NCBI GenBank assembly: GCA_000004985.1
Contig: GG738904.1
DNA length: 64,000 bases
Source: Naegleria gruberi
Lineage: Eukaryota
Direction: 5' to 3' (one strand)
Part shown: positions 1 to 64,000 of the stretch, piece by piece
How positions within the stretch are numbered: position 1 is the stretch's first letter
Layout of the letters: each line of letters begins with the position of its first letter
The notes under the pieces: model-generated
What the model was told of the DNA's origin: nothing
The model's database searches: none
What the model saw: the letters and a program-made list of their open reading frames with translations, nothing else
Made by a program: the position numbers and the translations under genes

Positions 1-644
1 AACTTTGGCTATAAAACTGCCTATAAAATGGTTTTTACTAAGGAGGTCCATGCTGTGGTTGGTGATTACATTGAAATGAGTGAATGGTTGGAAGCAAATA
101 AGGGAAATTGCTCTCGTTGTTATATGAAAATTACAGATTCTTCTCAGAATTTCGGATCTTTCACAGCCAAATTTTCGGTATCATCAGCGAGAAGTAGCCT
201 TCTGTATGGAGAGCCAATTATTGTTCTTCTTGATGATGATTATTGGTTTAATGGCAATCTATTAGAATTCTTATAAAAAAGGCTCCACAAGGTTGAAACC
301 TTGTTGATCAAACAATTTATATTACTATTATTTTATTACTATTCATTGTTGTTGTTAATTCTCTTGGTGATTAAGCCATCACGAATTGATGATATTTTTT
401 TTATTTAAATTTTAAATTCAAAAAATTGGCGCCAAGTTTCATCAACGGTTTTAACAACATATTATTTTATGTGAAGGAAATGTCGTGATGATGGATTTTA
501 TTGTGTAGTATTTGATGTTAATAAGCAATTCCGAGAGTCGGATGAATTTATAATACCTTACCGATTTTTTAAATAATTATTACAATTTATTAATTATTAA
601 TTGCTTTTCCAAGAATTATTATTTACAAATCATTATTATATACA

Positions 645-2444
645 TTATTTGGTCGGAATTTTAAGTGAATCCAGATTCAAATCACTTCTCAAATTCTTCA
701 CCTTATTACTCTCAAACTTGACCTTATTCTTCTTAACATGTTGCTTTTGAGTTTGTTTCTGAAATTCCACAGTTTGCTTGAATCGATGATGAGTATCCAA
801 CATCAAGACACATATTTCACTTTCCACATTATCAAACAGAGTATCAGTCAAATGTTCATTCTCACCACTTGCAAAGTAATCCAATTGTTCCTTAACTCTA
901 TCTGCAGCACTCTTATTAATATTCACTGATTTGTCTCCATTGATATCGAGGAAATCAGTGTAAATTTCAAAGGCAATTTCGTACTTTTTCTTTTCAATTT
1001 CATGGAGATCCTTCTCAGTGTAGCCCTTCTTCTTCTTCTTTTTGTGTTGATGGTCCAAGTTGGAGGAGTTGGCAGTTGCAGAGCTACCTGAATCGGAGAG
1101 AGAATCAGAATGAGAATTTGGACTCATGTCATCATAGAGGAATACTTGAATTTCAAAGGACTTTTCACACAGGATTTTGTAATCTGTAATTTTGTCCAAT
1201 AGTAAGTAATTATCCAAACTCAATTCTTGTTTACAATGGTCCCTGAATAGCTTTCTCAATTTGTTATCCCTCATAGTATCCATCAAGAGGAAGGCGTTGG
1301 CTGCCTTGAGCTTTTTCGTATTACTTGCATCCTTTCGAATAGAGACAATGATTGAGGCAATCACTGATGGCAACACAATGCAAATGGAAACACACACCAC
1401 AATGAGTGAAATTGTAGTGATGGTTACATTAACGCTTCGAGAACTATCTTCCAATTCATTCAGATAGTCAACTGTTGGCTGGAATTCTTCACTGTATCCT
1501 GCAATGTCATATTTGTAAGCGTCAGATTCTAATAACGTCATGGCATATGAATAGTTTCCAATATTTGCCAATTCTAACATTTGAGTTTCAAGAGCAATGG
1601 CCTTGGAAGTTCTCAAATCAGCAACTGAAACATTATGAGTATAGGTATATCGCAAATTAGTTGGCAAATAGGCCAACATTTTCGTAATTTCAGTATTGAA
1701 CTTGGTCTTACTCGTTTCGTATTTTGCAGTATAATTGGCTGTCAGTTGCAAATTGTTATTGGTATAGACAGATGATCTGCAAGCTGCCACCATTCTTTCT
1801 CTATACAATGTAATGTTCAAATCCATACTACCAATTGCTGTTTGTAATTCCGAGTTGACCACATAGTAAGCCACAATCAGGATAAGAAGAGCCATAAAGG
1901 CAAGGAAATTTACAATAAGGGAACTCAAATTCAAAAATTTGACAGGAGTCAATTCAATCGTGGAACCGAAACAAGTTCTAATTTTGAGCATGGTTGTGGA
2001 GGAATGACTTTTAGTGGTAGTCTTTGAACCAATACCAGAGGCAGATCTAGGTTGTTTCTTCTCACCATTATATGGATTACCAGTTGCCACATCATGTTCC
2101 TCAGCAAAATTGGCATTTCTATTCGATTTGTCCATCAGAGCCATCGATCTCATCTCAATGGACACAGAACTGGACTGATGCAAATGATTATTATCATGAG
2201 ATTGCAAAGAACTCGTCGAAGTATTCAAATCAGTTGGCAAATGATGAGAACCATTGGCATAAAGTGAATAATCACAATTATTTGGATCAATTTTGTGAAG
2301 TTCTTCAATGACATTTTGGATGGTTGACTTTTCATGGAGTGAATTCGAAGGAGTGGAAAGAGAAGGATGTTCTGTGATATTCTCTTGTTGCTGCATTTTG
2401 GGAGGTGATTGAGTTGGATTGTTTTTTTGAGTTTGGATATTCAA
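645..2444 (-). CDS. Receptor-like membrane protein with a C-terminal RGS domain. Order is cytoplasmic S/T/N-rich N-terminus, TM1, an intervening loop of about 170 aa, TM2, then an RGS domain split by a poly-K insertion.
   Basis: 599-aa ORF. Two strongly hydrophobic segments (LIVNFLAFMALLILIVAYYVV and ITTISLIVVCVSICIVLPSVIASIIV). The C-terminal region (FLLMDTMRDNKLRKLFRDHCKQELSLDNYLLLDKI ... IAFEIYTDFLDINGDKSVNINKSAADRVKEQL) matches the RGS helix pattern by eye. No splice is needed. Confidence 0.6.
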   Translation of the reverse strand: MNIQTQKNNPTQSPPKMQQQENITEHPSLSTPSNSLHEKSTIQNVIEELHKIDPNNCDYSLYANGSHHLPTDLNTSTSSLQSHDNNHLHQSSSVSIEMRSMALMDKSNRNANFAEEHDVATGNPYNGEKKQPRSASGIGSKTTTKSHSSTTMLKIRTCFGSTIELTPVKFLNLSSLIVNFLAFMALLILIVAYYVVNSELQTAIGSMDLNITLYRERMVAACRSSVYTNNNLQLTANYTAKYETSKTKFNTEITKMLAYLPTNLRYTYTHNVSVADLRTSKAIALETQMLELANIGNYSYAMTLLESDAYKYDIAGYSEEFQPTVDYLNELEDSSRSVNVTITTISLIVVCVSICIVLPSVIASIIVSIRKDASNTKKLKAANAFLLMDTMRDNKLRKLFRDHCKQELSLDNYLLLDKITDYKILCEKSFEIQVFLYDDMSPNSHSDSLSDSGSSATANSSNLDHQHKKKKKKGYTEKDLHEIEKKKYEIAFEIYTDFLDINGDKSVNINKSAADRVKEQLDYFASGENEHLTDTLFDNVESEICVLMLDTHHRFKQTVEFQKQTQKQHVKKNKVKFESNKVKNLRSDLNLDSLKIPTK

Positions 2445-3352
2445 TAGTATGGAGGGTTATTAATATCACAATAGTTTTGAATAGCTTGTGTGTGATAAGA
2501 AGATGAAGATTAAATGTGCGCGCTGTTGGGTTAATGTAATAGAGCATGTAAGAGATTGAGAAAAGGAGTCCTTCATCTTATTTACAATTAGTTTCGTACT
2601 TCTAACAACTCCATTGGAAACTGGTTGGAAAATTCCCAAATTCAAACATTCAAGCATTGCAGCTTTGTTAAATATCAAACATAAAAGTCATTTGTAAAGT
2701 ACGTCCACTCTTTCGCGCACTAAATTTTTGACTCATGTGAAAAATCGATGGTCAATTGTTACGTTCTTGCATGAAGCGGTATTTTAAAATTAAGATCCTC
2801 ATGTGGTAAAGTAAATGAGAATTTGTTGATTTGGAGACATTTTAGGAAGATGACAGTTCTCCCATAACGAAGAAGCGTACTGATTGAAATTGTTCTTTGG
2901 TTTCGAATAATGTTAATATTACTGTAGTTTAATGTTAGAACTGTAGTTTCTGTTCACTGTGAAATATTTCCGCCACCAACACTTACTGCAACAAAATTAC
3001 GTAGAAATCACACTCGGGATGAAAAGAGATTAATCTCCACTGGTATTTTAAAGTAATATTTAATTATTCGAATGGTTTCTTATTCTATAACTAAGGTCAA
3101 ATTACTTGCCGATTTTAGAACGTCGACATTCGGCGAAAGAGAGATTGAGCCGAATAACAAAACTTTCCATAAATTTTCACTGCATGACCAATTTATTTGA
3201 TATTGGAAACTGATATTGACGCAGACGAAACAATTCTTCACTCGCATTACATTGTTTTGTGTGGATATACTTGTCTAATTTTCTTCTCTGGATGTAATTT
3301 TCATCTACAGTGAACCCAGTCGAAACTGTAGATTGATGGTTTGTTGATTCGT

Positions 3353-3721
3353 CTAGTTTCGAATCAATTGTTGGAAAGGACTCTTATCAGTGTTTTCTTT
3401 CATGGTTGACCTAGGTGATGATGAGAATTTGTATCGTCTAATTGGTTGTTGTTGGGCTGGAGGAGACGAATCATTTTGTGGAAATTGGACGAAACTTGCT
3501 TTGGCAGGAAAGGGATTTTGAATTGGTTGGAGAAAAACCTTGCTAGGCGACGGTGGCAAAAGATGTTTTGGAGAGGGAGATTGAGTTTCGAATAGTTTCT
3601 TGGGAGGTAATTGAAACGAAACTCTTGAAATTGAATTCACCCCAGTAGATTCTTCTTGATCGTTATTCATAATTTCAGGAATCTCTACCAGAGACTCATA
3701 ATACGATGCAGCAGAACCCAT
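3353..3721 (-). CDS. Hypothetical small Pro/Ser/Gln-rich protein (MGS N-terminus)
   Basis: 122-aa ORF only. Low-complexity composition with no recognisable domain. Flanked by AT-rich intergenic DNA. Confidence 0.25.
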   Translation of the reverse strand: MGSAASYYESLVEIPEIMNNDQEESTGVNSISRVSFQLPPKKLFETQSPSPKHLLPPSPSKVFLQPIQNPFPAKASFVQFPQNDSSPPAQQQPIRRYKFSSSPRSTMKENTDKSPFQQLIRN

Positions 3722-4153
3722 TCTTAATATTCGAAACTAATCTATATTTAGTTGACTTCAGTTTGGTGTGGACTCGCAAACACCTCAATTCTTGTCGTTT
3801 TATTTTTTTTTGATTTGTGGTTTAACAGCAAAACTTTAAATTCCAATTAAGGCTATTTTGAATATGTTCACTTTTGGCGGGAGATGTGAATCCAAGCTTA
3901 ACATATCTTATTAAAATAACAACTCTGGATAGAGATGATGGTGAGAGATAACTTTGGTTTATATGAAATATTATTCCCACTCAACAATATTATTCCCCAT
4001 TGGATTTATTAAAGTTTTGTAAATCGAAACTTCTTATTAAGAAAAATTGAAATGTTAACATGATTAAAAAATTTCAATTTTAGAATGAAATTCAATCTCT
4101 CTCGTATCCATGAAAAATTCAACAATTTCGAAAAGATTGAGCGAATCGTTTTA

Positions 4154-5476
4154 TTACATGAAATTCGAATACCTTTCAAATTCCCAATCAGTCACACAAT
4201 GATGCACATATTTATCCCATTCTGCTCTCTTAGCCATCTTGAACATGTTGAAATTATGCTCCAGGAAAACTTCCTTCATGAGTGGATCCTTTTCAAATTC
4301 CTTAATGGCTTCCAATAAATTTTCAGGTAATAGTTCGAGACCTTCCTTCTTCAATTCCTCATCCGAATAGTCAAAGACATTGTCTGTTCTGGCAGGTGGT
4401 GCTTCCAATTGATCTTCCATGCCTTGAACACCAGCAGCAATTAAGACACTAAATAAAAGATAGGGATTGGAGAGGAGATCTGGTGAACGAATCTCAACTG
4501 CAGCATCATTGGCACTGGTAAAGAGTGGAACTCTCAATAGGGCAGTTCTATTCTTGTATCCCCAACAGGCAATGGTTGGAGCTTCAAATCCATTCACCAA
4601 TCTCTTATAGGAATTGATGGTTGGATTGGCAATGGCTGTAATTCCCTTCACATGTTTCAAAATGCCGGCAACGTAGGATTTTCCTTGAGCTCCCAATTCA
4701 TCTTGAGCTCCTTCAAAGTTACCAAAGGCGTTGATTTCCTTTCCAGTTTCGTCTTGCTTGAACATTCTCATGTGAATATGTTGTCCACTTCCAGCTTGAT
4801 CTCTGAATGGTTTTGGCATGAAATTAATTTCCAATCCATGTCTGTCAGCAATCACATGAGACAATGACTTGAACATGACCAAATTATCAGCTTGTTTCAA
4901 CAAATCAACATGATTCATTTCAATTTCGTATTGACCTATTCCACATTCGTGATGCAAAACTTGAACTGGAATATTCAATCGTCTACATTCCAAAGAAAGG
5001 TCCATAATGAAAGCTTGTCCCTTAGCAAATGGATACATGGTTGAATATTTACATTGATCGAGTGGTTTTCTAGTTTCCTTATCTAACAAGTAGAATTCAG
5101 GTTCAATCTTGAATGTCATTCTTCTATTCTTTGCTGTCAAATACTTTTCAACAGTTCTTTCCAAGATATATCTACAATCAGAATCAAAATGAGCTCCAGA
5201 ATCTTTACCAACAACGTGGCACAAGACAACAATTCTTCTCATTGGCTTTTTTAACATTGGACAATTGACAGATTCAGGATTTGGATTGGAAATCATTGAA
5301 ATTGGAGGTAATTCAAAGATTGCTTTTGGATCTGGTCTCAAACGAAGATCACTCTGATTAACCAATGCAAATCCAACTGAAGATCCATCAATGGAAGCTC
5401 CTTTCTTCATGCAATCATCTTGTAATAATTCTTCAATGGTGATTGGTGGTGGATTTGAGAGAGTTGGAGTGGTCAT
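4154..5476 (-). CDS. Glutamine synthetase, type I (GlnA-like), intronless
   Basis: 440-aa ORF with GS signatures: DGSS beta-grasp motif (GASIDGSSVGFA), KPFRDQAGSGQHIHMRMF (GSI KP..GSGMHxH-like), NRTALLRVP (NRSAxIRIP-like) and AAGVQGMED. Size and motifs fit GSI rather than the shorter eukaryotic GSII. Confidence 0.85.
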   Translation of the reverse strand: MTTPTLSNPPPITIEELLQDDCMKKGASIDGSSVGFALVNQSDLRLRPDPKAIFELPPISMISNPNPESVNCPMLKKPMRRIVVLCHVVGKDSGAHFDSDCRYILERTVEKYLTAKNRRMTFKIEPEFYLLDKETRKPLDQCKYSTMYPFAKGQAFIMDLSLECRRLNIPVQVLHHECGIGQYEIEMNHVDLLKQADNLVMFKSLSHVIADRHGLEINFMPKPFRDQAGSGQHIHMRMFKQDETGKEINAFGNFEGAQDELGAQGKSYVAGILKHVKGITAIANPTINSYKRLVNGFEAPTIACWGYKNRTALLRVPLFTSANDAAVEIRSPDLLSNPYLLFSVLIAAGVQGMEDQLEAPPARTDNVFDYSDEELKKEGLELLPENLLEAIKEFEKDPLMKEVFLEHNFNMFKMAKRAEWDKYVHHCVTDWEFERYSNFM

Positions 5477-6121
5477 ACAGTGTAATTTACCATGATTATC
5501 GACGAAACTGATGTCAATTCATTGGAAAATTGATTCAATTTCATTAAAACAACGTCATTAAAGATACCGATTGTAAAGCATTGAATTCAAGTGAAGGTGT
5601 GAAGGACTCTTACGCATTTTCGATAAAGTAAATTGGTTCGTTAGGGAGGTAGGTGGAGGCCATTTCGTTGATTTTTTTCTATTTGAAAATGTAAAAATTT
5701 TCATTAATTACTACTATTTATGGATCCCAAATTGAGAATTTCCTATTTTGTCTCTGACAATGACGGAACCATTTCTGGTATTGTAACTGCAGAGATGATA
5801 ATTGATTGTTTCTTTGCAAATAAATAAATTGAATGTTGCAATACATAAAAAATATAATTGGTAAAAATAATATTGAAAATAATATTAAATTATTTAATTT
5901 TGCGATTGTTTACTTTTTTGGCATATTGAAAAATATTATATTCAGGAGAAATTACAAAATTGAAAGTGCAAAATATCATTCTCATAATCTCAAGTTATGA
6001 AATTATCAAATTAATTAAATGACTTCATCTGAGCAATTTCACGTGTTTGGTAATTATCCAAAAATGGAAAGATAATAAATTTGAACGAAAGGAGAGGAAA
6101 ATTGATAGCAAGAAGAAAAAA

Positions 6122-6670
6122 ATGAATAGTCTGCTATCAAAGTCTTTCAAATTGATGCAAAGATGTTCTTCCAAACAACAAGTGCGGAGATTATTTTCAA
6201 TGTCACTTGTCCACAGAAATGACACACCAGTAATTATTGAAGATGAAGAAAAATCATATGCATTACCAGTCATGTTTCGAAACGTTCTTGAGGATGACAT
6301 TTCAAAATCTTCTAATCAATCTGTGGATATGAATTTAACTAACGAAATTATGGATCACAATTTCACAATGTTTGATATGATTGGCGACAAGGAATTACTA
6401 TGCAAACAAGCAATTGTTTGGTTGAATTTCCACTCTGATAAGACAGTTAAGGATTTGGAAGTATATTTAAGGGATTGTCTCAAATTAAACCATTGTAAAC
6501 TTAAATTTGATGCAAAATCTAAAAAATTAACAATTTCAGAAAAGGAAGGAAATTCATCAAAATCAATCTTTTTCAAGGATACTACAATTGAATCATCCCA
6601 TGAAAAGATGGATGGCATGAGTGTTCTTTCAAGGTGTAAAGCATATCCAATGTTCTCATTCATGGATTGA
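6122..6670 (+). CDS. Hypothetical protein with a basic, presequence-like N-terminus (start uncertain; ORF spans 6047..6670)
   Basis: 207-aa ORF. An internal Met begins MNSLLSKSFKLMQRCSSKQQVRRLFSMSLV, basic and amphipathic like an organellar targeting peptide. No domain recognised. Confidence 0.4.
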   Translation: MNSLLSKSFKLMQRCSSKQQVRRLFSMSLVHRNDTPVIIEDEEKSYALPVMFRNVLEDDISKSSNQSVDMNLTNEIMDHNFTMFDMIGDKELLCKQAIVWLNFHSDKTVKDLEVYLRDCLKLNHCKLKFDAKSKKLTISEKEGNSSKSIFFKDTTIESSHEKMDGMSVLSRCKAYPMFSFMD

Positions 6671-7214
6671 GAATTTCAATTTTCCTAACATTCCTGTAAA
6701 TAAACTTTGTAATCATATTCGACATCAATCTAGCTTTAAAAATTAATTCTATTTAATTTCAATTTTGTTTTTTGTCGTCCTGGGTGGGTATCTATCAGAT
6801 CATCCCTCATCAATACCATCTCCAATTATGAATCAATCACAAGTTTTTACTAATATTGTCGTGAGTAATCTAACACATCTTTTGTACTATCGAACGATCT
6901 TTGCATTCGGGTGTAATAAATTAAAATTCTTCATCGTGTTGTCTTTTTTATGAATTTGATGCGGGTTTAAAATCCAAAGCCATCATCATTTTGTTAATTA
7001 TTAATTTTTTTTAAAATTAAAATTAAAAAAACAAGAATGTTCTCTTCATATTCTTAACAACCATAGTCGGAGGCCATTATTAATTTCTCATAATTGATAT
7101 TAGAGCATTATCATCATCAATTTAACTAGCCATATTGTTTCAGTATTATTTGTAATTTTTGGCAATAATTTAATGTATTAGTGCCCATACATCATCCATA
7201 AATTACAAATGATT

Positions 7215-8175
7215 GTTTTCGGAATGTACAAAGAAAAACCGGATTAAACCTTAGATTGACTAGTTTGAGTATAGGTAGTAGTATTAGTATTAGTTGTTGT
7301 TGTGTCTTGTTCGGATTGATTTCTATTGAAAAAATCAAAGGAAGGATGATATAAACACATGACCAAAATTGAAAATATTAAAATTCCCAAACAATTCAAA
7401 AAATCATAAAACAATGATGAATAATTCCAGACAAAACTAACAGCACCCAATCCAACTGCAATAATTTGAAAAAATGTTGAAAATATCAAAACTGAAAGCA
7501 AAATGATAATTTTCAAAATGGGTTGTTTCCATGAATAGGATTGAGATTGATCTTTGAATTGTTTTCTTGTCTTGTTGAGGAGTATAATCACTCTTGAAAA
7601 CACAATCTATTCATTATTTCAAAATAATTTTAGTTTTCATAATTTGCATTTAGAATTATGAGAATGTTAAATGAAAACTTACTGAAATTGCAATTGTTTG
7701 AACAATTAATTGAATTGCAAAGAATGCGAAACAAGCAATCACGAATATGAACAATATATCATCAGCATATGGTATCCCAACAGTTTCTGTTGTCAATGTA
7801 CTATTCCTGTTTATCATAACATCTTGATAGAGTTGATCTGTTTCATTCACATTATTCACTTTCAAATAATTGTGAAATCGTTCAACAATGGAAATATTAC
7901 AAAAAGTATAAGCAGTTCTTGCACACAATGCCAATGTTTGAACAATCAACAATGTATTCACGAGAATGAGAACAATTCTCTGAGCCTTCCTCAATGTCTT
8001 CCAAGTTTGATTCCTCACAATGAAAATAATCATGACAAGAATGAGTGAAATGAACAACAAGATGAAGAGAAAGGAAATCGATTGATCTATAGCACTCAAC
8101 AGAGTATCATCAAAATCATCAATAGTAAACACTGGAGAGGAGACATTGTTGGTAGAAGATGACGTTTCGTTTACC
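7215..8175. repeat. Inverted repeat arm 1 (partner arm at about 12165..13355)
   Basis: Translated ORFs on opposite strands are identical over more than 250 aa (SSPVFTIDDFDDTLLSAIDQSISFLF... and ...NKTRKQFKDQSQSYSWKQPILKIIILLSVLIF...). Intron and 3' flank (caatctaaggtttaatccggtttttctttgtaca) are also shared. Confidence 0.75.
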
Positions 8176-8225
8176 TGGTAGTTTACTAGAAGAGCTAGTT
8201 CGGCAAGTTTTCCAACAGAATGCAT
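7244..8225 (-). CDS. Multi-pass membrane protein, copy A of an inverted duplicate pair. Two exons, join(7244..7606, 7682..8225).
   Basis: ORFs 7656..8294 and 7244..7603 are joined by a 75-nt GTAAGT..AATAG intron (7607..7681) that is itself near-identical to the intron of copy B. Several hydrophobic helices are present. The first in-frame ATG gives MHSVGK at 8225. Confidence 0.6.
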
Positions 8226-8956
8226 CTTTGTTTGTTTTTTTCTTTTGTGATTAGTGAAGTATGACAACGTTACAGGAATGAAAACGAATAACAATTTGAG
8301 AGATATGGATTACTAATTGGAAGAATAGTTGCAACTAACAAATATAGAAAATATTTCCTTGAAATATTTGCAAACCCCGAAGCACTCCAGAAATATTCAC
8401 AAATTCAAAAGTTAATTGTTTCTTTCAATCGATAATTATGAAGTTGCAGGTAGAAACAAGCTCTCTGCAACTGGTACTTTTCGGCAAGGAGTTATCTCGA
8501 AAAAAATGGAAGAAACCACCAGTTAAATAGTTCAATAAGGATGTACCAGAGAAGTAAGATTCAGTGATGCAATTCTATGACTACTACACTATCTAGATTT
8601 TCCCAAAAAACAATGTCTGCAAATGAGCCTGCTAGAGTTGACAGACTAGAAATATTTGCTGTAAACTCATCGAATCTTCAGTTTGAAAACATAGAGAGGG
8701 TAAACAAGCTAATTATTACAAAAAGAAATCTCAAAACTTCTATTTTCCAATTATTTACTCATTTCCTTTTGGTAAAGGATATTTGGCAATGGATTATGAA
8801 AATAATCTTGATAATTTAGTTTCATTCTTTCCATTTATGGATCAAGTTCGAAGGTTTCGTATGTCCAACCTGTTGGACTTTAGCAATGAGAAATAGAGCG
8901 CCAACGTATTGTGTTCAACACAGAGATACCACAGAACTTGGATTTATTCAAAAAAA

Positions 8957-11475
8957 ATGCAAAGACTAAACTTTATTAGAATCCTTTGCTGCTACTTGCT
9001 TACAACAATAATCTTCATGTCAACATGTGTTGTTGAATGTAGAAACATGCATGTCATTGACAAACAAAGTCAATTGCGAGATATATCACAACCTTTCACT
9101 GTGGTTTCTATTCGAAAGTATTACACAAGTTTCGTCAATCATTTGGCACCAATTATGACCTCTGGAGTGGAATTTCTTTCAGATAGTCGACCTCTCCAAG
9201 AATATTTCAATGTTTACTGCGTTTATACTTCAGTTTTCAGCAGTGGAAATTTGGCGCCAAATGACAATTCCATATTAAGTAATCTCAACTCTTCTATTTG
9301 TTCAAGTATAAATCATTTAGACGATTCCAACATGCCAATCGATGCTGCCCATAACAGTTATCTTGTTCTGAACCAAGAACCTTCCATCATCTTCTCCCCA
9401 AATAGTTTACTTCCACTTTGGTCAATTATCTTGAAAAATGCAATGGTTGACCAGACGATGAGGTATAAAGTTTGGAATTATTCGATTTCTGAAACGTTTA
9501 CAATGTATGCACTGTATGATAAAGCAACAAGTATGGAATATGTGTTGGATAGCGATCTAGTTTCGAATAGGGAAGGAATTGTAAAAGAATTGGAAGAGGA
9601 AATATGGAACGATTGTAAATTATTCGAAAGAGTGTACGAAATTCAAATGAGAGAAGGTTTAGGATTGGGATTTTCGTCAATCTCCATTTCTGAAAATAGG
9701 ATTTGCAATGAAACATTACAAAATTCAACATTTATGGAAGAATATCATCAAGCAATTTTGAGAATTGATTTATACTTGAATTTAATGTTGAATTATTCGA
9801 ATCTTGTGAATACTACTGGAAGTTTAACTCAAATGCTTCCAAGTTCCACTTTCTATTTTATGGATAATCTTATTGCTACCTTTAATCCAACCTTTCTAGT
9901 GGAAGCTATTCGAAATGTTTTACAAAATGGAGGATTTAACACATATTTGTCCTATTCGAAACCTTCCTCGAACTATGATATGGAATACTTCTCCATGCTT
10001 CAAAAATCAGATCTGAAACCAGTTTCTCAACTCATGATTCATCCAAATTGTTTCTGCTATTACAACTTGTATGCCTCTCAATATTATTTCAGAGATTCTT
10101 ACCTTCTCAAACTAATCTTCAATGATATAATCTATTTTGGAATATTTTTTATTGGAGTTTTCATCTTCCTCTTTAATTGTGTGAGTTACTGCTTGGATTG
10201 TAAACTTTTTGTAAAGAAGAGAATTCTCCTTCCCTTATTAGGACCTCCAACGTTGATTGTAATCTCAGCATGTTACACTGTATTTTTGAGATCGAAATTT
10301 TCAGTGGCCACTTATTGGATTCTTGTGATTATTGCTGTTTTTCCTGCTCCAATTCTAATTGGTACTTATTTAGTTTCCTTATTTAGATTTTCCTATTGAA
10401 AAATATGGATTTGTGGCAGAAAAAGATTTTCAAATCACCCAAAATTCAGAAACACTTGGCTTCCACATGTACTTCAATGGTATTTTCCATAATTACAACC
10501 TTAATTGTCCTTGTCATTTGTTTGGCACCGATTGTCACTACTTCTGTGGCTATTTTGTTTAGTTCCGCAAATATTCCACAAGAATTGTTTATTCTATTGA
10601 TGGGATTTGAAGTTCTCTTCATGCTATTGTTTGCATTGATATTTTTCATAGTTGACTTGATCAATACTGGAGCTGCAATGATTAAGAGGAAAGGTTTAGG
10701 ATATTATTTCTTCTATGATGATCCTTTCTATTACAGAATTGACTTGTTTATCATGATCTTAATGATGGGATCTGTCATTCCAATCATTGTTGGTTCAGTT
10801 GAGGATGGAACTCCCTATTTCATTGTTCGAAAGGTCTTTACAGTAGTTTTCTTTGTCATGTTCTATGCAATCATTGGTGGAACTGTGACAATTGCTCACT
10901 GGATCAACAAGTTCAGAAGACTGAAATCCAAATACAGAAATGCACAAGTTACCACATTGGAATCATTCTTGGAAGATCAGCAATTTAGAGAAATGTTTCG
11001 AACCTATTCCAAAAATGAATTTTCATTGGAAAATATTATCATGTATGAAGAATTGGAAAAGCTAAAAAAGAACAATAAGGTAACCCCTCAGGAATTGAAA
11101 TCTCTTCAAGAGAAATTCCTCCTTTCATCCTCTGTTCATGAAGTTAATTATCCATCGGCAGTTAAGAAGAACTTTCAAGAATTATTGGATTCGTATAAGG
11201 ATGAGGACGTTTCTTCCAATGACAGTGATTCAACCACACAAACAAAATCATCCAATTCCCTTAAACAATCAACAGGACTTCCAAAGAAGGGAACTGTTAT
11301 GTTGGAAAAGATGTTAGAATTGGTCATGCCAGAATTATTGAAAAACATGTTTGACACATTTTCTCGCTTAAAGACAACACCTGAATTTGGGCATTGGTTT
11401 GAGATGAAGCAAATACAGACAACAGAATTGGGAGAGGAACAACACCAAGAACAACCAAAAGATGAGAAAGTTTAA
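8957..11475 (+). CDS. Receptor with a large N-terminal ectodomain, seven transmembrane segments and a C-terminal RGS domain (7TM-RGS). Probably two exons.
   Basis: ORF 8909..10399 has a signal peptide (MQRLNFIRILCCYLLTTIIFMSTCVVEC), an ectodomain of about 350 aa and 3 TM helices, and ORF 10396..11475 in another frame has 4 more TM helices then an RGS-like region (FRTYSKNEFSLENIIMYEELEKLKK...). A 47-nt GT..AG interval (10373..10419) restores the frame and joins ...IGTYL to KKIFKSPKIQ. Confidence 0.6.
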
Positions 11476-11698
11476 AAACAGCTTAATCCAATAAAAATAA
11501 CATCTCAAAGTATGGGCAGAAATCCTGTATTGTTGGATTTGTTCTCTATTCCAAGTCTACCTTGAATTTTAACCTTTTTCCTTCCTGAATGATGGATTGT
11601 TCACCAAAATGTCTTAAAATTGAACCATATTCAATTCATCACACTCAATATTTCGAGGTAAACACGTTAATGAGGAAATAAGATTCAAACTATTGTGC

Positions 11699-11770
11699 TC
11701 GTCTCGTGGTGTAATGGTAGCATAGTGGACTTTGAATCCATTGACGGAGGTTCGATTCCTCCCGAGACGG
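11699..11770 (+). tRNA. tRNA-Gln (anticodon TTG)
   Basis: Cloverleaf folded by hand: acceptor CGTCTCG/CGAGACG, D-arm GTGTAATGGTAGCAT, anticodon stem GTGGA/TCCAT with loop CTTTGAA, T-arm GGAGG-TTCGATT-CCTCC. Closely resembles canonical eukaryotic tRNA-Gln(UUG). One extra C lies between the T-stem and the 3' acceptor strand. A T-rich tract follows downstream. Confidence 0.65.
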
Positions 11771-12109
11771 TAAACGTGGCGAGCGTAAAAAATTTTGGTT
11801 TTTACAATGTGTAATAGCTCCAGATAAATTAAACAATAACACCAACCAGCTGACGCAGATTAATAACGCATATGGAAAGAGAATAAACCATTGGTTGGCT
11901 ATTATTGTAATGTTTGTTGTTCGGTTCAATGGTTATCTTCTGGAAACCAGTTCCATATTTGGCAAGTTGCAATATTCACACTTATCGAAAAAGTATGAAT
12001 ATCTCTAAAAAAACAGCCGGCTAGCAGCCTTGCAAGGTCATCTAATTGGTTTCCTTTCATTCCAACATTATCACAACAAAAACAAATAACACTGCATTCG
12101 TTAGAAACA

Positions 12110-13334
12110 GTGAAGAAACTTGCCCACCTTTCAAATTTCAAAACTTTTACTGCCACTACTGACGACTCTTCAAATAACAATGTCTCCTCTCCAGTGTTTA
12201 CTATTGATGATTTTGATGATACTCTGTTGAGTGCCATAGATCAGTCGATTTCCTTTCTCTTCATCTTGTTGTTCATTTCACTCATTCTTGTCATGATTAT
12301 TTTCATTGTGAGGAATCAAACTTGGAAGACACTGAGGAAGGCTCAAAGAATTGTTCTCATTCTCGTGAATACATTGTTGATTGTTCAAACATTGGCATTG
12401 TGTGCAAGAACTGCTTATACTTTTTGTAATATTTCCATTGTTGAACGATTTCACAATTATTTGAAAGTGAATAATGTGAATGAAACAGATCAACTCTATC
12501 AAGATGTTATGATCAATAGGAATAGTACATTGACAACAGAAACTGTTGGGATACCATATGCTGATTTAGTGGGAATGTTTTTCTCGAATGGAATTGAAAC
12601 CTTTTTAATACTGTTAGCTCTCTTGGTGATTAATGAAATTGTGCACTACATTTCTCATCTATTCTTCAATCTGATCAAATATTCACAAGGAATATTGAAA
12701 TCAAAGAGAACCAAAATTATCAGAAAGATATTCGATATTTCCTTTTTCATTAGTTCTGGAGTTTTCTTTGTCTTGCTTATTGCAATTTTAGTAATGCTCA
12801 TAATAGTCAAACTGAAAGTAATTGAAGATATATTGTTCATATTCGTGATTGCTTGTTTCGCATTCTTTGCAATTCAATTAATTGTTCAAACAATTGCAAT
12901 TTCAGTAAGTTTTCATTTAACATTCTCATAATTCTAAATGCTAATACTCATTACTCATTTTGAAATTCAAATAGATTGTATTTTCAAGAGTGATTATACT
13001 CCTCAACAAGACAAGAAAACAATTCAAAGATCAATCTCAATCCTATTCATGGAAACAACCCATTCTGAAAATTATCATTTTGCTTTCAGTTTTGATATTT
13101 TCAACATTTTTTCAAATTATTGCAGTTGGATTGGGTGCTGTTAGTTTTGTTTGGAATTATTCATCATTATTTTATGATTTTTTGAATTGTTTGGGAATTT
13201 TAATATTTTCAATTTTGGTCATGTGTTTATATCATCCTTCCTTTGATTTTTTCAATAGAAATCAATCCGAACAAGACACAACAAATACTAATACCGATAC
13301 TAACAATACTCAAACTAGTCAATCTAAGGTTTAA
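12110..13334 (+). CDS. Multi-pass membrane protein, copy B of the inverted duplicate pair (possibly 5'-truncated or a pseudogene). join(12110..12904, 12975..13334).
   Basis: Same protein as copy A, with an extra internal segment of about 86 aa and a variable Thr/Asn-rich C-terminal tract. A 70-nt GTAAGT..AATAG intron is present (12905..12974). There is no in-frame ATG upstream of the first TM helix; the ORF opens with GTG. Confidence 0.5.
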
Positions 13335-13355
13335 TCCGGTTTTTCTTTGTACAAT
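12165..13355. repeat. Inverted repeat arm 2 (partner arm at about 7215..8175)
   Basis: See arm 1. This arm carries an indel of about 260 bp relative to arm 1. Confidence 0.75.
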
Positions 13356-13577
13356 CTTCCTTATGGTAGAATATGTTCCAAAAATTACTATTAATACTAT
13401 TATTTAAATCATGATGAGATGATGTGGTGAAATTCTTGGAGTTAACAGATGTGAAACTACTCCAACAATCAACAGGGTCGGGTTGCCAATATTTTGGTGT
13501 AATTTTTTCATATGAACAATCCAAAATAGGAATTTATTATTATTTAAAATAATTTAAAAATTGCAATTTAAAAAAAA

Positions 13578-15614
13578 ATGCAACTAGAACTAACAGAAGA
13601 AGTTCGGACGCTCATTTCTGAAATCTTGGAAGATGCTTATTTGGAAGGTGATACATACCAATTGATTGGAGAAATCTATGAAACCTATTTACAATTTAGT
13701 GAAGAGATGAATAATAATGAAACGGAAACACTGGACAGATTTATAACCACAGAAAAAGGAACGGATGATCTGACCAGTTTATTCAAATTACTTTATACAT
13801 ATGATTCGGAATTGGATGAATCGTTCGGATTTCAACATGGTGAAATTCCTCTCATGTTGATGAAACCCTTCATGATGATGGAAAATACTTCTCCGAATAA
13901 TTGTAATTTAATATTTCGGCCATTCCCTAAATTTAAAAAAGAAATTCCATCATGGATATTTAAATATTCCTTTTATACATTTGAAACGGTGGAGGAATTA
14001 CCTTTGAATGATTTTCTGGAAACTTTCTTTGTGTTTTTAAGTCATTTTGAAAGACGATTTTGGGGAGATGAAACTTTGTGTCCTAAATGGGGAGAAGCTG
14101 AACAAATCCTGTTCGATAAATGCATGACTATCTTTGGTAGAATTCAATTGAACACTCGTCCAAAAAAGCATGTAGAGAAATTTGAATTGCTCAAATTAAT
14201 CTTTGAACACCTTGAAAATACAGAAACTCAAAAGAGTCATGTCATTACGTATTTTAGTGATTCTTTAACCAAGCTTTTTGCATTGGAATTTGAAAAATTA
14301 AAGTACATGGAAAGAAATGAAGAAAGAGCCAAAAGACTTGAGAAAACATTGAGTCTAATGGAGGGATTGAATTCAAGAGAGAGAACATTTCTTGGAGAAT
14401 TATTTAGTATCGTTGGAGATTCATTGGAAGATTTGGAAATTAGACATTCTGCTTTACGCTTAACTCAAAATTGTAGTTTTAGTGTTGATTTTCTGTCTAT
14501 GTGTGCCAAGTGTTGCGATTCTAAATTTCCAAAATCAATTATCCAAACAGCATTTCAAATATGTGTAATAATGAAGGGCTTCATTGACCCTGATAGAATG
14601 AGCATGCAAGATAGCAACGAGTTGAGTCGCTTATTGGTAAATGCTGCTATTAATTTTAATGTGGAAAATGTTGCAAACGCCCTCACTCTTTTTACCTTCA
14701 TTATATTACGTCAAGATTTTCTTTTTCCACAGGGTGAGGATGAATTAGTACACATAATTTATTTACTTAGAGCAGGTAAATACATTTCTGAAATTAGAAA
14801 TCCTCAATTTGGCTGTTTGGCTCATGTTATACGATTCATTTATAGTAACTGTACTAGTGGGACTATTTCTATAGTTTTACCCAGATATTTTGAAGAAATC
14901 AAGAAAAACACTAATGCACCAACAGCTGATTTAGTAGAACAATTAGCTGAAGCATACCTAACAATGAAAAAATTAATAAGCCTACCATTATGTAGCCCTA
15001 AGAACAGAGAAACTTTGAACACTCTTTCTAATGATATTATTTTGTACGTTTATGAGTATTTCAAAAATAGACCATATGTTTCTGACAATTTGACGCGAGT
15101 AATTATTTCAAACAGATTGTATCATGATCTTCCAAAACTAGAATCTTCCAAATCAAATCTGGAAGTTTTGTTTACAGCATGTGCAAATCCTACATCCTTT
15201 AGGTATTTGGATTTTATGAATTTATTAGCCGAAATGTTGATAGTTGGACTGCCAGTGCTTGTGGACCAATTAAAAAGACCAACAACAGTTATTTTGAGCG
15301 ATCCCGAATTTAGTTTGATTCAAGTTGGTCTCGTCAATCTTGTTGCTAGAGAATTTGCTCATACTTTATTCTACCGACACGTGGAACAATACGGCAGCGA
15401 TATTGAATTTTCTAATGACACATTATGTGGAGAGTACTCTCACGATCTAGCTCTATATGGATTTTTATTGTTTATGGATGATTTATTGGAAAAGGGGTGT
15501 AGTGTAATAACTCTTGTTACTATAGATATTGATGAAAATCTAAAATATAATTCCTTAATTAATTCAATTTACAAACGAGTCCTCCACAAGATTAGTGCCC
15601 ATAAATTGGGTTAG
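13578..15614 (+). CDS. Hypothetical 678-aa protein, intronless
   Basis: Uninterrupted ORF of more than 2 kb in AT-rich DNA, with a proper ATG and predicted largely helical. No domain recognised by eye. Confidence 0.6.
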   Translation: MQLELTEEVRTLISEILEDAYLEGDTYQLIGEIYETYLQFSEEMNNNETETLDRFITTEKGTDDLTSLFKLLYTYDSELDESFGFQHGEIPLMLMKPFMMMENTSPNNCNLIFRPFPKFKKEIPSWIFKYSFYTFETVEELPLNDFLETFFVFLSHFERRFWGDETLCPKWGEAEQILFDKCMTIFGRIQLNTRPKKHVEKFELLKLIFEHLENTETQKSHVITYFSDSLTKLFALEFEKLKYMERNEERAKRLEKTLSLMEGLNSRERTFLGELFSIVGDSLEDLEIRHSALRLTQNCSFSVDFLSMCAKCCDSKFPKSIIQTAFQICVIMKGFIDPDRMSMQDSNELSRLLVNAAINFNVENVANALTLFTFIILRQDFLFPQGEDELVHIIYLLRAGKYISEIRNPQFGCLAHVIRFIYSNCTSGTISIVLPRYFEEIKKNTNAPTADLVEQLAEAYLTMKKLISLPLCSPKNRETLNTLSNDIILYVYEYFKNRPYVSDNLTRVIISNRLYHDLPKLESSKSNLEVLFTACANPTSFRYLDFMNLLAEMLIVGLPVLVDQLKRPTTVILSDPEFSLIQVGLVNLVAREFAHTLFYRHVEQYGSDIEFSNDTLCGEYSHDLALYGFLLFMDDLLEKGCSVITLVTIDIDENLKYNSLINSIYKRVLHKISAHKLG

Positions 15615-15694
15615 ATATTTTGATAAACGTACTTTACAAATAATAATAACAAAGTATTGCAAAGTAATTGCTCCAAGTTCAACATTTTATTGAA

Positions 15695-16055
15695 TTAAAA
15701 ATTATAGATTGGCTTAAGCTTGAAAGGCTTTTTGACAGCTGGAGCAGAACCAACACTCTTGGTGGAAACAGTGCTCTTCTTGACAACAACTGGAGCCTTC
15801 TTTGGCTTACCGGCTTTCTTTGGCTTAACAGTCTTGGTAGTCTTGGTTGGTTTGGTAGTTCTAACAGCTTTAGTGGAAGCTCTTCTAGCAACTGGAGCCT
15901 TTCTAAGGTTCTTCTTAGCAGCCTGAATATTATTAAGGATTAATAGATTATTAATAAGCATATTTAAAATTGAAAATACTCACAGCAGCCATACCGAAAG
16001 TGGCAAAGCACAAGACAGCGATCAAGAGACAGGCAATGATAATCTTTGCGTTCAT
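15695..16055 (-). CDS. Small secreted Lys/Thr/Pro-rich basic protein. Two exons, join(15695..15922, 15984..16055).
   Basis: Exon 1 encodes a signal peptide, MNAKIIIACLLIAVLCFATFGMAA. A 61-nt GTGAGT..TTCAG intron (15923..15983) joins in frame to AAKKNLRKAPVARRASTKAVRTTKPTKTTKTVKPKKAGKPKK... Confidence 0.6.
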
Positions 16056-17011
16056 TTTGTTTTGTTTTTTTTGTGAATAATGTTTTCAAAGAGATGGAGA
16101 GGATGCTCTGTATTTATACAGCTTATCTAAGTCGAAGAATATCACCCACTGAATCTTCAATTGATGGTGTAAACATGCCTTACTGCTTTCAATTACGCGC
16201 ATAGTTCATGATGATTGGATGGTGAAACTGTGATCACAGCAGTAAAAAGATGTTACGATCAATGGATGAACTTGTTATCCCTCTCCCTCAATATTCCAAT
16301 CAGTAATTCCACGCAGCAAAGGAGAGATATCGACCCCATAGTCACACTGTAATAGCTCCGATTATCAAGGAATTAGAAACATTTCGGGTTTTTTGTGTGG
16401 GGAATAAACGGGAGTGCCCAAATCAACAAAATGTATAGAAAGTTCTTCTTGTGTGTCCCTTTCTCTTATTGAACGGGATGAGCTTCATATTTTATAAGTA
16501 GTAAGGAGCCTTGAAACTCTAATGATTTTGAAGTTATTTAATTCTTACTTTGGTGGAAGATTATGAAATGGCTTGATACTGCATCTAATGGGATTAGATG
16601 AGGTAGAGAATAATATTTGTACTTTGAATTGTTGATCATTGAATTCGGCTGATCATACAATGGCTTTCTTTCTGCTATTGATAGAAGCTATGGTGTATGT
16701 TCCACTCCAGATTGGAGCTTTCCTTCGTTCTTATTGCTGGCTTTGAGTAAAACTCTAAAAAGTAGAACTAATTTCACAACTTGGACCCTTCTTGATTTTC
16801 CCGTAATCAAAAGACGATTTTCTCACGTTTTGAACAAGTCGTCATTGGAAATGGATTTGAATTAAGATACAATATGAAAACATTTTGTGCTTGAAAAGAA
16901 ACAAGACTAAAATGATACTAGTATAAATATGTTGATCTTCCTTTTTCATAAAAATTCCAAAATCAAGAAGTAATCTTACTAAAAACTTTGCATAAAATTA
17001 AACATAAAAAA

Positions 17012-17632
17012 ATGGGTTTCGAATTTAGAAGATTTAAACAAATCAATGCTCAAGAATATCAACTTGCAGTTTCCGAAAACAAAGATCAAATGGAGACAAA
17101 GGATGATAGTTATTTCATCATTGTGGATAAAGAAGGAAAGATTGTTATTCCAGACACCATTGGAATCAAATTGGCAGACATGACAGATTTGGAAATTAAG
17201 GTTCAAAAAAAAAAGAAAGCAGGCATTGAAAAGTGGAAGAAAATTCATATTGCAGAAAAAGTCGATGCTTCAGATCAGGAAAGTTTATTGAAAACCATTG
17301 AGAATCAATTGAAAATCAATGATATATTAGATATTTCGTTAAGTTCAGACACTCATAAAGCAATTATTGCTCTCACTCATAAAATTAGGAAACAGACACA
17401 ACTACAAGCTCAAAAGTATGAACTTGGTTTCTTTTCATTGAAATTTGAGAATATGAATGAAGCTTATTATAAAACTGTCAATATTGAAGGAGAAAAAGAG
17501 ATTGACAACATTGATAAGCAACTTATTGAAAAGGATCTACCACTCTCATCTCAGGATATTCAGGTGTTAACATGTGGCTATCCAGAATTGCTTACAAAGA
17601 AGTATTTAGAAATGGCACAACAATCTAAATAG
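17012..17632 (+). CDS. Hypothetical charged, probably coiled-coil protein
   Basis: ORF 16988..17632 with a Met at 17012 (MGFEFRRFKQ). Lys/Glu-rich; no domain recognised. Confidence 0.4.
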   Translation: MGFEFRRFKQINAQEYQLAVSENKDQMETKDDSYFIIVDKEGKIVIPDTIGIKLADMTDLEIKVQKKKKAGIEKWKKIHIAEKVDASDQESLLKTIENQLKINDILDISLSSDTHKAIIALTHKIRKQTQLQAQKYELGFFSLKFENMNEAYYKTVNIEGEKEIDNIDKQLIEKDLPLSSQDIQVLTCGYPELLTKKYLEMAQQSK

Positions 17633-17732
17633 AAATAAAATAGTTTTTCATTGCTCCCAACCCAAGGGAATGCACTCTGAAAATCTCTGCAATTGTAAAG
17701 TTTACCCTCTAAATTTGATCATTCAACCATAA

Positions 17733-19782
17733 TCAAGTCATTATGACTAGATTAACGAATTGAAGTTCGCAGTCAGGTATATTGAATATTAAATCACCTT
17801 CTGTCCGATTTGTTGAATCATTTTCCAACCAGAACCCTAAATTATTCATATCCTCTTCCTGTAATTGAATATAAAACTTTGCATTCGTTCCAAAAATTTG
17901 AAGATTGTGTGAGGACCTAATTTTGAATATTTGCTTATTGTTCTCCTTGCACTGTTCCAATGTAAAGGTAATGTCCTGATCGTTAAAATTGAGCTCCTTC
18001 TTATTTTTTTCTTCTGAAAGAGTGGTATGAAGAATTCTATTACCTTTCCAAAAAAGATTAATAAATAAATGTTAATATAAACTTACTAAAAACGGTTGAG
18101 TTTGGAAACTTTTTAAATTTTTTGATAAATGCCTTCAAAATCTTTTGCTTTGCAAGTGAAGTAATTTCGGATTGGTTCAATAACAATTCAAGGCTATTCT
18201 CTGAAAGATCAGTAATTGTGAGCGATGGCCCCACAGCAAAACAACTTGCAATAGCAATGTGAATCTGTTCAATACGGTCTAATTTGAAAAGAATGCAGAA
18301 TCTCAATAAAATTGATGCTTCTTTCACAATTTTTAAAATGCATTCGTCATCACCTAAATATCGTGCCAGTTCAATTAATTTAAATTTCATATCAAAATCC
18401 GTTATTGATACCGTATCGCTTGTTAGATAATTTACATAGGTGTCAAACACTTGAATGTGATTTGTTGGTTCTTGAAAAATATCATTTTCAATAGGTCTCA
18501 AATCAAGAATAATTTGATTTTCATCTTTTTCATTGAAATCCTTCCAATTTGAGCTCAACATGGTTGATAAATATTTTGATTTTTTCAAATACATTTTTGA
18601 AAGTCTAAAATCTCGTTCTTCAAATCTAATAATCACTAGTTCCATATCATTTTCATCTATAATTTGTAAATCCTCATTGTGTAAATCCTCAATTACAAAC
18701 TGATCATTAGGATTTTCAATAAATTTAAAATTATTAGTATTCACACTCTTTAAACGCCAGAATAGTGCCTTTTTCAGATCTTTTTCAACTCCATATCCGT
18801 TAGAATATGCATTTGCAACATTATTTTGAGATTGTTTTACATCCTTTTCAGCACCTTTCATGTACCACTCGAAAGCCTTTTCTAAATTTTTCTCAACTCC
18901 CCTTCCATTACGATATAAAAAGCCAATATTAGTATATGAATCTGTATTGCCATTTTCAGAAGCTGTTAGATACCATGTCATAGCTTTTGCATAATCTTTC
19001 TCAATTCCTTCTCCATTCTCGTAGGACCATCCAACATTGAATTGTGCATCTGCATGACCATTTTTGGCAGCTCTCAAATACCATTCTACTGCTTTGGATA
19101 GATCTTTTTCTACTCCTTCTGCATAATCATACGCACATGCAACATTGAATTGTGCTTTTGCATAACCATTTTTAGCGGATTTCAAATACCACTCAAATGA
19201 TTTAGGTTTATCTTGTTCAACTCCAACTCCCTTATCGTATGATGCTCCAATGTTGAACTGTGCAATTTCATTACCATTTTCTGCAGCTTTTAAATACCAT
19301 TCCATGGATTTCGAAAGATCCTTAGCAACCCCTTCACCTGAACGATAGAGAACTCCAATATTATTTTGTGATTTTGCAAGATTCCTATCGGCAGCTTTCA
19401 GATACCATTCCATTGCTTTCTTATAATCTTGTTCTACTCCTAAACCATGATGATAGAAATAACCAACTTTATGTATTGATTCTAAACATCCTTGCTCTGC
19501 ACCTTTAGAAAACCATTCAAAGGCCTTCTCACTATCTTTTTCAACTCCACTTCCATCCATATATTTGCACCCTAGAGTGTAATACGATTCGGTGCTTTGA
19601 TTTACGGCTTGTTTTTTACTACTTGGTTCGTTTTTAATAATTTGTTGTTGCGGATCATTACTTTCCGAAGATGAAGGAGTGTCTGTGTTATTAATAATCA
19701 TTTGATCATTCTCATTAATTTCATCATGTTCTGGTGCCTCTCTACATCTTTTCATTTTTTTTTGTTTTTTTTGTTTTTTCAA
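17733..19782 (-). CDS. Sel1-repeat protein with a C-terminal BTB/POZ-like domain. Probably two exons, join(17733..18014, 18087..19782).
   Basis: At least eight Sel1-like repeats (A.EWYLKAAEQG...AQ.N.G..Y..G.GVEKD) are followed by a BTB-like segment (DMELVIIRFEERDFRLSKMYLKKSKYLSTMLSS). A GTAAGT donor sits at the end of the long ORF, and a 72-nt intron to CTTTCAG continues in frame into ORF 17733..17960. Confidence 0.7.
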
Positions 19783-20159
19783 AACTTTACAATGAGTTCA
19801 GAGTTAGCATGTTGTAGAATTCACTTCGTTTTATTGTCAATATTTTGTTTATCAAATTGGGAACAACGAAAGGTTTTGAAAGTTACACAATTAATGTAGA
19901 ATAATCGAAATTGTGAATATAGAAGTTTCCATATTTTTCATTTTACCAAGTGAGTGTTGCATCTTATTGGGACTCATATTTGTCATGATTTATCCACACC
20001 ACGACCATGAGCTTAAATTTTCAATGTTTATGTAAAGTTTCAAATCGATTTTATCTGAAAGTCAATATAACACTATATTGATGACTAATAGTGTCTATTA
20101 CTGCCTTTTGATAGATTATTATCTATAAGTACATTTTGTGATACGCATATTAATGTGTA

Positions 20160-20232
20160 GGGGTCTTGGCGCAGTCGGTAGCGCGTAGGTCTCATAATCC
20201 TAAGGTCGTGAGTTCGATCCTCACAGACCCCA
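20160..20232 (+). tRNA. tRNA-Met (anticodon CAT), elongator type
   Basis: GGGGTCT-TG-GCGC-AGTCGGTA-GCGC-G-TAGGT-CTCATAA-TCCTA-AGGTC-GTGAG-TTCGATC-CTCAC-AGACCCC-A. Near-identical in the D/anticodon/T arms to vertebrate elongator tRNA-Met, including the 31:39 T-T mismatch. A T5 run follows at 20235..20239. Confidence 0.88.
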
Positions 20233-20454
20233 ACTTTTTGTTGCTAAAACTTGATGGTGAAAGTCTCAGCTATTTTGGAAGGGATATTTTTATTAAACAT
20301 TTTTAAAATTAAATTAATTAAAAATTACGACATGCTAATCCCAACTCGACAGTCCCATGCCATCTTCTCTTCTCAGTACCAATTAAACTATTAATAATAC
20401 ATTACTAGATTATAAAAATATTATCATCAACACCTTATAACATTTCCTTTTACA

Positions 20455-21675
20455 ATGATCACCTTGTATTTAGATGCGGACTTTCAATCATCAAGTCTAA
20501 AGAGCAAACTTTCTCTCCAATACACTGGTAACAACAAGAAACAATTATTAGGACCAGTCAAGAGCGAAATTCATAAATCTGCCACCAGAGGAAAGATGAT
20601 AACAACATCATCAACACCCTATTTTGCTTTTTCTAATCACTTCCATTCTCCGTATGATATTGTCATTGCTCCAAGGTTGAATTGTATAGTTGTCTCTGAT
20701 TTTGGCAATGAACGTCTCATGTTCTTCTACTTGATGTCCAAGAATTATAGAAAAAGTGTTCCCGTTGCTTTTATGCCAACTGGTTTGTGTGTGGAGGAGA
20801 GAGGCTGTACATCATCTCGTTTATGGAATGTCTCTTCAACAACAACAACAAATACTAGTACTAGCCCTAGAGCTCTAGATAGTAATGATGAGCAATCATC
20901 CGATGATGATGATGATGATGATAATGAATTTAATGATGAAGAAAAGAACAGAGAGGATGCTCTTATATTGGCTGGAGGATATTGTCACTTGATGAAGGTG
21001 AATTTAAAGGTATTGTGGAAGACCAATAATATCAAGTTGGGAGCTCTTGATAGGGATTATACGTGGTGTGTAGGAATTTTGGATGAAAGTGGGAGGACAG
21101 AATTTAAGGAACCATCATCAATTTCCATTTCGTTCGGAAAGACATTTAGGGATAATGTGGTGTTTGTGGCTGATAATTACAATCATGCTATCAAGATTGT
21201 TTCAACTGTGGATGGAAGTATCTTACAATCAATTACTCGATATGTGAGTTATTCATTGGGTAAAGAAATTCATGTGAAGAATCCGAACATTGTCAATGTG
21301 GAATGTTTCACAAAGTTTGGAGAGGTAATTATAGCAAGTCCAGACAAGAATAACATTCATATTATTAGAGAAATTAGTCCAAATGAATGGATTCTTGTCA
21401 AGGAGATTGGAAATAATTCACTCTATTCCCCTTTTGGAATTTGTATAGATCAAGTTAGTCCCTTCAATTACAAATTGATCGTTTCAGATTCATATCATTC
21501 ATCTCTGAAAATACTAGATCGATTTACTGGTCAGGAAGAACAAACATTTGGCAGTAAGGGAAAATCTCTTGGTCAATTCCATCACCCATACGGATTGTGC
21601 TATAATAGAAGACAACAGGAAATATTACTCGTTGATAGAAATAATTCTCGTATTCAGGTTATCAATTATTCTTAA
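20455..21675 (+). CDS. NHL-repeat (six-bladed beta-propeller) protein
   Basis: 406-aa ORF with repeated NHL-type motifs (YDIVIAPRLNCIVVSDFGNERLMFF; NHAIKIV; YKLIVSDSYHSSLKILD; QEILLVDRNNSRIQVI) and an acidic linker. The N-terminus may be incomplete. Confidence 0.65.
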   Translation: MITLYLDADFQSSSLKSKLSLQYTGNNKKQLLGPVKSEIHKSATRGKMITTSSTPYFAFSNHFHSPYDIVIAPRLNCIVVSDFGNERLMFFYLMSKNYRKSVPVAFMPTGLCVEERGCTSSRLWNVSSTTTTNTSTSPRALDSNDEQSSDDDDDDDNEFNDEEKNREDALILAGGYCHLMKVNLKVLWKTNNIKLGALDRDYTWCVGILDESGRTEFKEPSSISISFGKTFRDNVVFVADNYNHAIKIVSTVDGSILQSITRYVSYSLGKEIHVKNPNIVNVECFTKFGEVIIASPDKNNIHIIREISPNEWILVKEIGNNSLYSPFGICIDQVSPFNYKLIVSDSYHSSLKILDRFTGQEEQTFGSKGKSLGQFHHPYGLCYNRRQQEILLVDRNNSRIQVINYS

Positions 21676-21801
21676 TATCAAATGTATTGGTTCCCTTATT
21701 ACCCTGTTAAAAAAGCAAAAACAATCAAGCAATTAATGGAAAGCAAACTTTTAAGAAGAAAAAAATTTCCAACAAAAACGTGAAATTCCAACAATAAAAA
21801 A

Positions 21802-24480
21802 ATGGCACCAAACAAAAACAGCAGCAACAATACACAAAATTCGAAGGCTTGGCATTCGGTGAGGAGAGCCTCCCAATCAACACAACAACCCAGTTTAGCC
21901 ATAGAGGATAGTGTGGATTTGGGAGCAGTTTGCGAAACTCCAGTTACAGCCAAAACACCCATTCGGGAAGCTTTCGAAAATATTGGAAATTATAGTAAAT
22001 CATCAACATCACAAAAGAAGGCTTCTTCATCGTCATCACAGAATGCTCGGAAGCAACAACAAGAAGAGGAATCACGAAAAGATGACGGTGATGGAGAGAT
22101 GGAATTTAATTTCTCTGATTTGGAAGAGGATGAAGATAAATCAGAGAAGAAACAAGAAGAACAATTCGAACGATCGCCAGTGTTCTACTCATCGGAGAGT
22201 GATGCACCTCCAACAAAAAACACCAAATCAAAGAAAACCTATCAACCAACACAGGAGCAAGCATCTGAAAAGGAAGAAGATGAAGAAAAACAAGCAAAAC
22301 AATCATCTAAATCAATAGTCAGTGGTAGTAGTAAACAACGTGCTTCTGACTATTCTCAATATTTCACACCAGATGAGGATGAAAATGAAAAGGAAAAGGA
22401 AGGCTATTCTTTGAGGAAAACTCCAACAAGAGTCTATCAGGAAAAGAAGAAGAGGAAAAAGATGATAAAAAAGAAGGAAATTTTGATCAGTTCCGATGAA
22501 GAGGAAGATGGTCAAACTTTGAGGAATGATAAAATGTATGATAGTGACGAGATACCTGATGAAGATATTGAAGCAATGGAAGAACAAGAAAGAGCTAGGA
22601 AGAGGAAACAACCACAAACTGAGGAAGAAAGAAGAGAACGAGAAAAACAAGAGGAGGAGAGAAAGAAGGCCGAACTGAAATTGAGGAAAAAGAAATTGAC
22701 AGAACTTTCAAATTCAATGAGAAAGAAAAATCAACACAAATCCATTTATATTGAGGAGGAGGATGAGATTTCAAAGGATTTATTTTCGAGTGGAAAGAGA
22801 AAGTCAACATTTGATGATGATGAGCTATTCTCTCAGCCATCATCTAAGGAAGAAAAAGAAGTCTTCTCCTCTCCAAAGAAGAGACTAAAGAAGAAGTCTG
22901 GTAGTCCAGTCGGTTCAACAATCACATTCGACAAGGAGGATAGTGATGATGCCAATAGTGAAGAGTTGGAAAATTTAGCAAAGGAAATTAGAGAAAATAA
23001 TCTACTTTTGTCTGCTAAAAAGAAGAAGAAACCACTCAGTCTAAAAACTCAAAAAAGAAAGTCACACAGTAGCTCAGAAGAGGAAGCTCCACGAAGAAAA
23101 TCAACAAGTACTAGAAAAGGTAGAGATCAAGACAGTGAAGATGAAGATGATGGTATGGTTACCATGAGTCAATTTATTGTAAGTGATGAGGAAGAGGATG
23201 AAGCACCTGAATACAACGTCTATAGAATGGTCGACATGATGGAAAATGATATGGATTCACAAGAGTTCCACTCCATTCTCACAAGTAATACCAGACTCTC
23301 CTCAGATTTCAAATCTTCCTTTGCAATCTATATTCATTTTATCACTTCACACTTGCTGGATGAGGATTTTATTCAATCTCTCAAATTTAAAGATAGAACT
23401 CACTTTGCTAATGCCTCAAAAATGGTGGAAGGTAAATTGGAAACGGTCAAGGACAGCTTAATTTATAGCTCAGCTTGGAAATCGAGACACAAGAACCTTC
23501 TCCAATTCTATCCAATCATTAAGGCTAGAGAAATTTCTCTCAAGGATACTGAAATTGACAATAGCGACAAGTGTTGTCAAGCTTGTGGCAGAAAGAACCA
23601 TCAAGCTGAATATACACTCATATTCAAACCACCAAGAGCTACCACTAAATATGAATTTTCATCCGGAGCTCACATCAACTGGATAGATTCACCAGAGGAA
23701 GATTCGGAGGAGGATAATGATTTTATTCAACTCTCACAAAGAAGAGCAGTAACAGGTAAAAAATGTAAATATACTAAGGAGAAGTCATTCGTTGGATCGA
23801 CCTGTTACAAACGATCCTTATTGTACCATAGTTTCCAACATTACAAATTCCATTTAATTCAACATATTATCAACAAGATTGACAAGATTGCCACCAATTT
23901 TGAAGGAGAAGAAGAAATTACAAGCGACTATATTTTGGACAAGATTGTTTCTAAAAAGAGTTGGATTGAATCACTCTACAAAAAGTATCTCAAATTAATT
24001 GAGGAAGCAGAGGCTAGTTATACCAAATCGAAGGATGCTGGAGTTATTGATGTGGTTGATGAATTATTCGATGTCTATGATTCAGAGGAGGAAGTAATCA
24101 ATTCAGATCCAGAAGAAAAGGACAATGACTTTATTGTTACCAACACACGTGGAGGACTTCGATTGAAACGAACCAAACCAAAATCAGATGATGAGCAAGA
24201 TCAAGACGATGCTGAGCTCATTGACACCACAGAAGAACAAATACCTCCTCAAAAGGAAAAGCCAAAACAACCAAGAGAATTGAAATTATCATTTGCAGTT
24301 TCTCCCATTCCTGTTGAAGACGATGAAGAAGATAAAGAGCTTGACTTTTTGGATAAGGAAGAAGACATTCCAAAACCGCTCTCACCAAAAGAAAATTCAA
24401 AAAAGACGGAAGAGAAAATCCCAGATTTGAGTGGATATCTTGACTCGTCAGATGACGACATTCTCAATTATAATTTTTAA
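21802..24480 (+). CDS. Highly charged E/K/D/S-rich 892-aa protein with a C-terminal Cys/His-containing globular region; function unknown
   Basis: Uninterrupted 2.7-kb ORF. Long acidic/basic low-complexity stretches are typical of nucleolar or chromatin proteins. Conserved-looking C-terminal block SAWKSRHKNLLQFYPII...DKCCQACGRKNHQAEYTLIF. Confidence 0.65.
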   Translation: MAPNKNSSNNTQNSKAWHSVRRASQSTQQPSLAIEDSVDLGAVCETPVTAKTPIREAFENIGNYSKSSTSQKKASSSSSQNARKQQQEEESRKDDGDGEMEFNFSDLEEDEDKSEKKQEEQFERSPVFYSSESDAPPTKNTKSKKTYQPTQEQASEKEEDEEKQAKQSSKSIVSGSSKQRASDYSQYFTPDEDENEKEKEGYSLRKTPTRVYQEKKKRKKMIKKKEILISSDEEEDGQTLRNDKMYDSDEIPDEDIEAMEEQERARKRKQPQTEEERREREKQEEERKKAELKLRKKKLTELSNSMRKKNQHKSIYIEEEDEISKDLFSSGKRKSTFDDDELFSQPSSKEEKEVFSSPKKRLKKKSGSPVGSTITFDKEDSDDANSEELENLAKEIRENNLLLSAKKKKKPLSLKTQKRKSHSSSEEEAPRRKSTSTRKGRDQDSEDEDDGMVTMSQFIVSDEEEDEAPEYNVYRMVDMMENDMDSQEFHSILTSNTRLSSDFKSSFAIYIHFITSHLLDEDFIQSLKFKDRTHFANASKMVEGKLETVKDSLIYSSAWKSRHKNLLQFYPIIKAREISLKDTEIDNSDKCCQACGRKNHQAEYTLIFKPPRATTKYEFSSGAHINWIDSPEEDSEEDNDFIQLSQRRAVTGKKCKYTKEKSFVGSTCYKRSLLYHSFQHYKFHLIQHIINKIDKIATNFEGEEEITSDYILDKIVSKKSWIESLYKKYLKLIEEAEASYTKSKDAGVIDVVDELFDVYDSEEEVINSDPEEKDNDFIVTNTRGGLRLKRTKPKSDDEQDQDDAELIDTTEEQIPPQKEKPKQPRELKLSFAVSPIPVEDDEEDKELDFLDKEEDIPKPLSPKENSKKTEEKIPDLSGYLDSSDDDILNYNF

Positions 24481-24530
24481 AAATACAATTTAATATTAAC
24501 ATGTTTACAATGTATTGATTTGATCATCTC

Positions 24531-25298
24531 TTAATCCTTCTTCACACCAGGACTAATCCATTGCAAAACACTTGGTTGATTGTAAACCCACTTTCTGAAA
24601 TCTTCTTTTGAAATCTTTCCCTTATGTTCTCCTTCAGAATCCCTCTCAGCTTGTTCAAAACATTTATCCACAATTGAATCAATTTCACTTTGTTCAATGA
24701 CTTTGTGTGATGTAGTTTCGTATTCTGGCAAATTTAAACTCTTTCTCACATCCGATAAGAGAGCAAGACTCTTATTGAAAAGACATGATAAAAGATGAGA
24801 CATTTCATGTCTTTCAATAAATCCATTTCCATCTTCATCATAAACAGAAAAGATGACTATTTCCAATATATTATTTCTAATAACATTTCTGTGTGAAACT
24901 TACAATTAAGAATATTTTGAAAATAATTCTGCCAATTCTAACTTTCCGACTATTTCGAATAAATTAACAAGACGAAACTAAGTTTCCACTTACAATGTGT
25001 CTTATCTTGAAGTTCTACGATGGATTTTTCAACATTTCCTCGTTCCTTCTTTTCCAACAACATTCTAGGACTAATTTTGATGGCTGCCAAACGATCAATC
25101 ACATCAAGAGAATCGTATCTTTTAATTTGCAATCGATTAGCACTATTCGAAATTAGACGAAACCATAAAATTAATAAAATTAACATACAGTGACTTGTTG
25201 ACGGCTTTCAAAGGTGTTTTATGAAGAGTTTGCACTGGCTCTTCGTCATCTCCTGTTGTTTCAATTACTGGATTAGCTTCAATATCTTTCAATGACAT
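24531..25298 (-). CDS. EF-hand calcium-binding protein (calcineurin-B/CHP-like). Three exons, join(24531..24855, 24994..25142, 25189..25298).
   Basis: Introns of 46 nt (GTATGT..AATAG) and 138 nt (GTAAGT..AATAG) restore one frame. Exon 3 has a canonical EF-hand loop DEDGNGFIERHE and a second degenerate one, DSEGEHKGKISKED. Confidence 0.6.
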
Positions 25299-25592
25299 TT
25301 TTTTAAAGGTTGGACCTTGATTAATGACAGGTAAAAAATATTGAATTTCACATCAAATCTTTGACATTTTAAAAAGGAAGCTTTTCATCAAGTATGATCC
25401 TCAAAAAACCCTTCATATTAATACACCATTAACATTGTAAACTATTTAACTCTTTACAAAATTAAATATCAATATAATAACTATACACTTTACAATATTA
25501 AATACTTTGCAATGCAAATCCCATTCTGCACTCATTCCTGCATTTTCTTGAACGTGAACTTTGAAATTGCACTTTTGAAACTTTAAAAAAAA

Positions 25593-27159
25593 ATGCTCGA
25601 AAATCAAAACCCACACGAAAATACAAATAATAATTCATCATCTACATTAAAGATGATAGGATCAGGATCAGTTCAATCAATTGAGAAGAGTGTATTCATT
25701 GATATGGATACATTGTGTTATCCAAAATTGCAACACCTCTCACAAGTGGAGGAAAATATCAAGGGAGGATTATTCTATTGAAGATGGTAAGGAACAGCCA
25801 TTTGTCTTGTTGGAAAAATTGGATGGAAGTCTCTGTTCACCAATTATTGAGAGAGTTGTTTCAGAAAGTGATGCTTCTAGTTTGAATAGCTCATTGAAAA
25901 AGAATAATTTTGCTTCAGTTTCTGCAGAGAAAATTGAAAAGAGAGCATATGATACTTTCAGATTGAGAATGAGAACTAAATTGTCGCATACCAATGCTAT
26001 TGTAATGGGTATGGAAGAGTTGATTTATGATTTGGGAGACGAAGGAACAAGGAGAAATGCCAAAGGAGAGGATATCAAGTTAATATTGAATGATCATTTG
26101 AAGAATGTTCCAACTTTCGAATACAAGACAAGTGAAATGACAAAAGAAGAGGAGGAATATTTGGTTTTCAAAATTGATGAACAAGCTTTGGAAATTGATG
26201 CCAATTTCACTCAACTCTCTGAAAAAGTGCAAAACTTTATCAGATTTTGCATTCATTGGATAAATAAGGGTTTCACACCACTCTTTGAATTCTTCAGTAA
26301 GGAACACAAGATTGTCATTGATTATGGAGACAAACCATTCCTATCATTGTTGGCTCTTAGACATACAGTGGATGGTTACTTCCTCCCATATTCACAAGTC
26401 AAGAAGAGTGCTCAACAATATGGCATTGACTGTGTCAAGGAATGCTCAAATGAACAAGTCATAGAAGCAGCCAAGACAGGAGATATGGATGAAATTTTGA
26501 AAGCCATTCGAAATGAAAGAGGCGTCGAAGGATATGTCCTTGTGTTAAATAATGGTTGGATGTTCAAAGTCAAATCCATGTGGTACAATAACATTCACAA
26601 AACCAATGGATTTATCAGTAAGGGAGAATTGAAAGAATCTAGAATATGGCAATATTGTTTCGATTCAAAAATTGATGATGTTATAGGATTTGTTAGAAGA
26701 GACGAGGATAGAATTCGTCTACAAGAATTCAATGACACTGTCATCAATGCTCTGAATAATTATGTCTCAAAAGTTCAACAATTCAAAGAGATAATTCAAC
26801 TTGAATTACAGAAAGAATTCCCAAATACACCAATCGAAGAAATTCCAATGAAAGATTACTCAAGAGTTGCCAAACAAGTAATTAAGGATGAACCAAATTA
26901 TGTTTTCACAGCACTCGTTGTAAATAAGAAGGATCAAACCAGTTTATCATCACTCATTAAGGAATATTGTAGTAGAAATGTTGTCAATCAATTGGGATCT
27001 ATCAAAAACATGCTAGGTTGTCAAGACATTGAATTTATTTCCAGAAGTGAAATTAATAGAAGAGCAAAATTGCAGAGACAGAAAGAAGGAGCTACACAAG
27101 AAGAAGAAGTCAACCAAGAAGAGGACGAAGATTCTGAAGATGCTGCTGAAGATTTATAA
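25593..27159 (+). CDS. ATP-dependent RNA-ligase-like nucleotidyltransferase (Rnl1/T4 RNA ligase 1-like). 5' region has a frame discontinuity.
   Basis: Motif I, KLDGSL (LLEKLDGSLCSP); motif IV, EGYVLV; motif V, FKVKSMW. An upstream IEKSVF segment resembles the T4 Rnl1 pre-motif region. Motif I lies upstream of the first ATG in the long-ORF frame; the ATG-initiated ORF 25593..25781 is in another frame, so a short intron (for example 25715..25763) or a frameshift is required. Confidence 0.5.
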
Positions 27160-27541
27160 ATCTTAAGATATTCAGAGAGATAATAAGAGACCTAATGCCT
27201 TTCAATACCAATTTTTCTCTAACTCAAAACCAATAATCTAGATCACCATTCTTGGTTTCCCGCCGATTTCTTTCATTTAAAAAATAAAAAAATTCACCAA
27301 TAATTGCTAATTGAGATGAGGATTGATGGTTGTTGATAACTTCAAGTATCAATCTCGGAATAGTCGAATACTATGGCAATAATGAATCTCTCCATCTCTA
27401 AACATTATAATTACATGAACAAATTAAAAGTTTAACGACATCAAGGGAAACAATATTGCCAAATACACAGAGATGATGTTCTGTGATTTGTTGTTTCCAG
27501 AAAATTGTTTAATTGGGAATTAATTTCTATACTGACTAGTG

Positions 27542-30500
27542 TTGATGATTATTACAGTTTATTGTTCTTCGATACTTTACATCAATCGGAGATTAATTAA
27601 TAGAAAAAAGATGCAAGATAGTTTCGCCTCTTTTAAACACCAATCAGGCCAAAACATGATGAACAGTAGTACAATGGATAGTCAATCTATTGTTGGTCAA
27701 TCCACTCAATTCTCTTTCGAATTGGAATCAGGAACAGACCAACAACCTGATTTGATATCTTCCTTCAATGAAAAGATAACTGGACATCTTACAGACCTTC
27801 AATCAAATTCGAGTTATAATGGTTGGAAATCTATGATATTGTATGGAGCCATCAATTTATATTATTGGTACCTGTTGATAGTGTTACCTTTGGTTCCAAC
27901 ATTTTCTCAGGAAATTTTGAATCCGAATACAACAACCTCTCCATTTGGATATTATGGATCTTGGATATTTAGAGGTATGGCCTTCCCTCTGACTTTGGGA
28001 TTAGACTTACTACCATACGATGGATTTGTGGGTGTTGGAATAGTTGTGCTTTTGGTTACCTTTTTCCTCACATGTTTACATTTACAAAATCTTACACCTA
28101 AACGAAATGCTAAACTTCAAGAGATACTATCAAAGATATTGGGAATTGCTACACACACCTTCCTGTTTATTGGCCCAGCCATGATGTATGCTCTGACAAA
28201 CTTTACCGATTGTCGATCCACAACTGAGGATGGAGTTTTGTCTTTCATGTTGAGTAGAGATAGTTCAGCTGAATGTGTGGCTGGTACAAATATCATCTTT
28301 ATGGTCTTGGCATGTATTGCTCTAATATTTCTAGAGATGGTTATGTTTTTCTCTGGTTTCGTATATCCAATCTTTTCGAGCACTGGTACTATTGCCTTCC
28401 TTCCACAAGATAACACTCCTGTAGCTTTGGTGTTTGCCTCTGTGGGACTAAGAATAATGACTTCTTTCTCAATTCCATCCAATTATTTGTATGGTAGAGC
28501 TGTCTGTCATATTGTCATTGGTATTATTCCTTTAATTGTTATGTTTTATCAAGTTCCTTTTGTACGAATGATTGAGAATGCAATTTATACGGGAATTTTA
28601 GGTGCCTCTATTGGATCTGCTGTAGGAGTATTGGTTAGCACGTTTGTGAGCTCGGGAACTGATATTGGCATGTCTTTGGGTATGCTAGGTATGACAGTTG
28701 GTTGTTCTCTCCTTTTTGGATTGCTTTGCTCTTTAATCATGTTCTTTTACTTGGTTGTGACTGTCAAGAGAGTGAGAAATTTCCTTAAATCCATTGATGA
28801 AGATATTCAAATTATCACTCCTCTCATTGAGAACACTCTAGGGTTAAGAAATATGGAAATATTCTTCAGATTATCCCTCAGAAAACGATTTAGTCCTGAT
28901 TTTAATGAAGATGATGAGAACCTGGAAGATTTTCCTCGCTGCCTTATCTACGCAAAGAGAGAAGCAATGAATAAGAGCTTTATAAATACAGGAATGCTAT
29001 TTCTCTGCGCGACTGCAATCAGCAAGGTGAGGGACATTCAATCTCTTTCTCTCACACTCTTCAAAAAGGCATTGAAATCTTCAAAGAATCCTTTCACGAA
29101 CTACTTAATTACCACTCACATGAAAATTATAGAATTAGGTGTCACTGATGCTATTTCCCTCAAATCATCTCTTTCAGTCTTGGAGAAAAAGAGAGTCGAG
29201 CTCAAGGCCATTCACAAAATGTTTTTCAAAGAATTTACTAATGAAATACCAAACAAGGACAAGATTGAAAACTTTGTAACAATGGCCAATGATATTGTCC
29301 AATATTGTGATCAAACCTTTTCTGTTTTACTTTCAAGAGGTAGGGATAAAACAATACTCAGATATTATGCCAACTATATTGAAACTGTCAAGATGGATAA
29401 AGATGCTGCCTCTGCTCTTATTGACGAAGCTAATTTATTGGAAGAAGAAGATGTAAGAGGAGTTATAAGAAAGGGAAGACACAAGACGAATAGAGTTCTT
29501 CCTACCGATAAAAAAATGACTTTTATTGAGGAAATGTCCCAAACCGGAGAAGAAGATTTTCTTGGACTTGATACTAGACAAGCAACAGAAAAAAAGCAGG
29601 CCATTTATAGAAATGCTCTTGCTGTACCATACAAATCTAATTGGAGATACTTAATGTTGGTTATATTGTCTGTATTGGCTGTGGGTACGCTTTCGGCAAC
29701 TTTAGGATTGGGTCTGTTCAATAGTATTAGAGCAACAGAGACAAATCTAGTTATTCAAAGTTGTTTGCCAATGCTTGTGCCTGAGGGATTATTGAGATAT
29801 GTCAGAATGAGACAAATCATGCTCGAACTATTTACAAATCAAAGAATTTCATTACCAGCTGTTGGCAGTGTTAATAGAGCCAATGTTGACAACTATCTTT
29901 CCTATTTTGAAAATAAGATTGCCACAAAGAGAGATAACCTTTTATCATTGGCTGAAAACTCTAGGTCTCACAGGTTCACAGATAGCATGTACAAGGATTA
30001 TACACAAAGAAAGGAAGTTTATATTCCTGTTCCTTCTAAAAACGGATCTCTAACCTACTTGGAAAACTATATGAAAAATGTGTCAATGAGTGAAATTACG
30101 CTCGAGTTTGCAAAGCATGCCAATTATTTTAGTGAATTTTCGGTTGAAGCTTTCAATACCACAAGTTCTAGCTTTACTTTTATGTTTGTCTTCTTTAACA
30201 GAGTTCAAGCAGCACAAGGTTTCAGATCATTTTGTCAATCATTCCAACAAAGTGAAACAACTTACATTGATGAGAATGATAAGGCCTTATGGACCTACAT
30301 TCTAGTTTCAGGTTCTATTTCTTGTATTTATATTTTATTGTATAGCATTATATCAAGATTGGAAATGGAAAGATTGTCAAGAATCATTAAGCTATATAAG
30401 AAGATTCCAAAAGATACAATTGGTGTAATCTATCACAATTTAGATAAGACCTGTCCAGATCATAACTCTAAATCTGGCAGAACCTTCTTGTCTAAACCAA

Positions 30501-32407
30501 AGAATTTAGCAATCATGTTACCAGTAGTTTTGTTGATTTTATATAGTGCTACTGCAGCTCTAATTTACTTTGAAAGTTCAATGAATATTGCAAATTCAAA
30601 AGATGCCATTACCTCTGTTGATAACTTGGCTGTACTTACAAGATTTACAGTCAAGTTGAGCACTAAGTTGGGAGAAATGTTTGCTTTCTTTAGTGTACCT
30701 CATGGAAGACCTGTTAACGCTGCTGTTACTTTTGATCAGGTTGAGCTGTACAGAAATGAAGTTAGAGATTTTGCCACCATTGTTCAAGATTCATACGATT
30801 CATTCATTGAAACCTATACTAGAGGCAGTAGTGGTGGAGTGGTTGGTAAATATCCAGCTATTGATGAACTAGTTGGTGGACCTGCAAATTGTACTGGTGA
30901 TAGAAACTGTTCATTACAAGCAATGTTATCGAGCTACGTCTCACAAGTTACTACCATGGCTGAGGAATATTTCAATCCACTCTTTTCTGCCCAAGTAGAA
31001 CCAACATTTTACAAATATTTGTCACTCTATAATATGAATGAGGAAATTTATGATAGAGTAATGAAGATTCTAGATTTACTCGAAAAGCACACCTCAGAGT
31101 CCTCTAAAGTTATCTCAATTGTAACATTTGCTGTATTTTTCCTCTTTCTATTTTTGGTTTCCTTCTTGCTGTACAGATCTGCTCAAGTGTACGATGATGA
31201 AATTACCACAATTCGTTCCCTGTTGAGCTACTTACCACTTGATTATTTGGAATCTAATGAACAAATTAAGAATTTTATATTCTTCAATGGTTTCAAATCA
31301 GAAAAGGTTGCTAAAAAAGAAGAAGATGAAAATTCAATGAACAACTTACTTGATTCTATGGTAGATGGTGCATTCTTATCCAATGAGAGAGGTGAAGTTG
31401 TGCTTTTCAATAAGGCTGCTCAAAAGGTATGTCAAATATTTTNNNNNNNNNNNNNNNNNNNNNNNNNNNNNNNNNNNNNNNNNNNNNNNNNNATTACCAG
31501 ATACAAGGGTGCAAAGTACATGGTCTGTTTCATTAAAGATATCACTCCTGAAAAGAAACAAAAAGCTCTATTAGCAGAAGAAAAGAAGAACTCTGAAGCA
31601 TTATTGAGAAATATTCTACCTGAGGCAGTTGCCAGTAAATTGAAATCAGGAGATACCTTCATTGCTGAAAGATTTACTGATGTGACTTGTTTCTTCTCTG
31701 ATATGTAAGTAGTTTCATAGTATTTCCATTTTTACTAAGCAATTAAAATAGGGTCGGATTTACAAGTTTATCTTCCAATATGAATCCTTCTGATTTAGTG
31801 TTAATGTTGAATGAAATTGTAAATGGTTTTGATGACTTGACTGACAAGTACACTTTAGAAAAGATTAAAACTATTGGAGATGCTTATTTCTGTGTGGGTG
31901 GACTGTAAGTATTTAACTGTAAATGATAACCATCTAACTATTTCAATAACCAGTCATAACAACTCTCAATCAGATCACCCTGAACGTGTTCTCAGATTTT
32001 CCATCGATTGCCTTGATGTTATCAAGATTCACAATGAAAATCATCCAGATAGCCGTATCAATATCAGATTGGGAATTAACACTGGTAGTGTAGTTGCTGG
32101 TGTGATCGGAAAGAAAAAGTTTGCCTACGATTTGTGGGGTGATACAATCAATATGGCTTCCAGAATGGAATCTACCTCACTAGCAGGAAGAATTCACATA
32201 TCACGATCAACCTATGAACGAGTTCATGATTTAGGTTTGGAATTTGAGGAAAGACAAGTTGAAGTGAAAGGAAAGGGTCTTTGCCAAACCTATCTCTTAC
32301 TTGCAAAATATCATGCTGATCCGCTTGCTGAATCCTTTGTCAATCATCACTTAATGGACGCTGTTGAACCAATGGATGATGACAATGTCAACCAAGACCA
32401 TGATTAA
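27542..32407 (+). CDS. Receptor-type class III adenylyl cyclase: polytopic N-terminal membrane domain, two further TM helices, PAS domain and cyclase catalytic domain. Three exons, join(27542..31704, 31752..31904, 31954..32407).
   Basis: Intron 1 (GTAAGT..AATAG, 47 nt) splices ...FFSDM to VGFTSLSS. Intron 2 (GTAAGT..ACCAG, 49 nt) splices ...GDAYFCVGGL to HNNSQSDHPERV. The catalytic motifs KIKTIGDAYF and YDLWGDTINMASRMES carry the Lys/Asp pair typical of adenylyl rather than guanylyl cyclases. A 50-N gap lies inside the PAS region. Confidence 0.8.
31443..31492. other. Assembly gap (50 N) inside the cyclase coding region
   Basis: Run of N characters; the true length is unknown. Confidence 0.99.
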
Positions 32408-32741
32408 CAAGTGTAATTACAAAATTGAAATGTTAAATCTCACTAAAAAATGTATTTAATTCTCTCCCTACCACTCTGGTGGTAAATATTCATCAATGAA
32501 ATTATATATACTTTAGATGTCACTTATATTAAGATACAGAGTGTGCTTACTCTCCAACTTGTATGAAGGAATTGGAATGAAGCTATGACAACAAGAGGAA
32601 TCAAAACCAAACTGGTAATTTTTCTGGTTGTCTAAATGATTCTCTGACAAGTTGAGAGCAAATTGAAGAATTGTCCCCTAGTTTATTATGCCATTAGCAA
32701 GACGACTGAATTAGATATTGTTACACTCACAATAACAGTTT

Positions 32742-34349
32742 TTATTGAACTCTCTTTGTCATTCTAATCTTTAAATTACCAGGTCTGAAAGTAATTTGTC
32801 CAACATAACCAACTGGATCATTGACTTCATCATTCAACAATTCAATTTCATAACTTTGCAACATTCTCGCCAAGACACAACAAGTTTCAACAAGAGAGAA
32901 CTTGTATCCGATACATTTTCTTATTCCCATGGAGAAAGGAAGCATGGAATAATCAGAGTTTGTTTTCTTCAAGTATTCTTCATCCATGAAACGTTCTGGA
33001 TCGAAAATATTGGCATTGTTCCAAATTTGGTTATTCTTATTGGAATAGGCGATGAATGAATGGACAATGGAATCTTTTGGAATGAGAATTGGACCAAGAT
33101 GAGTAGATTTGGAAGCTTCCTTGAATACAGAACCAACTGGTGGATGACATCTCAAAGTTTCCATAATACAGGCATTCAAATATATTAAGGAATTGTAATC
33201 TTCTAAGGTTGGAGCTTTTCCATTTGGAAGAATTCTATCAATTTCTTCTCTGATACGTTTTTGAATATCTGGTCTTCTACCAACTTCATAAAAAAACCAA
33301 GAAAGTGTATTGGAACTAGTATCAGTTCCAGCAATAAAAAGCACCAATGAATTAGAATAGATTTCTCCTTCAGTTAATTGATTATTAATGAAGTTTTCTC
33401 TAATCATGAGTGATAGGACATCATTGGATTGCGTTTCAGATCCATTCTCAATTTCTCTAGTTCTCAAAGCAATAATTTCTTTAACCTTATTAAGGAATTT
33501 TTCACGATGAACGTCAACTCCAAAAATCTTCCAAGAGAGATTTCTCAAGAATCTATTCTTGAAGAATATGTTCAAAAGAAAACCAACAAAGAAAATCTTG
33601 TCGACAGATTGTTTCATTTCTCTTCCTTTTTTGGTATCTTCACAATTTTCCTTTTCTGGTGGCACAAAAATTGAAAATCCACTTCCAAATACAGCTATTT
33701 CACATTGATTTAACTAATAAATACATAAATTTGAAAACTTACATCTTGCCAACACATCCAATGTCAAATTAGTAAATAAATTAGTAGTGTCAACCATCAC
33801 ACCACCTTCCTTTTCAATAACTGGATCCCAAATATACTTGGTAATGATATCAACAACATCAGATGTTTCCTTTGCCATGAATTCCAAGTTATTTGAATTA
33901 AAAGCTGGAGAAATGACCTTGTGGTGTTTTTTCCAACTTTCGCTATCAGGAGCAGAAACTAAATGTTGACCGAAAATTTCAGTAATCTCATAAACAACTG
34001 AACTTTTTGGGAAGAGAGAAAGCTTTTTGCCATGTAATTCTTTTAGCATTTCTCTATCTGATACATAAATACGATTTCCAAACATGGTAGAAATTCTAAA
34101 TGTGTTAGTTTCCTTATCTGCTCTTCCCTTGATATAATTTGATAACCAATATTCACATCCAATGTAATGATATGGAGCAAGGATTGGAATGTAGAATGGG
34201 GAATTGTCGATAAATTGCCAAACTCCAGGAATGTGCTTTGCTTTCGAATAGTTTTGATAAACCATCCACAAACTAATAAACAAGACAGTTGCCACAAGTG
34301 CAGCCACACCAACTACCAATTGAGTAAGAAGTTGAAACAAGGTTTCCAT
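32742..34349 (-). CDS. Cytochrome P450 monooxygenase. Two exons, join(32742..33694, 33743..34349).
   Basis: N-terminal membrane anchor, I-helix AGTDTSS, K-helix ETLR and heme loop PFSMGIRKCIG. A 48-nt GTAAGT..AAATAG intron joins ...DVLAR to SVFGSGFSIF in frame. Confidence 0.8.
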
Positions 34350-45400: not shown

Positions 45401-48340
45401 AAATGTCCAGAAATGCCAGTATTTGAACATGCATCCACATTGTTCATGAGAATAATGGGACTTACTGGTATTCCTCGATGTGAATTTGTAATATTTAGCT
45501 CCCACAAGGAGAGATTCCCAATTTTAATATCTGAGGCAGTTAATGGATTATTAGTGTTGGATTTATGGAATGCTGGAGCAGAAATTGGTGGATTGGATAG
45601 ATTTAATACTGGATTATTAATTGTTTGCTCAATGCTTCTCAATCCAGAAGATCAAAAGGAAGACAATTTCATTTTGGCCGGAAATCAATTAGTACCAATC
45701 GATAATGAGCATGTTTTTCTCCCTGGATCAGTTCTCTCCAAGACTGTTCTCAAAGTTATTCCGCAATTACAAACTAAGAGTTTGATATTTTGTGTGAATG
45801 AAATGAAAAAATCATTGCATAGAAACTTGGTTCAACAAATAATCTCTATGAATGTAGATCAATTTCTTCAACAATGGATGGGTGAATTAGTGGTTGTGAA
45901 TGATAAGTATAGTTCTCTATTCACAAAAGAAGAATCGGATAATCTTTGGGAAAATAAGGAAGTGACCGTGAGATTAGTTTTCAGTCCCATCTTTATTGAA
46001 AACCTTTTCAGAAAATTTCATTTACTTCAAAAGCTACTTGTTTCATATTCAAAAATTACTCCAGTTGAGTTGTTATGTAAATTAGAACCCTATGTAGGAG
46101 AAATTTACAGAGATAGTTTTGTGGAAAAGTCTGTTAAGCGCAGATTCATGCTTGTCACTGATACACTTTACAAAAAGAAAAAGATTGACAATTCTAGAAT
46201 TTCTGTTCACTCTAGCAAGCAAATAATGGAAATTATCAACATTGATAGTGCAACAATCAAGTCAGAATCAGAGAAATTTAACAAAGGACCTACAAATTCA
46301 TTGGAACAATTGAAAATTTTACAATCGAATCATTCACACAAGAATCAAGAAATAATTCCTGCAGGAAAGACCATGTCTACAAAAGATCAAGAACAATATA
46401 TTAAGAAAGTATTCACAACAACATCCCCTGTACAATTGGTGGCATTGAATTCGAACATTCTCAATTCACAACACATTTCCAATCATTTTTTTATTGAGAA
46501 ATTACCACTTATTACCTCACTTGATTTGAGAGGATGTAAAAATTTACAAGAGGAATCATTATTCATTTTACAAAAGTATTGTGTGAATGTTGAGTATTTA
46601 AATATAAGTGAATGGAAGTTGAAAATATTTGGTCATTTCACTAGAATTGAAAGATTTGTCTTTTCGAATGACATTATTGAAACAGATATCAATATTCCAA
46701 TATTTCCCTATTTACAAATTTTGATACTAGACAATATTCCAACTTTGAAGAGTATTACTCTTTCGCTACCTTCACTCATTAGTTTCCAAGCTGTAGATGC
46801 AGATGCTCGATTGTCACTATTTGCCTCTAATTTGAGACATATCAAGATTTCATGTGTTCCTAAATTAATTAATTATCTACTGACATTTCAAAAAGATCTA
46901 AAGCTAGAAGGTGGAATAGAACTTTCAATGGATAATTATGTAGACAGTATGTCAAAATTGGTTGTTGATGATCATTTAAATTTGTCAAAAGTATTTTTGG
47001 AAGAAGAATCCTTTCCACTATTCTATCTGACCATTACTTGTATGAAATTTCGTTCGTTGAAAACTCTTTCGATAGAAGGACGAAAATTATCACAACACAG
47101 TATTATAATAATTTCTCAAATGAAGAATTTGACCTCCCTTAATGTTTCCAATACTCAAATTGATGACCCAATGACACAAATAATTAGTACCATGTCAAAT
47201 ATCGAAAATTTAAGCGTGTCATATAATCAAATTGGAGACGATGGTATTGAATACCTTGTTTCTATGAAAAATTTACAACGGTTGGATGTTAGAGGAAATT
47301 TATATGGATCTAAGGGAAGTGAAATCCTAACTTCTCATAAGGAACGCATTCAAATATTCATGAATGCCAGAATTATCCAAGCAGACCAAATCACCATAAT
47401 GGAGCAAGTAATGAAAAAAAATGATCGAAAATGCTTTCAAGGAATGTATCAAGACAAAATGGTTCTTATTGAAATGATTGACCAAACAAATAACTTTGAA
47501 CATTATAAGCAACAAGATCTATGGCTTAGTTTGGATCATCCAAACATTTCTAGACTAATTGGAAGTGTTAAATTGAATGATAGTGAATTATATATAACAG
47601 ATCTTGCAAACTACAATCTAAAAGAAGTAATATCCTCTATTTCTTTGAGCCAAAAACTCGAATATCTCATAGATATTGCAAAAGGTATGAATTATTTGCA
47701 CTCTTTGAACCCTCCAGTCGCATTCAGAGATTTAAGGTTATCGAATATAATCATATCTGAGAATGAAGATTGTGCCAAAATTTATGGATTTGATTTGGCC
47801 ACCAATGTCCAAAAGCACATGTCAATATTAGTAGGAAGCTATGTGTATATTGCACCAGAAGTGTTGAAATTGGATGATTATAGTGAAAAGTGTGATGTGT
47901 ACAGTTTTGCAATTTTGCTTTGGGAAGTAGTGATGGGTATTCCTACGTTTGACAGTTATGAACCAATCAAACAATTCTTGAAAAGAAACTCTAAATATGT
48001 GAAAATGACAATCAATATTGAACAACCAACGACCTCACTTGAAATTTTGAAAAGAAAACCTCCCTGTATTCCCTTCCTATTGGATTCTGACTATGCCAAG
48101 TATAGTATAACTCATCTTGACAGTCCACCAAGAAAGTATGTGTTTATTCCAGAATTATTGGATCGATTTGTGAAAGAGTTCATGTTTAGTCAAGTAGAAG
48201 AATATCCAGAAAATCTTGAAACAATCAAGAACGTTGTGTATGGCTTATCTGTATTAGCTACTCGGTGTTGGGAAAATAATTCTAATATCAGACCTTCTTT
48301 TAGAGAAATTTTGGAAAATCTTACTAATCTTCATTTATGA
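42455..48340 (+). CDS. 1961-aa LRR protein with an N-terminal protein kinase domain and a C-terminal degenerate kinase (pseudokinase-like) domain
   Basis: N-terminal kinase motifs GTYGAVYK, ALKIM, HNDIKANNILV and DFGLS. The central and C-terminal LRRs look RNI-like (LDLRGCKNL..., LNVSNTQIDD..., LSVSYNQIGDDGIEYL). The C-terminal kinase-like domain has HRD replaced by FRD and DFG by GFD (AFRDLRLSNIII, IYGFDLA). Confidence 0.8.
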   Translation: MSTLIHQDVLDYLAQHYSSPSSKEQLIATGTYGAVYKILKNNNYIALKIMRHSVGFNINEALGEAVKMAKYKHKRHIVRIDEVFIVNECKSGLYLCIEMEFCEFGTLSTIFRDSKPSEQVLCTILKQICLALKEIQEGDSIVHNDIKANNILVRSFDGGMNIDVALTDFGLSFSVDGQNHDIMSLYPPPEEVASFGSDIFTLGACMYKLMIDKSTVFRYGNFNFANLCQDTKFEETIIRDLCEIGQYSQRLATIIISMMNKEVSARPNIDTLLNWLETLDESSESVKNEQEEYILSYHHQNSNNEECEIASDFDKKRRFMMETVIRLTGAQHEIRLETQYFLKREFKNIDDSTLLEYQRKINDLLPLEQLVDKTIYQRNRTTNAKFNIQFAAHKAAEEFAVVSKMLESFHQYLLSLKRYGEKALEWVEKIQKLEDYYSSYATKLRTITSDFEFYQLTTDKAILMSEMIEGFFSISQDMALRILSLNERGESSNSRQTESNHRVRFLPEKGEPEIYFKPFTSYPPLSPSREFALNCLYHKIQIETTFTGLIVIDNVKKMNSYWEHPFFVQISQAIEGYSGISLVRNKLPLCTNHFSQQVIGALITSPSDGKFDNFIMKKLSNEKYGLISIDNDEIFRPSVLKNKYYNVKSFLFLLKEMNNSVDSEYRIYLDSLIPEMILLEWTHELARQEDKYKRLWNDLEFMKCKFDSIIWEDFDLSFSSFSESTATTIMQMLKKIQNLLKENKHSTLKDLFSSCYPLHSKVYEEVSSQYESLDDQYYAVHNYQEEFTTTSGGSDECYYFYEHDRMNVSGWSLFHEYILSQVRLMINYEDAVLQFHSLLFMKNKLSLTNVLVSLSIMINDKLVFIRDVKTACNIYAIGLKETYANFLKEWKSKFQPFLENNPDLKWACKLEDYFPRVDYDNDDKRFPYKFGEMRGAFMGKRYLSKEMERALFNNGEFMKDNTLTGRSSVNKYPAKNPIFFFKKCPEMPVFEHASTLFMRIMGLTGIPRCEFVIFSSHKERFPILISEAVNGLLVLDLWNAGAEIGGLDRFNTGLLIVCSMLLNPEDQKEDNFILAGNQLVPIDNEHVFLPGSVLSKTVLKVIPQLQTKSLIFCVNEMKKSLHRNLVQQIISMNVDQFLQQWMGELVVVNDKYSSLFTKEESDNLWENKEVTVRLVFSPIFIENLFRKFHLLQKLLVSYSKITPVELLCKLEPYVGEIYRDSFVEKSVKRRFMLVTDTLYKKKKIDNSRISVHSSKQIMEIINIDSATIKSESEKFNKGPTNSLEQLKILQSNHSHKNQEIIPAGKTMSTKDQEQYIKKVFTTTSPVQLVALNSNILNSQHISNHFFIEKLPLITSLDLRGCKNLQEESLFILQKYCVNVEYLNISEWKLKIFGHFTRIERFVFSNDIIETDINIPIFPYLQILILDNIPTLKSITLSLPSLISFQAVDADARLSLFASNLRHIKISCVPKLINYLLTFQKDLKLEGGIELSMDNYVDSMSKLVVDDHLNLSKVFLEEESFPLFYLTITCMKFRSLKTLSIEGRKLSQHSIIIISQMKNLTSLNVSNTQIDDPMTQIISTMSNIENLSVSYNQIGDDGIEYLVSMKNLQRLDVRGNLYGSKGSEILTSHKERIQIFMNARIIQADQITIMEQVMKKNDRKCFQGMYQDKMVLIEMIDQTNNFEHYKQQDLWLSLDHPNISRLIGSVKLNDSELYITDLANYNLKEVISSISLSQKLEYLIDIAKGMNYLHSLNPPVAFRDLRLSNIIISENEDCAKIYGFDLATNVQKHMSILVGSYVYIAPEVLKLDDYSEKCDVYSFAILLWEVVMGIPTFDSYEPIKQFLKRNSKYVKMTINIEQPTTSLEILKRKPPCIPFLLDSDYAKYSITHLDSPPRKYVFIPELLDRFVKEFMFSQVEEYPENLETIKNVVYGLSVLATRCWENNSNIRPSFREILENLTNLHL

Positions 48341-48465
48341 AACTGATAAATAAATGAAGTTATGTCAAACACTCACTGAACTTGTAATTGGATAGACAAT
48401 CGACTTTGAGTCAAATTAAAATAATTTCAAAGAGTAATAATTGAACTAGCCATCGTGTTTCAAAA

Positions 48466-50265
48466 TCAAAATTTTATTTCGAAATATTGTGGCCAGATTT
48501 CTTTCAATACAACAATCATTCCATTATCCTCGTTTACTCCAACAAGAGCTTTGTCAAAGTATTGTCTTGCCTTGTCCAAATCTTTTAAATAGAAATAGGC
48601 TTCTCCCAAATTAAACAATGAAAGATGGTGATTTGGATCCATTTCAAGAATTTTCTCACTCTCTCTAATTGCACCTTCATAATCCTTTTCAGCAATTAAA
48701 CAATCTGCTATATTACTTAAATCCTCCAATTCCTTGCTTTCATTGTAACTTTCCATGTGAAAAAGTCTTGCCATTCCATAATTTCCCTGTTGATAAAAAT
48801 ATTCTGGAATATCTTTCAAAATTTTGGGATAAAACTTTTTGGCTTCCTTTGCAAACTCTAAAATAAGATTTTCATTTCCCTTTTTCATGTGTGAAAAGGT
48901 TGAAATAAGATAGTAGATACCCATTAAATGTTCTTTTGGAAAGATTGGTTGAGGTGTCTCTAAAAGCACTTTGAATTTTTCACATTCCCTAAGAGCATCA
49001 TCAAATCTATCAAAATAGAAATGTATTGCACTCAAACTAGCGGTATATTGTAAAGTTCCTTCAATAGATGATGCTGGTGGTGGATGACTTTCAATATCTG
49101 CAGTGATATCTCCAAAAACCTTGAGATAGGTTTTGGTACTTTCCATAAATTCAGGATAAGCTCCAACAATCATGCAAAGATATCGATACATGCCATGATT
49201 TTCCAAAAGGGTTTTGGGATTAGCTGTATAATAATTATCCATGCATTCAATTGCTTTTTTGTAATCCTTTCTTTTCAAAAAGTATTGTTTCATGGTTCTG
49301 TGTAAATTTACATATTCTTCAAGAGTTTTCTCATCCATTCTAGTTTCCTTCTTTTCGAATTCCTTGACTAACTCATAGGTCTTTAGCATGAGGTCATGAT
49401 TATTCTTCTTTTCGAAAGAATCTAACATGAGAATTAGGGGTTCGTATTTTGATGAGCTCAATAAAAGAGCTCGATCCAAATCCTTTTGTCCACGATCCAT
49501 CATGTTATACTTGGTAACCAATAAATTACCTCTTCTGCATAACAATTCGGCCAAATTATCAGCTTCCACACTTCCAATCTCAACAGGACCATTCGATTCA
49601 ATGGATTTAATCCCTTCAGTTGCAATAAATATAGCCTTTTCGAATAAATTCAATTCAAAATACAGTGAATAAAGAGTAGCATAATAGAAAAATGGAATTT
49701 GAACTGAATCATTCGAAACAATGTTAAATAATCTTTCAAAATACTCTGTAGCTCTCTTAACATTATAATTCTCCTTTCTAGTATATAACCAATACAACTT
49801 TTCCAATAAAATTGGTAACAGATCGTTTGGTGGTCGATCCATCTCAACAACCTTCTCTAACCCGACACAAGCACTTTTCCAATCACTCAACTCTTCATAA
49901 CATTTTGATCTTTCAACAAGAGCATCCACTAAATCAGGATTTAATTCAAGAATATCATTCAATTCTTCAATCCTCTTCCGTTTCATCATTTTCACTTCAT
50001 CATTATTTTCATCATTCCGATCATGATGAGAATTATTTAATAATGGAAAATTAGAAAATCGTAATGGAGAAATCAAATTGCTGAAATTTCTACAACTACC
50101 ACCATATGAAAGTAGTGTTTTTTCATAGGAGATTAATGATGTGAATGATTTGAATGAAAGTAAAGATGCTGATCGTTTCGGAAAAAAGTAATTCAAGCGT
50201 TTGATTTGTTGCATTTTTTTTTCTATTTTACAATAAAATTGATTTTGATTAAAAATCGAAAGCAA
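48466..50265 (-). CDS. TPR-repeat protein
   Basis: 599-aa ORF with several 34-residue TPR-like units (for example AIRESEKILEMDPNHHLSLFNLGEAYFYLKDLDKARQYFDKAL). The start codon is uncertain. Confidence 0.65.
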   Translation of the reverse strand: MLSIFNQNQFYCKIEKKMQQIKRLNYFFPKRSASLLSFKSFTSLISYEKTLLSYGGSCRNFSNLISPLRFSNFPLLNNSHHDRNDENNDEVKMMKRKRIEELNDILELNPDLVDALVERSKCYEELSDWKSACVGLEKVVEMDRPPNDLLPILLEKLYWLYTRKENYNVKRATEYFERLFNIVSNDSVQIPFFYYATLYSLYFELNLFEKAIFIATEGIKSIESNGPVEIGSVEADNLAELLCRRGNLLVTKYNMMDRGQKDLDRALLLSSSKYEPLILMLDSFEKKNNHDLMLKTYELVKEFEKKETRMDEKTLEEYVNLHRTMKQYFLKRKDYKKAIECMDNYYTANPKTLLENHGMYRYLCMIVGAYPEFMESTKTYLKVFGDITADIESHPPPASSIEGTLQYTASLSAIHFYFDRFDDALRECEKFKVLLETPQPIFPKEHLMGIYYLISTFSHMKKGNENLILEFAKEAKKFYPKILKDIPEYFYQQGNYGMARLFHMESYNESKELEDLSNIADCLIAEKDYEGAIRESEKILEMDPNHHLSLFNLGEAYFYLKDLDKARQYFDKALVGVNEDNGMIVVLKEIWPQYFEIKF

Positions 50266-50656
50266 AATTATAAATTAAGGAAACAATTTCATAAATTAAG
50301 CTAAACTTGAAAAATATTGTAAACGAACTTGAGTTCAGAGTTCCTCTTACAATGAAAAGAAAAAATCAACAGAAAAAAAAAATGGAAAAAAGTGATGATC
50401 AGCCAAACCTACATGATGATGATTTGCTGTTGGATAACCTTTCTTGGTTCGTTCGGATTGGCCAACATTTTCATTCCTTCCCTTTTAATAGAATTAATTT
50501 AATCAATCATGATTCGGATATGACAACAAACAATTCGAATCAAGAAAATCCTCCATCAATTATATATGATGAATTTGCAATTGTAGTTCCAAATAATATC
50601 GATTATTCTCATATATTCATTTGCTGATGATGAAAAGATGATGAATAGGTTATTAT

Positions 50657-51202
50657 TTGTTTACTGGTGAAATATTTAGCTCAATTGTTGGACTTTTTGA
50701 AACCAATGGTAGAGGATTTTATTATGATTCAGATTTTAAAACATTAACTATTCAATCCTTGACTGAAAGATTTGTTTCATGTCGGATGAATGGGAAATCA
50801 ACAAGTAATAAGGTTATAATAGTGGGATTTGGAATCACGCCTCAAAGTAAGAGGTTGTTTGTCACTGTTAATGGAATTTTGACAACAATTCAACGACCTG
50901 GATTTGAAATTACTGATCTGGCGAATGAAAATACGAAAGGATTTAGTTTTCTTACGCTGGATGCAAGAAAATTGTCAACCAAGTTGCCCTATTTTAAATT
51001 ATTCAAACGTAAGAGAGAAGATTGGATGTTTTCCATTCAGAAAAACCTTTCATACTTTGAGTTGAAGGGTTTGAACACTACTGATCTCAATACTTTTAAA
51101 GGAATTACACAGAATACGATAAAATCATTGCAGGTTGAGTATGAAATCTTTGCTACTCGAGATAGTTGTAAAGAAACAAGTCAAAAGATACTTGGTGGTT
51201 AA
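50657..51202 (+). CDS. Hypothetical protein (possibly part of a larger spliced gene running through to 51787)
   Basis: ORF only and no ATG (opens with TTG). No domain recognised. Confidence 0.3.
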   Translation: MFTGEIFSSIVGLFETNGRGFYYDSDFKTLTIQSLTERFVSCRMNGKSTSNKVIIVGFGITPQSKRLFVTVNGILTTIQRPGFEITDLANENTKGFSFLTLDARKLSTKLPYFKLFKRKREDWMFSIQKNLSYFELKGLNTTDLNTFKGITQNTIKSLQVEYEIFATRDSCKETSQKILGG

Positions 51203-51265
51203 CTTGTCATTGACTCAAATAATTCCACAACTTTATCAACAAATGCAGGTGAAATATTTGGAGGA

Positions 51266-51787
51266 TTGATATGTGAAGATGCATTCTTTAATATAGTTTC
51301 ATATTTGGATGGATTTGATGTAATGAAGATTTCACATCTGAACAAATTTCACTTTAATCTGATAACACTAGGATCTTTTCAGAACTTATTCGAAATTTCC
51401 TTACAAGATAATACCAGACGTTCTATGAACAATGCTTGGAAACAAATTATTCTAAATAGATGGACTAAATTCCAAGTATTCAACGAGAACCAAAACTTTT
51501 TCAAAATTTTTAAGCGCCGTTTTGTAAGGGTTGACAATAGAAATCGAAACCTGATTACTGTGGATGGTTGTGTACGATTGGAAAAGAATTGTCCAATTGT
51601 GTTAAATTTTGCTTCCAGAAGGACGGTTCTTTGCGGTGTTTGTAATAAGACAGTTTATCAAACAACAGACCTCGGTCAATTGATCAAGTATGCAAAGGAA
51701 GGTCATTGTGTTTCATATAGCGATCCTGCCATTGAGCTTATTGGTCCTTATAACAGAAATAGGGCACAAGGTTGCTTTATTATCTGA
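51266..51787 (+). CDS. Hypothetical protein with an F-box-like N-terminus
   Basis: The segment ICEDAFFNIVSYLDGFDVMKISHLNKFHFNLI resembles an F-box. The ORF lacks an ATG and may be spliced to the upstream ORF. Confidence 0.3.
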   Translation: MICEDAFFNIVSYLDGFDVMKISHLNKFHFNLITLGSFQNLFEISLQDNTRRSMNNAWKQIILNRWTKFQVFNENQNFFKIFKRRFVRVDNRNRNLITVDGCVRLEKNCPIVLNFASRRTVLCGVCNKTVYQTTDLGQLIKYAKEGHCVSYSDPAIELIGPYNRNRAQGCFII

Positions 51788-51874
51788 TTCAACATATGGA
51801 TCTAAAGTTAGAACTAATTGAATATGCTCGCCAAAAGGATTCCTTATCTACTCCAAAGTTAATGTACAAATAAT

Positions 51875-52371
51875 TTATTGTTTCTTTCTTCTTCCTTCTG
51901 AGGTTGGTTCAACAAAATTGATAGCAATTCCATTTTCCTTGTATTCGTCTAAATGCTCCAAGAATTCCTGCTCTATTTCTTGAGAAAACACTTCATAAAC
52001 TTCATTCTTCTTGAAGAGAATCAAATCTCCCAAAGTATAATCCTGTCCACTCACCAAATCATTATCAATTATTCCGATCAGATATTTGGCTGAAACCTTC
52101 AAAACCTTAACCCAAAATCTCTCCTCTCCATCACATATGTAAATATAAAATCAGTATAAAAAATTGATCAATTAACAACAAAACCTATCTTTACCAGACT
52201 TCCCTTTTGTATGGAATTTAATTCTTCTCTTGATGGTGCGCCGAATGTATCGGGATGGCGCCTAGCAATTTGTTGAGCATTATTGAGTGGAGGCTGATAA
52301 ATCTTCTTTCCGTTTTGTGTGATGGTTTTTGTCTTTTTGGAGGATGAAACTCTGTTTGCCTTTACTTTCAT
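51875..52371 (-). CDS. Hypothetical small basic/acidic protein of about 145 aa. Two exons; the acceptor is ambiguous among several in-frame AG sites.
   Basis: ORF 52168..52371 begins with ATG (MKVKANRVSSSKKTK...) and ends at a GTAAAG donor. The downstream ORF 51875..52102 stays open in a compatible frame. Confidence 0.4.
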
Positions 52372-52585
52372 TTTTTTTTAGTCTGGAATAAAGTGGAAGT
52401 TTTTGGCGGTTGATTTTTCAAAATCATTAAATTATTTGTTAAATTTCCATAGAACGGTAGAATTTGTAAAGGAAATAAATCTGGAAAATTTTGAATTAGT
52501 AATTTATTCGTCGGTACTTGATTGAATCGTTTTTATTTATATTCATCATGAATGCCTTTATATTTCATATTTTATGATTGTACAT

Positions 52586-52703
52586 GGCTACGGCCATATC
52601 ACGATGAATGCACCTCATCCCGTCCGATTTGAGAAGTTAAGCATCGTCGAGCCACATCAGTACTGAGGTTGGAGACAACTTGGGAACCTGTGGTGCTGTA
52701 GTC
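52586..52703 (+). rRNA. 5S ribosomal RNA
   Basis: GGCTACGGCCATATCAC...CCGTCCGATTTGAGAAGTTAAGC...GTACTGAGGTTGGAGACAACTTGGGAACCTGTGGTGCTGTAGTC aligns block by block with eukaryotic 5S rRNA. Length is about 118 nt. Confidence 0.88.
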
Positions 52704-52708
52704 TTTTT
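52704..52708 (+). terminator. Pol III oligo(dT) terminator of the 5S gene
   Basis: A TTTTT run lies immediately 3' of the 5S sequence. Confidence 0.6.
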
Positions 52709-53124
52709 GCAGATTGCCTTTGTGATATCACTTTAGTTGGGAGCTTGTTTTTATTGATATTGCAATAATGTTACATTAATGAATTTCATTTTTGCGTATA
52801 TTCTCAACTCTAGCTGAACCTGAAAAACAAGCCAACTCACAATAACATAACACCTTTGGCGTCGTAATATTCAATGACCGTTATACAACAAGATTCCCAA
52901 AATGAACAATTTTCTAATGACTACCGTCCCCATTACGCTTATTACTGTTTACCCCTCAAAAACACAACCTCCCTTATTACCTTAAATACAGAATTTACAA
53001 CAATGCGACCTCGCATCGAACAGTAAAACAAATTCTCATCACGCAGCACAATGTGCTTCTTGTCGCAAGTAAACAACACAAAAAAAAACAACTCAACAAG
53101 AACTAGAAACGCAACATTAAGAAA

Positions 53125-53739
53125 ATGGGCTCTATGCTTTCCTTGTTACCTGCTTCATCGTTTCGTATAACTCCAGTGTTATACGCCTTTTCCTTCTCAT
53201 CAATTGCCTTCTTTGTGAAATATGTTGTTCAGGAGGTCATGATGGTCTTGATGAGTAAGGAGAGAGATCAAGAACCTCATCTATTTGAAGATATTAGGAG
53301 AACCAATTTGGATGACATTCCAAAGGATTGGAATAATAAGCGATCAACCTATGAAAGGTTGAGAAGAATCAAGAAGGAAGATTTTGAAACATTGGTCATG
53401 TTCTTCTTTATTGTGGTTCCATTCTTGATTTTCACAGATGGTGGAGTCAATTCGAATTATACATACGGTGCCACTGGTGCTCAATGGAGTGATCTCTCCA
53501 TTGTCAACTCTGTATTTGGATGCACTCTCATTCTGATCTTTCCAGTGTTGAGATTAATTTCAACAGCCCTCACATTCTTCGTCTCAAAGACTGTAGTTCA
53601 GAATGTAATGAGAATTATGACAATGGCTTACTTTGCCTTATTCATCTTGTACTCTTTCATTATGATCTTTGTTTTCAATTATATTCCTGGTGTTGGTAAT
53701 AATGGTGGAGGTGGTGGTGGAAATACCCCAAAGTACTAA
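53125..53739 (+). CDS. Hypothetical polytopic membrane protein with a Gly-rich C-terminus
   Basis: 204-aa ORF with ATG, four hydrophobic helices, and an NNGGGGGGNTPKY tail. Confidence 0.45.
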   Translation: MGSMLSLLPASSFRITPVLYAFSFSSIAFFVKYVVQEVMMVLMSKERDQEPHLFEDIRRTNLDDIPKDWNNKRSTYERLRRIKKEDFETLVMFFFIVVPFLIFTDGGVNSNYTYGATGAQWSDLSIVNSVFGCTLILIFPVLRLISTALTFFVSKTVVQNVMRIMTMAYFALFILYSFIMIFVFNYIPGVGNNGGGGGGNTPKY

Positions 53740-54085
53740 ATAAATAGAAAGTAGTTATTGTATTCTGGAGATCTTCTTCATCAGATTCTTCTCTGAACTA
53801 ATTCACAATTTATTAAAAACAATATTACTTTGTATTTGATTTGTGGAAGGAGCATACGAAAAGTAAATAACAGCTTCATTTGCATCAGTGGACGCTCCGT
53901 TCTCATTGGTAATTATTGAACTAGTATTTGGTTGATATCCGGATACATAAGGAGTGGCAATTTTCTGAGTTGTTTGATCGACTATTGAAAATGTTTCTTC
54001 AATTACTGGATTAGAAATTAATGTTGTGGATGCAGTTTTGCTTTCTAATGGAAAAGTTGAAGTTTCACCATTTTCAGGAGTTGTT

Positions 54086-54941
54086 TCAATACCTGTCTTT
54101 TGCATTTTCCAACACTTCCAAAGGAATTTCTGCATTTTCTGTTACATCAACATGAGTATCTGTTGTTGCAATATGATTAGTGGTTTTACCAGTCGTGAAA
54201 TTTCCTTTAAAACTAAAATCCAAACTTGGATCATTTTTCCAATAATAGTAAATACCAAGAGCTACCAAACCAACACCAAACCAAATTATTGAACTTATTA
54301 CAAGTGCAACGAATGTAAACATAATTCCAAACTTGTAAGGTGTATACTCATTAGTAGTTGCAAACTGAACCACATTCAAAGGATTATAATAACAAGTTGA
54401 GGACGAATTGACTGGCCAAGCTGCCAAATACTCCTCCACACATCCATAATCATATTTACATTCCTTCTTCATACTGGAAATAACCGTAGCATTTTCCACT
54501 GTTAAATATTCCATTGTAATTGTTGGATTCCAACATTCTTTACAGGACAATGTACACAACCTATCACTCACACTACTACAGCATCGACAATTACATGAGT
54601 GAGAGGTGAACTTTCCATTGGAACAACTTTTACAGGTATCACAACATCTACCACAACAATGATATCCATCGCAGCAATCTTTGGTTGAGTTGATTGGGAG
54701 GGTAATAGATAATGAATCACATGTGGTGCCACCCCCACAACTGGAGCAATAGGTGCAATCTTTGAAACAGCATTTGAAAGAGAGGATTTTTGAGTTTCGA
54801 ACAGTGCATGTGATTGGAAGAAAGGTTTCTTTTACAATAATTTCTGGATAGGTCACTCACACCAATCCAAACTACAAAGAAGACACAGCACCAGCAGCCT
54901 GCACATATGAATTGACTTTGAATAATAGCTTTTCTTTTCAT
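54086..54941 (-). CDS. Cys-rich type I membrane protein (signal peptide, Cys-rich ectodomain, one TM helix, cytoplasmic tail)
   Basis: ORF 54717..54941 (MKRKAIIQSQFICAGCWCCVFFVVWIG) joins ORF 54086..54856 in frame through a 32-nt GTGAGT..AAAAG interval, or via a +1 frameshift. The ectodomain has about 30 Cys in CC/CxC patterns. TM helix FGIMFTFVALVISSIIWFGVGLVALGIYYYW. Confidence 0.55.
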
Positions 54942-55193
54942 TGCAGGATTAGTTGTGAGATTCGTCTATTTTTTTGATGAATACTTGAAAACAAATTGAG
55001 CTCACAGATTTTAAATATGGAATTTATTTTGGTAGCCAGTTCACCAAATGAGCGCTCCTTTTACAAACAACCTTAAAGTTTAATTAACCATGTCCAATTA
55101 AAATGATTGGCATGTAACTTTCAAGTTTCGTTCAAAAGGTAATTCAAAAAACATTTCCCAAAACGATTCATAATCTACAAATACTGCAAAAGA

Positions 55194-64000: not shown

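What the first reader, a model, noticed from the sequence alone, without database searches (positions are those of the whole stretch)
7215..13355. Near-identical inverted duplication of a membrane-protein gene flanking the 7TM-RGS receptor gene and a tRNA-Gln
Two copies of the same two-exon multi-pass membrane protein gene, each about 1.0-1.2 kb, lie in opposite orientation about 4 kb apart (7244..8225 minus, 12110..13334 plus). They are identical at the protein level over more than 250 aa and also share their intron sequence and 3' UTR start. This points to a very recent duplication or ongoing gene conversion. The copies differ by an in-frame indel of about 260 bp and by length variation in a Thr/Asn-rich microsatellite-like tail. 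The plus-strand copy has no in-frame ATG and diverges 5' of the shared block, so it may be a truncated or chimeric copy. The arms enclose a receptor gene and a Pol III gene. This is the geometry expected for an inversion-prone or recombination-generated module.
Basis: seen in the sequence. Interest (0 to 1): 0.6.

Follow-up and report, generated by a model that had tools for sequence, protein, structure and literature searches.

The report
Inverted receptor-like gene pair kept alike
Two head-to-head copies of a Naegleria-only, GPCR-shaped membrane-protein gene flank an RGS receptor gene and a tRNA; they are an old duplicate pair kept about 98% identical by gene conversion, and each copy carries its own apparently disabling lesion, which makes this a clear but ordinary case of concerted evolution.

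Summary
The window is the Naegleria gruberi NEG-M reference scaffold.

- **Repeat:** arms 7222-8159 (-) and 12167-13356 (+) are about 98% identical and lie 4,007 bp apart. They enclose a 7TM-RGS gene (NAEGRDRAFT_52786) and tRNA-Gln(UUG).
- **Not a recent duplication:** all 10 substitutions in the 259 shared codons are synonymous (dS about 0.06). Homology continues, much diverged, beyond both sharp boundaries. An unconverted island in the TM3-TM4 segment has saturated synonymous divergence (pS 0.71).
- **Direct sign of exchange:** an independent environmental contig (L001) is a clean mosaic of A/C-type and B-type sequence. The best reading is an old inverted paralog pair homogenised by gene conversion.
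- **Lesions in this haplotype:**
  - Copy A has a derived 261-bp deletion that removes TM3 and TM4.
  - Copy B has CTG where the family start ATG should be.
  - The enclosed RGS gene has a 1-nt frameshift.
  - The kinase gene next to A is reduced to a remnant.
  - An intact A-type gene sits on a separate 8.9-kb NEG-M contig.
- **Untested:** inversion of the spacer.

This is a new member of a known kind, of modest interest.

The parts
7244..8225 (-). Copy A of the orphan 7TM gene. Exon 1 is 8225-7683, the intron 7682-7607, exon 2 7606-7244 (stop at 7246-7244). It encodes 301 aa, starts with ATG, and has only 5 TM helices.
   Evidence: Splice model and translation. Hydropathy. 99% nt identity to the independent contig L001, including the 5' flank.
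7222..8159 (-). Arm A of the inverted repeat, the high-identity core. Uninterrupted identity starts at 8150.
   Evidence: the repeat finder I1-I4. Alignment.
7760..7761 (-). Junction of the derived 261-bp in-frame deletion in copy A. It removes the TM3-loop-TM4 hairpin. There is no clean microhomology, only an imperfect TGAT/TGAA match.
   Evidence: Alignments. Every family member aligned across that region retains the segment. The segment maps to helices TM3 and TM4 of the AF2 model.
12092..13334 (+). Copy B of the orphan 7TM gene. Exon 1 is 12092-12904, the intron 12905-12974, exon 2 12975-13334. It has 390 codons and 7 TM helices. CTG sits at the position homologous to A's ATG, and there is no in-frame ATG upstream.
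   Evidence: Enumeration of possible upstream exons found no consensus donor.
12167..13356 (+). Arm B of the inverted repeat, the high-identity core.
12566..12826 (+). 87-codon TM3-TM4 segment present only in B. Its first 22 codons are an unconverted island relative to A-locus-type sequences.
   Evidence: B against L001: pS 0.71 and pN 0.17 in codons 1-22; dS 0.146 in codons 23-87. Mosaic of 5/5 C-type sites followed by 14/14 B-type sites.
8957..11475 (+). Enclosed 7TM-RGS gene (NAEGRDRAFT_52786): signal peptide, ectodomain, 7 TM helices, RGS domain (Pfam match 10957-11193). The reading frame is broken by a 1-nt deletion at about 10394-10398, between TM3 and TM4.
   Evidence: Pfam RGS. The homolog P0007 aligns in frame +2 up to 10399 and in frame +1 from 10396. 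TM count. The reference model P0006 skips the TM region.
11699..11771 (+). tRNA-Gln (anticodon UUG) in the spacer, 320 nt upstream of copy B.
   Evidence: ARAGORN. Rfam RF00005, 68.8 bits.
6811..6941 (-). Remnant, with in-frame stops, of the protein-kinase gene that follows the A-type gene in L001 and in the NEG-M 8.9-kb contig.
   Evidence: blastn gives 88.5% over 87 nt and 81% over 42 nt to the L001 kinase gene. tblastn shows in-frame stops.

Best explanation
This is an old, local, inverted duplication of a gene from a Naegleria-restricted orphan family of GPCR-shaped 7TM proteins. The two gene bodies are kept nearly identical by repeated intrachromosomal (arm-to-arm) gene conversion. The 5' ends, the flanks and a short island inside the gene have diverged.

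**Shown:**
- The inverted repeat and its sharp boundaries.
- Synonymous-only differences in the core.
- Saturated synonymous divergence in an unconverted island.
- A natural recombinant mosaic (L001).
- The family and its predicted fold.
- The lesions: in the sequenced NEG-M haplotype, copy A has lost TM3-TM4 through a 261-bp deletion, and its downstream kinase gene is reduced to a remnant. Copy B has CTG instead of the start ATG. The enclosed 7TM-RGS gene is frameshifted.

**Inferred:**
- The lesions are recent, haplotype-specific decay.
- The intact A-type gene on the separate 8.9-kb NEG-M contig (NAEGRDRAFT_76620) is the other allele and supplies the function.
- Conversion proceeds by ordinary homologous-recombination and mismatch-repair machinery.
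For: **Organism and locus.** The 440-aa and 678-aa ORFs that flank the region are exact matches to NAEGRDRAFT_52785 and _52787 on a 297,120-bp N. gruberi contig. The RGS model is NAEGRDRAFT_52786.

**Repeat.**

**Selection.** There are 10 differences in 259 shared codons, all synonymous. dS is 0.063 and dN is 0. P = 2e-7, or 1e-5 when conditioned on transition/transversion class.

**Old age.**
- Residual collinear similarity lies beyond both boundaries (3/500 and 4/500 shuffles reach the score).
- A's ATG aligns with B's CTG, and the N-terminal peptides are alignable but diverged.
- B against L001 in the first 22 codons of the TM3-TM4 segment gives pS 0.71 and pN 0.17, against dS 0.06 in the adjacent core.

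**Recombination.**
- L001 (ENA metagenome contig) has the A-type 5' flank, N-terminus and intron.
- Its TM3-TM4 segment switches from C-type (5/5 informative residues) to B-type (14/14).
- It carries B states at 3 of the 10 A/B diagnostic sites.

**Deletion is derived.** Every family member aligned across that region has TM3-TM4.

**Family and fold.**
- The named hits are N. gruberi or N. lovaniensis proteins, plus unnamed environmental contigs. There is no Pfam match.
- The AF2 model has a TM core pLDDT of 85-95.
- In N. lovaniensis the family expands by local duplication, with tandem arrays in L005 and L006.

**Intact A-type copy.** P0001.

**Recombination machinery.** Recombination and mismatch-repair genes are reported in Naegleria, which is described as a heterozygous diploid (PMC9928731).
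Against: - No DNA is available for the 8.9-kb NEG-M contig. Its status as an allele rather than a third paralogous locus is inferred only from gene order (TM gene, kinase, GlnS C-terminus at 98% aa identity).
- The saturated island compares B with another strain's A-locus, because window copy A lacks that stretch.
- The residual flank homology is short and only modestly significant.
- The synonymous-only pattern could mean both copies are still functional, with B using an upstream exon or CUG initiation and A working as a 5TM variant. That would contradict the 'decaying haplotype' part.
- The RGS frameshift could be a sequencing error in the 2010 Sanger draft.
- No independent read-level confirmation of copy B's context was obtained.
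Confidence: 0.7

Rival explanations
1. A single, very recent inverted duplication of a 1.2-kb gene segment, with no conversion. Copy B would be a 5'-truncated or chimeric new copy, and the 2% differences would have accumulated since the duplication.
For: Identity is high and includes part of the intron and 21 nt of the 3' UTR, and the boundaries are sharp. B lacks an ATG.
Against: - Homology continues past the boundaries, and B has a CTG exactly where A has ATG.
- The B-type TM3-TM4 segment is saturated at synonymous sites against A-locus-type sequence in one 22-codon island.
- L001 is a mosaic of the two types.
- All 10 differences are synonymous.
- The middle of the intron is far more diverged than its ends.
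Confidence: 0.1
2. An assembly artefact. Two haplotypes, or collapsed reads, of a single locus were placed as a false inverted duplication in the 2010 Sanger draft.
For: - NEG-M is a heterozygous diploid (PMC9928731).
- A third near-identical version sits on a small 8.9-kb contig.
- No exact A or B ORF was found in 15 billion catalogued proteins.
- Three adjacent genes carry lesions.
Against: - The arms differ by 20 substitutions, a 261-bp indel, the intron middle and completely different 5' ends. Each is embedded in unique, unrelated flanks: the kinase remnant and GlnS on one side, tRNA-Gln and NAEGRDRAFT_52787 on the other.
- A-type and B-type sequence blocks both occur in an independent environmental contig.
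Confidence: 0.05
3. Both copies are functional genes. B is expressed from an unrecognised upstream exon or by near-cognate CUG initiation, and A is a viable 5TM variant. The pair would be maintained by selection for dosage or for differential regulation from different promoters.
For: - Differences are synonymous-only, which implies purifying selection on both lineages.
- The deletion is in frame and removes exactly one helical hairpin, so N-out/C-in topology is preserved.
- B's frame stays open for 33 codons upstream of the CTG.
- A formally possible 5' exon exists: ATG 11929, donor GTATGA at 11993, acceptor at 12104.
- A sits at -3 of the CTG.
Against: - None of the 52 candidate upstream-exon combinations uses the GTAAGT donor seen in the gene's own intron.
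- TM3 and TM4 are core helices of the predicted GPCR-like bundle and are present in every family member aligned across that region.
- No transcript-derived or annotated protein for A or B exists in the collections searched, whereas neighbouring genes have such members.
- Synonymous-only variation is equally expected if variants were copied in from functional donors by conversion.
Confidence: 0.2
4. A mobile element or a programmed invertible cassette. The 1-kb arms would act as terminal inverted repeats of a transposon, or as recombination sites of a site-specific switch that flips the RGS-tRNA segment.
For: The geometry fits: inverted arms around a 4-kb cargo. A crossover inside the 399-bp block would join A's promoter and ATG to B's intact body (inference).
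Against: - There is no target-site duplication at the outer ends, and no transposase or recombinase ORF in or next to the module.
- The arms are ordinary spliced genes with a family-conserved intron position.
- The module is unique in the window.
- N. lovaniensis relatives are tandem or single and have no RGS neighbour.
- L001 shows conversion patches, not a crossover product.
Confidence: 0.04

Closest known systems
Arm-to-arm gene conversion in genomic palindromes and inverted segmental duplications, for example the primate Y and X chromosome palindromes (PMC8600007, PMC8327919, PMC8981503)
   Same: - Two inverted arms carry protein-coding genes and are separated by a unique spacer.
- Arm identity is far above that of the surrounding, once-homologous sequence.
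- Variants are patchy and are shared between arms and haplotypes.
- Purifying selection is visible on the arm genes.
- The arms have the potential for inversion of the spacer by non-allelic homologous recombination (NAHR).
   Different: - The arms are only about 1 kb, against more than 10 kb.
- Identity is about 98%, not above 99%.
- The converted tract is confined to the gene body.
- The host is a free-living heterolobosean amoeba, not a sex chromosome.
- Both arms carry structural lesions in this haplotype.
Concerted evolution of young, locally duplicated multigene families, as in the tandem arrays of the same 7TM family in N. lovaniensis (L005, L006)
   Same: It is the same gene family with the same two-exon structure and intron position, and it also expands by local duplication.
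   Different: The N. lovaniensis copies are direct tandem repeats at 57-82% protein identity with no sign of homogenisation. Here the copies are inverted, separated by other genes, and 100% identical in protein over 259 codons.
GPCR / 7TM receptor superfamily (fold level)
   Same: - The topology is seven helices, N-out and C-in, with a glycosylation-rich N-terminus and a short helix after TM7.
- Foldseek's top hits are almost all GPCRs, including class F Frizzled and Smoothened.
   Different: - There is no sequence-profile match to any Pfam or PDB family.
- Microbial rhodopsins score equally well.
- No class-defining motifs were identified.
- G-protein coupling is unknown.
- No homology is detectable to the 7TM part of the neighbouring RGS gene (hhalign probability 0.1%).
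7TM-RGS receptors (AtRGS1-like architecture, known in plants and many protists; PMC3971589)
   Same: The enclosed gene has seven TM helices followed by a cytoplasmic RGS domain.
   Different: - It carries a signal peptide and an ectodomain of about 360 aa that AtRGS1 lacks (own knowledge).
- The RGS domain is split by a Ser-rich insert.
- The reading frame is interrupted in this assembly.

Membership tests
Inverted repeat / palindrome homogenised by arm-to-arm gene conversion | Two arms in inverted orientation around a unique spacer | tested here: met
   Arms 7222-8159 (-) and 12167-13356 (+) with a 4,007-nt spacer.
Inverted repeat / palindrome homogenised by arm-to-arm gene conversion | Arm-to-arm divergence much lower than divergence of adjoining or unconverted homologous sequence | tested here: met
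   Core dS is 0.063. The island in the TM3-TM4 segment has pS 0.71. The N-terminal coding region and flanks are alignable only weakly.
Inverted repeat / palindrome homogenised by arm-to-arm gene conversion | Mosaic (patchy) sharing of paralog-specific variants among copies or haplotypes | tested here: met
   The L001 segment has 5/5 C-type sites followed by 14/14 B-type sites. At the 10 A/B sites its pattern is b b a a a a | a b a a.
Inverted repeat / palindrome homogenised by arm-to-arm gene conversion | Large arms (>10 kb) with >99% identity, as in the mammalian sex-chromosome class | tested here: not met
   The arms are 0.94 and 1.19 kb at 97.8% identity. The mechanism is the same but the size class differs.
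Inverted repeat / palindrome homogenised by arm-to-arm gene conversion | Spacer inversion polymorphism from crossover between arms | not testable with these tools
   No population or long-read data were available. The JGI metagenome scan found no close relatives.
GPCR (7TM receptor) superfamily | Seven TM helices, N-terminus outside and C-terminus inside | tested here: met
   Hydropathy, the positive-inside pattern and N-glycosylation sites in copy B. Seven long helices in the AF2 model of family member P0016.
GPCR (7TM receptor) superfamily | Fold similarity to solved GPCRs | tested here: met
GPCR (7TM receptor) superfamily | Sequence-profile membership in a described GPCR family | tested here: not met
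   There is no Pfam hit for B or for six family members. The PDB profile search gave a best E-value of 2.4.
GPCR (7TM receptor) superfamily | Coupling to heterotrimeric G proteins | not testable with these tools
   This needs biochemistry or genetics. Synteny with RGS genes is not conserved in N. lovaniensis.
7TM-RGS receptor (enclosed gene) | RGS domain above the Pfam gathering threshold, C-terminal to seven TM helices | tested here: met
   PF00615 scores 30.3 and 29.4 bits against a cutoff of 23.9. There are seven hydrophobic segments at residues 391-640 of the frame-corrected protein.
7TM-RGS receptor (enclosed gene) | Uninterrupted open reading frame | tested here: not met
   The frame shifts from +2 to +1 at 10396-10399 relative to homolog P0007. 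Whether this is a real mutation or a sequencing error is unknown.
DNA transposon with terminal inverted repeats | Target-site duplication at the outer ends, and a transposase | tested here: not met
   The outer flanks (...TTCGGAA|TGTACA and TGTACA|ATCTTCC...) share no direct repeat. No transposase-like ORF or Pfam hit lies in 5-16 kb.
Retrocopy / processed pseudogene | Loss of introns in the derived copy | tested here: not met
   Both copies keep the intron at the family-conserved position.
tRNA-Gln | Cloverleaf with a UUG anticodon, scoring above the Rfam threshold | tested here: met
   ARAGORN 11699-11771. RF00005 at 68.8 bits against a threshold of 29.

The most novel reading that the evidence does not exclude
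The two arms carry complementary lesions. A has a promoter and an ATG but lacks TM3-TM4. B has an intact 7TM body but no ATG. Their 5' ends face each other.

A single crossover in the 399-bp block (8159-7761 / 12167-12565) would invert the 4-kb RGS-tRNA spacer and join A's promoter, ATG and N-terminus to B's intact body. A B-to-A conversion tract across the deletion would have a similar effect. Either event would rebuild one complete receptor-like gene.

If such events recur in clonal populations, the module would act as a recombination-based on/off or variant-generating switch for a GPCR-like surface protein in a free-living amoeba.
Probability: 0.04. Interest if true: 0.65.

Novelty: new member of a known kind. 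Interest (0 to 1): 0.3.

Why it matters
- **Gene conversion in Naegleria.** The locus is a compact, well-resolved example of intrachromosomal gene conversion in Naegleria, a lineage whose recombination biology is known mostly from gene inventories. It includes a natural recombinant from an environmental sample.
- **Annotation.** Two genes are missing from the N. gruberi reference annotation. A fused artefactual model (NAEGRDRAFT_76620) and a mis-modelled, frameshifted 7TM-RGS gene (NAEGRDRAFT_52786) also need attention.
- **New family.** The locus defines a Naegleria-restricted, Pfam-less family with a GPCR-like fold, which adds to the receptor repertoire of an organism with an expanded G-protein system.
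- **Haplotype differences.** The haplotype-specific lesions suggest structural heterozygosity, with one haplotype decaying.
- **Limits.** None of this is conceptually new. The value lies in annotation and in population-genetic use.

Tried and rejected
1. **AF2 on P0001.** The model of the close A-type protein with a 6-row alignment had mean pLDDT 36 and was unusable, so no fold search was run on it.
2. **afdb50 fold library.** It was not available.
3. **Word-indexed homolog search.**
   - It returned only the NEG-M paralog or allele and two fragments.
   - The exhaustive phmmer search was needed to find the family.
4. **Reference DNA.** Contigs encoding P0001, P0017 and P0019 are not on record, so no DNA was available for the 8.9-kb contig or the other N. 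gruberi paralogs.
5. **JGI metagenome scan.** It found no close relatives.
6. **Homology between the flanking 7TM family and the 7TM part of the enclosed RGS gene.** Rejected: hhalign probability 0.1%.
7. **A 62-nt intron (10325-10386) to rescue the RGS gene frame.** Rejected, because the homolog P0007 translates through that stretch.
8. **Upstream exon for copy B.** There are 52 formal combinations, none convincing.
9. **Microhomology at the deletion junction.** A clean 3-bp microhomology was my first reading. On re-inspection it is only an imperfect TGAT/TGAA match.
10. **Transposon and retrocopy readings.** Rejected: no target-site duplication, no transposase, and the intron is retained.
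11. **Conserved synteny of the family with RGS or kinase genes in N. lovaniensis.** Not found.
12. **Fritz-Laylin 2010 genome paper.** It is not held in the library.
Full report
**Source of the window.** The two large ORFs flanking the region are exact matches to annotated proteins. ORF 4157-5476 (-) is a glutamine synthetase and ORF 13578-15611 (+) encodes 678 aa. They match Naegleria gruberi NAEGRDRAFT_52785 and NAEGRDRAFT_52787, both on one 297,120-bp contig. The enclosed RGS gene corresponds to NAEGRDRAFT_52786. The window is therefore the NEG-M reference draft assembly. The three locus tags are consecutive, and no protein matching either membrane-gene copy exists in the collections searched. 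I conclude that both copies are unannotated.

**Checking the observation.** The repeat finder reports four collinear inverted blocks:
- 7761-8159 / 12167-12565
- 7642-7764 / 12823-12945
- 7279-7611 / 12970-13302
- 7222-7300 / 13278-13356

They are the only repeats of 60 nt or more in the 64 kb. A base-level alignment gives 902 matches and 20 mismatches (97.8%), one 261-nt indel and 23 small gap columns. The spacer is 4,007 nt.

Copy A (8225->7244, -) is a two-exon gene with an ATG and encodes 301 aa. Copy B (12092->13334, +) has the same structure and 390 codons. It has CTG where A has ATG, and no in-frame ATG back to the upstream stop. The 259 shared codons are identical in protein.

Only about the first 36-37 nt and the last 5 nt of the intron are identical. 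The middle differs and includes a TACTCAT tandem in B.

tRNA-Gln(UUG) at 11699-11771 is confirmed twice. The enclosed gene has a signal peptide, an ectodomain of about 360 residues, seven hydrophobic helices and an RGS domain above the Pfam threshold.

**Recent duplication or gene conversion?** Four results point to an old duplication whose gene body is being homogenised.

1. All 10 nucleotide differences in the 259 shared codons are synonymous (dS 0.063, dN 0). The probability under neutrality is 2e-7, or 1e-5 when conditioned on nine transitions and one transversion.
2. Identity collapses abruptly at 8159/12167 and at 7222/13356, but homology does not end there.
   - The 5' flanks retain a collinear 31-nt match (AAAAACAAAYAA...TGCATTC) that puts B's CTG on A's ATG.
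   - The N-terminal peptides align (V.KLA.L.N).
   - The 3' flanks also retain a weak match.
3. An independent 2,014-bp metagenome contig, L001 (ENA ERZ929261), carries an A-locus-type gene. It is 99% identical to A in the 5' flank, N-terminus and intron, and it still has the 261-bp segment.
   - In the first 22 codons of that segment, B and L001 differ at 71% of synonymous sites but only 17% of non-synonymous sites.
   - In the remaining 65 codons dS is 0.146.
   - A more than 30-fold jump in synonymous divergence inside one exon marks an unconverted island in an old paralog pair.
4. L001 is itself a recombinant.
   - Against the NEG-M protein P0001 ('C') and copy B, its segment is C-type at 5 of 5 informative residues and then B-type at 14 of 14.
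   - At the 10 A/B diagnostic sites it reads b b a a a a | a b a a.

Naegleria encodes the recombination and mismatch-repair genes needed for this and is regarded as a heterozygous diploid (PMC9928731). The closest described phenomenon is arm-to-arm gene conversion in palindromes (PMC8600007, PMC8327919), here on a 1-kb scale.

**What the duplicated gene is.** Neither copy matches any Pfam family. The word-indexed search found only P0001. An exhaustive phmmer search of 1.84 billion representatives found 15 relatives at 22-35% identity. The named ones are all N. gruberi or N. lovaniensis hypothetical proteins, and the rest come from unnamed environmental contigs. None has a Pfam or PDB sequence match.

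The alignment shows a conserved two-exon, seven-helix protein with an N-glycosylation-rich N-terminus. An AlphaFold2 model of member P0016, built with a 22-row alignment, has mean pLDDT 72 (TM core 85-95) and pTM 0.68.
- Foldseek's top hits are almost all GPCRs but weak, with a best E-value of 0.012.

This is therefore a lineage-restricted family with a generic GPCR/rhodopsin-like 7TM fold. G-protein coupling is not shown. It is not detectably homologous to the 7TM part of the neighbouring RGS gene.

In N. lovaniensis the family occurs as singletons and as direct tandem arrays, three copies in L006 and two in L005, with no RGS neighbour. Local duplication is typical of the family. The inverted, homogenised arrangement and the RGS neighbourhood are specific to this locus.

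**State of the genes in this haplotype.**
- *Copy A.* Every family member aligned across that region, including P0001 and L001, contains the 87-codon segment, so A's gap is a derived deletion. It removes exactly TM3, the cytoplasmic loop and TM4. Topology is preserved, but two core helices of the predicted bundle are lost.
- *Kinase next to A.* In L001 and in the P0001 gene model a protein-kinase gene follows the A-type gene. In the window only a 130-nt remnant with stops remains, at 6811-6941.
- *Copy B.* It keeps all seven helices but lacks a start codon. Of 52 formally possible upstream-exon rescues, none uses a consensus donor.
- *Enclosed 7TM-RGS gene.* It is frameshifted by one missing T at about 10394-10398 relative to its 57%-identical homolog P0007. 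The reference model evades this by skipping most TM helices.
- *Intact A-type gene.* P0001 (NAEGRDRAFT_76620) sits on a separate 8.9-kb NEG-M contig. It is an A-type gene with an ATG and the full segment, artefactually fused to the kinase and to a glutamine-synthetase C-terminus that is 98% identical to the window's.

I infer that the 8.9-kb contig is the other haplotype of locus A and that the window's haplotype is decaying. This is inference, because the contig's DNA could not be retrieved. The synonymous-only pattern fits either copies that were functional until recently or variants imported from functional donors by conversion.

**Rivals.**
- A one-step recent duplication is contradicted by the saturated island, the diverged but homologous ends and the mosaic.
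- An assembly artefact is unlikely. The arms differ in many ways and lie in unrelated unique flanks, and both sequence types occur in an independent sample. Long-read confirmation is still missing.
- A transposon or retrocopy origin fails its defining tests: there is no target-site duplication, no transposase, and the intron is retained.
- That both copies are still functional cannot be excluded.
- Recurrent inversion of the spacer is geometrically possible. A crossover in the 399-bp block would join A's promoter and ATG to B's intact body and rebuild a complete gene. There is no evidence for this, and L001 shows conversion patches rather than a crossover product.

**Verdict.** 'Very recent duplication' and 'truncated/chimeric copy' are not. 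'Inversion-prone' is untested. The phenomenon is a known kind. The locus, the unannotated genes and the orphan GPCR-like family are new particulars.

Noticed in passing
window 10394-10398 (gene 8957-11475 +): The 7TM-RGS gene NAEGRDRAFT_52786 has a 1-nt frameshift (TATTGA where TATTTGA is expected) relative to its homolog P0007. The reference protein model (XP_002671559, 586 aa) avoids it by splicing out the region that encodes most of the TM helices. It is either a real pseudogenising mutation or a draft-sequence error.
   Followed up: partly
window 6811-6941 (-): A degraded fragment of a protein-kinase gene, 88% nt identity to L001 1703-1788, with in-frame stops. In L001 and in the NEG-M 8.9-kb contig an intact kinase gene follows the A-type 7TM gene.
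   Followed up: partly
separate NEG-M contig (8,912 bp), protein XP_002668467 / NAEGRDRAFT_76620: The reference gene model is an artefactual fusion of three genes: the 7TM gene, a kinase and the C-terminus of a glutamine synthetase. Its 7TM part is the only intact A-type copy seen. It is probably the alternative haplotype of the window's locus A.
   Followed up: partly
window 645-2444 (-): A second membrane-anchored RGS-domain gene (PF00615, E = 3.6e-7; two hydrophobic segments) lies about 6.5 kb from the 7TM-RGS gene. Two RGS genes therefore sit within 11 kb.
   Followed up: no
L006 10001-14682 and L005 10001-12986 (N. lovaniensis GCA_003324165.2): The same orphan 7TM family forms direct tandem arrays in N. 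lovaniensis. L006 has three copies at 62-82% protein identity and L005 has two at 57%. All have the same intron position.
   Followed up: partly
L002 8924-10429 and L003 5309-6814 (N. lovaniensis): One family member (C9374_002877 = C9374_014293) is encoded identically on two contigs, within a longer shared segment that includes the two downstream genes. One of the contigs is only 22.6 kb, which suggests a haplotig or a recent segmental duplication.
   Followed up: no
L001 position 711: The environmental A-type copy has an extra T (T6 against T5 in copy B) that frameshifts the TM3-TM4 segment. It is either a metagenome assembly error or another independently damaged allele.
   Followed up: no
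window 52586-52704 (+) and 20160-20232 (+): A dispersed 5S rRNA gene (Rfam, 105 bits) and a tRNA-Met(CAU) gene. With tRNA-Gln, that makes three Pol III genes in 64 kb.
   Followed up: no
window 12377-12408 vs 12878-12909 (and 7918-7949 vs 7678-7709): There is an internal 32-nt repeat at 75% identity within each copy. It encodes LIVQTLAL (TM2) and LIVQTIAI (TM5), a possible trace of an internal duplication in the 7TM protein.
   Followed up: no

What the first reader, a model, noticed from the sequence alone, without database searches (positions are those of the whole stretch)
8957..11475. Ectodomain + 7TM + RGS receptor (GPCR and GAP in one protein) assembled from two ORFs
The two ORFs together give a signal peptide, a Cys-containing extracellular domain of about 350 aa, exactly seven hydrophobic helices (three in the first ORF, four in the second) and a cytoplasmic RGS-like domain. 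The 7TM-RGS architecture is known from plant AtRGS1-type proteins, where the 7TM region is N-terminal with little ectodomain. A large ectodomain in front of it would make this a ligand-binding receptor that directly carries its own GAP domain. The join needs a 47-nt intron (10373..10419), with a weak GTTTCC donor, or a sequencing frameshift.
Basis: partly seen in the sequence, partly recalled or inferred. Interest (0 to 1): 0.55.

Follow-up and report, generated by a model that had tools for sequence, protein, structure and literature searches.

The report
Naegleria 7TM-RGS receptor gene, frameshifted
The two reading frames are one Naegleria gruberi gene for a membrane receptor with its own G-protein "off-switch" (RGS) domain, a protein type already described in Naegleria; they are split by a single missing base, not by an intron.

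Summary
ORF1 (8957..10399) and ORF2 (10396..11475) together encode a signal peptide, a ~355-aa N-glycosylation-rich ectodomain, seven TM helices (3 + 4) and a C-terminal RGS box (Pfam PF00615, 30.3 bits against a cut-off of 23.9).

The window is Naegleria gruberi. An intact paralogue (P0002, 836 aa) and four other homologues read straight through the junction: ...LFRFSY|LKNMDLWQK.... In the window, the Tyr codon (10394-10396) and the Leu codon (10396-10398) share one T. The break is therefore a 1-nt deletion, either an assembly error or a very recent mutation. The proposed 47-nt intron would delete 16 conserved residues and is rejected. The GenBank model (586 aa) avoids the frameshift with a spurious 668-nt intron that removes TM1-5.

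The architecture is not new. N. fowleri has 28 7TM-RGS proteins, several with large ectodomains and proven GAP activity (PMC9283941). This gene belongs to that heterolobosean family. Only the ~270-aa N-terminal ectodomain module, shared by five Naegleria proteins, is uncharacterised. Interest is low.

The parts
8957..10396 (+). 5' part of the coding sequence (aa 1-480: signal peptide, ectodomain, TM1-TM3), ORF1 frame, up to the Tyr480 codon
   Evidence: ORF. It is colinear with paralogue P0002 residues 1-475. The first ATG of the ORF matches the start of the paralogue model.
8957..9040 (+). Predicted signal peptide (aa ~1-28, MQRLNFIRILCCYLLTTIIFMSTCVVEC); the cleavage site is approximate
   Evidence: N-terminal hydrophobic segment at aa 3-29. 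The paralogue has an equivalent N-terminus. No signal-peptide predictor was run.
9041..10102 (+). Ectodomain (aa ~29-382). The N-terminal ~270 aa are specific to a five-protein Naegleria clade. The last ~80 aa form a juxtamembrane stalk shared by the whole family (HPxCFxYY here, SxCHxCxxxxC in most relatives).
   Evidence: Six NxS/T sequons and six Cys. C250 and C365 are invariant in the five ectodomain homologues. No Pfam family matches. The family-wide stalk is seen. In the AF2 model the region is mixed alpha/beta with patchy confidence.
10103..10929 (+). Seven-transmembrane domain: TM1 10103-10198, TM2 10226-10291, TM3 10304-10401, TM4 10465-10560, TM5 10576-10692, TM6 10732-10800, TM7 10810-10929
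10394..10398 (+). Frameshift site. The Tyr codon TAT (10394-10396, ORF1 frame) and the Leu codon TTG (10396-10398, ORF2 frame) share T10396, so one T is missing relative to TAT TTG. The ORF1 stop TGA lies at 10397-10399. The shift could lie anywhere in 10385-10398, but only this position restores the paralogue's exact RFSYLKN.
   Evidence: insertion scan; tblastn HSP ends; RF[ST]YLKN invariant.
10396..11475 (+). 3' part of the coding sequence (aa 481-839: ICL2, TM4-TM7, RGS box, C-terminal tail, stop), ORF2 frame
   Evidence: ORF. It is colinear with P0002 residues 476-836.
10957..11400 (+). RGS box (aa ~668-815), carrying a ~40-aa Ser/Thr/acidic-rich insert (aa ~748-785, 11197-11310) before the last helices
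   Evidence: Pfam PF00615 at 30.3 bits against GA 23.9. RGS10/17/4 matches. Family profile against RGS10 over the full box at E 2e-10. Foldseek matches to RGS4, RGS1 and RGS8 at prob 1.0. The conserved motifs EFSLEN, EVN and DTFSR are nearly invariant in the family.
10069..10736 (+). Spurious 668-nt 'intron' of the deposited gene model (P0001: 586 aa, start 9047). It excises TM1-TM5.
   Evidence: The P0001 sequence is reproduced exactly only by this GT..AG pair. The excised stretch is conserved coding sequence in all homologues.

Best explanation
The locus is a single Naegleria gruberi gene for an ~839-aa seven-transmembrane RGS receptor. Its parts, in order, are a signal peptide, a glycosylated ~355-aa ectodomain, a GPCR-fold 7TM bundle and a cytoplasmic RGS (GTPase-accelerating) box. 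In this assembly the reading frame is broken at the TM3/ICL2 boundary by one missing T (10394-10398). That is either a sequencing or assembly error, or a very recent inactivating mutation or allele. No intron is involved.

Inferred mechanism, by homology with the N. fowleri 7TM-RGS proteins and AtRGS1: the membrane-tethered RGS box accelerates GTP hydrolysis on one or more of the many Naegleria G-alpha subunits, some of which exchange nucleotide on their own. This keeps them switched off. An extracellular cue sensed by the ectodomain/7TM part is expected to alter GAP access, for example through conformational change, phosphorylation of the Ser-rich insert, or internalisation, and so release G-alpha signalling.

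Shown here: gene structure, domain architecture, fold, conservation of GAP-contact residues and family membership. Inferred only: GAP activity, ligand regulation and expression.
For: - Organism and paralogue: P0001 is 100% identical and P0002 (836 aa) is 54% identical over 98% of the query; both are N. gruberi.
- The paralogue reads ...LFRFSYLKNMDLWQK... without interruption.
- A 1-nt insertion at 10395-10397 gives an 839-aa protein. It aligns end to end with P0002 at score 2377 with 474 identities, against 2268 for the intron model and 1304 for the deposited model.
- tblastn of P0002-P0005 against the window always gives two HSPs meeting at 10396-10402, with contiguous homologue residue numbers.
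- RF[ST]YLKN is invariant across the junction in six sequences.
- Pfam RGS scores above the gathering cut-off.
- Residues aligning with the RGS10 SEEN and VN motifs are conserved. E, S, E, N, N, D and R are nearly invariant in 62 family members, and the window protein retains all of them.
- AF2 model of the paralogue: pLDDT 79.5, seven TM helices plus a helical RGS domain.
- Family members occur in N. fowleri, N. lovaniensis and Willaertia.
- The biochemistry of N. fowleri 7TM-RGS GAP activity is in PMC9283941.
- N. gruberi has 44 G-alpha subunits (PMC8584482) and 229 RGS genes (PMC5784254).
- The window lineage shows no rate acceleration relative to P0002: 66 vs 61, 55 vs 73 and 51 vs 58 unique changes against three outgroups. 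Any inactivation is therefore recent, if real.
Against: - The frame really is broken in the only sequence available. No independent assembly or transcript of the locus was found, so the gene may be dead in the sequenced strain.
- The structure model is of the 56%-identical paralogue, not of the window protein itself.
- Foldseek E-values are weak (0.02-0.1) because a multidomain model was searched whole.
- The 7TM region has no sequence-level match to any Pfam or PDB GPCR family.
- GAP activity, G-alpha partner and ligand are all untested.
Confidence: 0.9

Rival explanations
1. The frameshift is a sequencing or assembly error. The real gene is intact (TAT TTG at 10394) and expresses the full 839-aa receptor.
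For: Apart from the one base, 839 codons are free of stops or other lesions. All family-invariant residues are retained. There is no excess of lineage-specific substitutions in either half. The missing base lies in a T run.
Against: No reads, traces or second assembly could be consulted. No identical or near-identical protein from another assembly is on record. A very recent real mutation would look exactly the same.
Confidence: 0.5
2. The frameshift is real. This copy is a recently inactivated paralogue (or one dead allele) within a large, fast-turning-over gene family.
For: The family is highly expanded, with 221 hits at E<=1e-3 and 28 members in N. fowleri alone; such families shed copies. 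The gene sits between the arms of a recent inverted duplication, one arm of which is internally deleted, so the neighbourhood has been rearranged recently.
Against: There is only a single lesion, and no sign of relaxed constraint.
Confidence: 0.4
3. A 47-nt intron (10373..10419, GTTTCC...GGCAG) joins the two ORFs.
For: It has GT..AG ends and its length restores the frame.
Against: It would remove 16 residues (VSLFRFSYLKNMDLWQ), 15 of which are identical in the paralogue. The RF[ST]YLKN core is invariant in six homologues. The alignment score drops from 2377 to 2268. Conserved residues of the two frames overlap by one nucleotide, which no intron can produce.
Confidence: 0.02
4. The deposited gene model is right: a 586-aa protein made by splicing out 10069..10736, giving ectodomain + 2 TM + RGS.
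For: A GT..AG pair reproduces the database protein exactly.
Against: The 'intron' encodes TM1-TM5 in two long stop-free frames, conserved at more than 50% identity with the paralogue and present in every homologue. An even number of TM helices would place the RGS box on the same side of the membrane as the glycosylated ectodomain.
Confidence: 0.02
5. The break is functional. Either a programmed -1 ribosomal frameshift occurs, or there are two separate products (ectodomain-3TM, and 4TM-RGS restarting at ATG 10405) that reassemble as a split receptor.
For: The ORF1 stop (10397-10399) and an in-frame ATG of ORF2 (10405) are only 5 nt apart.
Against: There is no X XXY YYZ slippery heptamer at the site (sequence). 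All five homologues that cover the site are continuous. The Met at 10405 is simply an ancestral internal residue, also present in P0002 and P0006. Reinitiation after a 480-codon ORF is not expected in eukaryotes (general knowledge).
Confidence: 0.03

Closest known systems
Naegleria fowleri 7TM RGS proteins (Nf 7TM RGS1-4 and 24 others; Bosch et al., J Biol Chem 2022, PMC9283941)
   Same: Same genus-level family. Direct sequence homology over 7TM + RGS to N. fowleri, N. lovaniensis and Willaertia proteins. Same order of parts: extracellular N-terminus, 7TM, C-terminal RGS box. Many members have large ectodomains. The RGS boxes of three members are proven GAPs for Nf G-alpha subunits.
   Different: The ectodomain here has none of the EGF-like, lectin or GPS modules reported for Nf 7TM RGS1-4 (no Pfam hit). 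Its N-terminal ~270 aa are shared only with four other Naegleria proteins: P0002, P0003 and P0005 of N. gruberi and P0004 of N. lovaniensis. None of those checked is from N. fowleri. This copy carries a frameshift.
Arabidopsis AtRGS1 and other plant 7TM-RGS proteins
   Same: Same logic: a 7TM domain fused to a cytoplasmic RGS box that acts as a GAP on a self-activating G-alpha (PMC3386157 abstract; PMC9283941).
   Different: AtRGS1 has almost no N-terminal ectodomain (own knowledge), whereas this protein has ~355 aa. No plant protein appeared among the relatives whose origin was checked. Homology of the 7TM parts was not shown. Here the Ser-rich segment lies inside the RGS box rather than in a C-terminal tail.
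7TM-RGS architectures of other protists and early-branching opisthokonts (Trichomonas, chytrids, filastereans, ichthyosporeans; de Mendoza et al. 2014, PMC3971589)
   Same: Same domain combination. It is reported as widespread outside animals.
   Different: These are different lineages. No sequence relationship of the 7TM or ectodomain parts was demonstrated here.
Animal GPCRs with large ectodomains (adhesion class B2, class C)
   Different: No GAIN/GPS, 7tm_2, ANF_receptor or any other Pfam match. Identity to any solved GPCR is 7-12%. The cytoplasmic output is an RGS (GAP) domain, the opposite sign to a GEF-type receptor.

Membership tests
Heterolobosean (Naegleria-type) 7TM-RGS receptors | Significant sequence homology across 7TM + RGS to family members, including N. 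fowleri proteins | tested here: met
   phmmer with paralogue P0002 gives 221 hits at E<=1e-3 and 76 at E<=1e-10, most aligned over residues ~320-745. Hits are from N. gruberi, N. lovaniensis, N. fowleri and Willaertia magna. tblastn of these proteins onto the window confirms the homology.
Heterolobosean (Naegleria-type) 7TM-RGS receptors | Seven transmembrane helices with a GPCR-like fold, N-terminus outside | tested here: met
Heterolobosean (Naegleria-type) 7TM-RGS receptors | C-terminal RGS box | tested here: met
   PF00615 at 30.3 bits against the curated 23.9. The family profile covers the full RGS10 box at E 2e-10. Foldseek matches RGS4, RGS1 and RGS8 at prob 1.0.
Heterolobosean (Naegleria-type) 7TM-RGS receptors | G-alpha contact/GAP residues of the RGS box retained (equivalents of RGS4 S85, E87, N88, N128, D163, R167; numbering from own knowledge of the 1AGR structure) | tested here: met
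   EFSLEN aligns with RGS10 EFSEEN, and HEVN with SQVN. DTFSR lies in the last helices. These positions are at least 90% conserved in 62 family members and are present in the window protein.
Heterolobosean (Naegleria-type) 7TM-RGS receptors | GAP activity towards a Naegleria G-alpha subunit | not testable with these tools
   Shown only for Nf 7TM RGS2-4 in PMC9283941.
Heterolobosean (Naegleria-type) 7TM-RGS receptors | Uninterrupted open reading frame (a functional gene) | tested here: not met
   There is a 1-nt frameshift at 10394-10398 in this assembly. Whether it is real could not be determined.
Plant AtRGS1-type 7TM-RGS | 7TM domain at the extreme N-terminus with a minimal ectodomain | tested here: not met
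   About 355 aa of ectodomain and signal peptide precede TM1.
Plant AtRGS1-type 7TM-RGS | Sequence homology of the 7TM part to plant RGS1 proteins | not tested
   No AtRGS1 sequence was compared. None of the 20 relatives whose source was looked up is from a plant.
Adhesion GPCRs | GAIN domain with GPS motif next to TM1, and a secretin-like 7tm_2 domain | tested here: not met
   There is no PF01825, GAIN or PF00002 hit in the window protein, the paralogue or the five ectodomains, even at E<=5, and none in 62 family members at E<=0.01. The juxtamembrane motif is HPxCFxYY, or SxCHxCxxxxC in relatives, not CxCxHLT.
Class C GPCRs | Venus-flytrap (ANF_receptor/PBP) ectodomain plus a 7tm_3 domain | tested here: not met

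The most novel reading that the evidence does not exclude
The frameshift is genuine and tolerated. The locus would then make an ectodomain-TM1-3 fragment and, by restarting at ATG 10405 (5 nt after the TGA) or by -1 frameshifting, a TM4-7-RGS fragment, and the two would reassemble as a naturally split 7TM-RGS receptor. A milder reading is also not excluded: the ~270-aa N-terminal ectodomain module, private to five Naegleria proteins, may be a new ligand-binding fold.
Probability: 0.03. Interest if true: 0.55.

Novelty: new member of a known kind. Interest (0 to 1): 0.18.

Why it matters
The value is mainly curatorial. The public N. gruberi gene model (586 aa, "predicted protein") is wrong, and the correct product is an 839-aa 7TM-RGS receptor. 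The gene adds one small subfamily, with an uncharacterised ectodomain, to the Naegleria 7TM-RGS radiation. That radiation is thought to let these amoebae sense external cues by switching off self-activating G-alpha subunits. It does not change the picture set out by Bosch et al. 2022 and de Mendoza et al. 2014.

Tried and rejected
- **47-nt intron and the deposited 668-nt intron:** both rejected by colinearity with the homologues.
- **Programmed frameshift:** no slippery heptamer at the site.
- **First AlphaFold run** with a 3-sequence alignment: pLDDT 37, unusable.
- **Frameshift-corrected protein:** the structure tool did not accept it, so the intact paralogue was modelled instead.
- **Foldseek against AFDB50:** library unavailable.
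- **Ectodomain family:** a Pfam scan of the five ectodomains at E<=5 gave nothing consistent. An ectodomain profile search of the 5.8-billion-protein set returned only the window's own model.
- **Exact-sequence look-ups** of ORF1, ORF2, P0001 and P0002 in the assembly collection found nothing. There was therefore no independent read-out of the frameshift and no paralogue DNA for dN/dS.
- **Flanking duplicated multi-TM gene:** no homologues found.

Full report
**Observation.** The region holds two adjacent + strand ORFs one frame apart. ORF1 runs 8909..10399, with its first ATG at 8957. ORF2 runs 10396..11475. ORF1 is stop-free over 480 codons and ORF2 over 359, while their other frames carry 22-33 stops each. 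Both are therefore real coding sequence in this 33% GC window. Hydropathy shows an N-terminal signal-like segment and seven hydrophobic helices, three in ORF1 and four in ORF2. Pfam RGS (PF00615) matches ORF2 residues 188-266 at E 6e-7 and 30.3 bits, above the curated cut-off of 23.9.

**Source and relatives.** The best database hit is a 100%-identical 586-aa "predicted protein" of Naegleria gruberi (P0001). A second N. gruberi protein (P0002, 836 aa) is 54% identical over 98% of the joined query. An exhaustive phmmer search with P0002 found 221 relatives at E<=1e-3.
- Only four of these (P0001, P0003, P0004, P0005) also align over the N-terminal ectodomain.
- The rest align over residues ~320-745, which cover the juxtamembrane stalk, the 7TM domain and the RGS box.
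- Relatives whose origin was looked up come from N. gruberi, N. lovaniensis, N. fowleri and Willaertia magna, plus unnamed environmental contigs.
- Of 62 near-full-length relatives, 46 hit Pfam RGS. None hits a 7TM or ectodomain family consistently.

**The junction.** P0002 reads ...LIGSYMVTLFRFSYLKNMDLWQKVVFKHPKIQRHLAS... without a break. In the window, VSLFRFSY-stop lies in the ORF1 frame and LKNMDLWQKKIFKSPKIQKHLAS in the ORF2 frame. The Tyr codon TAT (10394-10396) and the Leu codon TTG (10396-10398) share one T.
- Inserting a single base at 10395-10397 gives an 839-aa protein that aligns end to end with P0002. The score is 2377 with 474 identities and a 15-residue identical run across the junction.
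- The 47-nt intron model scores 2268 and deletes 16 conserved residues. The deposited model scores 1304.
- tblastn of P0002, P0003, P0004 and P0005 onto the window always gives two HSPs that meet at 10396-10402, with contiguous homologue residue numbers.
- RF[ST]YLKN is invariant across the junction in six sequences.

The two ORFs are therefore one gene interrupted by a 1-nt deletion. No intron can make two conserved codons overlap by one base. The deposited 586-aa model starts at 9047 and splices out 10069..10736. This is a chance GT..AG pair that removes TM1-TM5, an artefact of the gene predictor avoiding the frameshift.

**Is the frameshift real?** This could not be decided. No other assembly or transcript-derived protein for this locus is on record. 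Apart from the one base, the gene looks fully maintained.
- There is no other lesion in 839 codons.
- Every position that is at least 90% conserved in the 62-member family alignment is retained.
- A relative-rate comparison with P0002 against three outgroups shows no acceleration on the window lineage: 66 vs 61, 55 vs 73 and 51 vs 58 unique changes. Both halves behave alike.

The choice is therefore between an assembly error and a very recent mutation or allele. I rate these about equally likely. A programmed -1 frameshift is unlikely, because there is no slippery heptamer and all homologues covering the site are continuous.

**Anatomy of the corrected protein.**
- Signal peptide, aa ~1-28.
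- Ectodomain, aa ~29-382, with six Cys. C250 and C365 are invariant in the five ectodomain homologues. All six ectodomain NxS/T sequons lie here, against one sequon in the remaining 455 residues.
- TM1-TM7, aa 383-658, with K/R-rich loops 1, 3 and 5, which fits an N-out/C-in topology. The frameshift falls at the cytoplasmic end of TM3.
- RGS box, aa ~668-815, interrupted by a ~40-aa Ser/Thr/acidic-rich insert.
- The last ~80 ectodomain residues form a juxtamembrane stalk shared by the whole family. The motif is HPxCFxYY here and SxCHxCxxxxC in most relatives. The first ~270 residues are private to the five-protein clade and match no Pfam family.

**Fold.** A first AlphaFold run with three sequences failed (pLDDT 37). 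With the 62-sequence family alignment, the intact paralogue P0002 gave pLDDT 79.5 and pTM 0.72. The model has seven long TM helices followed by an all-helical C-terminal domain, and a mixed alpha/beta ectodomain of patchy confidence.
- Foldseek returned GPCRs and RGS4, RGS1, RGS8 and RGS17 at probability ~1.0, but with weak E-values.
- At sequence level, the RGS box aligns with RGS10, RGS17 and RGS4. With the family profile it aligns over the whole box at E 2e-10.
- The motifs EFSLEN, HEVN and DTFSR correspond to the G-alpha-contacting S85/E87/N88, N128 and D163/R167 of RGS4. That numbering comes from my own knowledge of the 1AGR complex. These motifs are nearly invariant in the family.

**Mechanism (inferred).** N. 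gruberi encodes about 44 G-alpha subunits (PMC8584482) and 229 RGS genes (PMC5784254). In N. fowleri, some G-alpha subunits self-activate, and the RGS boxes of 7TM RGS2-4 accelerate GTP hydrolysis on specific G-alpha subunits (PMC9283941). By homology, this protein should hold partner G-alpha subunits in the GDP state at the membrane. An extracellular cue acting on the ectodomain/7TM part would then modulate that GAP activity, as proposed for AtRGS1. The ligand, the G-alpha partner and any role for the Ser-rich insert are unknown.

**Comparison and novelty.** The 7TM-RGS combination is widespread outside animals (PMC3971589). In Naegleria, members with large, complex ectodomains have been described explicitly: 28 proteins in N. 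fowleri, some with EGF-like, lectin and GPS modules (PMC9283941).

This gene is a member of that family, with a subfamily-specific, unclassified ectodomain. It is not an AtRGS1-type protein in the strict sense, because of the large ectodomain and because no plant relatives were seen. It is not an adhesion or class C GPCR, because it has no GAIN/GPS, 7tm_2, ANF_receptor or 7tm_3 match. The useful outcome is a corrected gene model and a flagged single-base problem in the assembly.

**Verdict.** The join mechanism and the novelty claim are wrong. The gene is a new member of a known kind, of low interest.

Noticed in passing
window 7225-8159 (- strand) and 12167-13353 (+ strand): The 7TM-RGS gene lies in the ~4-kb spacer of an inverted duplication whose arms are 95-98% identical. 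Each arm carries a gene for a multi-TM protein with about seven hydrophobic segments over ORFs 12110-12931 + 12990-13334. That protein has no Pfam hit and no database homologue. The left copy lacks 257 nt (12566-12822 of the right copy), so it is probably a damaged duplicate.
   Followed up: partly
window 645-2444 (- strand): A second RGS protein in the window (599-aa ORF, Pfam RGS E 3.6e-7 at aa 390-561). It has two hydrophobic segments (aa 168-201 and 336-372) bracketing a ~135-aa sequon-rich loop. This is a two-TM, sensor-like RGS architecture, unrelated in sequence to the 7TM-RGS family (no tblastn hit).
   Followed up: partly
window 9047-11475, deposited model P0001: The public N. gruberi protein for this locus (586 aa) starts at an internal Met (9047), so it lacks the signal peptide. 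It also uses a spurious 668-nt intron (10069-10736) that deletes five TM helices.
   Followed up: yes
same 297-kb scaffold, outside the window (protein P0005, NAEGRDRAFT_52771): Another member of the same five-protein ectodomain clade is recorded on a contig of the same length (297,120 bp) as the window's gene. It is not inside the window. This suggests dispersed paralogues on one scaffold.
   Followed up: no
window 61001-62000: GC content drops to 0.17 in this kilobase, against ~0.33 elsewhere. It lies between an NHL-repeat ORF (60180-61217, -) and an acyl-CoA oxidase ORF (62009-63736, +). It was not examined further.
   Followed up: no
family alignment A4, juxtamembrane region (P0002 residues ~340-375): Most 7TM-RGS relatives share a Cys-rich motif, [LP]S[ST]CHxCxxxxC, immediately before TM1. 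This may be what SMART calls a GPS motif in N. fowleri members. The window's clade has reduced it to HPxCFxYY.
   Followed up: partly

What the first reader, a model, noticed from the sequence alone, without database searches (positions are those of the whole stretch)
25593..27159. ATP-dependent RNA-ligase-like gene (KLDGSL / EGYVLV / FKVK) with an unresolved 5' frame break
Covalent nucleotidyltransferase motifs I, IV and V are present, in the form characteristic of the T4 Rnl1 family (KxDGSL, EGYV, hFKhK), preceded by an IEKSVF segment like the Rnl1 pre-motif-I region. Stand-alone Rnl1-type RNA ligases are sporadic in eukaryotes, where they act in tRNA splicing and RNA repair, and are often of bacterial or phage ancestry. 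The spacing between motifs I and IV (about 240 aa) is longer than in T4 Rnl1, and an acidic C-terminal tail is appended. The catalytic lysine lies upstream of the first ATG of the main frame, and the only ATG-initiated ORF (25593..25781) is in another frame. So either a short intron (the 49-nt candidate 25715..25763) or a 1-nt frameshift is needed, and a frameshift would imply a pseudogene.
Basis: partly seen in the sequence, partly recalled or inferred. Interest (0 to 1): 0.6.

Follow-up and report, generated by a model that had tools for sequence, protein, structure and literature searches.

The report
Naegleria Rnl1 RNA-ligase gene, N-terminus deleted
This is an already catalogued T4-Rnl1-type RNA ligase gene of the amoeba Naegleria gruberi, and its odd frame break is an out-of-frame deletion of about 90 codons that removes the ATP-holding N-terminal part of the enzyme, so this copy is probably a young pseudogene.

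Summary
The motifs are real. The locus is Naegleria gruberi NAEGRDRAFT_81474 (EFC38820.1), which hits Pfam RNA_lig_T4_1 at E = 4e-18. It is one of seven Rnl1-family paralogs already listed by Unciuleac & Shuman (2015).

The frame break is neither an intron nor a 1-nt slip. Directly after it, about 90 codons found in all 73 relatives examined and in T4 Rnl1 are missing from the whole window. The two flanks are left in different frames.

The lost segment carries the counterparts of T4 Rnl1 Arg54 and Lys75 (ATP gamma-phosphate contacts, essential in vitro) and Phe76/77. The public gene model bridges the lesion with a 67-nt "intron" starting GTTATC. Real introns nearby start GTAAGT or GTATGT.

The remaining 1.4 kb is still an open frame, keeps 75 of 77 clade-invariant residues and shows no rate acceleration. 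The lesion is therefore recent.

Most likely this is a young pseudogene or a catalytically disabled copy. It could also be a single haplotype or an assembly artefact, or a spliced truncated protein. Interest is low: a known gene family plus an annotation correction.

The parts
25593..25781 (+). Remnant 5' ORF (62 codons, frame 3, stop TGA at 25779..25781), with ATGs at 25593, 25653 and 25704. This is the original start of the ligase gene.
   Evidence: The second Met (MIGSGS...) lines up with the N. fowleri start MISSSCS....
25695..25766 (+). Orphaned conserved N-terminal coding segment FIDMDTLCYPKLQHLSQVEENIKG.
   Evidence: tblastn matches it to N. fowleri aa 12-35 at 79% identity, to Willaertia aa 6-28 and to P0004 aa 11-33. 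Against N. fowleri, pS is about 1.0 and pN is 0.16.
25764..25768 (+). Deletion junction. About 90 codons are missing here (N. fowleri about V36 to R126/V127; 299 nt net against L001 10106..10423), and the frame shifts from 3 to 1.
   Evidence: The missing segment has no credible match anywhere in the 64-kb window.
25717..25783 (+). The 67-nt 'intron' implied by the public gene model (EFC38820.1, ...IDMDTL|YGKEQPF...). It runs GTTATC...GAAG and has a non-consensus donor.
   Evidence: Derived by comparing the P0001 sequence with the DNA. Real neighbouring introns start GTATGT or GTAAGT.
25765..27159 (+). Main body of the ligase gene in frame 1: linker, nucleotidyltransferase motifs I to V, helical C-terminal region, acidic tail and stop TAA.
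   Evidence: A single tblastn HSP to N. fowleri aa 142-575 at 61% identity. PF09511 profile positions 92-224 are matched.
25816..25833 (+). Motif I KLDGSL, carrying the lysine nucleophile.
   Evidence: K, D and G are invariant in 73 relatives.
25957..25983 (+). Motif Ia region FRLRMRTKL, aligned with T4 FKSKGS (Lys119).
26275..26298 (+). Motif III TPLFEFFS, aligned with T4 ANFEFVA (Glu159).
26527..26544 (+). Motif IV EGYVLV.
26560..26577 (+). Motif V MFKVKS, aligned with T4 HFKIKS (Lys240 and Lys242).
27100..27156 (+). Acidic C-terminal tail, also present in the N. fowleri and Willaertia orthologs.

Best explanation
The locus is the Naegleria gruberi ortholog (NAEGRDRAFT_81474, EFC38820.1) of a heterolobosean stand-alone T4-Rnl1-type ATP-dependent RNA ligase.

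Shown: in this assembly the gene carries a recent out-of-frame internal deletion of about 90 codons. The deletion removes the Rnl1-specific N-terminal sub-domain. That sub-domain holds the counterparts of T4 Rnl1 Arg54 and Lys75, which grip the ATP gamma-phosphate, and Phe76/77, which lie on the adenine. The rest of the gene (motifs I to V and the C-terminal region) survives intact but in another frame.

Inferred: translation from the ATG ends after 62 codons. Even if the lesion is bridged by a weak intron, as in the public model, the product should be unable to carry out step 1, lysine adenylylation. This copy is therefore best read as a young pseudogene or a catalytically disabled copy. The intact paralog EFC38139.1, and presumably the other paralogs, carry the function.
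For: Identity and orthology:
- 99% identity to the N. gruberi protein P0001 = EFC38820.1.
- The gene is adjacent to the same two upstream genes as N. fowleri FDP41_001479.

Family:
- PF09511 at E = 3.9e-18, TIGR02308 at E = 2e-21, T4 Rnl1 PDB chains at E about 3e-9.
- The AlphaFold model of the intact ortholog (pLDDT 87.9) has T4 Rnl1 as its best match among solved structures, E = 1e-12, followed by fungal Trl1-LIG.

Deletion:
- Ortholog residues about 11-35 map to 25695..25766 in frame 3, and residues about 124/142 onward map from 25762/25786 in frame 1. The residues between them match nowhere in the window.
- The alignment shows the gap in this gene alone.
- All 73 relatives examined have an Arg (Lys in one) at the N. 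fowleri R94 position and a Lys (Arg in one) at the K112 position, and nearly all keep the flanking ExRG and KFFN context.
- Intact relatives match PF09511 in two stretches, including profile positions 1-95. This gene matches only positions 92-224.
- N. fowleri REVRG and PKFFN align with T4 ECRG (R54) and EKFFN (K75, F76, F77).
- Arg54 and Lys75 contact the ATP gamma-phosphate and are essential in vitro (PMC6379707).

Not an intron:
- The 5' segment is under coding constraint, with pS about 1.0 and pN 0.16.
- The candidate donors GTGTTA and GTTATC differ from the GTAAGT and GTATGT donors of three introns in the adjacent gene, of the N. fowleri ortholog's own intron and of about eight other ORF junctions in the window.
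- N. fowleri and Willaertia have no intron at this position.

Recent:
- 492 open codons (chance about 4e-17).
- 75 of 77 clade-invariant residues are kept.
- Relative-rate test: 52 unique changes in N. gruberi against 44 in N. fowleri, chi-square 0.67.
Against: - The surviving 1.4 kb shows no decay at all. That is equally what continued selection on a truncated protein would produce, or an error or single haplotype in the assembly.
- No reads, transcripts or peptides from N. gruberi could be examined.
- The splice consensus rests on about a dozen local introns, and weak donors are sometimes used.
- The loss of activity is inferred from T4 Rnl1 and Trl1 mutational and structural data. It was not tested on this protein.
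Confidence: 0.6

Rival explanations
1. A truncated but functional protein. The lesion is bridged by splicing (public model 25717..25783, or the reader's 25715..25763). The result is a 499-505-aa Rnl1-like protein without the N-terminal sub-domain. Selection keeps it for some activity that does not need normal ATP gamma-phosphate contacts, such as sealing pre-adenylylated RNA, RNA binding, or acting together with a paralog.
For: - Both candidate introns have GT..AG ends and restore the frame.
- The downstream ORF is intact, with all catalytic motifs and no rate acceleration.
Against: - The putative intron sequence shows coding constraint and 79% amino-acid identity to N. fowleri. It was therefore exon until recently.
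- The donors GTGTTA and GTTATC do not fit the local GTAAGT/GTATGT consensus.
- None of 73 relatives lacks the sub-domain.
- Arg54 and Lys75 are essential in T4 Rnl1.
Confidence: 0.18
2. An assembly, cloning or single-haplotype artefact. The organism has an intact gene of about 590 codons, and the reference scaffold carries a deleted version.
For: - The complete lack of decay downstream and the coding constraint upstream fit a gene that is intact in vivo.
- The scaffold is a draft with N-runs at 31443..31492 and 61294..61740.
Against: - There is no gap, N-run or low-complexity sequence at the junction.
- A clean 270-300-nt loss shared by all reads of a multi-fold shotgun assembly is unusual. 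This point rests on inference, not on a test.
- No second N. gruberi sequence of this gene exists in the searched protein collection.
Confidence: 0.17
3. Programmed +1 ribosomal frameshifting at ...TTC TAT TGA A (25773..25782), as in antizyme. This would join the 5' ORF to the main frame without splicing.
For: - The frame change needed is +1.
- Skipping the T of the TGA stop puts GAA GAT GGT in the main frame.
Against: - No stimulatory element or precedent was examined.
- The orthologs are single continuous ORFs without any shift.
- The product would still lack the deleted sub-domain.
Confidence: 0.02

Closest known systems
Bacteriophage T4 RNA ligase 1 (Rnl1/gp63; PDB 2C5U, 5TT6, 9DO4)
   Same: - Same Pfam and TIGR family.
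- Motifs I (KxDGSL), Ia, III (FEF), IV (EGYV) and V (FKxK) align.
- T4 Rnl1 is the best match among solved structures for the intact ortholog model.
   Different: - The window gene lacks the N-terminal sub-domain with Arg54, Lys75 and Phe76/77.
- The heterolobosean clade has about 34 extra residues between motifs I and Ia and about 65 between Ia and III. It also has a longer C-terminal helical region, with no PF20819 (T4_Rnl1_C) hit at E <= 0.01, and an acidic tail.
- The gene is eukaryotic and nuclear.
Naegleria fowleri FDP41_001479 (602 aa) and Willaertia magna ABK040_009640 (591 aa), the intact orthologs
   Same: - 58-61% and 49-51% identity over the shared part.
- The same upstream neighbours in N. 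fowleri.
- The same insertions and acidic tail.
   Different: - They are uninterrupted in this region. N. fowleri has a single GTAAGT intron elsewhere and Willaertia has none.
- They contain the roughly 90-residue segment that is deleted here.
N. gruberi paralog EFC38139.1 (NAEGRDRAFT_81726, 592 aa) and the other Rnl1 paralogs listed in Unciuleac & Shuman 2015
   Same: - Same family and architecture, 38% identity.
- Both are named in the published list of seven N. gruberi Rnl1 members.
   Different: The paralog keeps the N-terminal sub-domain: PF09511 profile positions 1-95 are matched.
Fungal and plant tRNA ligase Trl1, LIG domain (PDB 6N0T, 6N0V, 8RBJ, 9QW7)
   Same: [quoted passage not shown]
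   Different: - There are no fused kinase or cyclic phosphodiesterase domains here. Only PF09511 is detected.
- Sequence similarity is much weaker than to T4 Rnl1.
NgrRnl (N. gruberi Rnl5 nick-sealing ligase, PDB 5COT)
   Same: Same organism and the same covalent nucleotidyltransferase superfamily.
   Different: A different family (Rnl5), with an N-terminal OB-like domain and no C-terminal domain. The structural match is only weak, E about 4e-3.

Membership tests
Rnl1 (T4 RnlA) family of ATP-dependent RNA ligases | Significant match to the family profile (Pfam PF09511 RNA_lig_T4_1) | tested here: met
   E = 3.9e-18, 66.6 bits against a cut-off of 28.3. Only profile positions 92-224 of 227 are matched. 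TIGR02308 gives E = 2e-21 but 76.5 bits, below its equivalog cut-off of 242.
Rnl1 (T4 RnlA) family of ATP-dependent RNA ligases | Motif I KxDGSL with the lysine nucleophile, plus motifs Ia, III, IV and V | tested here: met
   KLDGSL, RMRTKL, LFEFFS, EGYVLV and FKVK are all present and aligned with T4 Rnl1 and 73 relatives.
Rnl1 (T4 RnlA) family of ATP-dependent RNA ligases | Rnl1-specific N-terminal sub-domain with counterparts of T4 Arg54, Lys75 and Phe76/77 (ATP gamma-phosphate and adenine contacts) | tested here: not met
   Absent from both frames and from the whole window. An Arg/Lys and a Lys/Arg occupy these positions in all 73 relatives. Their role is taken from PMC6379707.
Rnl1 (T4 RnlA) family of ATP-dependent RNA ligases | Rnl1-type all-helical C-terminal domain (Pfam PF20819 T4_Rnl1_C) | tested here: inconclusive
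   There is no PF20819 hit at E <= 0.01 in this protein or its heterolobosean relatives. Sequence alignments do run into T4 residues about 300-323. The ortholog model is helical there and aligns over its full length with T4 Rnl1.
Rnl1 (T4 RnlA) family of ATP-dependent RNA ligases | One continuous coding sequence from a start codon through motif I | tested here: not met
   The ATG ORF stops at 25781. The main frame has no ATG before 25969, which is after motif I.
Rnl1 (T4 RnlA) family of ATP-dependent RNA ligases | ATP-dependent self-adenylylation and sealing of 3'-OH/5'-PO4 RNA ends | not testable with these tools
   Needs recombinant protein.
Trl1-type tRNA splicing ligase (fungi, plants) | Ligase domain fused to polynucleotide kinase and cyclic phosphodiesterase domains | tested here: not met
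   Only PF09511 is detected in this protein and its orthologs. No kinase or CPD domain is found.
Unitary (non-processed) pseudogene | A disabling lesion relative to intact orthologs at the syntenic position | tested here: met
   An out-of-frame deletion of about 90 codons at a locus that shares its upstream neighbours with N. fowleri.
Unitary (non-processed) pseudogene | Signs of relaxed constraint (further stops or frameshifts, accelerated substitution) | tested here: not met
   No further lesion in 464 aligned codons. Relative-rate test 52 against 44, chi-square 0.67. 75 of 77 invariant residues are kept. If this is a pseudogene, it is young.
Unitary (non-processed) pseudogene | Lack of a translated full-length product | not testable with these tools
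   No N. gruberi transcript or peptide data could be reached. The only proteomic mention (D2VWE1) comes from N. fowleri lysate.

The most novel reading that the evidence does not exclude
The deletion is real and the gene is still expressed through the weak intron. N. gruberi would then keep under selection an Rnl1 derivative that lacks the whole ATP gamma-phosphate-binding sub-domain. Such a natural 'step-1-less' ligase might seal only pre-adenylylated RNA, act as an RNA-binding or regulatory partner of its paralogs, or use another nucleotide-binding mode.
Probability: 0.1. Interest if true: 0.5.

Novelty: already known. Interest (0 to 1): 0.2.

Why it matters
The main value is a correction. 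One of the seven Naegleria gruberi Rnl1 ligases cited as evidence for an unusually rich RNA-repair repertoire appears to be a damaged copy. Its public protein model (EFC38820.1 / XP_002671564.1 / D2VWE1) is patched with an implausible intron.

Anyone who expresses this model to study Naegleria RNA repair should expect an enzyme without its ATP-binding sub-domain. The N. fowleri or Willaertia ortholog, or the intact paralog EFC38139.1, would be a better choice.

More broadly, the heterolobosean Rnl1 clade is 500-660 aa long, with two insertions in the nucleotidyltransferase domain and an acidic tail. It remains biochemically uncharacterised.

Tried and rejected
Rejected because it encodes conserved residues under coding constraint and has a GTGTTA donor.
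- A 1-nt frameshift. Rejected because the flanks are separated by about 90 missing codons, not one base.
- Missing segment displaced elsewhere in the window. tblastn at E <= 10 gave only weak hits at 21394..21724 (E = 0.3-5.5), and these lie inside an unrelated 406-aa ORF. Rejected as chance.
- A split gene or a stand-alone N-terminal domain elsewhere in the genome. The third homology search, with the 129-aa N-terminal segment, returned nothing, not even the source protein. It is uninformative.
- A second N. gruberi copy or strain. The P0001 cluster has a single member. P0001 is not on record in the contig index. Two degenerate-pattern scans of metagenome contigs gave 0 hits.
- Trl1-type architecture. 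Rejected because there are no kinase or CPD domains.
- An unbiased ORF-junction scan for introns was too permissive to give a clean consensus. I used it only to note that GTAAGT or GTATGT donors recur at ORF junctions.

Full report
**What is at the coordinates**

The window is AT-rich (about 33% G+C). It comes from Naegleria gruberi: the predicted product is 99% identical to "predicted protein [Naegleria gruberi]" P0001. P0001 is EFC38820.1 / XP_002671564.1 / NAEGRDRAFT_81474 / UniProt D2VWE1.

- An ATG ORF at 25593..25781 ends in TGA.
- A 492-codon open frame at 25681..27159 lies in a different frame.
- It carries KLDGSL (25816..25833), EGYVLV (26527..26544), FKVK (within 26560..26577) and an acidic tail.
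- The first in-frame ATG of the long frame (25969) lies after motif I.
- At this composition, 492 open codons have a chance probability of about 4e-17.

**Family assignment**

- A conceptually joined product hits Pfam RNA_lig_T4_1 (PF09511) at E = 3.9e-18, 66.6 bits, against a gathering score of 28.3.
- It hits NCBIfam TIGR02308 "T4 RnlA family RNA ligase" at E = 2e-21, below the equivalog cut-off.
- It matches the T4 Rnl1 crystal-structure chains 2c5u, 5tt6 and 9do4 at E about 3e-9. FEF (motif III), EGYV (IV) and FKxK (V) are aligned.
- An AlphaFold model of the intact N. fowleri ortholog (73-sequence alignment, mean pLDDT 87.9, pTM 0.82) has T4 Rnl1 as its best match among solved structures (E = 1e-12). 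Fungal Trl1 ligase domains follow.

The Rnl1 assignment is sound.

**The gene is not new**

Unciuleac & Shuman (RNA 2015, PMC4408790) state that N. gruberi encodes seven Rnl1-family members. Their accession list includes EFC38820.1 (this gene) and EFC38139.1 (the paralog P0008). None of the seven is described there as characterised.

**The frame break**

I compared the window by tblastn with the orthologs from N. fowleri (P0002, 602 aa), Willaertia magna (P0003, 591 aa) and an environmental Naegleria-like contig (P0004).
- Their residues about 11-35 match window 25695..25766 in the ATG frame (FIDMDTLCYPKLQHLSQVEENIKG against FHDMDILHYPKLTHLSQIEENIKG, 79% identity).
- Their residues from about 124-142 onward match from 25762-25786 to about 27078 in the other frame.
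- The 90-106 residues in between have no credible match anywhere in the 64 kb.
- The only weak hits (E = 0.3-5.5 at 21394..21724) fall inside an unrelated 406-aa ORF.

A multiple alignment shows this gap in the N. gruberi gene alone. At DNA level, 318 nt of the N. fowleri gene (L001 10106..10423) correspond to 19 nt of the window. That is a net loss of 299 nt, which is not a multiple of three.

Neither ortholog has an intron at this position. Willaertia has no intron at all. N. fowleri has a single 51-nt GTAAGT...TAAG intron far downstream.

The frame break is the scar of an out-of-frame deletion of about 90 codons at about 25764..25768.

**Orthology**

The two genes immediately upstream of the N. 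fowleri ligase are an EF-hand/ADH-like gene and an 812-aa gene. Both lie immediately upstream in the window (22378..25138), as an inverted block. The ligase genes themselves are colinear.

**What was lost**

In the ortholog model, the deleted stretch (about V36 to V127) forms two beta-hairpins and three helices at pLDDT 80-96. It contains the clade-invariant residues F61, E92, R94, G95, R108, K112, F113, F114, E118 and E121.

phmmer aligns N. fowleri REVRGLAF and MPKFFN with T4 Rnl1 ECRGIMF and MEKFFN, which are Arg54 and Lys75-Phe76-Phe77.

According to Banerjee et al. [quoted passage not shown] Arg54 and Lys75 contact the ATP gamma-phosphate and Phe76 contacts the adenine. [quoted passage not shown]

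All 73 relatives I aligned, heterolobosean and prokaryote/phage-type, have an Arg (Lys in one) and a Lys (Arg in one) at these positions. Intact relatives match PF09511 in two stretches, including profile positions 1-95. The window gene matches only positions 92-224.

It has no counterpart in the family.

**Can splicing rescue the gene?**

Two GT..AG intervals restore the frame.
- The interval implied by the public model (...IDMDTL|YGKEQPF...), 25717..25783, has the donor GTTATC.

Real introns nearby are different.
- Three introns of the adjacent EF-hand gene start GTATGT, GTAAGT and GTAAGT, and each ends ATAG.
- The N. fowleri ortholog's own intron starts GTAAGT.
- GTAAGT or GTATGT donors recur at about eight other long-ORF junctions in the window. 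Only 36 such hexamers occur on both strands of the window.

The 24 codons that such an intron would largely remove differ from N. fowleri at essentially every synonymous site (pS about 1.0). They differ at only 16% of non-synonymous sites. This segment has therefore been exon for nearly all the time since the species split.

Even a spliced product would lack the ATP-binding sub-domain.

**Age of the lesion**

- The rest of the gene shows no decay. It gives one uninterrupted tblastn HSP of 434 residues to N. fowleri.
- 75 of 77 clade-invariant residues are kept, the same as for intact members.
- A Tajima relative-rate test with Willaertia as outgroup is balanced: 52 changes unique to N. gruberi against 44 unique to N. 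fowleri, chi-square 0.67.
- By my rough estimate, an unconstrained frame of this length would probably acquire a stop within a few percent neutral divergence. The species themselves are saturated at synonymous sites. This estimate is inference, not a computed result.

The deletion is therefore recent, or not fixed, or not real in the organism.

**Verdict on mechanism**

- Most likely (about 0.6): a young unitary pseudogene or catalytically disabled copy of one of several Rnl1 paralogs.
- About 0.18: a truncated protein made through the weak intron and kept for some other role.
- About 0.17: an assembly or single-haplotype artefact that hides an intact gene.
- About 0.02: +1 frameshifting at TAT-TGA-A.

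I could not reach any N. gruberi reads, transcripts or peptides.

The only proteomic mention of D2VWE1 is a cross-species identification in the 70-kDa band of N. fowleri lysate (PMC7350353). That size matches the intact 70.3-kDa N. fowleri ortholog rather than the 57.6-kDa N. gruberi model.

**The clade as a whole**

Intact members occur in Naegleria, Willaertia and Acrasis, in at least two paralog groups. They are 500-660 aa long.
- They carry about 34 extra residues between motifs I and Ia and about 65 between Ia and III, mostly confident helices in the model.
- They have a long helical C-terminal region with no PF20819 hit.
- In the group of this gene they also have an acidic tail.

The nearest relatives outside Heterolobosea in the profile search are 340-400-aa T4 RnlA-type proteins. 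Where a source names them they are bacterial or archaeal, and most come from metagenomes. I did not build a phylogeny.

By analogy with T4 Rnl1, the intact enzymes would seal 3'-OH/5'-PO4 breaks in RNA loops through lysyl-AMP and AppRNA intermediates. That is inference from family membership.

**Novelty and interest**

The gene and its family assignment are already published. The new points are the nature of the frame break and the likely defect of the public model. This is an annotation-level correction. Interest is 0.2.

Noticed in passing
window 52586..52704 (+): A 5S rRNA gene (Rfam RF00001, 105 bits). The same element is conserved at nucleotide level in the N. fowleri locus L001 at about 2158..2315 and in the Willaertia locus L002 at about 18747..18880, near the ligase orthologs.
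   Followed up: partly
window 11699..11771 (+) and 20160..20232 (+): tRNA-Gln(UUG) and tRNA-Met(CAU) genes.
   Followed up: no
window 12176..13356 (+) and 8150..7222 (-): An inverted duplication of about 1.1 kb at 94-98% identity. It includes a GTAAGT intron in both copies.
   Followed up: partly
window 22378..25138 compared with L001 4577..9266: The two-gene block directly upstream of the ligase (an 892-codon acidic/lysine-rich ORF and a multi-exon EF-hand gene) is inverted relative to N. fowleri. One breakpoint lies just 5' of the ligase gene.
   Followed up: partly
window 27539..31708 (+): A very long ORF (at least 1389 codons) with many hydrophobic segments and a C-terminal cyclase-like motif (...FTDVTCFFSDM). 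It is interrupted by a scaffold gap of Ns at 31443..31492. A second N-run lies at 61294..61740.
   Followed up: no
window 18058..19782 (-) and 20455..21675 (+): A 574-codon ORF with many Sel1-like 'GxGVEKD...A..WY.KAA' repeats, and a 406-codon ORF with NHL-repeat-like segments. Both were read by eye only.
   Followed up: no
L001 11271..11321 (N. fowleri ortholog): The single intron of the N. fowleri ligase gene is 51 nt long, in frame and free of stops. Its retention would simply insert 17 residues (VSSLQLVDIRYIVKFSK region).
   Followed up: no
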